Program-made: the position numbers and the translations under genes | Notes under the pieces: generated by a model | Databases searched by the model: none | Told to the model about the DNA's origin: nothing | The model's input: the letters and a program-made list of their open reading frames with translations, nothing else | Source of the DNA: an uncultured Methanosarcinales archaeon | GTDB taxonomy: Archaea; Nanobdellota; Nanobdellia; Woesearchaeales; GW2011-AR9 | DNA: 46,713 bases | Assembly: GCA_964460195.1 (NCBI GenBank) | Contig: CAYWPJ010000007.1 | Coordinates: forward strand, 1 to 46,713 | Direction of reading: 5' to 3' | Part shown: one piece after another, positions 1-46,713 of the stretch | How the letters are laid out: every line of letters starts with the position of its first letter | Position numbering within the stretch: position 1 is the first letter of the stretch

Positions 1-350
1 ATCAAAACCCGGCTGAACTGGAAGCCCGGGCCTCGCCGCCCCTGGCCGAAATCAACGATGATGGGATCAGAATAACTTTGCCCGAAAAGGAACTGGCCAT
101 CACCCGTGACAATGAAGACGCTTTTGGGGAGGATTATCACCATTTCAAGTTCGATGGCATGGAGAATACTTTTGTCGCCTACTGCCAGGGAAGCCTCTGT
201 GGCCGGAGCCGGAACCGGAGTTTGCTCTACCAAAAGGCATCGAAACTTCTTGGCGCAAACAATTTAACGGTATTTAAAGTTCCGGCCGTAAAACCTAACG
301 GCAAAGAAGTTAATTTAACCGAAGGGGCAGTTGGTAAATTAAGCAAGTGA
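1..350 (+). CDS. 3' end of a gene that continues upstream of the window (hypothetical protein)
   Basis: The frame of listed ORF 78..350 stays open back to nt 3 (QNPAELEARASPPLAEINDDGIRITLPEKE...). The listed start at 78 is only TTG. Codon usage is GC-rich like the downstream ATPase gene. No recognisable motif. Confidence 0.4.
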   Translation, partial: QNPAELEARASPPLAEINDDGIRITLPEKELAITRDNEDAFGEDYHHFKFDGMENTFVAYCQGSLCGRSRNRSLLYQKASKLLGANNLTVFKVPAVKPNGKEVNLTEGAVGKLSK

Positions 351-423
351 ATTTTTAACAGGGCCGGGAACTATTTCATCCAGGATATAAATAATTAAAA
401 ACTGATTGAGATAGCTATAGTCC

Positions 424-3400
424 ATGCTCAAAGGACAAGTGGTGGCAGGAGATTTTTCCCGGATTGTCATGCGCATCAAGTCCGGCGTCACGGTCGAGCT
501 CGGTGAGCTGGTCGTCATCGAGGAAAACCAGGAAAAGTTCATCCTGCAAGTCTACGACCTGCTCTACGGCAGCCAGATCTCCCCACAGAACCTGGAAATG
601 GTCGCCGGGATGAACCTGGAAGAAGGCGGTTTCAGCCTCATGGACGAGCCTCTTCGGAATTACCGGCTCGCCCTGCTCAAGCCGGTTCTCAACGTCGGCG
701 AGACAAGCAAAACCTGCAAGAAGCTGCCTCCCTTCTTCGACTTGGTTCGGGGGATCCGCAGGGAAGACCTCAATTTTATCACCACTCCCGAGCATCCTTT
801 CTACCTCGGCAAATTGAGGAGCGGCAGCCAGGAGATGGACTTTGACCTCTTTCTGCCGGGGAAGGACGTCTTCAGCCATCATATCCTCATCCCAGCCAGT
901 ACTGGCAAGGGGAAGAGTCTCGATGAAAACGAAGAAGTGCTTATTAAACAAAATAATGTATTTTCAATAAAACTTATCGGAGAGATTGTTAACAATCCTC
1001 ATTTTAGGGATTCTAAAGTAGAGGTACTTAGTATGAACCCCAAAAATTATTCCGTAGATTTTAAGGAAATAACTAATTTTGTTAGGCATAAAGCTCCTTC
1101 CTTTATGTACCAAGTAACTACTGATAGCGGTCGAGAAGTAATGGTGACTAAAGATCATAATCTGTATGTTTTGAGAAATGGTCATCTGACCCTCTTGAAA
1201 ACACAAGAAATCTCCAACAAGGACTATCTTCCTCTCCCTTTGAAAATAAATGAGCTGGGAAACTTAAAAGAATTAAACCTCTTTGCTCTGTTGAAAAATC
1301 AACCCAAAGTATATGTGTTGTATGATAGAAATATTCTATCTTATTTAAAACCAAAAGAAGAATGCTTAAGGATTCTCTCAAAATATTTTACCAGACCCTT
1401 ACAAAAATATAATGATTTTGTAATGAAAAAGAATAAAATAAGGATTACCATTTTATCCAAATTGTTAAAAGAAAAATTGTCTCATGAAGCCTTAAAATTA
1501 GTTACATTAACAGACCAATACTTTAGTTTAGAACTAAAAGCAATCTACCCTTTGACTAAGGAATTCTTACAATTATTAGGATATTACATCGCGGAGGGAT
1601 ATTGTCTTAATGATAACACTTTTAGGATAAGCTGTTCAGAAGAAGAAGGAAAGAAATTGTTAAGGGAGATATTTACTACTCTCGGTCTACATTACTTTTG
1701 GGTTAAGAAAGAGGGTAAGGAAGTAGATGTAGGGATATCTTCTTCTATATTCACAAAGCTATTAAAAGAATTAGGGCTTGGGCGTGTATCCGGGGATAAG
1801 AGGTTGCCTGATTTTTTCATGAATCTCTCAAATGAAGACTTAAAGATTTTACTTAAAATTTATTTTGAAGGAGATGGAGGAGTAGATAAAGAAACGATCA
1901 TAACAAAAAGGAATTTTAATATTTCTACTACCACCAAATCAAAAAAACTTGCTAACGATATTTGTCTTGCTTTGTATAGGTATGGTATATTTTGCAGATG
2001 TAAGAAACTCTGGAAAAGATCTACAAATACAAACCATCAAGGAAACTGGTATTATCGGATTAAAATTTCTGGAAGAGCAAATATAGTGATTTTCTTATCA
2101 AAGATCGGCTTTCAATTCTCAAGGAAAAATGATGTTTTGAAACACCAATTAAATTATAAAGAAAACACAAACGTAGATGTAATACCCATAGAACCTAAAT
2201 TATTTAAATCCAAAAGATTACAAACAAATTTAAGCCAAAAACAATTCGCACTGAAATTGAAGTATTCCTATTCAATGATATCTGCAATTGAACTAGGAAG
2301 ACGAAGACCTAGTAGAACATTATTTAACGAAATGTTATTAAAATTTAAAAATTTTCAAGACTTAAAATATTTAACAAATTTTAGGTGGGATAAGATAAAA
2401 GAAGTTAAAAAAATAAAATACAATAAAAAATATGTTTACGATCTGACTGTGAAGGACAATAAAACATTCCTTGCAGGACATGGCGGGTTGTTTGTTCACA
2501 ACAGTAATTTAATGTCCTGCATCCTCTGGGATGTCGCCGACAAGGACTATGCCGGGATGCTCGTCCTCGACCCCCATGATGAATATTACGGCCGGACCGG
2601 ATGGGGGCTGAAAAACCATCCGCAAAAGGAGAGAATCAGCTATTACACCCCGGTCAGCCCCCCTTCCGGCGCCCAAACTTTGAAAATCAACATCCGAAAA
2701 CTAAAACCGGAGCATTTCCATGGCGCCGTTCCCTTATCAGACCCCCAGCGCCAGTGTTTCTACGTCTATCACCAAAAATTTCGGGACAACTGGATTTACC
2801 ATCTGTTAAGGGAAGAAAGAATTGAGAATGTCCGGTTCCATGAAGACACCCTGGCGGTGGCCAAAAGAAAACTGATTTCCCTGCTGAATTTGGAATTCCA
2901 GGAAGGGCAGCTCTTCTGCCAGGGAATTTTTGACACTGTCGCCGGGGAAAATACCGTCTCTGAAATTTGCCGGGAGTTGGAGCAGGGAAAAATAGTCATC
3001 ATCGACACCAGCTATTTTTCCGGGGCGGTGGAAATCCTGGTCGGCAGCCTGATCACGACGGAAATATTTGAAAAGTACAAATTCTACAAGAAGCAGGGGC
3101 AGCTGGATGACAAACCGGTCATCTCCGTCGTCCTGGAAGAGGCTCCCCGAGTCTTGGGGACAAAAGTCTTGGAGCAGGGCAGCAATGTCTTTGAATCAAT
3201 TGCCAGGGAAGGCCGAAAATTCAAGGTTGGTCTGATTGCCATCACCCAGCTGCCCTCGGAGATTCCTAAAAGCATCCTGGCCAACATGAACACCAAAATC
3301 ATTCTCGGGATTGAGATGAATTCAGAGCGGCAGGCGGTGATTGAATCTTCGCCGCAGGACCTCTCGCAGGACAACCGCAACATCGCTTCCCTGGACAAGG

Positions 3401-3525
3401 GGGAAGCTCTGGTCACTTCGACCTTCACCCGGTTTGCCGTGCCGGTCAAGATCCCTCTCTTCCGGGATTTTGCCAGGAGGAACCAGCAGAAGACCATCAG
3501 GCAGAGTTACGTTGGGTTTGGTTGA
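424..3525 (+). CDS. HerA/DUF87-type P-loop ATPase interrupted by an intein (extein about 504 aa)
   Basis: Splicing out 916..2502 joins ...PASTGKGK to [12 protein letters not shown]..., which restores Walker A GKGKS. Walker B is [12 protein letters not shown]. The C-terminal half ([18 protein letters not shown]) is typical of HerA/FtsK-like ATPases. It is a paralogue of the ATPase at 44008..45354. Confidence 0.8.
916..2502 (+). mobile_element. Intein (529 aa) with LAGLIDADG homing endonuclease, inserted in the P-loop
   Basis: N-terminal block [10 protein letters not shown], block B TKDH, C-terminal ...GGLFVHN followed by +1 Ser. Two LAGLIDADG motifs ([20 protein letters not shown]). An XRE-like HTH ([28 protein letters not shown]). 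The segment is clearly AT-rich compared with the GC-rich exteins. Confidence 0.8.
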
Positions 3526-3607
3526 CTCAAAAATTCGGGCAACGTATTTAACTTTAAAGTAGTAAGGCAACCAAAATATTTATAAAGTACTATCAATTTC
3601 AGTCATT

Positions 3608-3931
3608 ATGGCAAAATTAACCAGAATTACTTTAGGAAGTATTGATAACTTAGTCGATGGTTCTGGAATTGTAAAAATTGGTAGAGGAACTATAACGGCA
3701 AGCCGTTGGAAAGAGCGTTATTTAAAATTAGCCACGCCTGAAGAAACAAGTGAGCTTAATAGCGCTCCTCTTAAGGTGGGTTCTGGCAGAGATGATTTTT
3801 TAGCTTATGTTGATAGAGTATTAAGCGGTAAAAAGATGTATTTGGCCGATGTTGAATATAAAGCCGGTAAATGGGCTGGTTTTTTCCCCCACCGGTTAAA
3901 CGGCGAATTTTATAAAGAAAAAACAGAGTAA
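3608..3931 (+). CDS. Hypothetical small protein (107 aa)
   Basis: Clean ATG ORF in an AT-rich intergenic block between two GC-rich genes. No motif recognised. Confidence 0.45.
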   Translation: MAKLTRITLGSIDNLVDGSGIVKIGRGTITASRWKERYLKLATPEETSELNSAPLKVGSGRDDFLAYVDRVLSGKKMYLADVEYKAGKWAGFFPHRLNGEFYKEKTE

Positions 3932-4037
3932 ATCTTTTAGTTTTTATCTTTTAAACTTGAATTCTGGATTAGATGTAATCCTGTTATGCCACCCGGCGGG
4001 GAAAAGATTAAAAACAGCTTCTCCTAAGCTCCCCTTG

Positions 4038-5135
4038 ATGGTTGATTATAACCAAAAAATTCGGGAGCTGGAAGAGGAATTAAAGAAAACCAAGTACAAC
4101 AAAGCCACTCAGGGCCATATCGGCATCGTCAAGGCGAAGATTGCCCAGCTGAGGGAGAAACAGGAATCCCGGGTGCAGAAGAAAACCGGCCGCTCGGAGC
4201 ATGGCTATACCGTCCGGAAATCGGGCGATGCCACCGTCTTATTGCTTGGCTTTCCTTCCACCGGCAAGTCGACCCTGCTCAATCAGCTGACCAGGAAGGA
4301 ATCACAAGTCGGGGCTTATGCCTTCACGACTTTAACCGTCATCCCGGGAATGATGGAATACAAGCAGGCAAAAATCCAAATTTTAGACGTGCCGGGAGTC
4401 ATGGCTGGCGCCGCTTCCGGCAAAGGCCGGGGGAAAGAAGTTTTAGCGGTAATCCGGAATGCTGATTTGGTGCTGATGATTGTCGATATCACCCAGCCGG
4501 AACAGTATCATGCCCTGCTGAGGGAAGTCTGGGAATCCGGCATCCGCATCAATAAGGAAAAACCGGAAGTCTTCATCAAGAAAAAGTCTGAGGGCGGCCT
4601 GCAGATCGGCCGGACGGTCAGTCTGGACCTGACTGACGAAACCCTGAAGCGGATTCTGCAGGAATTCAGGATCAATAACGCTGATGTCCTGATCCGGAGC
4701 GTCATTGACGCCGATGATTTCATTGATTGTCTCGGGGGGAATAAAAAATATCTGCCGGCGATCATCTGCCTGAACAAGGCTGATTTGGTCAATGCCTCTG
4801 ATGTCAGCCGGGTGAAGAGGGAGATCAACGCTGATCTGGCTGTTTCGGCGGAGCAGGGGCTCAATCTTTCTGCTTTGAAGGAGCTGATTTTCCGGAAACT
4901 GAATTTTATGCGCATCTATCTGAAAGAGCCGAGGAAGGAAGCGGATCTGGCCGAGCCTTTGATCATCACCCGGGATGCCAGCATCAGGGACGTCTGCCTG
5001 AAGCTGCACCGGGATTTCGCTGATAAGTTCAAGTTTGCCCGGGTCTGGGGCAGCTCGACCAAATTTCCCGGCCAGAAATTAACGCTGAAGCACGTTCTGA
5101 AAGATCAGGATATCCTGGAGATTCATTTGAAGTGA
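4038..5135 (+). CDS. DRG/Obg-family GTPase with C-terminal TGS domain
   Basis: G1 GFPSTGKST, G3 DVPG, G4 NKAD. N-terminus MVDYNQKIRELEEELKKTKYNKATQGHIG is typical of DRG proteins. TGS-like tail (RVWGSS...GQKLTLKHVLKDQDILEIH). ATG at 4038 is preferred over the listed start at 3957. Confidence 0.85.
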   Translation: MVDYNQKIRELEEELKKTKYNKATQGHIGIVKAKIAQLREKQESRVQKKTGRSEHGYTVRKSGDATVLLLGFPSTGKSTLLNQLTRKESQVGAYAFTTLTVIPGMMEYKQAKIQILDVPGVMAGAASGKGRGKEVLAVIRNADLVLMIVDITQPEQYHALLREVWESGIRINKEKPEVFIKKKSEGGLQIGRTVSLDLTDETLKRILQEFRINNADVLIRSVIDADDFIDCLGGNKKYLPAIICLNKADLVNASDVSRVKREINADLAVSAEQGLNLSALKELIFRKLNFMRIYLKEPRKEADLAEPLIITRDASIRDVCLKLHRDFADKFKFARVWGSSTKFPGQKLTLKHVLKDQDILEIHLK

Positions 5136-5299
5136 ATTGTAACTGGCACGAATTTCTATTCAAAAAGAAAGGGACTTGGCGTGCGTTGTTCCAAATGGTC
5201 ATAGAGAAGGTTTCCATGATGAATATTGAAGTTTTTCACCAATTATTTATATACTTAATGAATTGATAAGGTCAAGATAAGGTCAAAGAGGTGTTTAGA

Positions 5300-6853
5300 A
5301 TGAAAAAAACAATAAAAACCATCGCCACAATTTTACTATGCATTTTTATATTACCCATAGCCATTACACAACCAGTTCCACAGTCTGCCCAAGATCCAGG
5401 AGTTACTCCTGACAGCTTCCTCTGGGGTTTAGACAAAGCCTTGGATCAATTGAGTTTACTTCTAACGTTTGATAAGGGCGACAAAGCAAGGAAAGGCTTG
5501 GAAGTGGCTAGAGAAAGACTGTTAGAAGTTAAATTCATGATTGAAGAAAATAAATTAGATGCTGCTAATAAAGCAAAAGAGAATCATGGGAAAAATTTAT
5601 TGGGAGTAAGAGAAAGCATTAAAGACTTAGAGGAAGATGATTCGTTAGAAGAGATCGAAGAGTTGATTGAAATTGAAAAAGAATTAGAAGAGCATGATGA
5701 TGAAGTTGAAGAAACTTTTAGCGAGTTAAAAGTTAAGATTGAAGTCGAAGGAGAGATTACCCAACAACAAAGAGATTTGATTGATTCTATTTTAACCAGC
5801 TTACAAGGGCAAACAAGGGAAGTTGAGATAGAAATTGAAGATAAAAAGAATAAAATCAAGATTGAAATCGAACAGGAAACTGGCAAGTCAAAGCAGGAAA
5901 TTAAGATTGAGATTGAAAATCTTGAAAAAAAGAACATGATTAAAAAACAAGAAAAAGCTCTTGAAGCAATTAGTGATGCTGAAGAGGAATTAGATGAACT
6001 TTTAAAAGAAGCTGAAGAAGAAGGAATAGTGATTTCTCCCGAAGTACTTGACCAATTTAACGTTTTGTTAGAACGGGCGAGAGGCCAGTTTGATGAAGGT
6101 AATTTCATGGAGTCACGAAAATTAGCAAAGCAGGCTGAAAGCCTCTTAGATGAAGAGGAAGAAGAATTTAAAGAAGGAGAAAAAGAGATTGAAGTCGAGA
6201 TTGAGGAAGGCAAGGCTAAAGTAAAAGTTGAAATTGGTAAAGAAAAGTTGAAATTTCAATTAGATACCACTGAACTTTTGGCTATCGTTGATGAAATATC
6301 GGCAAGAACAGGTTTAAGTGTGGAAGAAATTAATGCGGTTTTGGAAGTTGAGGTTAAGGAAGAGGAGATTGAGATTGAAGCTGAAGCGGAGGGAGGAAAA
6401 ACAATAGTGGAAGCCGACGTTGACGGCAAAAAACAGAGGTTTGTTTTGGATGTAACTTCTGAAGAAGAGGTCATAGCGGGGATTATGGAAAAGACGGGCT
6501 TAACTGAAGAGGAGGTTAAGGCTAATTTAAAGCTCGAAGGCGAAGATGAGGAGGAAGCCGAAAAAGAGGATGGAGATGGAAAAAAATTAGAAGAAAGTAG
6601 CGAAGAGGCAGAAGAATCTGAAGATAGTGACAAAACCGTCGGAGGAGGAGAAGAGTCAGAAAATGGGGGTGACGGAGATAATGGCGATGGCAATGGAAGA
6701 GGAGATGGTGGTTCTTCAGGAAGTTCTGAATCCGGAGAAGATGGAGGTAACGGGGGTAACGGCGGAAATGACGGAAACGGTGGAGATGGGGGAAATGGTG
6801 GGAATGACGGAGATGGGGGAAATGGCGGAGAGGGTAATAATGGCAGTGATTAG
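5300..6853 (+). CDS. Secreted or membrane-anchored, extremely acidic coiled-coil repeat protein with a Gly/Asn/Asp-rich tail
   Basis: N-terminal hydrophobic signal/anchor MKKTIKTIATILLCIFILPIAI. The segment after the signal (PDSFLWGLDKALDQLSLLLTF...) looks like DUF5667-type proteins, from memory. E/K-rich IEIE repeats, two ~45-aa internal repeats, and a C-terminal GGNGGNDGNGGDGGNGGNDGDGGNGGEGNNG tail. Confidence 0.7.
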   Translation: MKKTIKTIATILLCIFILPIAITQPVPQSAQDPGVTPDSFLWGLDKALDQLSLLLTFDKGDKARKGLEVARERLLEVKFMIEENKLDAANKAKENHGKNLLGVRESIKDLEEDDSLEEIEELIEIEKELEEHDDEVEETFSELKVKIEVEGEITQQQRDLIDSILTSLQGQTREVEIEIEDKKNKIKIEIEQETGKSKQEIKIEIENLEKKNMIKKQEKALEAISDAEEELDELLKEAEEEGIVISPEVLDQFNVLLERARGQFDEGNFMESRKLAKQAESLLDEEEEEFKEGEKEIEVEIEEGKAKVKVEIGKEKLKFQLDTTELLAIVDEISARTGLSVEEINAVLEVEVKEEEIEIEAEAEGGKTIVEADVDGKKQRFVLDVTSEEEVIAGIMEKTGLTEEEVKANLKLEGEDEEEAEKEDGDGKKLEESSEEAEESEDSDKTVGGGEESENGGDGDNGDGNGRGDGGSSGSSESGEDGGNGGNGGNDGNGGDGGNGGNDGDGGNGGEGNNGSD

Positions 6854-6976
6854 TTAGAATGTTGAAATTCTCCCTAAACTTTTTATTTTTTAATTTCCCA
6901 AGATGTAAGTATTCCGCTTACATTTCCCGCAGGAAAAAGAGGTGACAAACAGGGCATCAGCGTTATATGCGGGAAA

Positions 6977-7873
6977 TCACCCCAACGAGTCCAGCCACTC
7001 CTTCTTTAATTTAAACCCTGCCCGGCGGGCCAGCTTGCCCATGGCCTTATCAAAACAGCTGCCATATTGGGCCGCCTTCTTCCCCCTCCAGGCAAACCGG
7101 CCGAGAAATTCTTCCGCTACTTCCCGGAAGATGATTTTTTTCTCCGTTTGATTAATTTTCCATTCCGCCGGCAGCTTCATGGCAAAACGGATTAGCTCCG
7201 GGTCGAGAAAAGGTGTCCTGATCCTGACTCCCAATTTCTCGGCCAGGGCAAAATCCCTGACTAAATCCCTCTCCCACATCCCCTGCAGGCCTTTCCAGCA
7301 TTCTTCCTGGACATCTTCCGCTTTCCCGTGCCTTTCATAGCCAGCAAAGATCTCTTCGCTGCCCAGGCCGGAAAGAAAATAATTCATTTTATCTTTCCTG
7401 GCCAGCTCGATCGCCGCTAGAACCACCGCTCCGACGCCGGCATTGACGACATCGGTCTTGCCTGCTTTTTTAAGAATCTTAGTCGTCTTTTCAATGATTT
7501 TTCCCGCTTCCGCTAAATGATAAATTTTGCACTTCAGCTTGAACCCTAATTCTTCGGCAACTCTTTTGGCTTCGGAGACATCTTCCGGCATCTTGGTTTC
7601 TTCGTCCTGGAAACCGACCGTGTAACAAACAAAATCAGCTTTTTCCTTTTTACAGATTGCAGCCATGAATGAACTATCAACACCTCCGGAGAAAAGAACT
7701 CCGAATTTTCCAAGAGGAATTCTTTTTCTAACCGCTTTTTCTAATAAATCCTTGAGAACTTTTTTTGATTCTCCTTTATTGATGATAATATCATTTGTTT
7801 TTAGACAATCAATTAGGGCAATCCATTCTCCTTTTTCAATTAATTTGTCTTCTTCTAACCACAACTCTTCCAT
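6977..7873 (-). CDS. Asparagine-synthase-domain PP-loop ATP pyrophosphatase (no glutaminase domain)
   Basis: PP-loop VLFSGGVDSS. The downstream region (YFLSGLGSEEIFAGY, RTPFLD) resembles the AsnB C-terminal domain. Confidence 0.7.
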   Translation of the reverse strand: MEELWLEEDKLIEKGEWIALIDCLKTNDIIINKGESKKVLKDLLEKAVRKRIPLGKFGVLFSGGVDSSFMAAICKKEKADFVCYTVGFQDEETKMPEDVSEAKRVAEELGFKLKCKIYHLAEAGKIIEKTTKILKKAGKTDVVNAGVGAVVLAAIELARKDKMNYFLSGLGSEEIFAGYERHGKAEDVQEECWKGLQGMWERDLVRDFALAEKLGVRIRTPFLDPELIRFAMKLPAEWKINQTEKKIIFREVAEEFLGRFAWRGKKAAQYGSCFDKAMGKLARRAGFKLKKEWLDSLG

Positions 7874-7926
7874 AATCTTCTCAGGAAGCCATACTTTTAT
7901 AAAATTTAGCTAAAAATATACTAAAA

Positions 7927-8676
7927 ATGAAACTAGCTGCCTTATTCACCGGAGGAAAGGACAGCACCTATGCTATTTATCTCGCCAAGAAAGCCGGGCA
8001 CGAAGTCGCCTGCCTGATCACCATTAAATCCCGGAATCCCGATTCTTACATGTTCCACACCCCGGCGATTGGAATGACCAAATTGCAAGCGGAAGCCCTC
8101 GGCCTGCCCCTGATTGAAGGAAGGACCAAAGGCGAGAAAGAAAAAGAATTGGCTGATTTGGCCGGAACCATCCGGAAAGCCCGGAAGAAGTACCGGTTTG
8201 AAGGATTGATTACCGGCGCTTTATTTTCGGAATACCAGGCTTCGAGGATCGAAAAAATTGCCCGGAAGCTGGGATTGAAGATTTTTTCCCCTTTATGGCA
8301 CAAACCGCCGGCAGAGCATATGCATGATTTGATCAAAGACGGGTTTGAATTCATTTTTACCGGCGTCGCCGCCGAAGGGCTGGACCAAAGCTGGCTGAAC
8401 GTGCTCATCGGGGAAAAAGAATTGGAAAAATTAAAAAAACTTAACCGGGAATCGGGGCTGAATGTCGGGGGAGAGGGCGGCGAGTTCGAGAGTTTGGTCA
8501 TCGATTGCCCTCTATTTTCTAAAAAGCTCATCATCACCCAATTTGAGGTCAAGGCGGAAAAGAAAAACACCGCCCGGCTGAGCATCAGGAAAGCCAGGCT
8601 GGAGCGGAAAAGGGGGAAGGGGCTCTCCTGCAAGGGAATAATTTTTCTGTTATCTCCCACCTCGCCATTTAGTTAA
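7927..8676 (+). CDS. dph6: Diphthine-ammonia ligase-like ATP-binding protein (Dph6 / MJ0570 family)
   Basis: N-terminus MKLAALFTGGKDSTYA (PP-loop variant). GGEGGEFESLVIDCPLF matches the family signature. Size about 249 aa. Confidence 0.7.
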   Translation: MKLAALFTGGKDSTYAIYLAKKAGHEVACLITIKSRNPDSYMFHTPAIGMTKLQAEALGLPLIEGRTKGEKEKELADLAGTIRKARKKYRFEGLITGALFSEYQASRIEKIARKLGLKIFSPLWHKPPAEHMHDLIKDGFEFIFTGVAAEGLDQSWLNVLIGEKELEKLKKLNRESGLNVGGEGGEFESLVIDCPLFSKKLIITQFEVKAEKKNTARLSIRKARLERKRGKGLSCKGIIFLLSPTSPFS

Positions 8677-8677
8677 A

Positions 8678-8728
8678 ACATTTTATTCCACCAATCTGTG
8701 ATTGGAGGTCGTGGGAGGAATAAAATGT
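8678..8728 (+). terminator. Strong compound hairpin just after the dph6-like stop codon
   Basis: Perfect 12-bp inverted repeat, acattttattcc (8678-8689) and ggaataaaatgt (8717-8728). It encloses a second 6-bp stem, ccaatc/gattgg (8691-8705). Confidence 0.4.
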
Positions 8729-8879
8729 GCTCAAGAGCGAGTCGACTGAGACTTGTCTTTGTAAGTTAAATTTGCCGTAAACCAAATAATCTCACTTATC
8801 CTCAAATCCTGATGAAAATGATCGTTATGGGAAACCTTTTCAGAAACCTTTTTATTGACCAGGCTTTCTGAGATAATAG

Positions 8880-9965
8880 ATGAATTACCAGACTGATTTG
8901 CCCTCATTGATGAAAAGGGCGGAGGAAATCTACTTCGCTCATTTCCCCACAGAAACCCATTTTGAGCGGGCCGTTTTCTTCAGCTGGGGCTGCCGGATCG
9001 GCGACTGTGCATTCTGTTACATGAGCACTCAGCCGAAAGGCAAGCCGCCGGAAGAAGCGAGGAGGAGCACGGAATCCATTCTGGCCGAATTCATTCTAGC
9101 TAAGAATCTGGGATGGGAGATCGGTTTTTTCAGCGGCGGAACGAACGTCATTCCTCAAGAAGAGATGATTTTCCTGCTGAAAGCAATCCAGGAAATCACC
9201 GGAGAAAAGACCTGGCTCAATGTCGGCCCCCTTTCTCATTTGAATCTGGAAGATTATGCTCCTTATCTTAAGGGAGTGGTCGGCTCGATTGAAACGGTCA
9301 ATCCTGGCATCCATCGAAAAGTCTGCCCTTCCAAGCCGGTCAGGCCTTACGAATCAATGTTTGCCGAAGCCAAAAAGCTCGGTCTCAAGAGAGGAATGAC
9401 CATCATCCTCGGCCTAGGTGAAACTGAAGAAGACCTGCCGCTTCTTCTTGACTTCATCAGGAAATACGGCATCAGCAAACTCCATCTTTACAGTCTCATC
9501 CCCCACCCGGGGACTTTATTTGAAAATTCCCCTCTTCCTTCCCAAGAGTATCAGGCCTGGTGGATTGCCCAATTAAGGATTAATTTCTCCCGGCTGGACA
9601 TTCAGTGCGGCATCTGGGAGGATCGGGTGGAAAGGACCTCTTTTCTCCTTAAAGCCGGCGCCAATTCTTTCTCCAAGTTTAAGGCTTTAAAGCTGTTTGG
9701 CACGAAAGTTGCTTCCCGGCTGGAGGAGCAGGCCGGATTGGCCGGCCGGAAGTTTGAGGGAACACTAACCTTGCTGCCGGATGTTGACTGGGAAAAGGAA
9801 GTCAGCAAACTGTCAATCGATGAGGGGTTAAAGAGGAAAATTAAAGAAAAATTAAAATTGTACCTGACTAAAATCAACCGCTCAGCCGCAGCTTCCCGTT
9901 GCGGCCGCTCCAGCTGTCCCAGCAGTGTTATAACCAAAACCTGCCGGGTAACTGGCGGTGCTTAG
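8880..9965 (+). CDS. Radical SAM superfamily protein (BioB/ThiH-like size)
   Basis: Cys triad WGCRIGDCAFCYM, read as CX4CX2C rather than the canonical CX3CX2C. GG-containing segment FFSGGTNV. TIM-barrel-like length. Confidence 0.6.
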   Translation: MNYQTDLPSLMKRAEEIYFAHFPTETHFERAVFFSWGCRIGDCAFCYMSTQPKGKPPEEARRSTESILAEFILAKNLGWEIGFFSGGTNVIPQEEMIFLLKAIQEITGEKTWLNVGPLSHLNLEDYAPYLKGVVGSIETVNPGIHRKVCPSKPVRPYESMFAEAKKLGLKRGMTIILGLGETEEDLPLLLDFIRKYGISKLHLYSLIPHPGTLFENSPLPSQEYQAWWIAQLRINFSRLDIQCGIWEDRVERTSFLLKAGANSFSKFKALKLFGTKVASRLEEQAGLAGRKFEGTLTLLPDVDWEKEVSKLSIDEGLKRKIKEKLKLYLTKINRSAAASRCGRSSCPSSVITKTCRVTGGA

Positions 9966-11060
9966 TTCAGCGTCGCATTCGGCCGGCGCATCGTTGAAAG
10001 CGGCGCAGATGGTCGCCAGGTAGGCGGCCGGCGTTCTTCCTGAAGAAACCAGCTGCCCGTTGACCACTAAGGACGGTGATCCTCCTACTCCATACTGTTC
10101 ATTTTCCGCTTTATCAACATCAAATAGAGGATATTTCCCGCTGAGCCAAGTTGATTTGTCGTTGAATTGTTCAGTGATTTTATATTCCTTGTCGAGAGCC
10201 TTGACGCAGGAAGCGAGGATCCCCCGCTCTATTCCGGCTTTGGTCAGGCAGGCTTCCCCGTCGCCCTGATCCAGGAAGCAGGCTAAATATTCCCTAAATT
10301 TGCCGTTCTGCTCTTTCTGGATGCAGACCTGATTCATCTGCTCGTCAAGTTCTTTTTTTCCGTGCATGGCGTAATAAACGAATTTTACCTTGAAATCAAT
10401 CGCCTTGCCCAGTTTTTCTACCACCGGCAGGATGCCTTTTTCCGCCTGCGTGCCGTAAGGGCAATGGCTCATCACGAATAGTTCCACCACTGGCTGATCG
10501 GATTTGACGATGTCCGGCACGGCTGTCGGAGTCTCTGGCTGGCCCGTTAGAGAGGTGTCATCGAGGCTGATGGCCTGGGGGAATAATAGCCCGCCATCTT
10601 TAGTGACAAAAACATTGAGGGGCCGGCCGGAAAGGCTTAACTGGAGGCTGTAAAGATCCCCCTCTTCCTCGACTGATTCTAAGGTGGCAATGGCGTCTCC
10701 CTGCAGCAGGTTGGTGTTGATAAAAGTCAGGCTTCGGGCGGCAGCTTCTTCCTTGGAGAGTTCCCCTCCCCAAAAATTAAATCCACCACTGAAAAAAGAG
10801 ATGACCAGCAGGATGGCCAGGACTAAAGAAGAAATCGCCCAGTAGTTGAGCCCGCCCCGTTTCTTTCCCGCTTTACTCTCTTCTAGGGGTTTGGCCGCTG
10901 CCTTCGGTTTTCCCGGAGAGAGAAGATCTTCAATCTCTTCGGCGTCTTCATCGTTCTCCCTGTTGATCTCTTCATTATTAATCTCTTCGTCGCTCTCCTC
11001 GTCATTCTCCGCTTCAAGTTCTTTCTTCTTTGGCTCATTCATTTTTGGCTGACCTCTCAT
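9882..11060 (-). CDS. Membrane-anchored extracytoplasmic thioredoxin-fold (DsbA-like) protein
   Basis: Acidic N-terminus, then a TM helix (YWAISSLVLAILLVISFF). Thioredoxin-like segment VELFVMSHCPYGTQAEKG and a later GSPSLVVNG. Several additional Cys. Confidence 0.55.
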   Translation of the reverse strand: MRGQPKMNEPKKKELEAENDEESDEEINNEEINRENDEDAEEIEDLLSPGKPKAAAKPLEESKAGKKRGGLNYWAISSLVLAILLVISFFSGGFNFWGGELSKEEAAARSLTFINTNLLQGDAIATLESVEEEGDLYSLQLSLSGRPLNVFVTKDGGLLFPQAISLDDTSLTGQPETPTAVPDIVKSDQPVVELFVMSHCPYGTQAEKGILPVVEKLGKAIDFKVKFVYYAMHGKKELDEQMNQVCIQKEQNGKFREYLACFLDQGDGEACLTKAGIERGILASCVKALDKEYKITEQFNDKSTWLSGKYPLFDVDKAENEQYGVGGSPSLVVNGQLVSSGRTPAAYLATICAAFNDAPAECDAELSTASYPAGFGYNTAGTAGAAATGSCG

Positions 11061-11200
11061 TAATGGTATTTATAACCTTAACCCAAAACAACTCCAAACC
11101 CCCTCGCTCCTACATTGATACCAAAAAGTCCTTACTTTTTATATCTTTCCTTATTATATTTTATATTTTTCCCAAAATTGTCTCTCCCCGTTTCTTTCTC

Positions 11201-11947
11201 CTAATCATTATCAACTCTGGGCGCCAGAATGAAGCTGAGCATCAGCCGGTCAACGATTTTGTACTCCAATTTCAAAGGGTAATCAGTATTGAAATAAATT
11301 TTCACCTTGTCGCTTAGCTTTCCGCCGGTAATCATCTTCCGCAGGTATTCTAGGGAATACTTGGCTTTGCATTTGTCAGGAGAAGTCATCTTAATCACCG
11401 TGTTGTCCCCCGGCCTAATCTCAATGAAGGCTTTGGAGAGGTCCCCTTCTGCCTTGACCGACAACTGGCTGGCTTCCCCAAGGAAGGTGACCGATTCGGC
11501 CACTACTGAAACTTCCTCACTTTGGTCCGTCAGCATGCTTGAATTCATTTCCACGCTGATTGGGAACTGCAATTCCGGCACTTTCTGCTCCTTGTCTTCC
11601 AATTCCAGGATGGGAATGGAAAATGACCTGATAGTATCACTTTTCAGCTGGATTTTTAATTTGTTGTCTTCCCCTGTCTCTAAAGTCAGCAGGTCATCGC
11701 CCCTGGCCCTTTTAAGGATTTGCTTAAGGCTGTTCAGGTTGATGGCCATTTCTTCCTTCTCTTTGACGTTGTATTGGGTGAAACAGCTGCTCAGCAGCTT
11801 GAAGACGACCATCGCCACGTTGGCAGGATCCATCGCCACTAACTCCAGCCCGTCAGGGCCGACTTTGAACTTGACTTCGCTGACTAGGTCGGAGATGATG
11901 GAAATACTGTCTTTGAAATAACGGGGCTCAGCCAGGACTAATTTCAT
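11201..11947 (-). CDS. pcn: DNA polymerase sliding clamp PCNA
   Basis: MKLVLAEPRYFKDSISIISDLVSEVKFKVGPDGLELVAMDPANVAMVVFKL... is a typical archaeal PCNA N-terminus. About 248 aa. ATG at 11947 is preferred over TTG at 11962. Confidence 0.9.
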   Translation of the reverse strand: MKLVLAEPRYFKDSISIISDLVSEVKFKVGPDGLELVAMDPANVAMVVFKLLSSCFTQYNVKEKEEMAINLNSLKQILKRARGDDLLTLETGEDNKLKIQLKSDTIRSFSIPILELEDKEQKVPELQFPISVEMNSSMLTDQSEEVSVVAESVTFLGEASQLSVKAEGDLSKAFIEIRPGDNTVIKMTSPDKCKAKYSLEYLRKMITGGKLSDKVKIYFNTDYPLKLEYKIVDRLMLSFILAPRVDND

Positions 11948-12115
11948 CGTTGCCTCTTCCAAGAGGTCAGGTATTTATAAGATTTATTGTTGTCTAGTGG
12001 TGGTGTGGAGAAAAAGAACCATGCCGGGAAAAAGCCCGCTTTTGTCCGGGGTTTCCGCTCAGGGCCAGGCTTTCAGCTTATAGTGGGGGACATTATTTAT
12101 TTATCAATCTTCCGA

Positions 12116-12307
12116 CACTATATTCCAGAAGACACAACATTTTTTATCAATTATAGTGCAGGACAAAATTAGTTGAACATTTTAACCTGCACTATATTCC
12201 GAAGGACACAACTTTTTGCATCTCTTGGGCTATGCACAAGACTTGAAATCTGTAGATTTCATTGAATTATTTGTGTCCTTCGCTATATTTGTGTCTTCTG
12301 CTATAAG
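12116..12307. repeat. Cluster of four copies of a ~20-bp motif (two direct, two inverted) plus an internal 11-bp stem
   Basis: A: cactatattccagaagacacaac (12116-12138). B: cactatattccgaaggacacaac (12190-12212). C: ttgtgtccttcgctatat (12271-12288). D: tttgtgtcttctgctataag (12288-12307). C and D are inverted copies. Stem tatagtgcagg (12152-12162) / cctgcactata (12186-12196). Confidence 0.75.
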
Positions 12308-13632
12308 GTGAGCCTTTTCCCGTCCTGCATCACGTGCGTATTCTTAAAACCCAGCTGCTCCGCCAGTTCTCTTAGCATCTGAGCTTTGCTGTTGTCCGCA
12401 TGGATGGGAATGATGTGCTCGGGCTTGACATATTCCAGCAGGTCGCGGTGATCCTCCAGATGGGCATGCCCGGAAACATGGACATCCCGGAAAAGGCGGA
12501 CATTCCGGCTCTTCAGCTCACTTTCCAGCCTTTGCCGGTTTTCGATATTTACCATAACGGGAATGACCTGGCAGCTGAAGATAACGATATCTCCCGGCCG
12601 GAATTTAAAGTTCATCTCTCCCCGGGCGATCCGGGAAAGGACCGCTTTAGGCTCGCCTTGGTGTCCCGTGCAGACAATCAGGAATTTCTCCCGCCCGGTC
12701 TTCTCAATCTTGTTGAGGGCTTTGATAACCTTATCGCGGTGGCGGAGAAGGGTTATCTCCGGGCTAAAGTTGACCAAGTTGATTTTCTCTGCTGCCCGGA
12801 TGTACTTGTCCAGGGAGCGGCCCAAAAAGATGATCCGCCGGTTCAGCTTCTTGCCCAGCTCGATGATGCTCTTCAGCCTCGCCAGGTGGGAGGAAAAAGT
12901 GGTGACGATCATCGCCTTTCCTTCGCTGTTGACTCCCAGCATGACGTCTTTGAGCATCTGCTTGGCGACCGATTCCGAAGGGCATTTGGTGTGCTCGTGA
13001 GCGTAGAGGCAGTTGATGATCAATAACTTGACTCCTTCCTTCCCCAGCTGCTTGAGCCGTTCATAATTAGGTCCCTTGCCCAGGACCGGCCGGTCATCCA
13101 GTTTGAAATCGTTGGCATACATAATTTTCCCGTAAGGGGTATGGACAACGACGATGGCCGCCTGGGCGATGGAGTGGGTGATATTAATAAATTCAATCGA
13201 GATCTTGTTCGACAGGCGGTAGGATGAATTGAGGTTGACAGTAACAATCTTATTGGGGATTTTGATGTGCTCGTCGTAGAGGATGCTTTTCAGGATTTCG
13301 ATTGAGAAGGGGGTGGAGATAACGGCCGCTTTGGGAAATAACGATGCCGCATAAGGGACAGCCCCGATGTGGTCGAGATGGCCGTGGCTCTGGACGATTG
13401 CCTTGACCTTACCTTTCCAGTCGTCGATGAAATGATAATCGGGCACGGCGTCAACTTTGAGCAAGGCTTTGTAATGCTTGGAGCTGTAGTCTTCCAGGTC
13501 CTCGGTGAAGCGAATATAGTTCTCCATGCTCAAGCCCATGTCCAGGAGAATAACTTCATCATCGACTTTGACAGCAACGGAATTGCCTTCGGTCTTGTTG
13601 AAACCGCCGATGCTGCAGATTTCCAATGGCAT
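12301..13632 (-). CDS. rnj: Archaeal RNase J (beta-CASP metallo-beta-lactamase ribonuclease)
   Basis: HxHxDH motif QSHGHLDHIG. Beta-CASP region. HVSGHAHLEDH and IPIHAD motifs. About 443 aa with no KH domains, as in archaeal RNase J. Confidence 0.8.
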   Translation of the reverse strand: MPLEICSIGGFNKTEGNSVAVKVDDEVILLDMGLSMENYIRFTEDLEDYSSKHYKALLKVDAVPDYHFIDDWKGKVKAIVQSHGHLDHIGAVPYAASLFPKAAVISTPFSIEILKSILYDEHIKIPNKIVTVNLNSSYRLSNKISIEFINITHSIAQAAIVVVHTPYGKIMYANDFKLDDRPVLGKGPNYERLKQLGKEGVKLLIINCLYAHEHTKCPSESVAKQMLKDVMLGVNSEGKAMIVTTFSSHLARLKSIIELGKKLNRRIIFLGRSLDKYIRAAEKINLVNFSPEITLLRHRDKVIKALNKIEKTGREKFLIVCTGHQGEPKAVLSRIARGEMNFKFRPGDIVIFSCQVIPVMVNIENRQRLESELKSRNVRLFRDVHVSGHAHLEDHRDLLEYVKPEHIIPIHADNSKAQMLRELAEQLGFKNTHVMQDGKRLTL

Positions 13633-13754
13633 GGGGGGAGAATTCTCTAACAGTTTAAAAAGATATGGTTTGGGTACAGGTTTTGGGATGGTTTTTGCAA
13701 CAGATATTTCTCAGGCGGGAAATATTTTTAAACTTGGAGGTCTAGGAAAAAAAC

Positions 13755-14045
13755 ATGGGTAAAAAACCTTCAGAGCATAAAACCCTTTACGAAGTCCTAA
13801 GGGAAGGAGGAATGGACGAAGAAATAAGCCAGCGGACGTTAAGAGTCGCTGTTGACATGTCCAATATGCATCGCCCGGGCACCCTCTCTGAAATAATGCG
13901 GGAAGTGGATTGTAGCCGGAAGAAAACTTACACTCTCCCGGACGTGATTGATTCCTTAAGGATTCTTGAGATTTATGGATATGCTGCCTTCAACCTTCAG
14001 GGAAAGTATTATCTGACGGAGAAAGGGGAACAGGGTTTTAAGTAA
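13755..14045 (+). CDS. Small hypothetical protein, possible winged-helix fold
   Basis: 96-aa ATG ORF. C-terminal LPDVIDSLRILEIYGYAAFNLQGKYYLTEKG resembles a wHTH wing. No firm family call. Confidence 0.45.
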   Translation: MGKKPSEHKTLYEVLREGGMDEEISQRTLRVAVDMSNMHRPGTLSEIMREVDCSRKKTYTLPDVIDSLRILEIYGYAAFNLQGKYYLTEKGEQGFK

Positions 14046-14094
14046 AGTTTTCCGGGCATCAGCCTTCTGTCTTTGGGAAAGATGTTCTCTAAAT

Positions 14095-14198
14095 AAGGGG
14101 CTTCCCCCTGAGCAACCCCAGAGCTTTGCGAAAATCGTTTGCAGTAAAATACTAAATAAAATACTGTTTGCTGTGAGAATAAAAATGCGGACGGCAGG
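14095..14198 (-). repeat. Copy of the tRNA-Leu 3' end plus ~90 nt of its downstream flank (att-like scar)
   Basis: tgcggacggcagg (14186-14198) differs at one position from the tRNA 3' end tgcgggcggcagg (15904-15916). The adjoining ~90 nt parallels 15807-15903, including ggcttccccctgagcaaccccagagctttgcgaaaa. Confidence 0.75.
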
Positions 14199-14204
14199 TT
14201 AATC

Positions 14205-14453
14205 CTATCTATACACTCTTCCTCTTTTATCGAAAACTCTTACTTTCAGCCGTTTGTTCTGAAAGTCAATATCAATCAAGGCACGATAATCCCCAATCCT
14301 TAATTTATACCCTTCTCCTTCATAATGTTCAAGATAACGAAAAGGGTTTTCAGAAACTTCATCACATTTATGAAATATTCTGATAGCTATATCTTTGGGC
14401 AGAGTTTCTACATATTTTGCCGCTTTAGGGTGCCAGATTATTTCCCACGTCAT
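14205..14453 (-). CDS. RelE/ParE-family type II toxin
   Basis: 82 aa. The pattern ...LPKDIAIRIFHKCDEVSENPF...YKLRIGDYRALIDIDFQNKRLKVRVFDKRGRVY is typical RelE/ParE. 4-nt overlap with the upstream small gene. Confidence 0.8.
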   Translation of the reverse strand: MTWEIIWHPKAAKYVETLPKDIAIRIFHKCDEVSENPFRYLEHYEGEGYKLRIGDYRALIDIDFQNKRLKVRVFDKRGRVYR

Positions 14454-14650
14454 TGCAGAACACGTTTCTTCAATTCTTTATGTGTGATATATTCAGAATC
14501 AGGAGTGGCTCTCGCTTCGGCCAGCAATGCCCGGGCATAGTCTGTCAGCCTTCCTTCTTCAAAAAGGATATGTTTGATTATAGCCATATCTTGCTTAAGT
14601 TCTTCAAGATCTGCGTGCATATGTTCTGCCATTGCTTCAGTCATAAACAT
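14450..14650 (-). CDS. Cognate antitoxin (small helical protein)
   Basis: 66-aa ORF translationally coupled to the RelE gene. The C-terminal ...YITHKELKKRVL resembles the tail of the antitoxin at 43167..43418. Confidence 0.55.
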   Translation of the reverse strand: MFMTEAMAEHMHADLEELKQDMAIIKHILFEEGRLTDYARALLAEARATPDSEYITHKELKKRVLQ

Positions 14651-14686
14651 CTAAAACGACTGCTATTATAAAAAGATTGCGAAAAT

Positions 14687-14768
14687 AAAATGTGCGGACT
14701 GCAGGATAAGGGGGCTTCCCCCTGAGCAACCCCAGAGCTTCGCGAGTAATGAAAATGCGGACGGCAGG
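14687..14768 (-). repeat. Two further degenerate tRNA-Leu 3'-end/flank copies between the two TA cassettes
   Basis: tgtgcggactgcagg (14691-14705) and tgcggacggcagg (14756-14768). Between them is ggggcttccccctgagcaaccccagagcttcgcg, the same flank motif as at 14095 and 15807. Confidence 0.7.
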
Positions 14769-14778
14769 ACTCTATCCT

Positions 14779-15315
14779 TTATCCCAAAGCTTCATCTATA
14801 ATAGTCTCAATGTCGACTAACCTTTGCTCCGTTATCTTGCTCCAGCGCTGAGGAATAAACTGATTAAAGATATAATGGCGGATTTCAGCGGCAGTTAATC
14901 TCAAAGATAATAAATGAGCAATTAAAGCTACTCCGTGAAAAATATTCTCATCCGGAAAAAAGGGGGAAATATGAATCAACACCGAAAAATCATCCGTAAA
15001 CAAGGGCCGCTGCTCTTTTTTAGCTAATAGGAACATACTTAAATCAGCTTCCGTGATTCGCTGGCGGCCGCTTACCCCTAATATAATCTTTAATTCTTCT
15101 ACCCCTTCAACTTTTTTAATGATTATATTTCTTTGCAAGATTTCTTGGGCATATTTTCCCAGCAAATCTTGATGTTGAGAAAACTGTTTTAATTCTTCCT
15201 CAACCAAAGGAGAAATAACAAAATGAAATTTTTTTAGATTGATGAAGGGAAAATCTTTCGCTACTATCTGTAAAGATAAGAGTGTTCCGGTATCGCAGAT
15301 TACGTATTGATCCAT
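14779..15315 (-). CDS. PIN-domain-like toxin (VapC-like, extended C-terminus)
   Basis: Acidic residues in PIN-like order and spacing: ICDTGTL, VEEEL, ITEADLS, FTDDFS. 16-nt overlap with the upstream RHH-like gene. Confidence 0.55.
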   Translation of the reverse strand: MDQYVICDTGTLLSLQIVAKDFPFINLKKFHFVISPLVEEELKQFSQHQDLLGKYAQEILQRNIIIKKVEGVEELKIILGVSGRQRITEADLSMFLLAKKEQRPLFTDDFSVLIHISPFFPDENIFHGVALIAHLLSLRLTAAEIRHYIFNQFIPQRWSKITEQRLVDIETIIDEALG

Positions 15316-15605
15316 TTCTTAAATTTGCGGGTGCTTCTCACTATCTGCTGTATCTCGAAGGAACGCTGGGGGCCAAGAACTTTAACTAACCCGTAATAAT
15401 CAATTAATCCCATCCGGTAGAAGTCCGTAAGCATTTTTTCCATAAGGTAATAGCTAGGATTTTCTTTGATGTGTTCCAGCACGAAAACAGAGTTTTTAAT
15501 TAAAGTGCCTACAAACTGGCTTCGGTTAAGATGATGTTCTTGTAATATCTTATCTAATCGTTTGGTAGGTTCTTCCTCTAACGACATTTGTATTTTTTGT
15601 TTCAT
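15300..15605 (-). CDS. Ribbon-helix-helix (CopG-like) antitoxin candidate
   Basis: From ATG 15605: MKQKIQMSLEEEPTKRLDKILQEHHLNRSQFVGTLIKNS is an RHH-like N-terminus. The listed longer ORF (to 15734) runs into the tandem repeat array and is rejected. Confidence 0.5.
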   Translation of the reverse strand: MKQKIQMSLEEEPTKRLDKILQEHHLNRSQFVGTLIKNSVFVLEHIKENPSYYLMEKMLTDFYRMGLIDYYGLVKVLGPQRSFEIQQIVRSTRKFKKWINT

Positions 15606-15613
15606 GTGTGGAA

Positions 15614-15641
15614 GAAAGTTTCCATTATATATAAAACTTTC
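15614..15641 (-). promoter_or_regulatory. TATA-like box flanked by a 7-bp inverted repeat upstream of the RHH-PIN pair
   Basis: gaaagtt (15614-15620) and aactttc (15635-15641) bracket ttatatataaa, just upstream of ATG 15605 on the minus strand. The layout suits TA autoregulation. Confidence 0.35.
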
Positions 15642-15658
15642 TACATCTCTCCATCCAT

Positions 15659-15843
15659 AAGGGGGCTTCCCCCTTATCAACCCCAGGTGCTTCGCAAGGG
15701 AGCTTCCTCCTAAGCAACCCCAGATGCTTCGCAAGGGAGCTTCCTCCTAAGCAACCCCAGGTGCTTCGCAAGGGAGCTTCCTCCTAAGCAACCCCAGATG
15801 CTTCGCAAGGGAGCTTCCCCCTGAGCAACCCCAGACGCTTTGC
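15659..15843. repeat. Five head-to-tail 37-nt tandem repeats
   Basis: Units start at 15659, 15696, 15733, 15770 and 15807. Consensus aagggagcttcctcctaagcaaccccagrtgcttcgc. No spacers. The last unit merges into the tRNA downstream flank. Confidence 0.9.
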
Positions 15844-15903
15844 GAAAACCGTTTGCTGTGAAACGAAATACTAGATGAAATACTTTTTGCAGTGAAAAAT
15901 AAA

Positions 15904-16042
15904 TGCGGGCGGCAGGGATCGAACCTGCGTAGGCACTAAGCCAACAGATGACTTACAAGGAGTTTAGTCATTGCACTCTTGATGAGCCCTCATTACTCCA
16001 ATGCCTTGAGTCTGTCCCGTTTGACCACTCCGGCACGCCCGC
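15904..16042 (-). tRNA. tRNA-Leu (anticodon CAA) with a 55-nt intron at 37/38
   Basis: Minus strand reads GCGGGCG UG CCGGAGUGGUCAAACGGG ACAGA CUCAAG [55-nt intron] A UCUGU, long variable arm UGGCUUAGUGCCUAC, T-arm GCAGGUUCGAUCCCUGC, acceptor CGCCCGC, discriminator A. Acceptor and anticodon stems pair perfectly. CCA is not encoded. Confidence 0.85.
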
Positions 16043-16106
16043 ATCTTTAAGGTGTTTTTAATAGAAATTATATAAAATTAACTAAAATATTTTAAATTTT
16101 TCCTAG

Positions 16107-16553
16107 TTATACTTTCCTCAACTGCCCTTCAATCTCCCGCAGCTGCGACTCCAGAGCATCCAGCTGGCTCTTTGCCTCCTTAGGCGGGGCCTTCTCCGGC
16201 TTTTCCTCCTTCCAGAATTCCTTCTCTTCCTCTTCGAGCTCTTCCTTGATTTCCCGGTGCCTTTCCGCCAACCCTTTTAATTTCCCCTTGGGCAGCAGCC
16301 TCTTTAACTTATAATCAATGAGAAAGCTCAGTTCTTTGACGTCCTTCTTTAAATTGTTGAAAGTGGCCACCTTCTCTTCCTGGATCTGCCGGAATTTTTC
16401 ATATCCCTGCATGAAAATGATAATCTCCCTCAGCGTTTCCAGCAAATCCTTCCGGACCATCTTGGGGTCAGCAATCCGAACCATGAACTCCGGTCCTTCT
16501 TCCGCGTTTTCCATCTCCTTTTTCTTCCCGGCCGCTTCTTTTTTCTTTGCCAT
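16107..16553 (-). CDS. Lys/Glu-rich coiled-coil protein (third gene of a small operon)
   Basis: From ATG 16553: MAKKKEAAGKKKE...EFMVRIADPKMVRKDLLETLREII... followed by a long heptad-like E/K-rich region. Same strand as and adjacent to the two upstream small genes. Confidence 0.55.
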   Translation of the reverse strand: MAKKKEAAGKKKEMENAEEGPEFMVRIADPKMVRKDLLETLREIIIFMQGYEKFRQIQEEKVATFNNLKKDVKELSFLIDYKLKRLLPKGKLKGLAERHREIKEELEEEEKEFWKEEKPEKAPPKEAKSQLDALESQLREIEGQLRKV

Positions 16554-16569
16554 CTTTAATCCATTTCTT

Positions 16570-16809
16570 TTAATGCACTTCTTCCGGCTCACTCAGTGAA
16601 TGGTCAATAAAATCGATTTTTTTCTCGATTTCTGCCAAAGTGTTCTGCCACATCTCCAGGTGGTGATCTTCTTCGTTCTTCAGTTCGTTGATTTTGCTGA
16701 TGGTCTCCTTGGCTTCCTCCATCTTTCTTCTCACCAGCTTGATGATATTAAGGACGTCTTCATATTCGTCAACTTTTACAAAAACGGGCATCCGTTCCAT
16801 TTTATTCAC
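16570..16809 (-). CDS. Small coiled-coil protein (79 aa), paralogous core to 16802..17272
   Basis: MPVFVKVDEYEDVLNIIKLVRRKMEE... shares the motif P-[VL]-[FY]-[VI]-KVD-x-Y with SPLYIKVDAYQRLLGELDDLKSRL in the upstream gene. 8-nt overlap with that gene. Confidence 0.55.
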   Translation of the reverse strand: MNKMERMPVFVKVDEYEDVLNIIKLVRRKMEEAKETISKINELKNEEDHHLEMWQNTLAEIEKKIDFIDHSLSEPEEVH

Positions 16810-17272
16810 CTTGGGTTTTAAATATTATTTTATCGGTTAACAGCATATGGTCGTGCATCGACCGGACTGACCTTTTCAATTTAACAAAATTGTTTTCTTC
16901 ATTGTATTCGGAAGTCTCTAAGCGGGAATGAATTGCTTTCATCTCTCCCAGCCGGCTTTTCAGATCATCCAGCTCGCCCAGGAGCCTTTGGTAAGCGTCA
17001 ACCTTAATGTAAAGGGGGCTTTTCCCTTCCTTCGGGACAGAAAACGGGGAAAGCGGGACAGGCATTTTTCCCGGAATTTCCAGTCCTTCCCTTTCCTCCT
17101 CTGGGAAGAAGGGAGATTCCTCCAAGCCGGCGGCTGCTTTAATCTCTTCCAGCTCGATCACTTTCCCTTTCGATAACGTGCTGGGAAGCTGCAGGGCAGT
17201 TTCTTCGAACGGCTTCCCGGCGGGGAAAGGAACCCGGGGCTCTTTTTTCTTTTGGCCAAATAACCATCCCAT
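16802..17272 (-). CDS. Small protein with short basic amphipathic N-terminus, Pro/Glu linker and coiled-coil core
   Basis: From ATG 17272: MGWLFGQKKKEPRVPFP... then a P/E-rich linker, then SPLYIKVDAYQRLLGELDDLKSRLGEMKAIHSRLE. Confidence 0.5.
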   Translation of the reverse strand: MGWLFGQKKKEPRVPFPAGKPFEETALQLPSTLSKGKVIELEEIKAAAGLEESPFFPEEEREGLEIPGKMPVPLSPFSVPKEGKSPLYIKVDAYQRLLGELDDLKSRLGEMKAIHSRLETSEYNEENNFVKLKRSVRSMHDHMLLTDKIIFKTQGE

Positions 17273-17411
17273 GATAATTATGCTTATACAAGTCACCTTT
17301 AAATAGTTTGTTTAGTATTCTAAAATGGTAAAAGAGAAATTCTTTAATATTAGTTTGTTATTAGCCGGGTAATTGGTGGAATTTTTGGCAAAAAGGGGAG
17401 TCTGTCCGGTT

Positions 17412-19640
17412 ATGTTCTTGGTTCTGCTACTTTGTGTTTTATCTTCCGTTTCCGCTCAACTGCAGCTCAACGAAATGATGTATAATCCTTCTTCTTTTCA
17501 AGGCAATGATGCTGATTTAGAATGGGTAGAAATATTTAATAGAGGAAATGAAACCGTTAACTTAAGCACCTACACTATTGACTCTAAGGCATTAACGGGG
17601 ATGGTTAATCCAAATGGTTACATCGTCATTGCCAAGGATATTGAAGGATTTAGTTCCTTTTACTCGCCTGTCAATTACACTGTTGTTGAAGCAGGCATTT
17701 CCCTAACTAACTCTGGAGATTCCGTTACCCTTGCGGGGGGAAATTTTACGGAAAATGTTACTTACTCCCCCGGCTGGGGCGCTGATGGCAACAATAAAAC
17801 CTTAGAAAGGCGTTCTGACAACAGCTGGGGGGAAAGCCTGGCCGACGGCGGCACGCCCGGCCGGGAAAACAGCATCTTTAATTTCTCCTCGGAAAGCCGT
17901 CAGGTGGTCATCTCGGAAATCTTTCCCAATCCTTTCGATGAAGATAATCAAACCAAGCCGGAGGGGGAATGGGTGGAATTGTACAATCAAGGAGAGAGGT
18001 CGATCAATTTGCGGGGATTTTCATTAAAAGATAAAGTGGGAAATGAACTGTCGGTTACCAGCGATAAGGTTCTGGAGCATGCTGATTTGATTCTTCCCGG
18101 GAAAGAGTATCTTGTTGTCTATCGTGACAACGACGCTGATTTCACCTTGAACAACCATGGTGATGAAGACGTCATTCTCTTCTCCAGCGAGCAGCCGATC
18201 CATAATCTCTCTTACTCCCGGACGGTTGAGGATATGTCCATCAGCCAGATCGACGGCGGCTGGTACCTTACCCTTCCCACACCGGGCTATGACAATTTCC
18301 TTGAAGAAAGGTGCGACTGGGTGATTGATATCGGGCTGGAAAACTTCATCTTCCTGGAGGACAAACTGGACTTTGATGTCTGGGTCATCCGGGAGTTTGG
18401 CCTCCCCCAGAACATTACCGTCAGAGGGGAGATCATCGACCTGAATGGGGAGACCGTCCAGACCTACTCTCCCTGGACCAATGAGCGGGTAACGACACAG
18501 AAAAGCCAGACCTATTCCCCCAACCTGCCGGAAGGGACTTATGAAATCTTTTTCTGGATGGAAGAGCTGCCCTGTGAGGATGCCGACACCAGCGACAATG
18601 CGGTAGTGGCTTTGGCGGCGATCAACCCTTATGTTTATGAAAACCAGTCAGATATCGTCATCGAGAAACTTTACCTGGGCAGCGACGAGAAAGTGGCATG
18701 GGGCAACCAGTTTGATGTCAAGGTTGATCTCTATAAAGGGATGGAAACTCAATATTCCATTCAGTTGTGGGCGGAGAAAGACGGAGAGAAAATCAGCAAA
18801 ACCACGAAATTAAGCATTTATGAGAATTACCGCCATTATCCCCTGACTTTGCCCCTTCAGCTGATTCCTAACTGCCACCAGCAGGTTTCTGACGGGGCAG
18901 CCAAGATCGTCTTAGAAGCTTTCGGTCTGAGACAGGAGCAGGCTTTCCGCATTGAAGGAGTTGATGAAGGCATCTGCCGGGATTACTTGGATTATGTCAA
19001 AGAAGCGGAAAAGAAAGAGGAGAAAAAAGAGAAGCAAAAAATTGCTCATCAGGTTGCCGAGCTGCCCGCTTCCGTCTCTGCCGGCGAGGTCTTCCGGCTG
19101 GAAGTCCAGCTGTTCAATGATGACAATGACGCCCACGATTATCAGGTTTGGAGTTATCTTTACCGGGGGAGCAAGTGTTATTCCTGCTCCGGTTCGGCTA
19201 AGGAAAGGGATGACAACCGGCAGACAGTTTCTCTAAAAGAGAGCGAAGTTAGGATGCTTGATTTCCTGCTGAAAGCCGACGAAGGGATGGAAGAAGGTGA
19301 GTATAAGCTCAAGGTGAAAATCAGGAAGGACGAGCAGAAGACGGAGAAAGAGCTGACGGAAACGATTTATGTGCAGCCGGGAAACAATATATCGGGCAGC
19401 CGGCAGGAGACCAATGCTTCCTTGGAAACTTTGGCCGAGGGCTTTACCGGCGGTGGGGCAGCCGTGGCAGGTTTGCCGGCGGGGGAGAAAAAGCCGGCCG
19501 TCGTTTATTCCGGCCGGGCTGATTATGCCGGGATGGTCGTCTATGAATCTAATACTGAAAAAGCGAGGAAGCTGATACCCCTTTTCCTGATGATCACCTT
19601 CGGCCTGGTTTGTGCCGTGCTGGCGTGGAAGAAACGGTAA
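17412..19640 (+). CDS. Secreted surface protein with two lamin-tail (LTD) domains and a C-terminal TM anchor
   Basis: Signal peptide MFLVLLLCVLSSVSAQ. LTD signatures LNEMMYNP...DLEWVEIFNRGNETVNL and ISEIFPNP...GEWVELYNQGERSINLRGFSL. C-terminal KLIPLFLMITFGLVCAVLAWKKR. Confidence 0.75.
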   Translation: MFLVLLLCVLSSVSAQLQLNEMMYNPSSFQGNDADLEWVEIFNRGNETVNLSTYTIDSKALTGMVNPNGYIVIAKDIEGFSSFYSPVNYTVVEAGISLTNSGDSVTLAGGNFTENVTYSPGWGADGNNKTLERRSDNSWGESLADGGTPGRENSIFNFSSESRQVVISEIFPNPFDEDNQTKPEGEWVELYNQGERSINLRGFSLKDKVGNELSVTSDKVLEHADLILPGKEYLVVYRDNDADFTLNNHGDEDVILFSSEQPIHNLSYSRTVEDMSISQIDGGWYLTLPTPGYDNFLEERCDWVIDIGLENFIFLEDKLDFDVWVIREFGLPQNITVRGEIIDLNGETVQTYSPWTNERVTTQKSQTYSPNLPEGTYEIFFWMEELPCEDADTSDNAVVALAAINPYVYENQSDIVIEKLYLGSDEKVAWGNQFDVKVDLYKGMETQYSIQLWAEKDGEKISKTTKLSIYENYRHYPLTLPLQLIPNCHQQVSDGAAKIVLEAFGLRQEQAFRIEGVDEGICRDYLDYVKEAEKKEEKKEKQKIAHQVAELPASVSAGEVFRLEVQLFNDDNDAHDYQVWSYLYRGSKCYSCSGSAKERDDNRQTVSLKESEVRMLDFLLKADEGMEEGEYKLKVKIRKDEQKTEKELTETIYVQPGNNISGSRQETNASLETLAEGFTGGGAAVAGLPAGEKKPAVVYSGRADYAGMVVYESNTEKARKLIPLFLMITFGLVCAVLAWKKR
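19308..19640 (+). repeat. 3'-terminal ~330 nt of the LTD gene, duplicated in diverged form at 21108..21419
   Basis: KIRKDEQKTEKELTETIYVQP...VVYESNTEKARKLIPLFLMITFGLVCAVLAWKK compared with KLKKDRQKTEKELTGTIYVQP...VVYESNTGKARKLIPLFLAVAFGLLCLVMMWKK. Nucleotide identity is roughly 75-80 percent by eye. Confidence 0.8.
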
Positions 19641-19667
19641 AGAAAATTGATGCAGAGCGGAAGAAAA

Positions 19668-19913
19668 TCAATCATAAACGTCCTTTCGGTGATCAAAACA
19701 ATTAATGATAATCTTATCCCGAGCTAAACGATAAATAATTCTGAAGGGAGGAACTCTCACACTGCGATGATTTTTCCATCCGTACTTTAGCGGCTTTCCC
19801 GCTTCCGGCATCTCGCCAAGTTTCTGGAGTTGTTTGATTATCCTCAATCGAGTCGTTTTGTCTTTAATCTTCTGAAAATCTCTCTTAAATTCTTCAGAGA
19901 AGATGATTTCCAT
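19668..19913 (-). CDS. RelE/ParE-family type II toxin
   Basis: From ATG 19913: MEIIFSEEFKRDFQKIKDKTTRLRIIKQLQKL...HRSVRVPPFRIIYRLARDKIIINCFDHRKDVY. Confidence 0.75.
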   Translation of the reverse strand: MEIIFSEEFKRDFQKIKDKTTRLRIIKQLQKLGEMPEAGKPLKYGWKNHRSVRVPPFRIIYRLARDKIIINCFDHRKDVYD

Positions 19914-19971
19914 GATTTCATCCCCCGAGAAAATCTCGGATTTTCTGGGCACAAAAAATGCGTATCATTTT

Positions 19972-20256
19972 TTAGTGCATCAAAAGATCATCAATTTCTT
20001 CAGCCGCCATAGATGTATCTGCTTTAGTAAATTTTCCCGCTTTGATTTGCTCTTCGCTTTGTTCGATCATTTCTAACAAATGCATGTCCCTTGCCAATGC
20101 TTCCTTCCTTAACACTTTCAGCAAAATATTCCCTCCTTCATTAAAAACGAGGAATTTTGTGAACGGCTTTATACCGGCATCTTTTCTAATTTCGGCAGGG
20201 ATTACCACTTGCCCGTTTTCCGACAGCTTGGTTATCGAAACTTCCATTTTTGTCAC
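19972..20256 (-). CDS. AbrB/SpoVT/MazE-fold antitoxin
   Basis: LSENGQVVIPAEIRKDAGIKPFTKFLVFNEGGNILLKV is a SpoVT-AbrB swapped-hairpin signature. It lies directly upstream of the RelE/ParE gene. Confidence 0.7.
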   Translation of the reverse strand: MTKMEVSITKLSENGQVVIPAEIRKDAGIKPFTKFLVFNEGGNILLKVLRKEALARDMHLLEMIEQSEEQIKAGKFTKADTSMAAEEIDDLLMH

Positions 20257-20284
20257 CGGTTACTATTTTACCCTTAATTACTAT

Positions 20285-20304
20285 ACATTTTAATATTAAA
20301 ATGT
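20285..20304. promoter_or_regulatory. Perfect 20-bp palindrome upstream of the AbrB-RelE pair (candidate operator)
   Basis: acattttaatattaaaatgt is self-complementary and lies about 30 nt upstream of start codon 20256 (minus strand). Confidence 0.45.
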
Positions 20305-20358
20305 ATTTTATATATAAACTTTTCGCTCAAATTTGGCTTTGCCTCAAAAATGACATGA

Positions 20359-20928
20359 CTACTTTATATCAATATCTTCCAATAAATCGTCTATCGTTTG
20401 GTATGGCAGCTTAAGCACTTCAAATAACTTTGGCTGCAAATCTTTTCTCGGTGTGGTTCTTCCGCTGGCATATCGAGAAATGGCTCCTTCGGTAATCCCT
20501 AATTCTATAGCCAGCCTTTTCTGGCTTATTCCTAATTTAGTTAATTGATCTTTAATCAAATGGCTTAATTCCTGATTTACAGGTTGTTGCTGTCTTTGTT
20601 TAGCTAAATGCTCCCGATAATCGTAATCTGATGCAAATCCTCTTTGTTTGACTAAATGCTCTTCATATTCGGTTCTTGATGCAAATCCTCTTTGTTTGAC
20701 TAAATGCTCTTCATATTCGGTTCTTGATGCAAATCCTTTTTGTTTGGCTAAATGCTCCTTATATTCGGTTCTTGATGCAAATCCTCTTTGTTTGGCTTTT
20801 GTATATCCGTAGGCAGTTGAATAAGAAACATCGGTCCTTCTGGCGATCTCCGCCACGGACAAATTTTCCGCGTATAACTCTTCCATTAACTGTTTCGTTT
20901 CGTCGGGTATTTTTTTAGGCATATCCAA
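20359..20928 (-). CDS. Dual-HTH DNA-binding protein with four tandem 16-aa repeats
   Basis: N-terminal resolvase/Hin-like HTH (LSVAEIARRTDVSYSTAYGY). Repeats QRGFASRTEYEEHLVK x4, encoded by 48-nt tandem repeats at 20630-20797. C-terminal XRE-type HTH (ISQKRLAIELGITEGAISRYASGRTTP). Confidence 0.7.
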   Translation of the reverse strand: MDMPKKIPDETKQLMEELYAENLSVAEIARRTDVSYSTAYGYTKAKQRGFASRTEYKEHLAKQKGFASRTEYEEHLVKQRGFASRTEYEEHLVKQRGFASDYDYREHLAKQRQQQPVNQELSHLIKDQLTKLGISQKRLAIELGITEGAISRYASGRTTPRKDLQPKLFEVLKLPYQTIDDLLEDIDIK

Positions 20929-20968
20929 CTGCGGGAAGTAAATGTTTATAAATGTTACTATTATTCAA

Positions 20969-21009
20969 TTAGTAATCCAATTAGTAAATATATTAGTAAA
21001 TTATAGTAA
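20969..21009. promoter_or_regulatory. Four iteron-like direct repeats (TTAGTAA) at ~12-bp spacing upstream of the dual-HTH gene
   Basis: ttagtaa at 20969, 20981 and 20993, and atagtaa at 21003. All lie 40-80 nt upstream of start 20928 (minus strand). Confidence 0.5.
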
Positions 21010-21113
21010 GTGACGTAAATTTTTATACAAAAGTCACTGACTATGTTCCGAAAGACATAACTATTTGTATAGTTACCGACAGGTAACTCACGAACGGAGT
21101 GACTTGAATTAAA

Positions 21114-21419
21114 GTGAAGCTCAAAAAAGACAGGCAGAAGACAGAGAAGGAATTGACGGGAACGATTTATGTCCAGCCGAGGAATGCTCTTTCGAGAGCC
21201 AGGGAGATAAATGATTCCCTGAGTGTTTTGGCTGGGGATGATTTCAGCGGGGAAGTGAGTGGAGCGGTTAGCTTGTCGTCTGAGAAAAAGGAATTAAGCG
21301 GGGATTATAAGGGGATTGTCGTTTATGAGTCAAATACCGGGAAAGCACGGAAGCTTATTCCCTTATTTTTGGCGGTTGCCTTTGGGCTGCTGTGTTTGGT
21401 AATGATGTGGAAGAAGTGA
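21114..21419 (+). pseudogene. Displaced 3'-terminal fragment of an LTD-protein gene (C-terminal anchor only)
   Basis: Homologous only to the last ~110 codons of 17412..19640. An in-frame stop lies at 21105 just upstream. GTG start only. No N-terminal signal peptide or LTD domains. Confidence 0.65.
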
Positions 21420-21448
21420 TTAACATACTTTTAACCGCTTCTGTAAAA

Positions 21449-22459
21449 TCACGCAGCATCTTTAACTACCTGCTTTAAAACTTCCATTTCTTCCTCAGCA
21501 AATCCTAATTTAACCCTAAAATTGTCAACCCCTTTATAATATCTGTTAATAGCATGATACAAGCCTGAATGCATTTCGAATATCTCCGTGGGTGTTGGGA
21601 AACGCCCTAATTTCTGGACAAGAGAATCAACCTCTCTTCGGGCATTATCCTGGTCTTGCCAGTAACCACCGGGCCTTCGGTTGAACCCCTTGACATATTT
21701 CTGCCGTACTTTATTCAGCCCGCCGTGATACTTTTGGATCCCCTGCAATAACCCATTATTCATTCCCCTTAGTTCGTTGTAGGATGGGAAATGCCCTAAA
21801 TTATCAATAACTGGTTCTAATTCTTCCTTAATATTTTTCATCTTTTTCCAATAGCCGGTTGGTCTTTGCACAGGTTTATGATCATAGAGTTTTCCTATTT
21901 CTCTCAGACAGCCATGATATTTATAGATTCCACTTGCTAAGCCGGAATTGATTTCATTAAGTTCTGTTTTGCTAGGAAAATGCCCTAATTTGGCGATGAT
22001 AGTATTTAATTCAGTTCTGACATTTTCAAAATCTTCCCAGTGACCGTCTGGTTGGCGAAGCGGCTCTAACCCATACCATTCTCTTACTTTATTAAATCCG
22101 CCATGTTTTCGGATTATCGCCGCTGCCAACCCGGAATGCTTTTCCCTAAGTTTCCGTTCGCTTGGGAATTCTCCATCTAGCTCAGCCATGATTGTTTCCA
22201 GTTCTTTTTTTATGTTAGATTTACGGTGGTAATATCCATTTGGTTTCCTTAACTGGCCGTAACCCATTAATTCTCTGACTTTAGTTACTCCTCCGTGATA
22301 TTTTACCATAACAGAAGTAATAGTAGAATTATGAGCCATAATCTCTTGCGTGGTCGGAAAATGCCCCAAATGGTTAATAATCTTCTGCAGTTCTTCTTCT
22401 ACGTTATCCAAGTTCTGCCAGTACCCATTCGGTTTTATCTTTCGTCTTTTTCGTGTCAT
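21449..22459 (-). CDS. Repeat protein: five ~60-aa homing-endonuclease-associated-type repeats, no nuclease domain
   Basis: Repeat P-x-GYW-x5-(N/I)-x3-EL-x3-I-x2-LGHFP(S/T)-x2-E(L/I)-x4-SGL-x2-(G/A)I-x-KYHGG-x3-VR occurs 5 times. Acidic tail EEEMEVLKQVVKDAA. 4-nt overlap with the upstream gene. Confidence 0.7.
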   Translation of the reverse strand: MTRKRRKIKPNGYWQNLDNVEEELQKIINHLGHFPTTQEIMAHNSTITSVMVKYHGGVTKVRELMGYGQLRKPNGYYHRKSNIKKELETIMAELDGEFPSERKLREKHSGLAAAIIRKHGGFNKVREWYGLEPLRQPDGHWEDFENVRTELNTIIAKLGHFPSKTELNEINSGLASGIYKYHGCLREIGKLYDHKPVQRPTGYWKKMKNIKEELEPVIDNLGHFPSYNELRGMNNGLLQGIQKYHGGLNKVRQKYVKGFNRRPGGYWQDQDNARREVDSLVQKLGRFPTPTEIFEMHSGLYHAINRYYKGVDNFRVKLGFAEEEMEVLKQVVKDAA

Positions 22460-23397
22460 ATCGCATCCTCAACAAGTTGTTTGATAACCTCTGCTTCTCT
22501 TTCAAGAAGACCCATTTTCATTCTTATGCCAGCCATTCCGCCTTGATGCTTCTGAATACCTGATATTAAAGCAGTATTTCTGTCTCTTAATTCATTATAA
22601 GTCGGAAACCTACCCAACTCTTCAATTATCGGCTGAAGTTCTCGCTCAACATTGGCAAAATCACGATAGTAACCCGGAGGATTTTTGTGGAACTCTACAC
22701 CATACAGTTCTCTAACTTTGTAAATCCCCCCCTGTTTACCAATTCCTCGCCCTATTATTATTTCTGTGCGAGTCATCCCCGCAAAGTTTTGTTTATAATG
22801 TCTCTGACATTTTTTTAAATCCCAACCTCGGAAACTACGAATCTTTCTTACTGTAAAAATACTATCAACCCAGCCACGTCGGTGCACTGCCTTATAGAAC
22901 CCTTGTCCTTCGTTTTGAATTACTTCATTGATACTCATTCCGGCAAAGTTTGCTTGATAAAAGTCCTGGAAATCCTTTTTCTTCCAGCCGTGGTAACTTT
23001 GGTGAAGTCCTTTATGGTTATTCTGGCTTTTTGGGAAGACTTTATCTGTCCAGCCACGCCGCCCAGCTGCATTAATGAAAGATCTTCCTCCATACTTTAT
23101 TACTTCGTTTCGACTGAAACCCTTATAATTTTCTTGATAATGTTCCTGGAAATCTTTTAACGTCCAGCCGTCATAATCCGCTCTCATCTCCGGGAAGATT
23201 TTTTTGTTGTAACCATAATTGAGTACTGCCTTGTAAAATGGATTATCGAGTTTTCTCACTTCATGGCTAGACATGCCATTATAAAGCAGTTTATAATATT
23301 CTTTGAAATCTTTCAGTTTCCAGCCCATCCATGACTGTCTGGTTCTAGTGCCATTGACTTTCTCTTCCAATCCTTTAGAAATCCGACGCTTTGCCAT
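22456..23397 (-). CDS. Repeat protein: four ~45-aa GW-x-LKDFQ...RRGW repeats plus one repeat of the 21449-type, no nuclease domain
   Basis: Repeats such as GWTLKDFQEHYQENYKGFSRNEVIKYGGRSFINAAGRRGWTDKVFP. Then PPGYYRDFANVERELQPIIEELGRFPTYNELRDRNTALISGIQKHQGG. Tail EREAEVIKQLVEDAI matches the tail of the downstream protein. Confidence 0.7.
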   Translation of the reverse strand: MAKRRISKGLEEKVNGTRTRQSWMGWKLKDFKEYYKLLYNGMSSHEVRKLDNPFYKAVLNYGYNKKIFPEMRADYDGWTLKDFQEHYQENYKGFSRNEVIKYGGRSFINAAGRRGWTDKVFPKSQNNHKGLHQSYHGWKKKDFQDFYQANFAGMSINEVIQNEGQGFYKAVHRRGWVDSIFTVRKIRSFRGWDLKKCQRHYKQNFAGMTRTEIIIGRGIGKQGGIYKVRELYGVEFHKNPPGYYRDFANVERELQPIIEELGRFPTYNELRDRNTALISGIQKHQGGMAGIRMKMGLLEREAEVIKQLVEDAI

Positions 23398-26300
23398 CTT
23401 TTGCCTCCATGACTACACCCGTCTGAGGATCACGCATTAACCGTTTCTTCCCCGTATATCTCTTCCCATCACCCTTAAAGGTAGTTCCAATTGGAAGACT
23501 ACTTTTAAATCTCTTACGCATCCGTTTTTTCTCATTTTCATCAACTTCTTTCCCTTTTTTCTCTCCTTTCCTTCTTTTCGGTGCAAGAATCTCTTCTGCA
23601 TCCTGCTCTTCCTCAGAATAAGCCGGATTTTCCAGCAGGAAATATTTGTCATCAACTTTCCAGCAGTTCCCTACTTTCTGGAAAATGGAAAAAGTAGTCA
23701 AATCTAATTTACTGCGATAAGCTTCAGCATAATGAGGACCAAGTCGGTCCTTCAATTGTTTTACTGATCCTGTTGAAACATTATGTCTTACTGATTTTAC
23801 AACAGCTTCAAATCCTGCTTCTTTCATTCCGTCGAAGAAATCAGAAGAAAAATACCACCCGCCAACCCCTAATTGCAAATGCCCTCCTTCATTTAAAATC
23901 CGGTTAGCTTCCAAAACATAATCCCTAATCCGTTGTCTATTGGGTAATAAAGTGATTGAAGAATTATCAATTAAATCAAATTTGCCCATCTCTCTGAAAA
24001 ATTTTTCATCAAAAACCTGTGGTTTGCCGCACATATTTGCTAAATATTTGTGGGGGTTTAAACTAGCTTTGTGCATCGGTTTAGAAAAATCTCTATCAAC
24101 TACTACCGGAAGTTCAAAGCCAGAATTATCAACCAATTCTGCTAAATCAATAAAAGCAGAGTATAAAATCCCTTGTCCGGCTGCATCCGCGAGTAAAAGT
24201 TCTGGCCAACTAATCTCTCCCGCCTTACTTCGTTTAACTAAATCGATCACTTTCGCCCTCGCTAACAGATAAGGGCTTAGTGATTCAAAATTATCGCAAT
24301 ATTTAGCGACGAAATCTTTATCGTGCCAAATTCCGGCAGGGTTTCTCATAATCTCCTCACGAATTTCCTGGGCGACTGTATGCTCGTAAATATCTTCAGG
24401 AACAATTAATCTCCCTAACCTTTTTTCTTTCCTTTTGTTAACTTTCTTTGTATCAAAAGCATCCAAATCTTCAACTTTATAGCGGGATAGATCAATTCCT
24501 ATTCCTCCTCTACGTCTCAGGAATAATTCTTTTAATCTTTCCCTATCTTTGCCTTCCAAAAGAATTTCTTTTTCTTTATCAAGTAATTCTACCCCATCTA
24601 AAGCCATCTGGATATTTTCTCTCTTTTGCTCTAAGAGAGCTTTGACGTCAAGGTCAATAGAATCTATCCCTCGCAGGAAGTATGCGTTTACTCTCTTTTT
24701 TTGGCCACGTCGGGCTTCCCGGGCAACGCCTTGTTCTGTGGTAGCCGGACTGTAATGCTCATCAAGGAAATAACACCAATTAGCCAGTGAGAAGTTCATC
24801 GACATCCCGCCGGAAAGAGTAGTAGCAATTATCCCATTTAAACCATCATGTAACCTGTCCACAGAACTTTCCCGCACATCATCGCTGGTGAAAGCATCAA
24901 TTGACTGGAATTCAATTTCCCGGCTGAAATGCTCAGATAAGACTTCTTCTAATTCTTCTTTCAGAGGCCTAATCCTTAATTTTTTAAATTCATCTTCTAA
25001 TCCTAATTTAGAATAGTCTTCCTCTAACCCTTTTGCTTCCCTAGTTACTCCCTCCGCAAACATGCTGGAGAAAATAACAATTTTTTCACCTTTAGCAATA
25101 GGCCCTTCATCATCAGTAAGCAGCCCTTCTAACCTTTGATATTTCGCTGAATCTCCTCGGGTTACTTTTCCAATCAAATTCAATTCTTGAAGAATAGTGG
25201 GAGAAACCAATCTCGGATCAAGCACTGCATACCTTATCTGCGTCAGCCAGTTTTTCTTTCCATGATTGAAAACATAATCCACAATCTTTCTCTGCAGGGG
25301 AGTTAGCTCAACCATGTCTTCAATTAGATCAGTCTCCGGCAGTTCGGTAACTTCTTTGCTTTTCCGCCTGATTGTATTCTGTCTGACTAAGGCATATAAG
25401 GCACGGGGATCGCCTTCATAAATTTCCATGAATCGACTTTCAATGTTATCAAAACTTAGCCTTCTTCGTCCTTTTTTATCGGCTTCTTCTAAGAAATACT
25501 CCGGCCGTAAGATGAACAAAATGTTAGCATAATCGTTAAGATTGTCGGGCATCGGTGTTCCGGAAAGCAAGGAAACATATTCGACATTGGGATTATTTGT
25601 CAGAAGACGGACAGCCATACTTTCAGTAACACTGCCTCTTTTAGTAGTATTATTAGTATTCTTAGCTTCCTGGACCTCATCAACGATAACATGATCATAT
25701 CCTAATTCTGCCAAAACTTCGTATACTTTTTTGGTTGTTCCATTGGTGGAGTAATCCAGAATTAACTGCTCGAAGTTAGCAAAGACAAAGCCAGCTTCCC
25801 TTAATTCTTTCATAAACTCATCATTCTTTTCACCATTAAGCCAAGCTACTTTTTTCTTCCTCTTGAAATAGCGCTTCTTCTCATCACCTTCTAATCCATC
25901 TTTCCATGCCTTACTGCTGGATTTTGGTCCAATAATTAGAGTTCGCCCATAAACTGTCTTTTTACCTCTGCGTTTCTTTTCTTCAATGAACGGCTTCATT
26001 AGTGAAGCAATAGCTGTTTTTCCCGTACCACAGTCATCAAAAGTACCAAACCTTTTTTCATTTAAATTATGATATAAAGCAACAACCTGGTGGAAGGAAG
26101 GCAGGACTCCTTTTTCTTGAGTAGAAGGATTCTCAAATTTTGGGTTGACGTAACCTTTCCTGACAATCTTCTGCTGAAATTTAACATATTCTCTAAAAAT
26201 AGTTAATTGATCGTCGTAGAGAAAACGAAGATTGCCGTTTCTTTCCTCGGCAACAGATGATTCCAAGCTTACTAATGCTTTCTGGGGGTCGTCACTCTGG

Positions 26301-26992
26301 TTAAATTTTCTGAAACAGTCGCGTCTTGCTTTTTCTTTAAGGATAAAAAAGAGCCTTTGCTTTGCTTCATATTCTTCCTGTTCTTCATAACTCATCTTTT
26401 TCTTAGGATTTTTAAGACTATCAAAATGATTATCAGGAAGGCTATCAGCAATATCTCGACAAATGTTGTAAGGAGTAGTTTCTTCTAGTTGCCCGTCGGG
26501 CTTATCATCCTTAAACTTTCGTTTTTTACCGCTTCTTTTTCTTTTCTCTCTCAGAACTCTCCTACTAACTCTATATAGTTGATCATAAGTGCCAATGTGT
26601 TTCTTCACTTCTTCCCTTACTTGAGGGATATTAAGGACAAAAGCAGCATAAAGATCGGCATCATCCAAACTATGCAAAGATTCAACTACGGAAGTGTAAT
26701 CAGTACCTCCTTCTTCACCAACCTCTTGAAGTATTTTAGGAAGGTCCTGGCTGGCTTTCTGTAAATTTTTTTCTGTTACATACCAGTAACCAACTTGTTT
26801 GGCTCTCTCAACAAACTGCTGGTAATGTTCATCTTCACCAAATTGGGTTTGATACAATTTAGCCACTGCTTGAGTTAAGTTTTCTTTCTTCTGCGATGAA
26901 AGAAGCCGTTTGACAGAATCACGCATAGCCGGCTTTATTTTTCCGGAGGCAACATACTTATCCAATGTTCCTTCGATGGGGTCTTGTTTCAT
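23375..26992 (-). CDS. SNF2-family helicase fused to a class-I SAM-methyltransferase-like domain (about 1205 aa)
   Basis: Helicase motifs: I DDCGTGKT, II VDEVQEAKN, III LLSGTPMPDN, VI QGVAREARRGQKK. C-terminal MTase-like LLADAAGQG / VVVDRDF / FDLIDNSS / LNEGGHLQLG. Lys/Arg-rich tail. ATG 26992 is preferred over GTG 27022. Confidence 0.75.
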   Translation of the reverse strand: MKQDPIEGTLDKYVASGKIKPAMRDSVKRLLSSQKKENLTQAVAKLYQTQFGEDEHYQQFVERAKQVGYWYVTEKNLQKASQDLPKILQEVGEEGGTDYTSVVESLHSLDDADLYAAFVLNIPQVREEVKKHIGTYDQLYRVSRRVLREKRKRSGKKRKFKDDKPDGQLEETTPYNICRDIADSLPDNHFDSLKNPKKKMSYEEQEEYEAKQRLFFILKEKARRDCFRKFNQSDDPQKALVSLESSVAEERNGNLRFLYDDQLTIFREYVKFQQKIVRKGYVNPKFENPSTQEKGVLPSFHQVVALYHNLNEKRFGTFDDCGTGKTAIASLMKPFIEEKKRRGKKTVYGRTLIIGPKSSSKAWKDGLEGDEKKRYFKRKKKVAWLNGEKNDEFMKELREAGFVFANFEQLILDYSTNGTTKKVYEVLAELGYDHVIVDEVQEAKNTNNTTKRGSVTESMAVRLLTNNPNVEYVSLLSGTPMPDNLNDYANILFILRPEYFLEEADKKGRRRLSFDNIESRFMEIYEGDPRALYALVRQNTIRRKSKEVTELPETDLIEDMVELTPLQRKIVDYVFNHGKKNWLTQIRYAVLDPRLVSPTILQELNLIGKVTRGDSAKYQRLEGLLTDDEGPIAKGEKIVIFSSMFAEGVTREAKGLEEDYSKLGLEDEFKKLRIRPLKEELEEVLSEHFSREIEFQSIDAFTSDDVRESSVDRLHDGLNGIIATTLSGGMSMNFSLANWCYFLDEHYSPATTEQGVAREARRGQKKRVNAYFLRGIDSIDLDVKALLEQKRENIQMALDGVELLDKEKEILLEGKDRERLKELFLRRRGGIGIDLSRYKVEDLDAFDTKKVNKRKEKRLGRLIVPEDIYEHTVAQEIREEIMRNPAGIWHDKDFVAKYCDNFESLSPYLLARAKVIDLVKRSKAGEISWPELLLADAAGQGILYSAFIDLAELVDNSGFELPVVVDRDFSKPMHKASLNPHKYLANMCGKPQVFDEKFFREMGKFDLIDNSSITLLPNRQRIRDYVLEANRILNEGGHLQLGVGGWYFSSDFFDGMKEAGFEAVVKSVRHNVSTGSVKQLKDRLGPHYAEAYRSKLDLTTFSIFQKVGNCWKVDDKYFLLENPAYSEEEQDAEEILAPKRRKGEKKGKEVDENEKKRMRKRFKSSLPIGTTFKGDGKRYTGKKRLMRDPQTGVVMEAKDGKASDF

Positions 26993-27030
26993 GTGATTTA
27001 TCTGCCTCGACCACCACCGCACTGCGAAAA

Positions 27031-27510
27031 TTATCTAATGTAATAAAATCCTACACAATTATTTGGAGCATTGCTAAGATTTCGTTTTCTGACTAAGCTT
27101 TTGTCAACTGGCTGCCCAATAATTCTCAATTCTTTTCCTTTAATTATATCATAGCCGTCAAAATCAGGTTCTATTCTAAGTGCTTCACTTAAATTTCCTG
27201 GGCCTTGTACTTTAAATTTAGTTCCGTCAAGATCAATTTCAGCCGCCACTAAAGTTATACAAGAATTTCCATTACCAACGGTAATATCAGCAAGATATTT
27301 ACCATATCTGCAACTAACAGACAACGTTCCTATAGGATAATCAGGAAATTTATAGACAATATGGTCGCCGCTTGTTCCCTGCCAAGCAGAAACTTCTAAA
27401 ATTCTTCCTTCAATTATAGCTTTATTTTGGAACGTTCTAACTAATTTTCTTCCTAAAAGTCCTTTAGCTGCATTTTCCGGTTTCTTCCTGAATAATGTTT
27501 CAATTCCCAT
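27031..27510 (-). CDS. Divergent 3-methyladenine/alkyladenine DNA glycosylase (MPG/AAG family)-like protein
   Basis: By-eye alignment to AAG/YxlJ: AAKGLLGRKLVRTF...GRILEVSAWQG matches LLG.LLV...G.IVETEAY.G. GPGNLSEALRIEPDFDGYDI matches GPGKLTKALGI...DG. 159 aa, shorter than typical. Confidence 0.55.
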   Translation of the reverse strand: MGIETLFRKKPENAAKGLLGRKLVRTFQNKAIIEGRILEVSAWQGTSGDHIVYKFPDYPIGTLSVSCRYGKYLADITVGNGNSCITLVAAEIDLDGTKFKVQGPGNLSEALRIEPDFDGYDIIKGKELRIIGQPVDKSLVRKRNLSNAPNNCVGFYYIR

Positions 27511-27643
27511 AAAGTAATTTAGTGAACTCCCGTTTATAAATCTTTCTATTTTAACTATTAGGAAGTGGTATTAAAAGGAGGAATTTTGCAACTTATCTCC
27601 TGATTAGAAACCCTTAAAAACCACCGCCCTTTCCGGCTGTCAG

Positions 27644-28231
27644 ATGGAAAGCAGGATCATTTTCCGGGCAGTCATCGAGGTACTCGGCAAGCCGAAAGAG
27701 CACGTCGAGAAATCGCTCCGGGACTACCTCGGCGAACTGAAGAAAAGCGAGCTTTTCCAGGTGCTCCGGGAAGGCATCGCCGAAACCAAAGAGAGGGAGG
27801 ATGGCCTCTTTGCCACTTTTGCCGAGCTGGAGCTGCAAACCGGCCGGCTGGAAGGCCTGACAACCTTCTGCTTCAATTACATGCCTTCCCTGATTGAAGT
27901 CATCGAGCCAAGGGAGCTGAGCTTCTCCGACCTGCAGCTCTCCCAGTTCCTCAACGACCTGCAGGCCAAGCTGCACCAAGTCGACATGCTCGCCAAGCAG
28001 GTGAAAATCGAGAATGACTTCCTGAAGAAGAGCCTCAGCCATCTGCTGGGGAACTACGTGACCCTCCTGCTGAGCCAGAACAATATGACTTCCCAGCAAT
28101 TGAGCAGCCTGACCGGGGTTGACCAGGACAAGCTGGAAGACTTTTTAGACCAGCTGATCGACCGGGGAAAGATAGATTTAAAAGAAGGGATTTATTTTCT
28201 CCGGGAAAAGGGTGCTCAGGCAGGAAAATAA
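27644..28231 (+). CDS. Hypothetical protein with C-terminal winged-helix-like domain
   Basis: 195-aa GC-rich ORF. C-terminal TSQQLSSLTGVDQDKLEDFLDQLIDRGKIDLKEGIYFL is wHTH-like. It lies directly upstream of scpB but does not look like ScpA. Confidence 0.5.
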   Translation: MESRIIFRAVIEVLGKPKEHVEKSLRDYLGELKKSELFQVLREGIAETKEREDGLFATFAELELQTGRLEGLTTFCFNYMPSLIEVIEPRELSFSDLQLSQFLNDLQAKLHQVDMLAKQVKIENDFLKKSLSHLLGNYVTLLLSQNNMTSQQLSSLTGVDQDKLEDFLDQLIDRGKIDLKEGIYFLREKGAQAGK

Positions 28232-28300
28232 TTAGAATCAGGAAGGAAAAACGGAATCGGGAAGGAAAGACGGCCATGATTAAAAGCGGCCGGGGTTAAA

Positions 28301-28924
28301 ATGGAAGACAGCGAAAAAAAGGTGGAAGCGGTGCTTTTTACCGTGGGCAAGGAAATCTCCTCGGAAAGGCTGGCCAGCTTATGCTCTTTGGAAGCCAGGG
28401 AAGCGGATGAAATCATGGCCAAACTGCAGGAAGAATATGCCCGGCGCGATCATTCTTTAAGGATTGAGAAGCGGGAGAACGGCTGGAAGCTGTCAGTCCG
28501 CGACCAGTTCCTTCCTTTGGTCAGCACTTTGGCCGAATCGACGGAAATGGAAGGGGCGATGATGCAGACTTTGGCGGTGGTCGCCTGGAAATATCCCGTC
28601 GTGCAGTCAGAAATTATCAAGCTGCGCGGAACCGGCGCTTACGAGCACATGAAGCAGCTGGAAGAGCAGGGCTTCATTGCCAAAGAGCGGTTCCAGCGGA
28701 CTTTTAAGGTGAAGCTGACGCCGAAATTCTTTGAATATTTTGACCTGCCCAGCGAAGAGGCCAAGCAGGCTTTCCTCAGGGCTGTCCCTAAAGCGGTGCT
28801 GGAGGAAGCCGAGGCGGTCGCTCAGGAAGCCGACGAAGCGGAAAAGGTCATGGCGCAGGAGAAGGAAGAGAAGAAAGCCCGGGAAGAAATTAAGGGAGCA
28901 GTCGAAGAGGCGAGGAAGGACTGA
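28301..28924 (+). CDS. scpB: Segregation and condensation protein B (ScpB)
   Basis: EAVLFTVGKEISSERLASL...LRIEKRENGWKLSVRDQF...EGAMMQTLAVVAWKYPVVQSEIIKLRGTGAYEHMKQLEEQGFI is the tandem wHTH ScpB pattern. Confidence 0.8.
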   Translation: MEDSEKKVEAVLFTVGKEISSERLASLCSLEAREADEIMAKLQEEYARRDHSLRIEKRENGWKLSVRDQFLPLVSTLAESTEMEGAMMQTLAVVAWKYPVVQSEIIKLRGTGAYEHMKQLEEQGFIAKERFQRTFKVKLTPKFFEYFDLPSEEAKQAFLRAVPKAVLEEAEAVAQEADEAEKVMAQEKEEKKAREEIKGAVEEARKD

Positions 28925-29120
28925 TGGCGGAGCGGGCAAAGCCGAGGCATGGTGTGGCAAAGTAGAGCACAGCGTTAATTTTAGGAAAACCAGCACAAGA
29001 TTTATAAACCCGCCGGCTCTCTTATTTTTAACAGTTTACCGACGATAAAAAAGATTTCCTGACTCTTAAAATTAAACTCAAAACCAAGCTTAAAACCAAC
29101 TTGAAGTCGAACTTAAGACT

Positions 29121-29162
29121 GAGCAAAAACCGAGCAAAAACTGAGCAAAAACTGAGCAAAAA
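29121..29162 (+). promoter_or_regulatory. Four 11-nt tandem repeats (gagcaaaaacy) giving helically phased A5 tracts that abut the gyrA ATG
   Basis: gagcaaaaacc / gagcaaaaact / gagcaaaaact / gagcaaaaa, then ATG at 29163. Confidence 0.6.
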
Positions 29163-32100
29163 ATGGCCGAAAATCCCCCGGAAAAAATCATCCCCCGCGT
29201 CATTGAGGAGGAGATGAAGGAAGCCTACGTCAACTATGCCATGTCCGTAATCGTCGGCCGGGCCCTGCCGGATGTGCGGGACGGGCTGAAGCCGGTGCAC
29301 CGGAGAATCCTCTATTCTATGTATGAGATGGGCCTGCTTCACAACAAACCATTCAAAAAGTGTGCCAGAATTGTCGGCGACTGCCTGGGCAAGTACCATC
29401 CTCACGGCGATACAGCCGTCTTCGATGCCCTGGTCAGGATGGCCCAGGACTTCTCCCTGCGCTACCCCCTGGTCAAGGGACAGGGAAATTTTGGATGCTT
29501 TACCGGCGATACAAAAGTGAAATTAACTGATGGCAGAGACTTGTCTTTTAAAGAATTAATTAAGGAACACCAGCAGGGAAAAAAGAATTACACCTACACT
29601 ATTAATTCTGAAGGGTTTATCGAAATTGCGGAAATAAAGAATCCGCGGCTGACGAAGAAAAATGAAAAGATTATGAAAGTCGTCCTTGACAATGGTGAAG
29701 AAGTAAAATGTACTTTAAACCATCGTTTTATGGTGCGGAATGGGAATTATAAACAAGCACAGAAACTAAAACCAGAAGATTCCTTAATGCCGGTTCATTT
29801 GAGGTTATCAACGGAGAAAGACAAAATAACGAAAATCGCACTAATCCCCGGGCTAAAGCCCGGGGTATTTAATCGTGCGATTTTCGGAATGAGAAATTGC
29901 GCCCTAAAGCCGCAACAAGCGGTGCCAAAAATACAAAGTATTTTTGAGCAGGCGGGGGTTTTAGACCCGGCGCAATTTCCCATAAAACCGGAATTGGTTG
30001 GTTATCAAATGATTTATCAGCCAGTGATAAACAAATGGGTTGGTTGCCATATTCTCGCCGATAACTGGAATTTGGAGCATGGGATTTATGGGAAAAATGC
30101 GGGAAAGATAAGACATCACGCTGATTTTGACAAACTAAATAACCGCCCGGATAATATTGAGAGATTGCCCTGGGGAAGGCATTGGGGGTTACATGCCAAG
30201 CACGCTTCTGAATTACATAAAAACCCTTATTATTGCCAAAAAATTGCTGAGGGAAGGGATAAGTTCTGGGCTGATGAAAAAAATAGGGAAAAAGCGGCAA
30301 AAAACTTGTCTGAACGGAACAAGAAAAACTGGCAGAACCCAAAGTACCGGGAACATATGCGTAAAGTGTTAAGAGAAGTTAACCTTGAATTTGTTAGAAA
30401 ACACCCGGAAGTAAGAAAGAGGAGCAGAGACAACCTCAAAAAACTTTGGAAAGATAAAGAATACCAAGACACAATGAGTAAATTAAAGTCGGAAGAAATG
30501 AAAAGAAGGCAAGAAAAAAGCGATCCTTCCTTAAGAAAATTTACTTCCGAAGAATCTAAAAAAATATGGTTAAAGTTAGGGCATCGCGAAGGTATTTCCA
30601 AGAAGATGAAACAGCAGTGGCAGAATCCTTCTTATCAGAAAAAAGTAATGAAAAATAAAGTTTTGAGCTATGTTAATTCTTTGACCCAAAAACATCCTAA
30701 GATAACCCCTCAGATTTATCAGCAAGAACGCAATAATAACTGGGTTCCATATTTTGAAAAAGCAATGAAATATTTTGAAAATTTCGATGATTTAGTTGAA
30801 CAAGCGAAAGTTTATAACCACAAAATTATTGGGGCAGAAATTCTTTCTGAACGGGAAGACGTTTACGATTTAACCATTGACGGGTCCCATAACTTTGCTC
30901 TTGCATCTGGCATCTTCGTCCACAACTCAATCGACGGCGACCGGGCAGCCGCCATGCGTTACGTCGAAGCCAAACTCTCCCGGATCGCCGAAGAGATGCT
31001 CAAAGACATCGAAAAGAAGACGGTCGATTTCAAGGAAAATTTCGACGGCTCGCTGGAAGAGCCGGAAGTCCTCCCCTCCAAGCTGCCTAATCTCCTGATC
31101 AACGGCTCCTCCGGCATCGCCGTGGGCATGGCCACTAATATCCCCCCCCACAATGTCCGGGAAGTCTGTGACGGCATCATCCGGACGATCGCCAATCCCG
31201 GGATTACTGCCGAAGAGCTGATGAAAATCATTCCCGGGCCGGATTTCCCGACCGGCGCGGAAGTCGTCTGCGGGCAGGCGCTGAGGTATGCCTATGCCAA
31301 AGGAAAAGGGAAAGTTACTGTCAAATCCATTGCCGAGGTCAAGGGCCAGAAGATCATCGTCACGGAGATTCCCTACCAAGTCAATAAGGCTGAGCTGATT
31401 GAGCACATCGCCAATTTGGTTAGGGACAAACGGGTTATCGGGATTAAAAATATCAACGACGAGTCTGACCGGGAAGGCATCCGAGTCGTCATCGACCTGA
31501 AGGAAGGGGTTGATGGAAATGTCATCCTTAACCAGCTTTACCAGTACAGCAACCTGCAGGTTTCTTTCGGCATCCAGATGCTCGCCTTAGTCGGCCAGCA
31601 GCCCAGACTGCTCGGGCTGAAAGAGATCATCCAGCACCACATCGGGCATCGGAAAGAAGTCATCACCCGGAGGACTAGATACGACTTGGAGGTGGCTGAA
31701 GCCAGGGTGCACATCCTGGAGGGTCTGCTCGTCGCTTTGGCTGACATTGACCGGGTCGTGCAGGGCATCAAAGCAAGCCAAACAATCGCCGATGCCGAGT
31801 CTTTTTTGACGGACACTTACCACCTGACGGGGATCCAGGCGAAAGCCATCCTGGAAATGCGGCTGCAGAAACTGGCTTCCCTGGAGCAGGAGAAAATCAG
31901 GGAGGAGCATCAGGGCCTGTTGAAACAGATTGAATCTTTCAAGGAGACCCTTGGTTCAGAGGCGAAGGTCTTCTCCTTGATTAAGGAAGAATTGGAAGAA
32001 ATAAAAACCAATCATGGCGATGAAAGAAGATCAAGAATCATCGCCGGCGAGGATGAAGATTTTGATATTGAGGAATTGATTGAAGACGAGCCGGCAGTCG

Positions 32101-33227
32101 TTACCATGAGCCATGCCGGCTATGTCAAAAGGCTGCCTCTGGACACTTATAAGATTCAAAAAAGGGGCGGCAAGGGGGTCAAGGCCGTCGGCATGAGGGA
32201 AGAGGATTTTATTGAATGGCTTTACATCGCCTCGACTCATGATTTCCTTCTCTGCTTTACCGACCAGGGCCAGCTTTACTGGCTCAAGGTTTACCAAATC
32301 CCGGAAGGAAGCCGGCAGGGGAAAGGGAAACACATTGCCAATGTCCTGGAATTGAAGCACGGGGAAAAAATCAGTGCCGTCATCCCGGTCAAAGATTTTA
32401 AAGTTGGGGGCTACCTGTTCATGGCTACCAAGCGGGGAACGGTCAAGAAGACGGAACTAATGGAATTCTCCAATCCGCGGAAGGGGGGAATCAGGGCGAT
32501 CAACCTGAACGGAAGCGATTTAGCTGAGGGAGGCGATGCCATCGAGGGGAGCCATCGGGAAGAAAGTGGTTCTTTCAGCGGAGATAGCTCTTTGGAGAAA
32601 GATGATTCTTATTCTTCCGGTGCGGGCAGTTCTTTAGAGCCGGGCGTTCCGGCAACGGAGAGCAGCTCTTCAGAGAATTCCGCTTCGGAGGGTTTGGCAA
32701 AGGAGAGCGATTCTCTGGTTCAGGTCCGCCTGACTACGGGAGATAAAGAAATCATTTTAGCGACTAAGAACGGGTTGGCCAACCGGTTTAAGGAAAGGGA
32801 CGTGCGGGCGATGGGAAGAACAGCCAAAGGAGTGAGGGGCATCCGGTTGAGGCGGAAGGACGAGCTGATCGGCATGCTGGCGGCGGAAGAGGGGCTGAAT
32901 ATTCTCACTTTGACCGAGAAGGGCTACGGAAAAAGGACGCCGGTTTCCCAGTACCGCTTATCCCGGCGGGGCGGGAAAGGAGTGGCTAATATTAAAATTA
33001 CGGAGAAGAACGGGCCGGTCAAGGCAGTGATGCTGGTCAACGGCGAGGAGGAAATCATGCTCGTTTCCCGGAACGGGATTGGCATCAGGGTGAGATGCTC
33101 GGATATTTCTATCATCGGCCGGGCGACGCAGGGGGTAAGGGTGATGAGGCTGGGGGAAGACGACCAGCTGGCGGCGGCGGCCAAGATTGTCGTTGAGGAA
33201 GAGAATGTCCCCCAGCAAAATATATAA
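29163..33227 (+). CDS. gyrA: DNA gyrase subunit A interrupted by an intein (extein about 877 aa)
   Basis: [35 protein letters not shown], catalytic-Tyr segment [10 protein letters not shown] after the intein, GyrA-box QKRGGKG, and a C-terminal beta-pinwheel repeat region. Confidence 0.9.
29496..30926 (+). mobile_element. Intein (477 aa) with HNH-type homing endonuclease, inserted at GNFG/SIDGD
   Basis: Starts [10 protein letters not shown]. Block B is TLNH. Ends GIFVHN followed by +1 Ser. HNH-like core [33 protein letters not shown]. Then basic W-x-(D/N)-x-x-Y-(R/Q) repeats ([33 protein letters not shown]). No LAGLIDADG motif. Confidence 0.8.
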
Positions 33228-33250
33228 AGTTTCCTTAAAACGGCTCTCTG

Positions 33251-34393
33251 ATGAAATGTTTCGCCCTCGTCAGTCCCGGGCTGGAAAAAGTTTCCCGGCA
33301 GGAAGTAAGGGAGCTACTCAAGGTCAAGGCAGAAGCCAGCGATTCGGTGGTTGAATTCTCCGTCCGAGGAAAAAAAGATTTACTGGCAAAAGATTTGCTG
33401 ACTTTAATCTTCCATTCCCAGTCTTTAAGGAGAATTCTGCTTTCCCTAGGAAAATTCCGCACCGCTGATGAGATTAGTTTTGACGCTTTGGAATTCCCCT
33501 GGCGGGAATATTTTCCGGAGACATTTTCTTTCAAAGTCGAGGTTGAAGGGGTCAAAGGGCAGGAGAACCGCTGGGAGCTGGCCAAAACAGTCGCCGGGAA
33601 ATTGTTCCCCCTTCTGGAAAAGAACGGCTTGAAGCCTTCTTTAGAACTGAAAAAACCGGATTTCCTCGTCGGGCTTTTCTTCAACGGCCGGGACTATTTT
33701 GCCGGCTTGGATCTGGCAGGAAAGGAACTGAATGCCCGCTCTTACCGGCTTTTTGCCCACCAGGCTTCGATGAAAGGCGACCTGGCCTATTACTTTGTCC
33801 GGAGCTCAAAATTTAAAGTCGGGGAAAAATTGCTGGTCGGTTTCGCCAAGGACGGCACTTTGGCCATTGAGGCGGCCTTATTCGCCAACCGGCTGGCCGT
33901 GCAGAAAAGCAAAGATAATTTTTCTCTGAGAAAGTGCCCGCTTTTTCGGGATTTGGCGGATTTTGATAACCGCCAGCAGTTTCCCGGTAAAATATTTCCT
34001 GGTCAAAAAGAGCCCATCAATATCTCCGCTTTTGATGAGAACCGGACAAGCATTACGGCGGCCAGAAAAAATTCTCAGTTAGCAGGGGTGAAGGAGCGGG
34101 TTGATTTCCAGAAATATGCTCTGGATGAATTGGACACCAGGTTTGGAAAAGAGGAGTTTGACCGTCTGCTTTTTCACCTGACAAAGAAAGATGAAGACCA
34201 GATTAACGAAATCTACCACCAGGCCGATTATGTCCTGAAGCCAAAGGGGACTTTGCTCCTGCTCACTTCGGCCCGGCTGGAACTGTCCGCGCCCAGCCGA
34301 TTCATCCTGAAAAAGAGGGAAGAAATCAGGAAAGGGGACAATCTTTATCAAAGCTGGCTGATGCAAAAAAAAGTGATAACAAAATCGCACTAA
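33251..34393 (+). CDS. THUMP-domain protein related to Trm14/RlmL-type N2-G methyltransferases, with degenerate catalytic motifs
   Basis: N-terminal FLD/THUMP pattern (ALVSPGLEKVSRQEVRELL...LDLAGKELNARSYRLFAHQASMKGDLA). Motif I position reads VGFAKDGTLAIEAAL where DPMCGSGT is expected. No NPPY-like motif is seen. Confidence 0.6.
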   Translation: MKCFALVSPGLEKVSRQEVRELLKVKAEASDSVVEFSVRGKKDLLAKDLLTLIFHSQSLRRILLSLGKFRTADEISFDALEFPWREYFPETFSFKVEVEGVKGQENRWELAKTVAGKLFPLLEKNGLKPSLELKKPDFLVGLFFNGRDYFAGLDLAGKELNARSYRLFAHQASMKGDLAYYFVRSSKFKVGEKLLVGFAKDGTLAIEAALFANRLAVQKSKDNFSLRKCPLFRDLADFDNRQQFPGKIFPGQKEPINISAFDENRTSITAARKNSQLAGVKERVDFQKYALDELDTRFGKEEFDRLLFHLTKKDEDQINEIYHQADYVLKPKGTLLLLTSARLELSAPSRFILKKREEIRKGDNLYQSWLMQKKVITKSH

Positions 34394-34439
34394 TCCCTTG
34401 GCTAATGTCAGAAAGCAAGGCAGGCCAGAATACCGCTGC

Positions 34440-34967
34440 TCACCCAAAAGCGATCTCTTTCTTCTTCCTTTCCAAAAAAGTATAAACTGTCCGGTGCATC
34501 GCTCCCTTCAGCAGCATCCCGACGGCTTCCCGGGCCAGGGCAGCCTGTGGCAGCTCGCCGATGATTCCAATCGTTTTCCCATAAACGGAGAGATAAGTGT
34601 CAGTCAACCGTTCAATTTCTTCCCTCGCTTTGCCGCCCTTGCCGATGACCCGGCCTTTCAGCCTCTCTAAAGTGTTCTTGCTTTTCCCGGCGATGTCTTT
34701 CATGTCAATGATTTCCAGGGCATAATCCTGTTTCAGCAGGAGCAGGGCAATTTTAGGGTTGAAGCCCCGGGCAATCGCTTTGATGATATCCTGGCCGGTG
34801 TAGAGAAGCAGGGCATCTTCTCCGGTGATGATGACGTCGCCCTCCTTGGAGATTTCCAGCTTGGATAGGGTTAATTTCTCTATTTCTTTCTTGGTTTCGC
34901 CGTTGCTGCCGACCAGGACGGCGACTCTTTCTTCCGGGATCTTCAGTTCATAGGAAAATTCCTGCAT
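34440..34967 (-). CDS. Dim2/Pno1-like double KH-domain RNA-binding protein
   Basis: From ATG 34967: MQEFSYELKIPEERVAVLVGSNGETKKEIE (GxxG) and RLKGRVIGKGGKAREEIE (second GxxG). The longer listed ORF overlaps the upstream TrmB-like gene. Confidence 0.75.
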   Translation of the reverse strand: MQEFSYELKIPEERVAVLVGSNGETKKEIEKLTLSKLEISKEGDVIITGEDALLLYTGQDIIKAIARGFNPKIALLLLKQDYALEIIDMKDIAGKSKNTLERLKGRVIGKGGKAREEIERLTDTYLSVYGKTIGIIGELPQAALAREAVGMLLKGAMHRTVYTFLERKKKEIAFG

Positions 34968-35061
34968 GGAGGGGAAATATGGGCAGTTTTTTAAAAAGGT
35001 TGGGGTGGAAAATGGCGGGTTAAGAAGAGACCGGTTTTGGTGTGAGTTAGTGCGATTTTTG

Positions 35062-35781
35062 TTATGGGATCGCCGTTTTCCATAAACTTTCAAAGAATTC
35101 TATTTGGCTTTTACATAATTGTTCTGATTTGATTAAAATTCCTGTTGGTTTCTCTCCCCATGATATCATCGCCATTTTGTTGTTGCAAATGCTAATGTTT
35201 GAAGGGATTTGATGGTCTACATATTTCATCTTCAAAACCTTCCTGTTCTCAAATAGAAATTCTAATTCTTTTCTTGCAATTCCTCTAACGATTAAACCTT
35301 TATTTTTTCTCTTGGCATCATATTTTTCAAAAAATTTCTGAATTTCTACATTTAAACCAGACTCATCCATAGCAAAAAAATAATAATTATCTTTTGGCTT
35401 TGCGTCTTCAATAAGTTCATTGAGAAGATTTATCATTCCCTTTATACCCTCAAAAATCTCTGCCTGGGGCTTTTCTTGTGCAAACTTATGTTTTTGCTCC
35501 AATGATGACAAAATACCTTCAAATTTAGCTTCCTTTTCTTTGAATTCTTTAAGAATATTTTTTGGATCAACTGCCTGATAAATTTTGATTTTTCCTTTTA
35601 GGATATAGGTAATATACCCTTTCTCTTTGAGTGAATTCAAGGTATTATGTATGGTTGAACTTTGTAATCCTGATTTTTCAATAATTCTACCTACTTTAAC
35701 AGAACCTAACTCTAACAAGAGCAAGTAAACCTTAGCTTCCGCATAGGTAAATCCCAAATTCTCGAGTATTTCTTCTTTCAT
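35062..35781 (-). CDS. TrmB-family transcriptional regulator
   Basis: LENLGFTYAEAKVYLLLLELGSVKVGRIIEKSGLQSSTIHNTLNSLKEKGYI is the TrmB wHTH. A C-terminal effector-like domain follows. Confidence 0.75.
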   Translation of the reverse strand: MKEEILENLGFTYAEAKVYLLLLELGSVKVGRIIEKSGLQSSTIHNTLNSLKEKGYITYILKGKIKIYQAVDPKNILKEFKEKEAKFEGILSSLEQKHKFAQEKPQAEIFEGIKGMINLLNELIEDAKPKDNYYFFAMDESGLNVEIQKFFEKYDAKRKNKGLIVRGIARKELEFLFENRKVLKMKYVDHQIPSNISICNNKMAMISWGEKPTGILIKSEQLCKSQIEFFESLWKTAIP

Positions 35782-35877
35782 TAAATAGGAATTGCCCTCG
35801 AACTATTTAAAGCTTTCTATAAACTCTCCAACATTGGTGAGTCATTATTTATATACCTATCATGTTGCTACTCAATT

Positions 35878-36954
35878 ATGACAAATAAAACTGAGACAAA
35901 CGGATTTTCAGAAAACCCATTTATGATTGGGTACGATAATAGAATCTTTGAGGGAGATGAAACTCTCGGCTTCAGATTCCCGGATGGAAAATTAATAACT
36001 TCACAATCATTTGTTCCATTAGAAGAGATTGTTAGAGGAGTGAGAACCGGATATCCTACTTTTCTAAATCTGGGCGATTCTTCAACAAGTGGATGGAATA
36101 GCAATAGAACATTCAAAAGAAACCAAGATCCAAATGCCCCGTTTTTCAGTTACAAAACATATTCTACGTTACTAGAAAAGCAATTATTTGCCAATGTGTT
36201 TAATGCAGGAGTTCCCGGATACACAAGTCATCAGGGAAAGAAATACCTCGACTTACTTCTTAAAAAACTTTCAAGAAGCGGAGTGAAAATTGATTATGTA
36301 ACCATTTACTTAGGTAATAACGATTGCACATATAATCAACATGAAGATAAGGTTAGATTGGATGCAAAAATGCCTTCTGAATCTTCACGAGGCGAAAGAG
36401 TAACCATTGAAGATTATAAAAGAAATATTAGGAACATGATAGAGACTTGCATTGATTATGGAGTTAAGCCCATTTTGATTGTTCCGGCAGTCCATTATGA
36501 TTGGGAACCCGGAATAAGAGCAGACAAGCATAGAGAAGAATCTCTTGAAGTTTTGAGAAATTTAGGCAATAGCCAATTAACCGAGGAATTAGAGAGGGCC
36601 GGAGTATTGTATGAAGATGGCAAATATGAACAATCCTGCGAAACAGACAGAGTATTGCCAAGATTAAAATCTTCATACAGAAAAGCTCTCTTAAAAATTG
36701 CTAGACAAACAAGTACAGATTTAATTGATATACAGAATGAAATTCCTTTAACAGATAATGATGAATATTTTGCCGATTATTGCCATCCTTTGGAAAAAAC
36801 CAACCAAATGATTGTTGATAAAATTAGAGAAATAAGAAATAGAGACTTGTTTTATAGACCAATTTTTAAAAAAATTAAAGATTTTTTTGGATTAAGCAAT
36901 ACCAAGAAGAAACCAACGGATGGGCCACCATCGGATATTTATACTCTTTACTAA
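35878..36954 (+). CDS. SGNH/GDSL-family hydrolase
   Basis: Block I LNLGDSSTSGW. Block III YLGNNDC. Block V DYCHPL (DxxH). Confidence 0.7.
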   Translation: MTNKTETNGFSENPFMIGYDNRIFEGDETLGFRFPDGKLITSQSFVPLEEIVRGVRTGYPTFLNLGDSSTSGWNSNRTFKRNQDPNAPFFSYKTYSTLLEKQLFANVFNAGVPGYTSHQGKKYLDLLLKKLSRSGVKIDYVTIYLGNNDCTYNQHEDKVRLDAKMPSESSRGERVTIEDYKRNIRNMIETCIDYGVKPILIVPAVHYDWEPGIRADKHREESLEVLRNLGNSQLTEELERAGVLYEDGKYEQSCETDRVLPRLKSSYRKALLKIARQTSTDLIDIQNEIPLTDNDEYFADYCHPLEKTNQMIVDKIREIRNRDLFYRPIFKKIKDFFGLSNTKKKPTDGPPSDIYTLY

Positions 36955-37044
36955 ATGGCGATCTCTCTGTTTTTAACGAGTAAAAATCCCCCTCGCAGCA
37001 GAGCGGCGGGTTTTTAGATCCCTTTTTGTTGAATAAATCTCTCC

Positions 37045-37752
37045 TTAGCTGCTTTTAACTTCTCTCAAAACTTCTTTCTCTTCAGCCTTAACGCCTAATT
37101 TCCGGAAAAAGCCGCAAATATTCCTGACATCCCTCTCCAGCAATTCCTCGGAATTGGGAGTCTTCACCAGCGTCGCCTGGGAAAAATCAATAAAGTAAGG
37201 CTTCTCCTGATAATTGAGGATGTTAAAAGAAGATAAATCACCATGAATTAAACCCTCTTGGTAAAGTTTCTTCATATCGGAAACAACTTCCTCAAAGAAT
37301 TTTCCCGGATTTTTCGGATAAACATCTTTCAGTGCCGGAGCGGCTTCCTCATCGCCGATGAATTCCTCGACTAAGATGTTGTCCTTGAAAGCAATTGCTC
37401 GGGGGACGTTGACCCGGGCTTCCTCGGCAAATTTCAGGTTCCGGAATTCCCGCTGCGTCCAGGCAAAGATGATTTCCCTCCTTCTTTTCTGCAGATGCAG
37501 GTAGCGGGTATCTTTCCTGATGTAACTAAACATCTTGTTGAAATTACAGTCCTGGAGATGGTAAATTTTAACGATTAATTTCCTGCCTTCTTTAACTGCG
37601 ATAAATACATTGCTTTCTTTGCCGACTTTCAAAGGAGAAACTAATTCGTCAAAGACCCCTTTTGATTGTAAAACAAAAAGATTCCGATTAGTTAGCTCGT
37701 CGAAGACGCCTTTAATGGTTTTAAACCGTTCCTGGTATTTAAGAGTGACCAT
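37045..37752 (-). CDS. rio1: RIO-type serine protein kinase (Rio1-like, no N-terminal wHTH)
   Basis: VGKESNVFIA (P-loop-like), catalytic LIHGDLSSFNIL, metal-binding IDFSQA. 235 aa. Confidence 0.8.
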   Translation of the reverse strand: MVTLKYQERFKTIKGVFDELTNRNLFVLQSKGVFDELVSPLKVGKESNVFIAVKEGRKLIVKIYHLQDCNFNKMFSYIRKDTRYLHLQKRRREIIFAWTQREFRNLKFAEEARVNVPRAIAFKDNILVEEFIGDEEAAPALKDVYPKNPGKFFEEVVSDMKKLYQEGLIHGDLSSFNILNYQEKPYFIDFSQATLVKTPNSEELLERDVRNICGFFRKLGVKAEEKEVLREVKSS

Positions 37753-37763
37753 TAAGAAGGGTA

Positions 37764-39188
37764 TTAATCAGCAAGTTTATATGTTTTTTTGTTGTCAACA
37801 TAGCCCAGAGAAAGTAAAGCAGCCCTGACTTTCTCATGTCTTTCGCTTAGTAAGAAATCCCGTGCCAGGTCAATCTCGTGCACCACTTCTTTTTTTTCCC
37901 CATCAGCCAAAGCCTGCAGTCTTTTATCCGCTTCATTCAGTATCCTTTCCTCAAAACCCAAACCCCGCACGGGGGAATAATAAGCAGAGGTTACTTTAAT
38001 CATTCTTTCATTTTCTCCAAAGAGCAAGACATAACGGGCGACTGTTTTAGTCGTGGTTTCATCTCGGTGAACGAGACCGGTCAAAGTAAGCTGGTTTTTC
38101 TCTTCCCTGGCTTCGATGGTGAGATTCTTTTTTAGGAAATAATACTTTGGGACGGAAGGCTTGACCACCGCTTTCACTTCATGACAAACAGGCCGGCCAT
38201 TTAAACCTAGGATGTTATAAGAACAAGCAAAACAGCGGCTCCGGTTGGGAGGAAATTCCTCTTTGGCCACTTTTTCTAAAAATGTGTCAGTATCACGTTT
38301 CAGCTGATCTAAATGCCGGCTATTCCTTCTCGTTTCCCTGAACAAATCTTTGGTAGCATTGAAATGCCGGTAAGTAATTCTTTCATCGAGCCCTTCACCC
38401 CAGCCGTCCGCTAAGGCGCCATTTACCCTAAACTTGATCCTCAGCAAAGGATAACGGTGGACGAAGGTCTGGAAGGCTAGGATTCTCAAAGTAACCAAAG
38501 AACTGGTTTCAAGATCACTTTTGGCTCTGTCTTTTTCAAAATCTAGGTTAAATCCCCATAGAGCAGGATCGTCAATCATCGGGCCAGGGCGAATCTCGGG
38601 AAATTTAACGGCATAAAAATGGCCGTTAAATTCCAGAGCCAACTCTTTATCCATGAAACCAAGGACGGGAGCGCCCCGGGATAAAATAAACCGGTAATAA
38701 TTCTCGCCGGCCGTTTGCAGCTCTTTTGCTCCCAGATAAGGCTGGCTTGCAAAGTTCCAAGCCAAATCGCTCCCGGCGTAACTCCCTCTATCAGCGATTT
38801 GCAGCCAAGTGCCGAAGAGGGAGCCGCCAAACTTCTCCGGAGAAGAGCTGGCCAAATATTCCTTCAGCTCGCCGGCGGTCATCTCCTCGGCCGTTTTAAG
38901 TTCCGGCCCCGCACAAGTTTGAAAAGGAAAAATTCTTCCGATTTTAGCATCCCTTAAATTAAATAATCTTCGCCGGGCGTGGCCAAAAAACAGAGCCTGG
39001 GCGGCAAAAGCCGAGCGGGGGATTTTAGCTAACCCCATATGCTTTTTTAAGTAATAAGAATAAGGGCATTTGAAAATTAGTTTCAAATCTGATTCTGAAA
39101 TAACCTCTTTCCCACTCCGGCCAAAAAGGTCTAAACTTCTCGAACCAAAAGGTTCATCGTCAAACAAATCATCAATTGTATCCGCCAT
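37764..39188 (-). CDS. Uncharacterised protein with a Cas4/AddB-like 4-Cys arrangement (tentative PD-(D/E)xK-type nuclease)
   Basis: N-terminal SESDLKLIFKCPYSYYLKK resembles the Cas4/RecB-family N-terminal Cys motif. Distal CFAC-x12-C (RSRCFACSYNILGLNGRPVCHE). The core nuclease motifs could not be assigned confidently. A 1-nt gap separates it from the upstream MBL gene. Confidence 0.35.
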   Translation of the reverse strand: MADTIDDLFDDEPFGSRSLDLFGRSGKEVISESDLKLIFKCPYSYYLKKHMGLAKIPRSAFAAQALFFGHARRRLFNLRDAKIGRIFPFQTCAGPELKTAEEMTAGELKEYLASSSPEKFGGSLFGTWLQIADRGSYAGSDLAWNFASQPYLGAKELQTAGENYYRFILSRGAPVLGFMDKELALEFNGHFYAVKFPEIRPGPMIDDPALWGFNLDFEKDRAKSDLETSSLVTLRILAFQTFVHRYPLLRIKFRVNGALADGWGEGLDERITYRHFNATKDLFRETRRNSRHLDQLKRDTDTFLEKVAKEEFPPNRSRCFACSYNILGLNGRPVCHEVKAVVKPSVPKYYFLKKNLTIEAREEKNQLTLTGLVHRDETTTKTVARYVLLFGENERMIKVTSAYYSPVRGLGFEERILNEADKRLQALADGEKKEVVHEIDLARDFLLSERHEKVRAALLSLGYVDNKKTYKLAD

Positions 39189-39189
39189 T

Positions 39190-40749
39190 TTAACCTATCG
39201 TGAATTTTTCTCCTCGCTGTGGAATAATTACCTTGGTGTGGCTGGCCACGTCTTCGACGAAATAAAATGGATTCTGGCAGTGATAGACGATGATGGGGCA
39301 ATTGAACTTTCTGAGGAGCTCCCTGGTTTCCCTTCGGTTCAGATGCCCGGTCACGTGGACCTGATGCATCTTTCTCTCTATGGTTGGGGTTAAATAATCT
39401 CTTTGAATGCCATCATACATCCCAAAAGCTTTAAGGAGATTTATTTGGCGCTCTTCCTGGATGGCCATCTCCGGCGTCCAGGGGGCGGGGTGGGAACGGA
39501 TGTAAATACTATTTTCCGCCGGCCGGATTTCTTCCAGCATCTCCGGCATGTAACTGAAAGGCATGAAAACCAGGAACTGGTTTTGGTTTTCCCTGATGTC
39601 TTCAACCGAAACTCTCTGAACTTTAGAAGCATGGCCTTCCCACCTGGCCATTTCCAGAAACCGGCGCTCCCAATAAAAATAGTCACCGGCAACCATTTCA
39701 TCAGGATACCCTTCCCGGTCGAGCAGGCCTTTTCTTTTCCGCGGCAGATAAACCCCAATATACTTCCAGTCCATCCGGGGAAAGCCATACTGGCCGTCAA
39801 ACATTTTCAGAGCCAGGACCTGGGCCGGGTTGACAATCAGCATTCTCCTGTTGGCCTTGGCGGCCCGGTAGAGCGAAGTCAGGCGGTCAAAATCCCGGGG
39901 AGGGAAGGCAATGGCGGCAAAGGCTTTCCCTTTCAATAACCGGGACACTGCTTCAGATACATCGTCTTCCGTCCCCTCATGGTCAAAATGCAGCAAAGAG
40001 CCTTCCCACATCAGGTAATCAACTTTTTGCTCAAGCAAAGCTTCCACAAAGCGTTCGGTGTCTTCCGGCCTTCTCCCCCTCTTCCTGATATCGCCGCTGA
40101 TGCCCATTTTCCCGGCCGACGTTTCCACGATGAAGCCGCAGGAACCAGGCAAAGAGTGGTCGATGGGATAAGGGATGGCACTAATATTACCAACCTTAAA
40201 CGGCTTTCCTTCCTCAAACAGCTTAATCTCCCGGCGGACCTGCGCCTCCAGACCGGAAGCAAAGCGTTCTCCTCCGGTCGTTTTGGGAAGTTTGGAAAAA
40301 TTATAGAAAAGGTCGACAAACTGGTTGACTGTCCTTCCGCTGGTGTACTGCCAGACCCACAATATCTGCTTGGCGGTGGGATGCATAAAGACCGGCAGGT
40401 CGTGCCTCACCAAGGTCAGGCCGCCGATGTGGTCGTAATGGGCGTGGCTGACAAGGATTCCGGCTAGGGGCAGCTCTCCATTCTCCCTCCTCCGAAAAGT
40501 TTCGTAGTCAGAGCGGTAAAGCCCTTCCAAAGGCGGATACAGCTGTAAAAATTCAGACAGGGCCAAAGCATCGAATCCTTTCGGCCGGTAAGGAAAACCA
40601 TAAAATTCGCTGGTATGATCCGGGCGCTGGCCGCATTCAAAAAGAAACTTAGTCTGCCTTTCCGGATCATGAAAGAGAACCTGGACCCCGCCTAACTCCC
40701 CCAATTCGTTGTCTCCCGCTCCACCAAAAAAAGTCAGTTCCAAAGCCAT
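39190..40749 (-). CDS. Metallo-beta-lactamase/beta-CASP-like nuclease (second RNase J-like paralogue)
   Basis: ILVSHAHYDHIGG (HxHxDH), IDHSLPGSCGF, ISGDIR, and C-terminal HVTGHLNRRE and IIVYHC, resembling beta-CASP motifs B and C. 519 aa. Confidence 0.65.
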   Translation of the reverse strand: MALELTFFGGAGDNELGELGGVQVLFHDPERQTKFLFECGQRPDHTSEFYGFPYRPKGFDALALSEFLQLYPPLEGLYRSDYETFRRRENGELPLAGILVSHAHYDHIGGLTLVRHDLPVFMHPTAKQILWVWQYTSGRTVNQFVDLFYNFSKLPKTTGGERFASGLEAQVRREIKLFEEGKPFKVGNISAIPYPIDHSLPGSCGFIVETSAGKMGISGDIRKRGRRPEDTERFVEALLEQKVDYLMWEGSLLHFDHEGTEDDVSEAVSRLLKGKAFAAIAFPPRDFDRLTSLYRAAKANRRMLIVNPAQVLALKMFDGQYGFPRMDWKYIGVYLPRKRKGLLDREGYPDEMVAGDYFYWERRFLEMARWEGHASKVQRVSVEDIRENQNQFLVFMPFSYMPEMLEEIRPAENSIYIRSHPAPWTPEMAIQEERQINLLKAFGMYDGIQRDYLTPTIERKMHQVHVTGHLNRRETRELLRKFNCPIIVYHCQNPFYFVEDVASHTKVIIPQRGEKFTIG

Positions 40750-40848
40750 TCCTGTTCTTAAATGGGCGCTTCTTTATATTTCTTTTGCTACTTTGGGATA
40801 ACAAAATAACCACAACATTTAAATATAAGCACTACTTTTTGGTGATTA

Positions 40849-41065
40849 ACACCTCAAACCACCTCTTTTCCTCGGCATGTCCTTCGGGGCCTGTCGAGGT
40901 TTTTCCTTTCCAGAAAAAAGGACTTTTCCGGAGAAACAGAAGAGAGGTGGGAAAAGTTTATATATCACCTTACTCCTTAGGAAAGAGCCCGCCACAGAGA
41001 TTACCTGTGAGAGTTCACGGCTATCGCCAAACAATGAACTCAGGGGTTAGTGGTGTGGCATCATA
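40849..41065 (+). ncRNA. Candidate structured non-coding RNA (family not identified)
   Basis: GC-rich island in a 560-nt intergenic region. TATA-like tttaaatata at 40818-40827. Helices: ccacctcttttc/gaagagaggtgg enclosing cctcggcatgtcc-UUCG-gggcctgtcgagg; cacag/ctgtg; gagttca/tgaactc (7 bp); gccac/gtggc closing a multi-helix junction. Confidence 0.3.
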
Positions 41066-41172
41066 TTTACCAACGAGATTCAGAAAATAGTACCTATCAT
41101 CAAATTAAAGAATCACCAAATAAGTTTAAATTAAGGATTGTGGGGATTGAGTGAAAGGTTCTATTTTCTATA

Positions 41173-41216
41173 AAATAAAATTAAATTAAATAAAATTAAA
41201 TTAAATAAAATAAGAA
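41173..41216. repeat. AT-only 15-nt tandem repeat (aaataaaattaaatt, about 2.8 copies)
   Basis: Read directly from the sequence, about 100 nt upstream of the dnaG start. Confidence 0.8.
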
Positions 41217-41316
41217 AGGTATCGATTATCATGCTTACCAAAATCATCATTGTGGACTTGCCTTGGATTGATTTTAAAGCCTGGTAGGATACTTTTTCTT
41301 TAGGAGGAAGATAAAA

Positions 41317-42624
41317 ATGGCAAAGATAAGCCCAGTAGCAGCGAAATATATTGTTCATTCAATCATTAAAATTGATGGTGTGGTTGACCGGCCCGATGTC
41401 ATCGGCGCCATTTTCGGCCAGACCGAGGGCCTTTTAGGCAGCGACTTGGAATTGAGAGAGCTGCAGAGAAGCGGCCGGATTGGCCGGATTGAAGTCAATG
41501 TTAACACCAGCTCCGGCAAGACTTCGGGAGAGATTATCATCCCCAGCTCTTTGGACAAGACGGAAACTGCTATTGTCGCCGCCGCCCTGGAAATCATCCA
41601 GCGGATTGGCCCCTGCACTGCCAAGGTCGAAGTAACTAAGTTAGAAGATGTCCGGGTCAGCAAACGGCTGTTTGTCATCGAGCGGGCTAAAGCCTTGCTG
41701 AAAGAGCTGACCGAGAAAACCCTGCCGGATTCCCAAGAGCTGGCTGATGAAGTCGCTCAGTCTGTCCGGATGACGGAAGTGGTGGAGTACGGGCGTGAGA
41801 AACTGGCAGCCGGGCCGGGCATTGATGAAAACGAAGAGTTGATTATCGTTGAAGGCCGGGCCGATGTCCTCAACCTGCTGAAGCACGGATTCAAGAATGT
41901 CATCGCCATGGACGGCACTTCCTGTCCGCAGACGGTCAAAGAGCTGACCAAGAAGAAAACAGCCGTTGTTTTTGTCGACGGCGACCGGGGCGGGGATTTG
42001 ATTGTAAGGGCCTTGCTGAGCACGACAGAAGTAGATTTCGTCTGCAAAGCGCCCGACGGCAAGGAAGTCGAGGAGATCACCAAGAAGGAGATTCACAAGG
42101 CTTTGAGGGGCCGGATTACCGCCGAGCAGGCGAGGATGGATTTAGGCATCGATGAGCAGGGCGCCCTGAAAGAAGAGCCGGAAGCCCGGCGGCATTTTTC
42201 CCAGCACTCTCCGCTGAGAAGGCCGGAGATGAGGCCGGAAATTAGGCCAGAAATGAGACCGGAAGTGAGGCCGGCTTTGCGGCCGGCGGTAAGCGCTCCT
42301 CTGCGTCCGGTCGTCCAGCGGGAGAGAAAGCTTTCTCCGGAAGAGAAGAAAATTTTTAAGGAAACCTTAGATGATCTTTTTGGGACAAGGGGGGCTTGCA
42401 TCTTCGACCAGAAGCTGAACGTCCTGGGGAAGGTTCCTTTAAGCGAGTTAAGTTCGACGGTCAAGAGCCTGAACGGGGGGATTTATGCCCTGGCTTTGGA
42501 CGGCACAGTCGACATTGAGCTGGTCAAAACGGCCGAAAGGCTGGGCATTACCCATGTGGTCGGCACGAGCGCCAAAGTCAGCGCTTCACCCAGCGTCAAT
42601 GTGCTGACTGAAGATAAGCTTTAA
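41317..42624 (+). CDS. dnaG: Archaeal DnaG primase (Toprim; exosome-associated type)
   Basis: KYIVHSIIKIDGVVDRPDVIGAIFGQTEGLLG...LQRSGRIGRIEV is the archaeal DnaG N-terminus. Toprim motifs IIVEGRADVLNLLKHG and VDGDRGGDLI. Confidence 0.9.
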   Translation: MAKISPVAAKYIVHSIIKIDGVVDRPDVIGAIFGQTEGLLGSDLELRELQRSGRIGRIEVNVNTSSGKTSGEIIIPSSLDKTETAIVAAALEIIQRIGPCTAKVEVTKLEDVRVSKRLFVIERAKALLKELTEKTLPDSQELADEVAQSVRMTEVVEYGREKLAAGPGIDENEELIIVEGRADVLNLLKHGFKNVIAMDGTSCPQTVKELTKKKTAVVFVDGDRGGDLIVRALLSTTEVDFVCKAPDGKEVEEITKKEIHKALRGRITAEQARMDLGIDEQGALKEEPEARRHFSQHSPLRRPEMRPEIRPEMRPEVRPALRPAVSAPLRPVVQRERKLSPEEKKIFKETLDDLFGTRGACIFDQKLNVLGKVPLSELSSTVKSLNGGIYALALDGTVDIELVKTAERLGITHVVGTSAKVSASPSVNVLTEDKL

Positions 42625-42909
42625 TCTTTTTACCGGCTTGACACGTTGCTCCAATACATGACGCATAAAAATTGACACTCCGTTTGCCATACTAGTGGGC
42701 GATAAGAACTTCCCAAACGTATTTCATAGAACTCAAATTTTATTGAACTTAATGGTGTTATGTCGCCGAGGCTTTAAGTGAGCCGCCATACATAAAGTTA
42801 TCAGAACTGCGGCGAACGTGCCTCGGTCGAGGCGTAGCCGAGAAGTTTTTTGTCGTCGTGCAGAGAAACACTGGCACTGTCTTTGATTAATTGTCGTTAG
42901 GGTGGGGCG

Positions 42910-43167
42910 CTAGTCAAGATTTTTGTATATGTTCTTTCTATGCCCGATAATTGTTACTTTAATCGTGTTGTTCCCCTGATCAAGGTCAGCAATAATCCTA
43001 TAATCGCCAACTCGAAGTTTATAGTCGGTTCTCCCCGTCAATCTTTCAAAGAAGTGAAATGGATTTTCTTTTGTTGAGATAAGCTTGTTGAAAATTCTTT
43101 CTTTTACATCTTTTGGAAGCTTGTTCAGGAATTCTATTGCTTCATCATCGAAAATGAGTTCATACAT
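42910..43167 (-). CDS. RelE/ParE-family type II toxin
   Basis: MYELIFDDEAIEFLNKLPKDVKERIFNKL...YKLRVGDYRIIADLDQGNNTIKVTIIGHRKNIY. It is a paralogue of 14205..14453. Confidence 0.8.
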   Translation of the reverse strand: MYELIFDDEAIEFLNKLPKDVKERIFNKLISTKENPFHFFERLTGRTDYKLRVGDYRIIADLDQGNNTIKVTIIGHRKNIYKNLD

Positions 43168-43418
43168 TACAATCCCAGCCTCTTTCGTGCTTCTGCTTCA
43201 GTTAGAAACTTTCCTCTTTTTATTCTTTCTCGTGCTTTTTCAATAGCTTGGATGGTTTCTTGACTAAGTTCAGGTTCAGTCTTGCAGGTTTTAGCTATAA
43301 ATACCACTTTCTTAATAACTTCGTCATAACTTTCATTTTTATATTCTCGAAATTGGTCTAATTCAAGCTTTGTATCTTCATGAATTTTTAGGGTTGTAGT
43401 TGTGTCCATAGTTCTCAC
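43167..43418 (-). CDS. Cognate antitoxin
   Basis: 83 aa with a 1-nt overlap with the toxin gene. C-terminal IKRGKFLTEAEARKRLGL is typical of RelE-partner antitoxins. Confidence 0.6.
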   Translation of the reverse strand: MRTMDTTTTLKIHEDTKLELDQFREYKNESYDEVIKKVVFIAKTCKTEPELSQETIQAIEKARERIKRGKFLTEAEARKRLGL

Positions 43419-43457
43419 CGTTTACTTTGGTATACCTAAGTATATTTAAATGTTTTG

Positions 43458-43972
43458 TTACTTTTTTGCTGTTTCCCACAAAATGTCAAAATATCGCTTA
43501 TATGACTTGGCGACTTCTTCCGATTCTATGAGGATCACTGAAGGCTGTTCAGAGTAAATGAAGATGGCGACTTTATTGCCGTAAATCTCAGTAAAAGTTA
43601 AGTCCTCAAATGATTTAGAGATAAAACGAACTTCTGTTAATGGGAGTTTTTTCTTTTCTTGAGCAAAAGTACTTTTATCGAAGATAACTTTGAATTTTAT
43701 TCCTGCTTTAACTCGTGCTTCAATGATTTTAGGAAAATCCCATTTGAGAGCTTTCTCACTAAGACCAGCAGCTCCATAAGCATAATTGTTTTTCTCGTTC
43801 TAACAATATCGTTCAGAACTGTCTTTAATCCCTCTTTACCTGTGTAGACACATAAGGACATAACTATTACGTGATCCCTGCTTAATGAAATATTCATATT
43901 TATGAAACCAAGACGAACCGATACAAAGCGCAGACTAAAAAAAGTAATCCCCTTCCGCCTGCCTTTCACCAC
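43458..43972 (-). pseudogene. Frameshifted remnant of a TrmB-C-terminal-domain-like gene
   Basis: Frame 1 (43697..43972) reads ...GKEGLKTVLNDIVRTRKTIM. A second frame ending at stop 43458 reads AYGAAGLSEKALKWDFPKIIEARVKAGIKFKVIFDKS...PSVILIESEEVAKSYKRYFDILWETAKK. This parallels ...GILIKSEQLCKSQIEFFESLWKTA of the TrmB-like protein at 35062..35781. Confidence 0.5.
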
Positions 43973-44007
43973 AACCTTTATTACTTTCTCTGATTTAACT
44001 ACTCTCT

Positions 44008-45354
44008 ATGGTCTTTGATGTCATTATCGGCCGCTCCAAAGAAGAGGTGGATAGGTACGGAAAAAAAGGGACAGTCTTCCTGGGCAAACAGTACGTCAAG
44101 ATGGGGCAGACGACTTCCCTCTCTAATCCTGTTTACCTCGATGTCGCCGGGGCGCATGTCGTTTTTATCGTCGGTAAAAGGGGAAGCGGAAAATCTTACT
44201 CAATGGGCGCCGTCGCCGAAGGGCTGGCTGACCTGCCTCTGGAGATAAAACAAAATTTATCCATCATTCTCCTGGACACGATGGGCATCTATTGGACAAT
44301 GAAATACCCTAACTTCCAGGATGCCGAACTGCTGAAAAAATGGGGCTTTGAAGCCAAGCCTTTGGATGTCAAAATTTACACCCCAACCGGCTTTTACTAT
44401 CAATACAAGGAGGAAGGCATCCCGACGGATTTTCCCTTTTCCATCCGGCCGCTGGACGTCAGCCCGGAAGACTGGTGCGTGGTTTTCTCGATTGACCCTA
44501 ATTCCGCTGAAGGGGTCTTAATCACTAAAATTGTCCATGATTTGGGGAAGAAAGGGGCAAGTTATTCCATTGACGAGCTGATTGAAACGGCCAGCCGGGA
44601 CCGGGAATCCGAGCCAGTCGTCAGGAATGTGGTTGTCAATGAATTCAAGAAGGCCAAAGGCTGGGAGATTTTTGACCAGGAAGGGACATCTCTAAAAGAG
44701 ATTATTAAAAGCGGGCAGGTCACGGTTCTGGATGTTTCCCCCTATGCGACGATGGCTTCCGGCTGGGATATCAAAGGATTAGTCGTCGGCCTGATCTGCC
44801 GGACACTGTTCAACCAAAGAATGCTGGCCAGAAAAACGGAAGAATTTAAGACGGTCGATGCAGCGATGCATTATTTTTCTAAAGAAGTTGAAGATAAACT
44901 GGAAGAGCCTTTGGTCTGGATTGCCCTGGATGAGAGCCACGAGTTGCTTCCCCGGGAAGGCAAAACGGCGGCCACCCAGCCTTTGATTACCATCCTGCGT
45001 GAAGGCCGGCAGCCGGGCATTTCCCTGATTCTGGCCTCGCAGCAGCCGGGAAAAATTCATACTGATGTGATCACTCAGTCAGATACCGTGATTGCCCATC
45101 GTTTAACTGCGAGGATGGACGTTGAGGCCTTAGGGATGCTGACCCAGAGTTATATGCGGCATGGCTTGGAGCAGGAGATCGACCAGCTGCCCCGGGTGAA
45201 AGGCGCGGCGGTTATTTTTGATGACGCTAATGAGCAGATTTTCCCGGTGCAGATGCGGCCGAGGTTTACCTGGCATGGCGGGGGAGCGCCTTTTGCCATT
45301 AAGGAAAAGAAAGAGTTTTTCCGGGAAGGATTGGCAAAGCTGAAGGAGTGGTAG
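44008..45354 (+). CDS. HerA/DUF87-type P-loop ATPase (intein-free paralogue)
   Basis: N-terminus IIGRSKEEVDRYGKKGTVFLGKQYV, Walker A GKRGSGKS, Walker B VWIALDESHELL, then REGRQPGISLILASQQPGKI. Confidence 0.8.
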   Translation: MVFDVIIGRSKEEVDRYGKKGTVFLGKQYVKMGQTTSLSNPVYLDVAGAHVVFIVGKRGSGKSYSMGAVAEGLADLPLEIKQNLSIILLDTMGIYWTMKYPNFQDAELLKKWGFEAKPLDVKIYTPTGFYYQYKEEGIPTDFPFSIRPLDVSPEDWCVVFSIDPNSAEGVLITKIVHDLGKKGASYSIDELIETASRDRESEPVVRNVVVNEFKKAKGWEIFDQEGTSLKEIIKSGQVTVLDVSPYATMASGWDIKGLVVGLICRTLFNQRMLARKTEEFKTVDAAMHYFSKEVEDKLEEPLVWIALDESHELLPREGKTAATQPLITILREGRQPGISLILASQQPGKIHTDVITQSDTVIAHRLTARMDVEALGMLTQSYMRHGLEQEIDQLPRVKGAAVIFDDANEQIFPVQMRPRFTWHGGGAPFAIKEKKEFFREGLAKLKEW

Positions 45355-45585
45355 CTGGCTGGTCATGAGCCGGCTATTAAACGCAATTAAAACTGCGGTT
45401 AATAGGTGAGGCAGTCTCATAATTCGTTGGCGCATGTCGTCGGATACATCGTTTGGTATTTTGGCACGGCCTATTTTCGTAAGATACATAGTTGGACGGT
45501 GTCGCCAGTATACACTTTTGGTAATTGTGAGACGGGCCGATATGCTAAACGGTTCGCTCCGCTCTCCAAAATTTTTGATTACTCT

Positions 45586-46617
45586 CTAAACGGGGGACAA
45601 TTTCCTCATCCCTTCTTGATAATAATCCAAAAAATTAAATTCTGCTTTGTATTCCTGATACAGTAAAACGTGCTCTATTTTGATAATTAAATCTGGGAAA
45701 TGTAATTTCAATTCTTCCATAATCTCATTAAAATGTTTAAATTCTCTTGCCTCGACTTCTACTTCCATCTGCCAGGCACCAACTGACTTAACAACTTCAT
45801 TTATGTATGGGTGTTCTTTACAATATTGAATTAGACTGCGTAAATGTTTTTCCTCAACATTCTTTAAATAAATCAATCCTTTATAAAAATCCATTCCTAA
45901 TTTATTGACATCCAAACTTAATCTATTAAAAACTATTAATTGTCGTTTCATCAGCTCTTTTATTCGGTAATTAACTATACGCGGAGTTATCTTTAAATCT
46001 TGAGCAAGTTCTGTAAGCGGTATTCTACAATTCTTACCCATCTTTCTCATAATAGAAATATCGATCTCATCAACTTTTTCTTTCGTTGGCTTTTTCATAA
46101 ATGGCATACATAATTCTTTCGGGGTTTCATCAATTAAGTAACCTCTAAAAAAATACCGTGGTTCTAAATGATTGTTAATAGATTCTTCGGCAATATACGC
46201 TCCAAAAAGTTCATGAAACTTATTTAAGACTTGGTTGAATTCGTAAAAACTCTCAGCAAAAACACTATATAAAAAATCATAACTTCCATAACATTTTGCC
46301 ACCCACCAGACTTGATTATGGTTATTAAGAAATTCAATCATTTGTTTTTCTGTTTCTGGCTTTAGGTTATGTAGTCTTAAATAAATTTTCCAACTAGAAA
46401 AGCCAAATTTGCAGGGATCTATCATAGAAGTAAATGCTCTTATTAAACCCGCTTGTTTCATCTTCTTTATCCTATAATCTGCTACAATACGCGAAATCTT
46501 AAGATTATGTGCAATTTTAGAGATAGGCATTCTTGCGTCTAAATCTAATTGATGCAAGATTTTTCTATCTACTTTGTCCAGTTGGATAACTTCACTCTGT
46601 TGCTGAATTTCTCTCAT
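45586..46617 (-). CDS. Fused tandem Lrp/AsnC-type transcriptional regulator (two HTH plus ligand-domain modules)
   Basis: LDKVDRKILHQLDLDARMPISKIAHNLKISRIVADYRIKKMKQAGLI, and a second module IDISIMRKMGKNCRIPLTELAQDLKITPRIVNYRIKELMKRQLI. Confidence 0.7.
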   Translation of the reverse strand: MREIQQQSEVIQLDKVDRKILHQLDLDARMPISKIAHNLKISRIVADYRIKKMKQAGLIRAFTSMIDPCKFGFSSWKIYLRLHNLKPETEKQMIEFLNNHNQVWWVAKCYGSYDFLYSVFAESFYEFNQVLNKFHELFGAYIAEESINNHLEPRYFFRGYLIDETPKELCMPFMKKPTKEKVDEIDISIMRKMGKNCRIPLTELAQDLKITPRIVNYRIKELMKRQLIVFNRLSLDVNKLGMDFYKGLIYLKNVEEKHLRSLIQYCKEHPYINEVVKSVGAWQMEVEVEAREFKHFNEIMEELKLHFPDLIIKIEHVLLYQEYKAEFNFLDYYQEGMRKLSPV

Positions 46618-46682
46618 TTTATAAATTTGTTACAATATTAGCATAGTAAATGTTACTTATTTATAAATTTAACTATAAAACT

Positions 46683-46713
46683 TGTCTATAAAATCTGTCT
46701 ATAAAATCTGTCT
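46683..46713. repeat. 13-nt tandem repeat (tgtctataaaatc, at least 2.4 copies) truncated by the window edge
   Basis: Read directly from the sequence. It lies in the upstream region of the Lrp-like gene and contains TATA-like ctataaaa. Confidence 0.7.

Follow-up and report, generated by a model that had tools for sequence, protein, structure and literature searches.

The 3′ ends of tRNA and other genes are known targets of tandem accretion by CIMEs, as described for the ICEs and IMEs of Streptococcus (Pavlovic 2004; reviewed in PMC5704250). CIMEs lack an integrase, keep both attL and attR, and form tandem stacks at the target gene's 3′ end; they move by site-specific recombination with a recombinase supplied by another element, and toxin-antitoxin (TA) genes are frequent stabilizing cargo. 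Tandem integration was also reported for archaeal non-suicidal (type II) integrases (PMC7253208). Archaeal tRNA-integrating plasmids and viruses (SSV-type, pTN3/type II, and the iMGEs of Thaumarchaeota and Thermococcales) target the tRNA 3′ end; direct repeats of part of the tRNA flank the insert and the tRNA is regenerated. In Prochlorococcus, tycheposon-built islands (bioRxiv 10.1101/2020.12.28.424599) grow next to tRNA genes by successive integrations, leaving partial tRNA repeats and degraded remnants behind. Integron cassettes and the pdif modules of Acinetobacter are sub-kilobase, single-operon units, often of TA type, bounded by recombination sites and served by a recombinase that is encoded elsewhere.

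We analyzed one 46,713-nt stretch of DNA (hereafter, the window) from an uncultured archaeon, together with related loci, which are given L numbers. The arrays at these tRNA genes resemble all four systems. Like CIMEs, they are integrase-less and stacked at the target gene; they keep att sites and lack integration and transfer genes, in agreement with the CIME definition (PMC5704250). CIMEs are kilobases long, bacterial and recognizably derived from an ICE or IME, which usually adjoins them. Different from CIMEs, the arrays are archaeal (DPANN), their units are 0.05–1.2 kb in size, carry one operon or none, and frequently occur together with a conserved hairpin unit, R. No parent element is visible: ICE/IME-like or plasmid/virus backbone genes are absent beside about 12 arrays, and no origin from, or cis mobilization by, an adjacent ICE or IME could be recognized. 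The archaeal plasmids and viruses are 5–40 kb in size and encode an integrase, whereas the arrays contain neither an integrase nor any backbone gene. Tycheposons are bacterial, 10–20 kb in size, and carry integrase and replication modules; unlike the cassettes, their remnants lack clean boundaries. Compared to integron cassettes and pdif modules, the site consists of a directly copied tRNA 3′ end and a T-run, instead of a folded attC or XerC/D pdif sites in inverted pairs; an attI/IntI platform is lacking, and the cassettes carry their own promoters. The cassettes and their varying order at tRNA-Leu genes suggest that a small cassette system without an integrase exists, similar to those known mainly from bacteria.

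The array of the window is anchored at a tRNA-Leu(CAA) gene on the minus strand (15904..16042), which has one 55-nt intron in the anticodon loop. Because of the intron, the gene was missed in the window by both default ARAGORN and the gathering mode of Rfam. With introns allowed (ARAGORN -i), it was placed at 15903–16043 on the minus strand, and Rfam RF00005 in permissive mode recovered 15904–16042 with 43.6 bits (E 2e-7); the fold of this resident tRNA is normal in both programs. One 'tRNA-Glu' call of ARAGORN -i (31039–31654) lies inside gyrA and was rejected as a false positive. The last 13 nt of the tRNA (CCTGCCGCCCGCA, 15904–15916, minus strand) form the proposed attachment core. According to the original prediction, this end recurs three times, with all repeat copies in the same orientation. 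Both points proved correct in a scan with the 16-mer AAATGCGGRCGGCAGG, which has five matches in the window versus 0.63 expected. The match at 15901 is the tRNA itself (G variant), those at 14753 and 14183 carry the A variant and are 12/13 identical to the tRNA end, and the one at 14690 is a degenerate copy with 3 mismatches. The fifth match (43951, 3 mismatches) lies outside the array and was taken as chance.

All internal core copies are on the minus strand. Core copy 1 (GAGT+CCTGCCGTCCGCA, 14756..14772; 13-nt core part, 14756–14768) matches, over its 17 nt, the 3′ end of the L035-type tRNA-Leu and not that of the resident tRNA. The degenerate copy CCTGCAGTCCGCA (14693..14705) abuts R-TTAT directly, and core copy 3 (CCTGCCGTCCGCA, 14186..14198) is located 6 nt past the RelE stop codon. 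The internal cores carry a T (cgTccgc), as do the tRNA-Leu genes of L016, L027 and L035, where the resident tRNA has a C; the internal variant belongs to other tRNA-Leu genes and is foreign to the resident one. Direct repeats of a tRNA 3′ part with an intact tRNA at one end, the layout of tRNA-targeted integrative elements, were found here and also in L046, L016, L038 and others.

The repeats extend into the downstream flank, for which up to about 90 nt had been predicted; the recurring stretch reaches about 95 nt. Flank A copy 1 (15845..15903, minus strand) consists of one T-run, the archaeal terminator for the tRNA, and about 55 nt that are homologous to 14132–14185 by repeat search and pairwise alignment. 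Five tandem 37-nt R units occupy 15657..15844 (minus strand; TRF and motif scan). TRF reported 4.9 copies of period 37 (15659–15840, score 301), and the last unit (15657–15686) equals the R consensus CTGGGGTTGATAAGGGGGAAGCCCCCTTAT, with a perfect 9-bp hairpin (z −2.07, fold versus shuffled). One A/G polymorphism was seen at 15701 in run X1. The short R unit (14706..14755, minus strand), composed of a T-run, a shortened flank and R with a final TTAT, is orthologous to the unit located directly 3′ of the tRNA in L035; its flank is 44 nt shorter than 14132–14185. The terminal R unit (14092..14185, minus strand) contains flank A copy 2 and a single R, with no closing core after it. Between 15808–15916 and 14097–14198, 92/110 alignment columns agree; the copy at 14711–14768 equals the latter minus 44 internal nucleotides (57/58 identical). 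The flank motif GCTTCCCCCTGAGCAACCCCAG has seven copies, all within 14100–15834, versus 0 expected, and five of the seven make up the 37-nt array. In all, three non-coding R units and two TA cassettes lie downstream of the tRNA. The repetition itself had been predicted; R as a unit of its own was overlooked, and the fivefold R array beside the tRNA was not singled out.

The ~90-nt flank that recurs in the window forms a unit of its own, the non-coding motif R, which is widespread and present at several different tRNAs. R is a conserved ~40-nt hairpin and was seen only beside tRNA 3′ ends (tRNA-Leu CAG, GAG and TAG, tRNA-Ala, and others). At seven independent loci, it is located 9–130 nt after the tRNA, or after one intervening cassette gene, and 1–11 nt ahead of a sequence that repeats the 3′ end of that very tRNA over 10 to about 54 nt. 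The spacer (gtgagaatct or ggtgaagagt) is a diverged T-loop. Over 13 distinct copies, the hairpin is 89.6% paired, with one G-C to C-G swap. An invariant CTGGGGTTG was noted as well. In L022, one 82-nt core+R unit is repeated at least three times; this array and the 37-nt array of the window indicated that local duplication operates too. Searches with R patterns returned 13 matches in metagenomes, 10 of them chance hits in unrelated GC-rich bacteria, and 9 matches in genomes, with 4 of the same nature; a read-derived search in Logan contigs, which cover the locus at about 4x depth, turned up only other R-bearing tRNA loci of the same community. No support for an RNA role of R (C/D box or known Rfam family) was found in the Rfam scan.

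The original prediction placed one RHH-PIN pair and one antitoxin-RelE pair between successive copies. Two such pairs are present, and each operon has its own TATA box. In TA1, a 101-residue antitoxin candidate (15300..15605, minus strand) is followed by a 178-residue PIN-domain (VapC-like) protein with a C-terminal extension (14779..15315, minus strand), whose gene overlaps the antitoxin stop codon (15300–15315). Neither protein matched a family in Pfam, NCBIfam or PHROG; the RHH-like N-terminus of the antitoxin candidate was recognized by eye only, and the toxin was identified by fold only. Its AF2 model has a pLDDT of 92.2, all top Foldseek matches are PIN/VapC proteins (PAE2754, VapC20 and VapC4; probability 1.0), and D8, E41, D91 and D108/D109 are invariant. 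With its modeled PIN fold, acidic residues and small overlapping antitoxin gene, TA1 is a predicted type II TA pair of the VapBC class. The antitoxin candidate is 74% identical to its partner in L035. The TATA box (tttatatata, about 15624–15633) lies ~20 nt upstream of the antitoxin candidate, and this promoter block is conserved in five genomes. TA1 of the window has no upstream core copy of its own; comparison with L025 indicated that it was lost, a point that the original prediction did not notice.

TA2 contains a 66-residue antitoxin candidate, an ORF at 14450..14650 (minus strand), with the TATA box ctttttataata ~20 nt upstream; in L046, the RelE homolog has a partner with 67% identity to this candidate. 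The 82-residue toxin (14205..14453, minus strand) belongs to the RelE/ParE family (Pfam PF05016, 3.1e-5, score above the family cut-off), and has 515 homologs, many of which are named RelE/ParE in Nanoarchaeia and Pacearchaeota. Its gene overlaps the antitoxin stop codon by 4 nt (14450–14453). Judged from the RelE/ParE-fold toxin and the small overlapping antitoxin gene, TA2 is predicted to be a type II TA pair of the RelBE/ParDE class.

These cassettes recur, with unchanged tight boundaries and with copies of the tRNA 3′ end on their flanks, in related contigs from Woesearchaeota/Nanoarchaeia. The host genes are tRNA-Leu(CAA), (CAG) and (TAG), and both neighborhoods and orders differ; the cassettes include TA1, TA2, an orphan ORF of 166/177 residues, and a rhodanese/MBL gene. 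L035 is syntenic with the window, having the same neighbors and an RNase J that is 71% identical. Its order is tRNA, short R unit, degenerate core, TA1 and degenerate core; the RelE cassette, the long flank and the 37-nt array are all absent. From R-TTAT to the core, L035 is laid out as in the window, except that one additional base (c) serves as spacer and that its core, CGGCAGTCCGCC, is more degenerate. The divergence of TA1 in L035 is close to that of the housekeeping genes, so this copy may be vertically inherited.

In L025, L026 and L027, the TA1 toxin is 80–83% identical and begins directly after the core and T-run. L025 reads R-x-core, TA1, core′ and ORF177; L027 contains tRNA-Leu(CAG), the rhodanese/MBL gene, core′ and TA1; in L026, TA1 follows a tRNA-like 3′ part. 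The left boundary of TA1 (tGGATGGA...TATA box) is identical among these relatives, and the homology stops ≤8 nt from the stop codon. The TA2 toxin is 73% identical in L046–L053, where it lies between perfect 14-nt repeats of the tRNA-Leu(TAG) 3′ end (in L052, the second repeat is masked by N). The orphan ORF forms a cassette at tRNA-Leu(TAG) in L038, at tRNA-Leu(CAA) in L055, and after TA1 in L025; it was considered as a possible small recombinase, has no family match and no HUH or other obvious catalytic motif by eye, and its AF2 model (pLDDT 38) is too poor for use. Degenerate cores occur at 14693–14705 in the window, at 5567–5579 in L035, at 962–974 in L025 and at 5636–5648 in L027. The closing core is absent after the terminal R unit of the window and in L026, L027 and L038.

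The tRNA-Leu locus differs in content between related genomes at one and the same site: L035 has neither TA2 nor the long R units, and its TA1 is in another position. A comparison of cassette presence and order between related genomes had been proposed as a check of the original prediction. Recurrence of TA1, TA2 and the orphan ORF at other tRNA-Leu genes, with the same boundaries and tRNA-3′-end repeats, was observed in L025, L026, L027, L038, L046 and L055. The arrangement of the window is found unchanged in two further assemblies from this population (three contig records), exact-protein look-ups for strain variants of the window locus gave identical arrangements or nothing, and no fully empty site was recovered among the related loci.

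Recombinase families were not detected among 39 window ORFs scanned against Pfam, nor in 7 window ORFs (overlapping the 39) re-scanned against PHROGs; as predicted, no integrase is nearby, and this extends to the whole 46.7-kb window. The gene lists of L025–L027, L035, L036, L038 and L046 contain no recombinase within 3–6 kb of the arrays. Different from tRNA-targeted integrative elements of the tyrosine-integrase type, the arrays do not encode an integrase of their own. Scans of viral contigs with two R patterns and with the tRNA-Leu 3′ end yielded nothing but chance matches or bacterial phage tRNA genes, and no viral or plasmid attP was found in these scans.

We favor serial site-specific integration of integrase-less mini-cassettes at the tRNA-Leu 3′ end, like CIME accretion, through an unlinked recombinase, with a probability of roughly 0.6. 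Integration at a tRNA att site, one part of the original interpretation, is well supported by the comparative evidence; that interpretation as a whole was supported in part. The attachment core would combine the final 13 nt of the tRNA (CCTGCCGYCCGCA) with the T-run behind them. Each arriving unit would bring its own core copy, so integration would regenerate the tRNA and push older units outward, or the unit would land at an internal core. The units (0.05–1.2 kb, recombinase-less) are here the VapBC-like pair, the RelE-type pair and three non-coding copies. R ends the non-coding unit and immediately precedes the core copy, where an attP site would have its element-side arm. The recombinase is most probably a tyrosine integrase; it would have to act in trans, encoded in another part of the genome or by a visiting element, and probably on circular intermediates. 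R-only units (45–130 bp) are too small for free circles and would have originated otherwise, for instance by deletion or slippage. Each core is followed by a T-run, which may serve as terminator for the preceding unit, and its own TATA box would drive each TA operon after integration. TA cargo would make cassette loss costly, which would explain the persistence of TA-only units. Later, slippage or unequal exchange may have amplified R to five copies and removed one core as well as part of a flank.

Decay of larger elements into integrase-less, att-flanked remnants is well documented (PMC5704250; tycheposon islands), and full-size plasmids or viruses with integrases might have entered tRNA-Leu serially, then shrunk to TA operons and att scars that are immobile today. 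The missing recombinase near the arrays, the degenerate cores, the absent closing cores and the identical arrangement in same-population assemblies would all fit. We consider this unlikely, since independent decay would not trim TA1 in five genomes, and TA2 in two, to the same tight limits, with ≤ about 60 nt left upstream and ≤ about 40 nt downstream at differing isoacceptor genes and neighborhoods; moreover, about 12 arrays contain no fragment of an integrase, replication or capsid gene. Less probable still is that slippage or unequal crossing-over copied the tRNA 3′ end and its trailer, and that the TA operons came by unrelated means. The copies are indeed 84% identical over about 95 nt of flank outside the tRNA, which exceeds the needs of a 13-nt core exchange, and the 37-nt unit (five copies in the window) and the 82-nt core+R unit (at least three in L022) are tandem repeats. 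However, duplication leaves unexplained why the copies carry the T variant, once over 17 nt, of a different tRNA-Leu, why TA/ORF cassettes elsewhere are bracketed by the local tRNA's own 3′ end, and why unrelated tRNAs are followed by a conserved R but by a different duplicated tRNA segment in each case.

The cassettes are small, co-oriented and TA-rich, and integrons were reported from DPANN and other archaea (PMC9668308); even so, a true integron or CALIN, in which an IntI-type integrase processes the repeat units as single-stranded attC sites, is hardly credible. DNA folds of the units gave z of 0.01, −0.46 and 0.31, the first two being no better than shuffled on either strand, and contain the local 9-bp hairpin only, not an attC fold. 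R′′/R′ boundaries of GTTRRRY type are absent, the repeats are direct copies of the tRNA end, each operon has its own promoter, and no IntI was found among the scanned ORFs of the window. The term 'integron-like' in the original prediction is apt as an analogy and fails as a classification (no IntI, z about 0, own TATA boxes). Several transposon types were also rejected: for casposons or TSD transposons, terminal inverted repeats and a transposase were not found, and the duplicated tRNA segment is not fixed in length, ranging from 10 to about 54 nt between loci; IS200/IS605-type elements (PATEs) do not fit a hairpin that is confined to one end and direct repeats that occur in every case, and the scans gave no Y1 transposase match. 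Interpretations of the repeats as Xer/dif-type or CRISPR-like were likewise abandoned.

A broader extension of serial integration is possible, and we offer it tentatively: DPANN archaea (Woesearchaeota/Nanoarchaeia) may have a tRNA-anchored, integron-like system, in which an unlinked, possibly host-encoded recombinase shuffles sub-kilobase, single-operon cassettes (TA pairs, orphan ORFs, the rhodanese/MBL gene) at tRNA-Leu and some other tRNAs, using R plus the tRNA end as a composite site. Integration would also rewrite the 3′ strand of the acceptor stem of the target tRNA and force a compensatory change of the 5′ strand; such apparent swapping of 3′ strands could drive tRNA evolution. The R motif provides a 30-nt search handle for such sites and, via the sites, for the missing recombinase.

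DPANN archaea have tiny genomes and no cultured genetic systems, and to our knowledge their mobile elements and routes of gene exchange are almost uncharted. If true, our reading would extend the logic of bacterial CIME accretion and integron cassettes to archaea, with a different kind of site, and a pool of integrase-less, single-operon cassettes at various tRNA-Leu genes would provide these organisms with a simple mechanism for turnover of the flexible genome.

The array starts at a tRNA-Leu(CAA) gene interrupted by a 55-nt intron (15904-16042, minus strand), which was located by intron-aware ARAGORN and permissive Rfam searches; default ARAGORN and Rfam in gathering mode did not call it. 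In the reading direction of the tRNA (minus strand), the last 13 nt of the gene form the core, CCTGCCGCCCGCA, which is followed by a T-run, flank A (55 nt) and five tandem copies of R, a hairpin motif, with 37 nt in each unit. Next comes the TA1 cassette, a VapBC-like pair composed of a TATA box, a 101-aa antitoxin candidate (15300-15605) and a 178-aa toxin (14779-15315). TA1 is connected through a core copy (CCTGCCGTCCGCA), a shortened form of the flank plus R, and a degenerate core to the TA2 cassette, which contains a TATA box, a 66-aa antitoxin candidate (14450-14650) and an 82-aa RelE/ParE toxin (14205-14453). Beyond TA2 lie a further core copy, full-length flank A plus R, and the 3' end of a convergent 96-aa gene.

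The flank motif has seven matches against 0 by chance, and the core motif five against 0.63. Between the two long flank-plus-core copies, 92 of 110 alignment columns are identical, and the short copy equals the long one minus a 44-nt deletion. The original prediction, that toxin-antitoxin pairs lie between copies of the tRNA-Leu 3' end, is therefore correct in all coordinates that matter; new relative to it are the 37-nt array (4.9 copies at 15659-15840) and the finding that the flank is itself a unit. A 144-aa ORF (15300-15734) running through the 37-nt array is spurious. One A/G polymorphism in the array, at 15701 in sequencing run X1, hints at copy or sequence variation within the population.

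As a piece of archaeal chromosome, the window codes for PCNA, aRNase J, RIO kinase, diphthamide synthase and ScpB, and contigs related to it carry the labels Woesearchaeota, Nanoarchaeia or GW2011_AR9-like. The HerA-type ATPase (424-3525) and GyrA (29163-33227) contain one intein each, that of HerA with a LAGLIDADG domain. A tRNA-Glu with a 523-nt 'intron' (31039-31654, ARAGORN -i) is a false call inside gyrA. Extra D-loop and T-loop introns are present in tRNA genes of the DPANN contigs L027 (4293-4495), L055 (216-375), L020/L023 and L019, all overlooked by standard tRNA finders. The 19.7-27.5 kb block is lower in GC (0.36-0.41) and may be an island or defence locus; besides a TA pair, it codes for an HNH-repeat protein, a SNF2-family helicase of 1215 aa, an orphan of 313 aa and an HTH protein in which 48 nt are tandemly repeated in frame (20593-20797).

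When R was searched in public collections, the genuine matches came from Woesearchaeota and other archaeal MAGs. The consensus is CTGGGGTTGATAAGGGGGAAGCCCCCTTAT, with an invariant 5' half; the hairpin of 9 bp is 89.6% paired across 13 distinct copies, with a single G-C to C-G swap, and no known RNA family in Rfam matches it. R lies 9-130 nt 3' of a tRNA gene; in contig L038, it instead closes the first cassette after the tRNA. In all genuine archaeal matches, a direct copy of the same tRNA's own 3' end starts 1-11 nt after R. This copy is 10 nt long for a tRNA-Ala, 15-17 nt for tRNA-Leu(GAG), and 33 nt for tRNA-Leu(CAG) and (TAG); in one further case it reaches ∼54 nt, a T-loop intron included. 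Since the short spacer that separates the two (gtgagaatct, ggtgaagagt) is a diverged T-loop, the R-spacer-core layout matches that of the element-side arm and core of an attP, which becomes attR once integrated, and R would act as the arm site.

At 1-360 (minus strand) of contig L022, at least three 82-nt units, each with a 15-nt tRNA-Leu(GAG) end, a T-run and R, are arranged in tandem; closer to the tRNA there is an older R, now degenerate, and the array continues past the end of the stored 8-kb tile. In the window's own community (contigs of runs X1-X3), R units also follow a different tRNA and, at the same depth, probably an intron-less tRNA-Leu(CAG). That CAG gene and a tRNA-Leu(TAG), also intron-less, have the same two ends as the CAA gene. 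One tRNA end that agrees with the window's over ∼30 nt precedes a 36-nt flank and an R unit; it probably belongs to the CAG gene, which has the same contig depth.

The TA2 toxin scores above the Pfam cut-off as RelE/ParE and has hundreds of DPANN homologs. The 178-aa TA1 protein has no sequence-family match in Pfam or other profile searches; all structures that its AlphaFold2 model (pLDDT 92, built from ten homologs) matches are PIN/VapC (probability 1.0), and invariant acidic residues stand at the positions expected. The gene of each antitoxin candidate overlaps that of its toxin, and the two are conserved together in other genomes. That of TA1 may be of the RHH type, as judged solely from its N-terminal pattern. 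Two more ParE-type pairs, one with a MazE/AbrB partner and the other with DUF7557, lie at 19668-20256 and 42910-43418; neither is flanked by tRNA cores or R.

Contig L035 is syntenic with the window: both have an LTD protein, small ORFs, the intron-bearing tRNA-Leu(CAA), PCNA and RNase J, the last at 71% identity. In L035, the tRNA is followed in turn by a short R unit, a degenerate core, TA1 and a second degenerate core; there is no RelE cassette, long flank A or 37-nt array. This short R unit is orthologous to the middle unit of the window (14693-14768), so that TA1 and the unit stand in opposite orders in the two genomes. TA1 has closer homologs, at 80-83% identity, in different chromosomal neighbourhoods: behind tRNA-Leu(CAG), an opposite-strand rhodanese/MBL gene and a core-like copy in L027; directly after a tRNA-like 3' part in L026; and between R-spacer-core and a core-like copy followed by ORF177 in L025. 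In the alignment of all homologs compared, TA1 homology starts directly after core and T-run and stops within 8 nt of the stop codon; relative to L025, the window has lost 36 nt, including the core, between R and TA1. A distant homolog (51% identical) in L036 has no cores.

The cleanest case comes from TA2 homologs. In L046-L053, the pair is flanked by perfect 14-nt repeats of the tRNA-Leu(TAG) 3' end (the second masked by N in L052), and in L038 tRNA-Leu(TAG) is followed by ORF166, R plus spacer, a 33-nt tRNA copy and TA2. ORF166 (L038, 2124-2624) is homologous to ORF177 (L025, 1022-1555), and another homolog (L055, 452-952) comes after tRNA-Leu(CAA), separated from it by 53 nt of inserted non-R sequence and then a core copy. 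This orphan family (166-177 aa) has three database relatives, no Pfam, NCBIfam or PHROG match, and a low AlphaFold2 confidence (pLDDT 38). Taken together, the sequence comparisons between genomes display a pattern suggesting that the TA pairs move as cassettes.

We propose, with a probability of about 0.6, that discrete cassettes lacking an integrase recombined site-specifically, one after another, into the 3' end of tRNA-Leu and the internal copies of that end, and so built the array. Circular intermediates would be used, and the recombinase would be supplied in trans; profile scans found no recombinase family in any sizeable window ORF, nor did precomputed domain lists around seven related arrays, and the viral collections scanned hold no matching attP. 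Slippage (R x5) and small deletions would have followed. The main rival, that the units are immobile fossils of larger elements, is unlikely given tight boundaries that are identical at different tRNA genes. Pure local duplication fits poorly and is improbable: at a position where the resident tRNA has C, every internal core copy of the window carries T; over 17 nt, the copy that follows TA1 corresponds to an L035-type tRNA-Leu end and not to that of the resident tRNA; and L035 is the reverse, with T in the tRNA and C in the distal copy. Variants of this kind, as also found in L038 (below), are predicted if sites of differing sequence recombine within a short core, which argues against simple duplication in situ. 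A true integron fits poorly too and is very improbable; the repeat units do not fold like attC and IntI is absent. Casposons and transposons were rejected for lack of terminal inverted repeats and fixed-length target duplication, and IS200/IS605-type elements because the hairpin is at a single end and direct repeats are always there.

Compared to recombination of such cassettes, the closest described behaviour is the accretion of CIMEs at bacterial tRNA 3' ends (PMC5704250), followed by tycheposons, tRNA-anchored islands from successive integrations (bioRxiv 10.1101/2020.12.28.424599); unlike the array, known archaeal tRNA-integrating elements carry their own integrases (PMC7253208). Units of 0.05-1.2 kb holding one operon or none, a cassette pool common to tRNA-Leu isoacceptor genes in DPANN archaea, and a conserved hairpin motif always adjoining a tRNA-end copy are not described in the literature searched.

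The cassettes may still be mobile, and their TA cargo may stabilise them. On integration, the target tRNA also seems to receive a new 3' strand in its acceptor stem, as judged from the window and L035 cores and from L038. In L038, the working tRNA (1997-2118) ends in cgtccgca and has the 5' strand gcggatg, whereas the displaced 33-nt copy (2714-2747) ends in cgcccaca, as in the L046-type tRNA, whose 5' acceptor strand (gtgggcg) differs to match. Just upstream of tRNA-Leu(CAA) in L035 (4351-4401) lies a minihelix-like piece (tgcggacgtg...hairpin...cgtccgca), in which the tRNA's acceptor strands flank a single hairpin. Replacement of the 3' strand would imply a compensatory change on the 5' strand of the tRNA.

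What the first reader, a model, noticed from the sequence alone, without database searches (positions are those of the whole stretch)
21449..27510. AT-rich four-gene operon: MPG-like glycosylase, SNF2 helicase-methyltransferase fusion, and two nuclease-less homing-endonuclease-repeat proteins
Four co-directional minus-strand genes are tightly packed. There is an 8-38 nt gap, then a 23-nt overlap, then a 4-nt overlap. They sit in a visibly AT-rich block whose right edge (about 27540-27640) abuts GC-rich housekeeping genes. Gene 1 aligns by eye to alkyladenine/3-methyladenine DNA glycosylases. Gene 2 has an unassigned ~330-aa N-terminus and a complete SNF2 core (GTGKT, DEVQ, LSGTP, QGVAREARRGQ). 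It also has a class-I SAM-methyltransferase-like domain (LLADAAGQG, FDLIDNSS, LNEGGHLQL) and a basic tail. Genes 3 and 4 consist almost entirely of repeats that resemble the DNA-binding repeats attached to HNH/GIY-YIG homing endonucleases, yet neither has a nuclease domain. Together these are a base-excision-type module, a DNA translocase, a methyltransferase and sequence-reader-like proteins. That is the logic of a self/non-self DNA discrimination system (defence or anti-defence) or of mobile-element maintenance. I do not recognise this combination as any named system; it is not the gene set of DISARM, BREX, Dnd or classical R-M types. No integrase or capsid/replication genes are seen beside it.
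Basis: partly seen in the sequence, partly recalled or inferred. Interest (0 to 1): 0.85.

Follow-up and report, generated by a model that had tools for sequence, protein, structure and literature searches.

The report
Undescribed archaeal helicase–methyltransferase–pseudoglycosylase gene module
The four genes are real and belong to a rare gene set, conserved in tiny symbiotic (DPANN) archaea and not found in the papers or defence catalogues searched, that joins a DNA motor fused to a methyltransferase, a DNA-repair-glycosylase look-alike that has lost its catalytic residue, and a variable number of DNA-binding repeat proteins; it probably marks or discriminates DNA, but its function is untested.

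Summary
Four tightly packed minus-strand genes (21449-27510) lie in a compositionally foreign block (GC3 0.19-0.38, against 0.57-0.74 for neighbouring housekeeping genes). The domain calls hold, with three corrections.

- The MPG/AAG homologue lacks the catalytic Glu125 (Ser here; Ser/Ala/Gly/Lys/Arg in all ~35 relatives). It also lacks the His136 loop and Tyr159.
- The methyltransferase is a generic class-I Methyltransf_11/Rrp8-like fold, not a DNA amino- or C5-methylase.
- Gene 3 is built mostly from a second repeat type that has no Pfam family.

Co-localisation is strong. In about 25 independent loci (Woese-, Pace-, Nanoarchaeota and a shorter sister family), the SNF2-methyltransferase gene sits beside the Glu-less MPG-like gene and 1 to 9 or more repeat-protein genes, in three different gene orders.

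Paralogous repeat proteins share a locus-specific acidic C-terminal helix, which may be a docking peptide. No viral, plasmid, PADLOC or literature match was found.

Best reading (inferred): interchangeable DNA-reading adaptors target a translocase-methyltransferase, which works with a non-hydrolytic base-flipping subunit to modify or discriminate DNA. I rate it an undescribed variant of the helicase-methyltransferase conflict modules. Interest 0.66.

The parts
27532..27550 (-). Putative archaeal promoter of the operon. A TTTATAAA TATA box ends 22 nt before the g1 ATG, implying a leaderless or very short-leader mRNA. The 19-nt motif recurs (17/19 identical) at 20944-20962, upstream of the HTH-repeat gene.
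   Evidence: Sequence read; direct repeat D13. Promoter function is inferred, not tested.
27031..27510 (-). g1: MPG/AAG-fold protein (159 aa) with a remodelled active site. Glu125 is Ser41, Tyr127 is Trp43, Tyr159 is Ser66, the His136 loop is deleted, and the intercalating Tyr162 is retained as Tyr69.
   Evidence: Pfam 34 bits against a cut-off of 27; profile vs PDB AAG E=6e-15; family-wide residue table with canonical controls.
26123..26992 (-). g2 N-terminal all-alpha domain (aa 11-300). It is conserved in the family and has no structural match in the PDB. It is one candidate platform for docking the adaptor proteins.
   Evidence: AF2 pLDDT 85; best Foldseek PDB E=2; conserved at 34-36% identity in L010 and L011. 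The docking role is inferred.
24533..26095 (-). g2 SNF2-type ATPase/translocase core (aa ~310-830). Walker A (GTGKT), DEVQ, SGTP and the QxxxRxxRxGQ motif are invariant across 18 homologues.
   Evidence: Pfam SNF2-rel_dom and Helicase_C; invariant columns; phrog_62 at 134 bits; PDB SNF2 C-lobe hits.
23618..24385 (-). g2 class-I SAM-methyltransferase-like domain (aa ~880-1135) of the Methyltransf_11/Rrp8-like type. Motif I reads LLADAAGQG; post-I Asp978 and D1019-N-x-S1022 are invariant.
   Evidence: Alignment; 5 of 18 homologues hit PF08241 and 3 hit PF05148; AF2 pLDDT 88; Foldseek matches BioC, GSMT and nucleomethylin at E about 1e-7 to 1e-8.
23375..23617 (-). g2 low-complexity basic tail, ending in a clade-conserved K-x-Y-T-G...D-x-x-G motif. 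The range includes the stop codon.
   Evidence: Alignment. Function unknown.
22456..23397 (-). g3: nuclease-free repeat protein. It has four type-A units (aa 26-240), one HNH_repeat-like type-B unit (aa 242-300) and an acidic amphipathic tail, EAEVIKQLVEDAI.
   Evidence: A tail HMM trained on other loci ranks it second of 144 window ORFs. BLAST homology to the accessory proteins of other loci.
21449..22459 (-). g4: nuclease-free repeat protein. It has five tandem HNH_repeat (PF18780) units of about 63 aa and an acidic amphipathic tail, EMEVLKQVVKDAA.
   Evidence: Pfam 39.9 bits against a cut-off of 26; unit boundaries; ranked first by the tail HMM (E=0.007).
19650..27600 (.). Compositionally foreign AT-rich block that holds the module. 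It also holds a ParE/MazE pair (19668-20256), an HTH-repeat gene (20359-20928) and a diverged copy of the 3' end of the LTD surface-protein gene (21111-21419).
20359..20928 (-). HTH-repeat protein (HTH_23, then four 16-aa repeats, then HTH_3). It may be a third adaptor or a regulator of the module, but this is a weak lead only.
   Evidence: It lies in the same AT-rich block, on the same strand, with the shared 19-nt promoter motif, and ends in TIDDLLEDIDIK. The tail HMM is not significant, however (rank 5, E=0.9).

Best explanation
The four genes are one copy of a conserved three-component module of DPANN archaea.
- Component (i) is a large protein made of an orphan alpha-helical N-domain, an intact SNF2 dsDNA translocase and a class-I (Methyltransf_11/Rrp8-like) SAM methyltransferase.
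- Component (ii) is a small AAG/MPG-fold protein. It keeps the DNA-intercalating aromatic residue but has lost the water-activating Glu and two of the three residues that enclose the flipped base.
- Component (iii) is a variable set (2 here, 1 to 9 or more elsewhere) of nuclease-free arrays of DNA-binding repeats, each ending in the same locus-specific acidic amphipathic helix.

Proposed mechanism. The module composition is shown; every mechanistic step is inferred.
1. The repeat proteins act as interchangeable DNA-recognition adaptors. They dock through their common C-terminal helix onto one shared partner, most plausibly the motor protein.
2. The SNF2 core translocates along duplex DNA.
3. 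The MPG-like subunit flips purines out of the helix without excising them. It then either presents the base to the methyltransferase domain or reads the N-methylpurine mark that the domain writes.
4. The net output is modification-based marking or discrimination of DNA, with a type-I-restriction-like division of labour (specificity subunits, motor, methylase) but no nuclease.

In this window the module was recently acquired by horizontal transfer and is transcribed as one leaderless operon.
For: SHOWN
- Gene layout and translational coupling.
- All four domain assignments.
- Intact ATPase motifs and conserved methyltransferase motifs under purifying selection.
- The catalytic Glu125 is replaced in every module-linked MPG-like protein, about 35 non-redundant sequences including the sister family. 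All 9 canonical MPG controls keep E[TV]EAY.
- A sharp score gap separates this subfamily (85-242 bits) from canonical MPGs (61 bits or less).
- The three families co-occur in about 25 independent loci in three gene orders: upstream, downstream and divergent.
- The shorter SNF2-Methyltransf_11 sister family also pairs with a Glu-less MPG-like gene and an adaptor array.
- No other gene is conserved in the neighbourhoods.
- The number of adaptor genes varies from 1 to at least 9.
- C-terminal tails are nearly identical among paralogues within a locus and differ between loci.
- A tail HMM trained on other loci ranks g4 and g3 first and second among 144 window ORFs.
- Unrelated DNA-binding arrays (3x HTH in L037, 8x type-A in L036) share a common C-terminal module.
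- Foreign composition in the window and a TATA box 22 nt upstream of g1.

ESTABLISHED KNOWLEDGE
- In human AAG, Glu125 is the general base, Tyr162 intercalates, and Tyr127, His136 and Tyr159 enclose the flipped base (my own knowledge of the AAG structural literature). 1ewn carries E125Q at the aligned position.
- SNF2 enzymes translocate on duplex DNA (PMC5512222).
Against: - No biochemical or genetic datum exists for any family member.
- The methyltransferase fold is closest to small-molecule and rRNA methyltransferases, not to DNA methylases, so a DNA substrate is an assumption.
- The window protein itself falls below Pfam's methyltransferase threshold, and motif I is degenerate (A-A-G-Q-G).
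- Docking of the tails onto the motor protein is untested. The tails could instead mediate adaptor oligomerisation.
- L008 adaptors lack the tail.
- L014 has no MPG-like gene within 2.8 kb upstream or 10 kb downstream.
- No nuclease or other effector is present, so how discrimination would harm an invader is unexplained.
- In about 20 other loci the module has the host's GC content and housekeeping neighbours, which is atypical for a defence island.
- PADLOC finds only generic SNF2 similarity.
Confidence: 0.42

Rival explanations
1. Base-excision weapon, in one of two forms. In 'methylate and excise', the methyltransferase puts cationic N-methylpurines (such as 3mA or 7mG) on target DNA, and the MPG-like protein removes them despite lacking Glu125, because such bases have labile glycosidic bonds. 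Alternatively the MPG-like protein is a restriction glycosylase acting on unmodified or foreign-modified bases. The resulting abasic sites would destroy invading DNA, and the adaptors and motor would provide targeting.
For: - The AAG fold and the intercalating residue are retained.
- The glycosylase-like gene is strictly paired with the methyltransferase.
- Glycosylase-based restriction and defence have precedents: R.PabI (PMC4357717, PMC10273834), Brig1 (PMC11078745) and Dag1/2 (10.1101/2025.10.29.685425).
- Some 3mA-specific glycosylases (E. coli TAG) work without a catalytic carboxylate (my own knowledge).
Against: - The general base is lost family-wide and replaced by small or basic residues (Ser, Ala, Gly, Lys, Arg), with no conserved replacement carboxylate at that position.
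- The His136 loop and Tyr159, which hold the flipped base, are also lost.
- No AP endonuclease or lyase is conserved in the neighbourhood.
- Self-protection would need a second mark that is not evident.
Confidence: 0.17
2. Housekeeping chromatin or genome-maintenance factor of some DPANN lineages. An SNF2 remodeller would be coupled to a protein (chromatin) or nucleic-acid methyltransferase. The repeat proteins would act as nucleoid-associated DNA binders, and the MPG-like protein as a lesion sensor. No role in conflict with foreign DNA.
For: - The module's GC matches the host genome in about 20 loci.
- Neighbours are ribosomal, tRNA-synthetase, proteasome and polymerase genes.
- Flanking synteny is retained between related genomes: L009 with L017 and with the P0030 locus.
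- There is no nuclease.
- By TM-score, the closest structural match of the methyltransferase is nucleomethylin/Rrp8, a chromatin- and rRNA-linked enzyme.
Against: - The family is very patchy: 19 of 185,579 species representatives and 54 clusters among 1.84 billion proteins.
- Genomic positions differ between lineages.
- The number of adaptor paralogues is hypervariable.
- The window shows clear recent horizontal acquisition next to a toxin-antitoxin pair.
- L001 lies next to T4SS-pilin and C5-methylase genes, and L004 next to Bro-N.
Confidence: 0.15
3. Counter-defence cargo of a mobile element, as a DarB-like 'methylase-helicase dyad'. It would modify the element's own DNA in cis to evade host restriction, and the adaptors would recognise the element's DNA.
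For: - Methylase-SNF2 fusions are typical of phages, plasmids and conjugative transposons (PMC5512222).
- The best profile hit of the helicase N-lobe is the phage family phrog_62 (134 bits).
- In the window the module sits in a foreign AT-rich block with a ParE/MazE pair.
- L001 sits beside T4SS-pilin genes.
Against: - No family member occurs among 2.9 million viral contigs, 50,697 phage records or 72,556 plasmids.
- No integrase, replication or capsid genes occur in any of the loci examined.
- Domain order and methyltransferase class differ from DarB-type proteins, which carry an N-terminal N6-adenine methylase.
- The module is compositionally native in most genomes.
Confidence: 0.1
4. The module does not act on DNA bases. 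The methyltransferase would modify RNA, as Rrp8 makes m1A in rRNA, or modify a protein. In that case the MPG-fold protein is a nucleic-acid-binding accessory with no link to methylpurines.
For: - The nearest structural and sequence relatives of the methyltransferase are rRNA and small-molecule enzymes.
- No DNA-methylase motif IV, (D/N/S)PP(Y/F), is present; the alignment shows D-N-x-S at that position.
Against: - SNF2 motors, HNH_repeat arrays and AAG-fold proteins are all duplex-DNA-binding modules.
- The AAG-fold gene is strictly linked to the methyltransferase fusion across two deep families, which argues for a shared, base-level substrate.
Confidence: 0.12

Closest known systems
DarB-like 'DNA methylase-helicase dyad' / polyvalent proteins of phages and conjugative elements (Iyer et al. 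2017, PMC5512222)
   Same: An SWI2/SNF2 ATPase and a SAM methyltransferase are fused in one large polypeptide. The presumed logic is translocation-coupled DNA modification. The helicase N-lobe scores best against a phage helicase family (phrog_62).
   Different: - The methyltransferase is C-terminal and of the Methyltransf_11/Rrp8-like class, not an N6-adenine DNA methylase.
- The module is chromosomal in DPANN archaea and absent from the viral, phage and plasmid collections.
- It is always partnered with a Glu-less MPG-like protein and with adaptor arrays, which the dyads do not have.
Type I (and ISP) restriction-modification systems: HsdS, HsdM and HsdR
   Same: The same division of labour: separate, exchangeable DNA-specificity subunits, a methyltransferase and an SF2 translocase, encoded in one operon. 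Multiple alternative specificity genes per locus recall multi-hsdS loci.
   Different: - There is no nuclease domain, no HsdS TRD fold and no N6-adenine methylase.
- The motor is SNF2-type rather than HsdR-type.
- Specificity would come from tandem HNH_repeat, type-A or HTH arrays tethered by a C-terminal helix. That tethering is inferred.
Human AAG / bacterial and archaeal MPG (Pur_DNA_glyco, PF02245)
   Same: Homologous fold (profile E=6e-15 to PDB 1ewn, 1bnk and 3qi5). The N-terminal LLG(R/K)xLVR segment, the aromatic residue at Tyr127 and the intercalating aromatic at Tyr162 are conserved.
   Different: - Glu125 is Ser, Ala, Gly, Lys or Arg.
- Tyr159 is Ser, and Asn169 is usually Asp.
- The His136 loop is shortened, by 8-10 residues against prokaryotic MPGs and by 11 against human AAG. 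A helical insert of about 25 residues is also deleted.
- The subfamily is separated from canonical MPGs by a score gap (85-242 bits against 61 bits or less).
Glycosylase-based restriction and defence: R.PabI family (PMC4357717, PMC10273834), Brig1 (PMC11078745), Dag1/2 (10.1101/2025.10.29.685425)
   Same: A base-flipping, glycosylase-fold protein used in a DNA self/non-self context. R.PabI is paired with a methyltransferase and occurs in archaea.
   Different: - The folds are unrelated (HALFPIPE, UDG-like and others). No AAG-fold or SNF2-linked case appears in the Dag preprint.
- Those enzymes are catalytically active single proteins.
- Here the catalytic residue is missing and the protein is embedded in a motor, methylase and adaptor module.
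SNF2-containing defence systems: DISARM (DrmD), BREX type 3 (BrxHII), Dpd (DpdE), Zorya (ZorD)
   Same: An SNF2-family ATPase is a component. DISARM and BREX also include a methyltransferase.
   Different: Only the generic SNF2 core matches, at E of 1e-7 to 1e-15. None of the signature genes (DrmA/B, PglZ/BrxC, DpdA/B, ZorA/B) is present in the window or in the related loci.

Membership tests
Pur_DNA_glyco (AAG/MPG 3-methyladenine DNA glycosylases) | Sequence homology above the curated threshold | tested here: met
   Pfam PF02245 scores 34 bits against a cut-off of 27. The family profile matches PDB AAG at E=6e-15. NCBIfam equivalog cut-offs (116-272 bits) are far from met, at 33 bits.
Pur_DNA_glyco (AAG/MPG 3-methyladenine DNA glycosylases) | Catalytic general-base glutamate (human Glu125, in the motif E-T/V-E-A-Y) | tested here: not met
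   The window has E-V-S-A-W. All ~35 module-linked homologues have Ser, Ala, Gly, Lys or Arg at this position. All 9 canonical controls have Glu.
Pur_DNA_glyco (AAG/MPG 3-methyladenine DNA glycosylases) | Base-binding pocket residues Tyr127, His136 and Tyr159, and the intercalating Tyr162 | tested here: inconclusive
   Tyr127 is Trp, Tyr or Phe (conserved aromatic). The His136 loop is deleted. Tyr159 is Ser. Tyr162 is Tyr, Phe or His in most members. The pocket is therefore partly retained and partly dismantled.
Pur_DNA_glyco (AAG/MPG 3-methyladenine DNA glycosylases) | N-glycosidic bond hydrolysis of alkylated or deaminated purines | not testable with these tools
   Needs an enzyme assay.
SWI2/SNF2 ATPases | SNF2-related N-lobe plus Helicase_C lobe, with intact motifs I, II, III and VI | tested here: met
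   PF00176 scores 53.5 bits (cut-off 24.9) and PF00271 scores 23.6 bits (cut-off 23.5). GTGKT, DE, SGTP and Q..AR..R.GQ are invariant in 18 homologues. phrog_62 scores 134 bits.
Class-I SAM methyltransferases (Methyltransf_11 type) | Pfam match above threshold | tested here: inconclusive
   The window protein has no hit at E<=0.1. Five of 18 full-length homologues (best 3.9e-9) and six of the nine more distant proteins scanned (four SNF2-MTase sister proteins plus P0233, P0255 and P0211) pass PF08241. The window domain aligns to them colinearly.
Class-I SAM methyltransferases (Methyltransf_11 type) | Rossmann-like seven-strand fold with motif I and the post-I acidic residue | tested here: met
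   AF2 pLDDT 88 with alternating beta/alpha topology. Foldseek gives 833 PDB methyltransferase-type matches at E<=1e-3, with BioC, GSMT and nucleomethylin on top. Asp978 is invariant and motif I is x-G-x-G/S.
DNA amino-methyltransferases (N6A/N4C) and C5-cytosine methylases | Motif IV (D/N/S)PP(Y/F/W), or the C5 PCQ/ENV motifs; Pfam N6_Mtase, N6_N4_Mtase, MethyltransfD12 or DNA_methylase | tested here: not met
   None of these Pfam families hits any of the 18 members. The position after strand 4 reads D-N-x-S. None of the 50 listed structural matches is a DNA methylase.
HNH_repeat (PF18780, homing-endonuclease-associated repeat) proteins | Pfam match above threshold; tandem units | tested here: met
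   g4 scores 39.9 bits against a cut-off of 26 and has five units. g3 has no Pfam hit, but its last unit matches g4 (BLAST 74 bits). Across loci, 249 type-B units occur in 69 of 83 accessory proteins.
Homing endonucleases (HNH, GIY-YIG, LAGLIDADG) | A nuclease catalytic domain | tested here: not met
   No nuclease family hits g3, g4 or the accessory proteins scanned.
Named defence systems with SNF2 components (DISARM, BREX, Dpd, Zorya) | Presence of the system's signature genes beside the helicase | tested here: not met
   PADLOC and NCBIfam give only weak, partial SNF2-core hits. g1, g3 and g4 give none. No other conserved neighbour exists.
DarB-like methylase-helicase dyads of mobile elements | N6-adenine methylase fused N-terminal to the SNF2 ATPase; carried by a phage, plasmid or conjugative element | tested here: not met
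   The methylase class and domain order differ. No relatives occur in the viral, phage or plasmid collections.
Type I restriction-modification | HsdS TRDs, HsdM N6-methylase, HsdR with a PD-(D/E)xK nuclease | tested here: not met
   None of these Pfam or NCBIfam families was detected. The resemblance is in the division of labour only.

The most novel reading that the evidence does not exclude
The module would be a composite DNA purine N-methylation machine of a kind not yet described. A catalytically disabled AAG-fold subunit, with its pocket opened by loss of Glu125, Tyr159 and the His136 loop, flips purines out of duplex DNA. It hands them to, or reads them back from, an Rrp8/Methyltransf_11-type methyltransferase riding on an SNF2 translocase. 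A swappable set of tandem-repeat adaptors, plugged in through a common C-terminal helix, provides sequence targeting.

The product, for example m1A, m3A or m7G in DNA, would serve either as a new epigenetic self-mark or as a replication-blocking lesion imposed on foreign DNA. In the second case this would be nuclease-free immunity by targeted alkylation.
Probability: 0.22. Interest if true: 0.88.

Novelty: new variant of a known kind. Interest (0 to 1): 0.66.

Why it matters
If the inference holds, four things follow.

1. A DNA-repair glycosylase fold would have been recruited as a non-catalytic base-flipping or base-reading subunit of a modification machine. I know of no precedent for that role for the AAG family.
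2. It would add a motor-methylase system that uses modular tandem-repeat proteins as plug-in specificity subunits. That would be a compact, programmable DNA-targeting architecture.
3. It would be a rare, lineage-specific genome-conflict or genome-marking system in DPANN archaea. Their defence and chromatin biology is almost unexplored, because they are uncultivated and have tiny genomes. Keeping a module of roughly 5-16 kb in genomes this small (my own knowledge) implies a real benefit.
4. The repeat arrays (type A, 46 aa; type B/HNH_repeat, 59 aa) have conserved scaffolds and variable positions, so they may be decodable DNA readers.

Even if the module turns out to be ordinary, the family-wide loss of the catalytic Glu corrects automatic '3-methyladenine DNA glycosylase' annotations for these genes.

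Tried and rejected
- PADLOC, NCBIfam and PHROGs scans of all four proteins gave no system-level or specific match. Only generic SNF2 similarity and the phage helicase family phrog_62 appeared.
- The Foldseek search of the N-terminal domain against the PDB found nothing (best E=2), so the domain stays an orphan.
- I recalled a resemblance between the type-A repeat and the repeats of phage and giant-virus GIY-YIG/HNH endonucleases. It could not be substantiated. A type-A-rich protein found no phage match, a profile of 36 units found nothing in the 5.8-billion-protein set, and g3 has no Pfam or PHROG hit. The link of type A to homing endonucleases is therefore dropped. Types A and B are not demonstrably related (hhalign probability 16%).
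- The provirus or plasmid origin was rejected on the viral, phage and plasmid searches.
- I considered the HTH-repeat protein (20359-20928) as a third adaptor because of its acidic tail and the shared promoter motif. The tail HMM is not significant (rank 5, E=0.9), so it is kept only as a lead.
- A search for a fourth or fifth conserved component (nuclease, AP endonuclease, ligase) around the modules found none in three or more loci. A 48-49-aa AbrB/SpoVT-like ORF recurs in L006, L007, L027 and L037 but is not in the window.
- No flanking direct repeats or att-like sites bound the AT-rich block. There is no tRNA or Rfam element in the window.
- Literature searches for the gene combination, for the Pfam repeat name and for DPANN plus SNF2, methyltransferase and glycosylase returned nothing relevant. 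The BREX survey and the Dag glycosylase preprint do not cover it.

Full report
**1. Observation**

- g1 at 27031-27510, 159 aa.
- g2 at 23375-27022, 1215 aa.
- g3 at 22456-23397, 313 aa.
- g4 at 21449-22459, 336 aa.

g2 and g3 overlap by 23 nt, and g3 and g4 by 4 nt. Met11 of g2 is invariant in 18 homologues, and the public gene call is 1205 aa. The real start is therefore probably 26992, which gives a 38-nt gap after g1 rather than 8 nt. A TTTATAAA box ends 22 nt upstream of the g1 ATG, as expected for an archaeal leaderless operon.

The block is compositionally foreign. GC3 is 0.19 for g1, 0.34 for g2, 0.36 for g3 and 0.38 for g4. Drg, RNase J, ScpB, the GyrA exteins and the other flanking housekeeping genes range from 0.57 to 0.74, and the homing-endonuclease part of the GyrA intein is 0.39.

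The right border, at about 27550-27640, is as described. The left border lies at about 19650, outside the finding. The extra 1.8 kb holds three things:
- a ParE/MazE toxin-antitoxin pair;
- an HTH-repeat gene;
- a 78%-identical copy of the 3' end of the upstream LTD surface-protein gene.

The rest of the window is ordinary archaeal chromosome: HerA with a LAGLIDADG intein, Drg, RNase J, ScpB, GyrA with an intein, RIO kinase, a KH protein, a THUMP methylase and a Toprim protein. It has no tRNA and no Rfam element.

**2. What the proteins are**

*g1* is a true homologue of AAG/MPG. Pfam scores 34 bits against a cut-off of 27, and a profile of eight orthologues hits human AAG structures at E=6e-15. 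In that alignment the catalytic motif V-E-T-E125-A-Y of AAG is L-E-V-S-A-W in g1.

I aligned every module-linked homologue I could recover, about 35 non-redundant sequences, together with nine canonical MPGs. Every canonical protein has E-[TV]-E-A-Y. Every module-linked one has Ser, Ala, Gly, Lys or Arg in place of the second Glu. Other changes are also shared:
- Tyr159 is Ser.
- Asn169 is usually Asp.
- The loop carrying His136 is shortened, by 8-10 residues against the prokaryotic MPGs in these alignments and by 11 against human AAG.
- A helical insert of about 25 residues is missing.
- The aromatic residues at the Tyr127 and Tyr162 (intercalating) positions are kept.

The subfamily is separated from ordinary MPGs by a score gap, 85-242 bits against 61 bits or less. 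It is under purifying selection at 17 invariant positions but lacks the general base. It is best described as a pseudo- or non-canonical glycosylase.

*g2* has three parts.
- Residues 11-300 fold confidently (pLDDT 85) into an all-alpha domain with no match in the PDB.
- Residues ~310-830 are an SNF2 ATPase with every helicase motif invariant. Its best profile match is the phage helicase family phrog_62 (134 bits).
- Residues ~880-1135 are a class-I SAM methyltransferase.

The window protein misses Pfam's methyltransferase threshold. However, 5 of 18 homologues hit Methyltransf_11 and 3 hit Methyltransf_8/Rrp8. The alignment shows the D-x-S-x-x-M, FDxVDNxS and EANRxLxxGG motifs. The AF2 model (pLDDT 88) matches BioC, glycine-sarcosine methyltransferase, prenyl-diphosphate methyltransferases and nucleomethylin/Rrp8 at E of about 1e-7 to 1e-8. 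Nothing links the domain to the N6A, N4C or C5 DNA methylases.

*g4* is five tandem Pfam HNH_repeat units.

*g3* is four units of a different 46-aa repeat, which I call type A and which has no Pfam family. A single HNH_repeat-like unit follows. Types A and B are not demonstrably related. Neither protein has a nuclease domain.

**3. Conservation of the set**

I looked up the contigs that encode g2 homologues and g1 homologues. I also scanned one genome per species, 185,579 species in all. Together these gave about 25 independent loci.

Nineteen full-length g2 relatives came from the species scan. Nearly all are labelled Woesearchaeota, Pacearchaeota or Nanoarchaeota. Three contigs carry Methanosarcinales or Acidobacteriota labels and are probably bin contaminants.

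An exhaustive phmmer search of 1.84 billion representative proteins found only 54 clusters at E<=1e-30. The family is rare.

Wherever the contig provides flanking sequence, the SNF2-methyltransferase gene has two companions. One is the Glu-less MPG-like gene, present in 12 of the 19 genome-scan loci. The other is the repeat-protein genes, 1 to 9 or more per locus. Six of the seven loci without an MPG-like gene are cut by contig ends. L014 is the one clear exception.

Gene order differs between clades:
- glycosylase first, as in the window;
- glycosylase last (L006, L007, L030);
- glycosylase divergent (L010, L011, L025, L026).

Full-length architecture is preserved at 34-36% identity. No other gene is conserved around the modules, apart from a 48-49-aa AbrB/SpoVT-like ORF in four loci.

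The association goes deeper. A shorter sister family of ~800-aa SNF2-Methyltransf_11 proteins lacks the N-terminal domain (Micrarchaeota and others). In both loci I could read, it lies next to an MPG-like gene whose motif is E-T-G-A-Y. The gene overlapping its start encodes either eight type-A repeats (E=1.4e-29) or a triple HTH array.

Linkage that survives this much divergence and rearrangement is strong evidence that the three proteins work together.

**4. The adaptor tails**

Across loci, nearly all repeat proteins end in a short acidic amphipathic helix. The helix is almost identical among paralogues of one locus and differs between loci:
- window: EVIKQLVEDA and EVLKQVVKDA;
- L014: DKEMEVLKEILEEL, six times;
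- L019: EELDVLKQIVEE, eight times;
- L006: GKEQLEEIIKEYLK, five times;
- L029 and L030: LE.(F/L)L..YVGG.

An HMM built from tails of other loci ranks g4 and g3 first and second among 144 window ORFs. In the sister loci, two unrelated DNA-binding arrays share a C-terminal module of about 45 aa.

The simplest reading is a docking peptide that ties many alternative DNA binders to one common partner and co-evolves with it. L008 is an exception, because its adaptors lack the tail.

**5. Mobility**

In the window the module is clearly a recent import, judging from its GC3 and the neighbouring toxin-antitoxin pair.

In about 20 other loci its GC tracks the host genome, from 28% to 55%, mostly within 0.03 and at most 0.056. 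It sits among ribosomal, tRNA-synthetase, proteasome and polymerase genes there. Flanking synteny is kept between related genomes.

It is absent from 2.9 million viral contigs, 50,697 phage records and 72,556 plasmids. One locus abuts T4SS-pilin and C5-methylase genes, and one abuts Bro-N.

So it is a chromosomal accessory module, patchily distributed, occasionally transferred and often long-resident.

**6. Mechanism**

Everything in this section is inference. All parts bind or act on duplex DNA:
- sequence-reading repeat arrays;
- an SNF2 translocase;
- a base-flipping fold;
- a methyltransferase that would need a flipped base to reach ring nitrogens.

I propose that the repeat proteins are exchangeable specificity subunits tethered by their tails to the motor-methylase. 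The MPG-like subunit flips purines without cutting. It then either presents them to the methyltransferase or recognises the N-methylpurine the methyltransferase makes. AAG-family enzymes naturally bind 3mA, 7mG and related bases, and Rrp8- and Bud23-type enzymes make m1A and m7G (my own knowledge).

The output would be modification-based marking or discrimination of DNA, organised like a type I restriction-modification system without a nuclease. I give this 0.42.

The rivals are:
- an active base-excision weapon (0.17);
- a chromatin or maintenance factor (0.15);
- a non-DNA substrate for the methyltransferase (0.12);
- mobile-element counter-defence of the DarB type (0.10).

The main weaknesses are that the methyltransferase substrate is unknown, no effector is evident, and no interaction has been tested.

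**7. Comparison with known systems, and novelty**

The closest concept is the methylase-SNF2 dyad of phages and conjugative elements (PMC5512222). There the methylase class, domain order, carrier and partners all differ.

Type I restriction-modification shares only the division of labour.

Restriction and defence glycosylases (PMC4357717, PMC10273834, PMC11078745, 10.1101/2025.10.29.685425) use other folds and are catalytically active. The last of these papers contains no AAG or SNF2 case.

DISARM, BREX, Dpd and Zorya share only the generic SNF2 core.

I found no publication on this gene combination.

I classify it as a new variant of a known kind, the helicase-methyltransferase conflict and modification modules. 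There is a 0.22 chance that it is something categorically new: a composite purine N-methylation machine with a pseudo-glycosylase subunit.

**8. Verdict**

The finding is real, conserved and undescribed. Its function is unproven, and the host organisms are uncultivated. Interest 0.66.

Noticed in passing
window 21111-21419 (+) vs 19311-19640 (+): A 101-aa ORF duplicates the C-terminal, membrane-anchor end of the 755-aa LTD (lamin-tail-domain) surface protein encoded at 17373-19640. It is 78% identical over the first 74 nt, and its GC (0.47) resembles the host's. It lies in the middle of the AT-rich block, between the toxin-antitoxin/HTH segment and the four-gene module. This suggests two separate insertions, or an insertion that carried a replacement gene end.
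   Followed up: partly
window 19668-19952 (-) and 19972-20256 (-): A ParE-family toxin (E=4.5e-12) and a MazE/AbrB-type antitoxin (E=1.7e-6) form a pair. It lies at the left end of the same AT-rich block (GC 0.40).
   Followed up: partly
window 20359-20928 (-); repeats at 20593-20832: This HTH protein has HTH_23 at its N-terminus and HTH_3 at its C-terminus. It contains four tandem 48-nt (16-aa) repeats, RGFASRTEYEEHLVKQ. Its upstream region shares a 19-nt TATA-containing motif (17/19 identical) with the g1 promoter. Its acidic C-terminal tail resembles the adaptor tails, but the match is not significant (E=0.9).
   Followed up: partly
window 424-3525 (+): The HerA-type ATPase gene is interrupted by an intein with a LAGLIDADG homing endonuclease and an HTH_3 domain. 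The intein coincides with an AT-rich patch (about 1000-2500, GC about 0.30).
   Followed up: no
window 29163-33227 (+), intein about 29520-30830: GyrA carries a large intein. Its endonuclease region is AT-rich (GC 0.375, GC3 0.39) and full of short basic repeats of the form W.NP.Y...M. Its composition matches that of the four-gene module.
   Followed up: no
window 29115-29169: About five tandem copies of an 11-nt unit (AAAACTGAGCA) lie immediately upstream of, and run into, the gyrA start codon.
   Followed up: no
window 35000-37000, 43000-44000, 45500-46617, 5291-6853: Further AT-rich patches (GC 0.31-0.39) lie in a background of about 0.50 GC. They hold a GDSL lipase-like gene (35878-36954), a double AsnC/Lrp-type regulator (45586-46617) and a DUF5667 protein (5291-6853). 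The genome looks like a mosaic of native and imported segments.
   Followed up: no
L006 7859-8008, L007 7849-8004, L027 9550-9705, L037 3995-4144: A conserved 48-49-aa AbrB/SpoVT-like ORF (…TKR[IV]AKHGRQA[VI][VI]V[IV]P…) lies just upstream of, or overlaps, the SNF2-methyltransferase start. It occurs in the distant clades and in the sister family, and is probably a module regulator. It is absent from the window.
   Followed up: partly
L001 1-6794: In one relative the module lies directly beside genes for a TrbC/T4SS pilin, large unannotated proteins and a C5 DNA methylase. This hints at a conjugative or integrated element in a DPANN archaeon.
   Followed up: no
L026 17248-21249 vs window 29163-33227: In a distant Woesearchaeota genome (34% identical SNF2 protein) the module also lies within a few kb of gyrA, as in the window. 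This may be coincidence or a preferred neighbourhood.
   Followed up: no
L011/L012 3079-4092: A sigma-70-type factor gene (Sigma70_r2 and r4) lies about 40 bp beyond the repeat-protein gene, about 1.5 kb from the SNF2 gene. The contig is a marine one found in 22 assemblies. A sigma-70 gene is unexpected for an archaeal contig, so the host assignment of this clade deserves a check.
   Followed up: no
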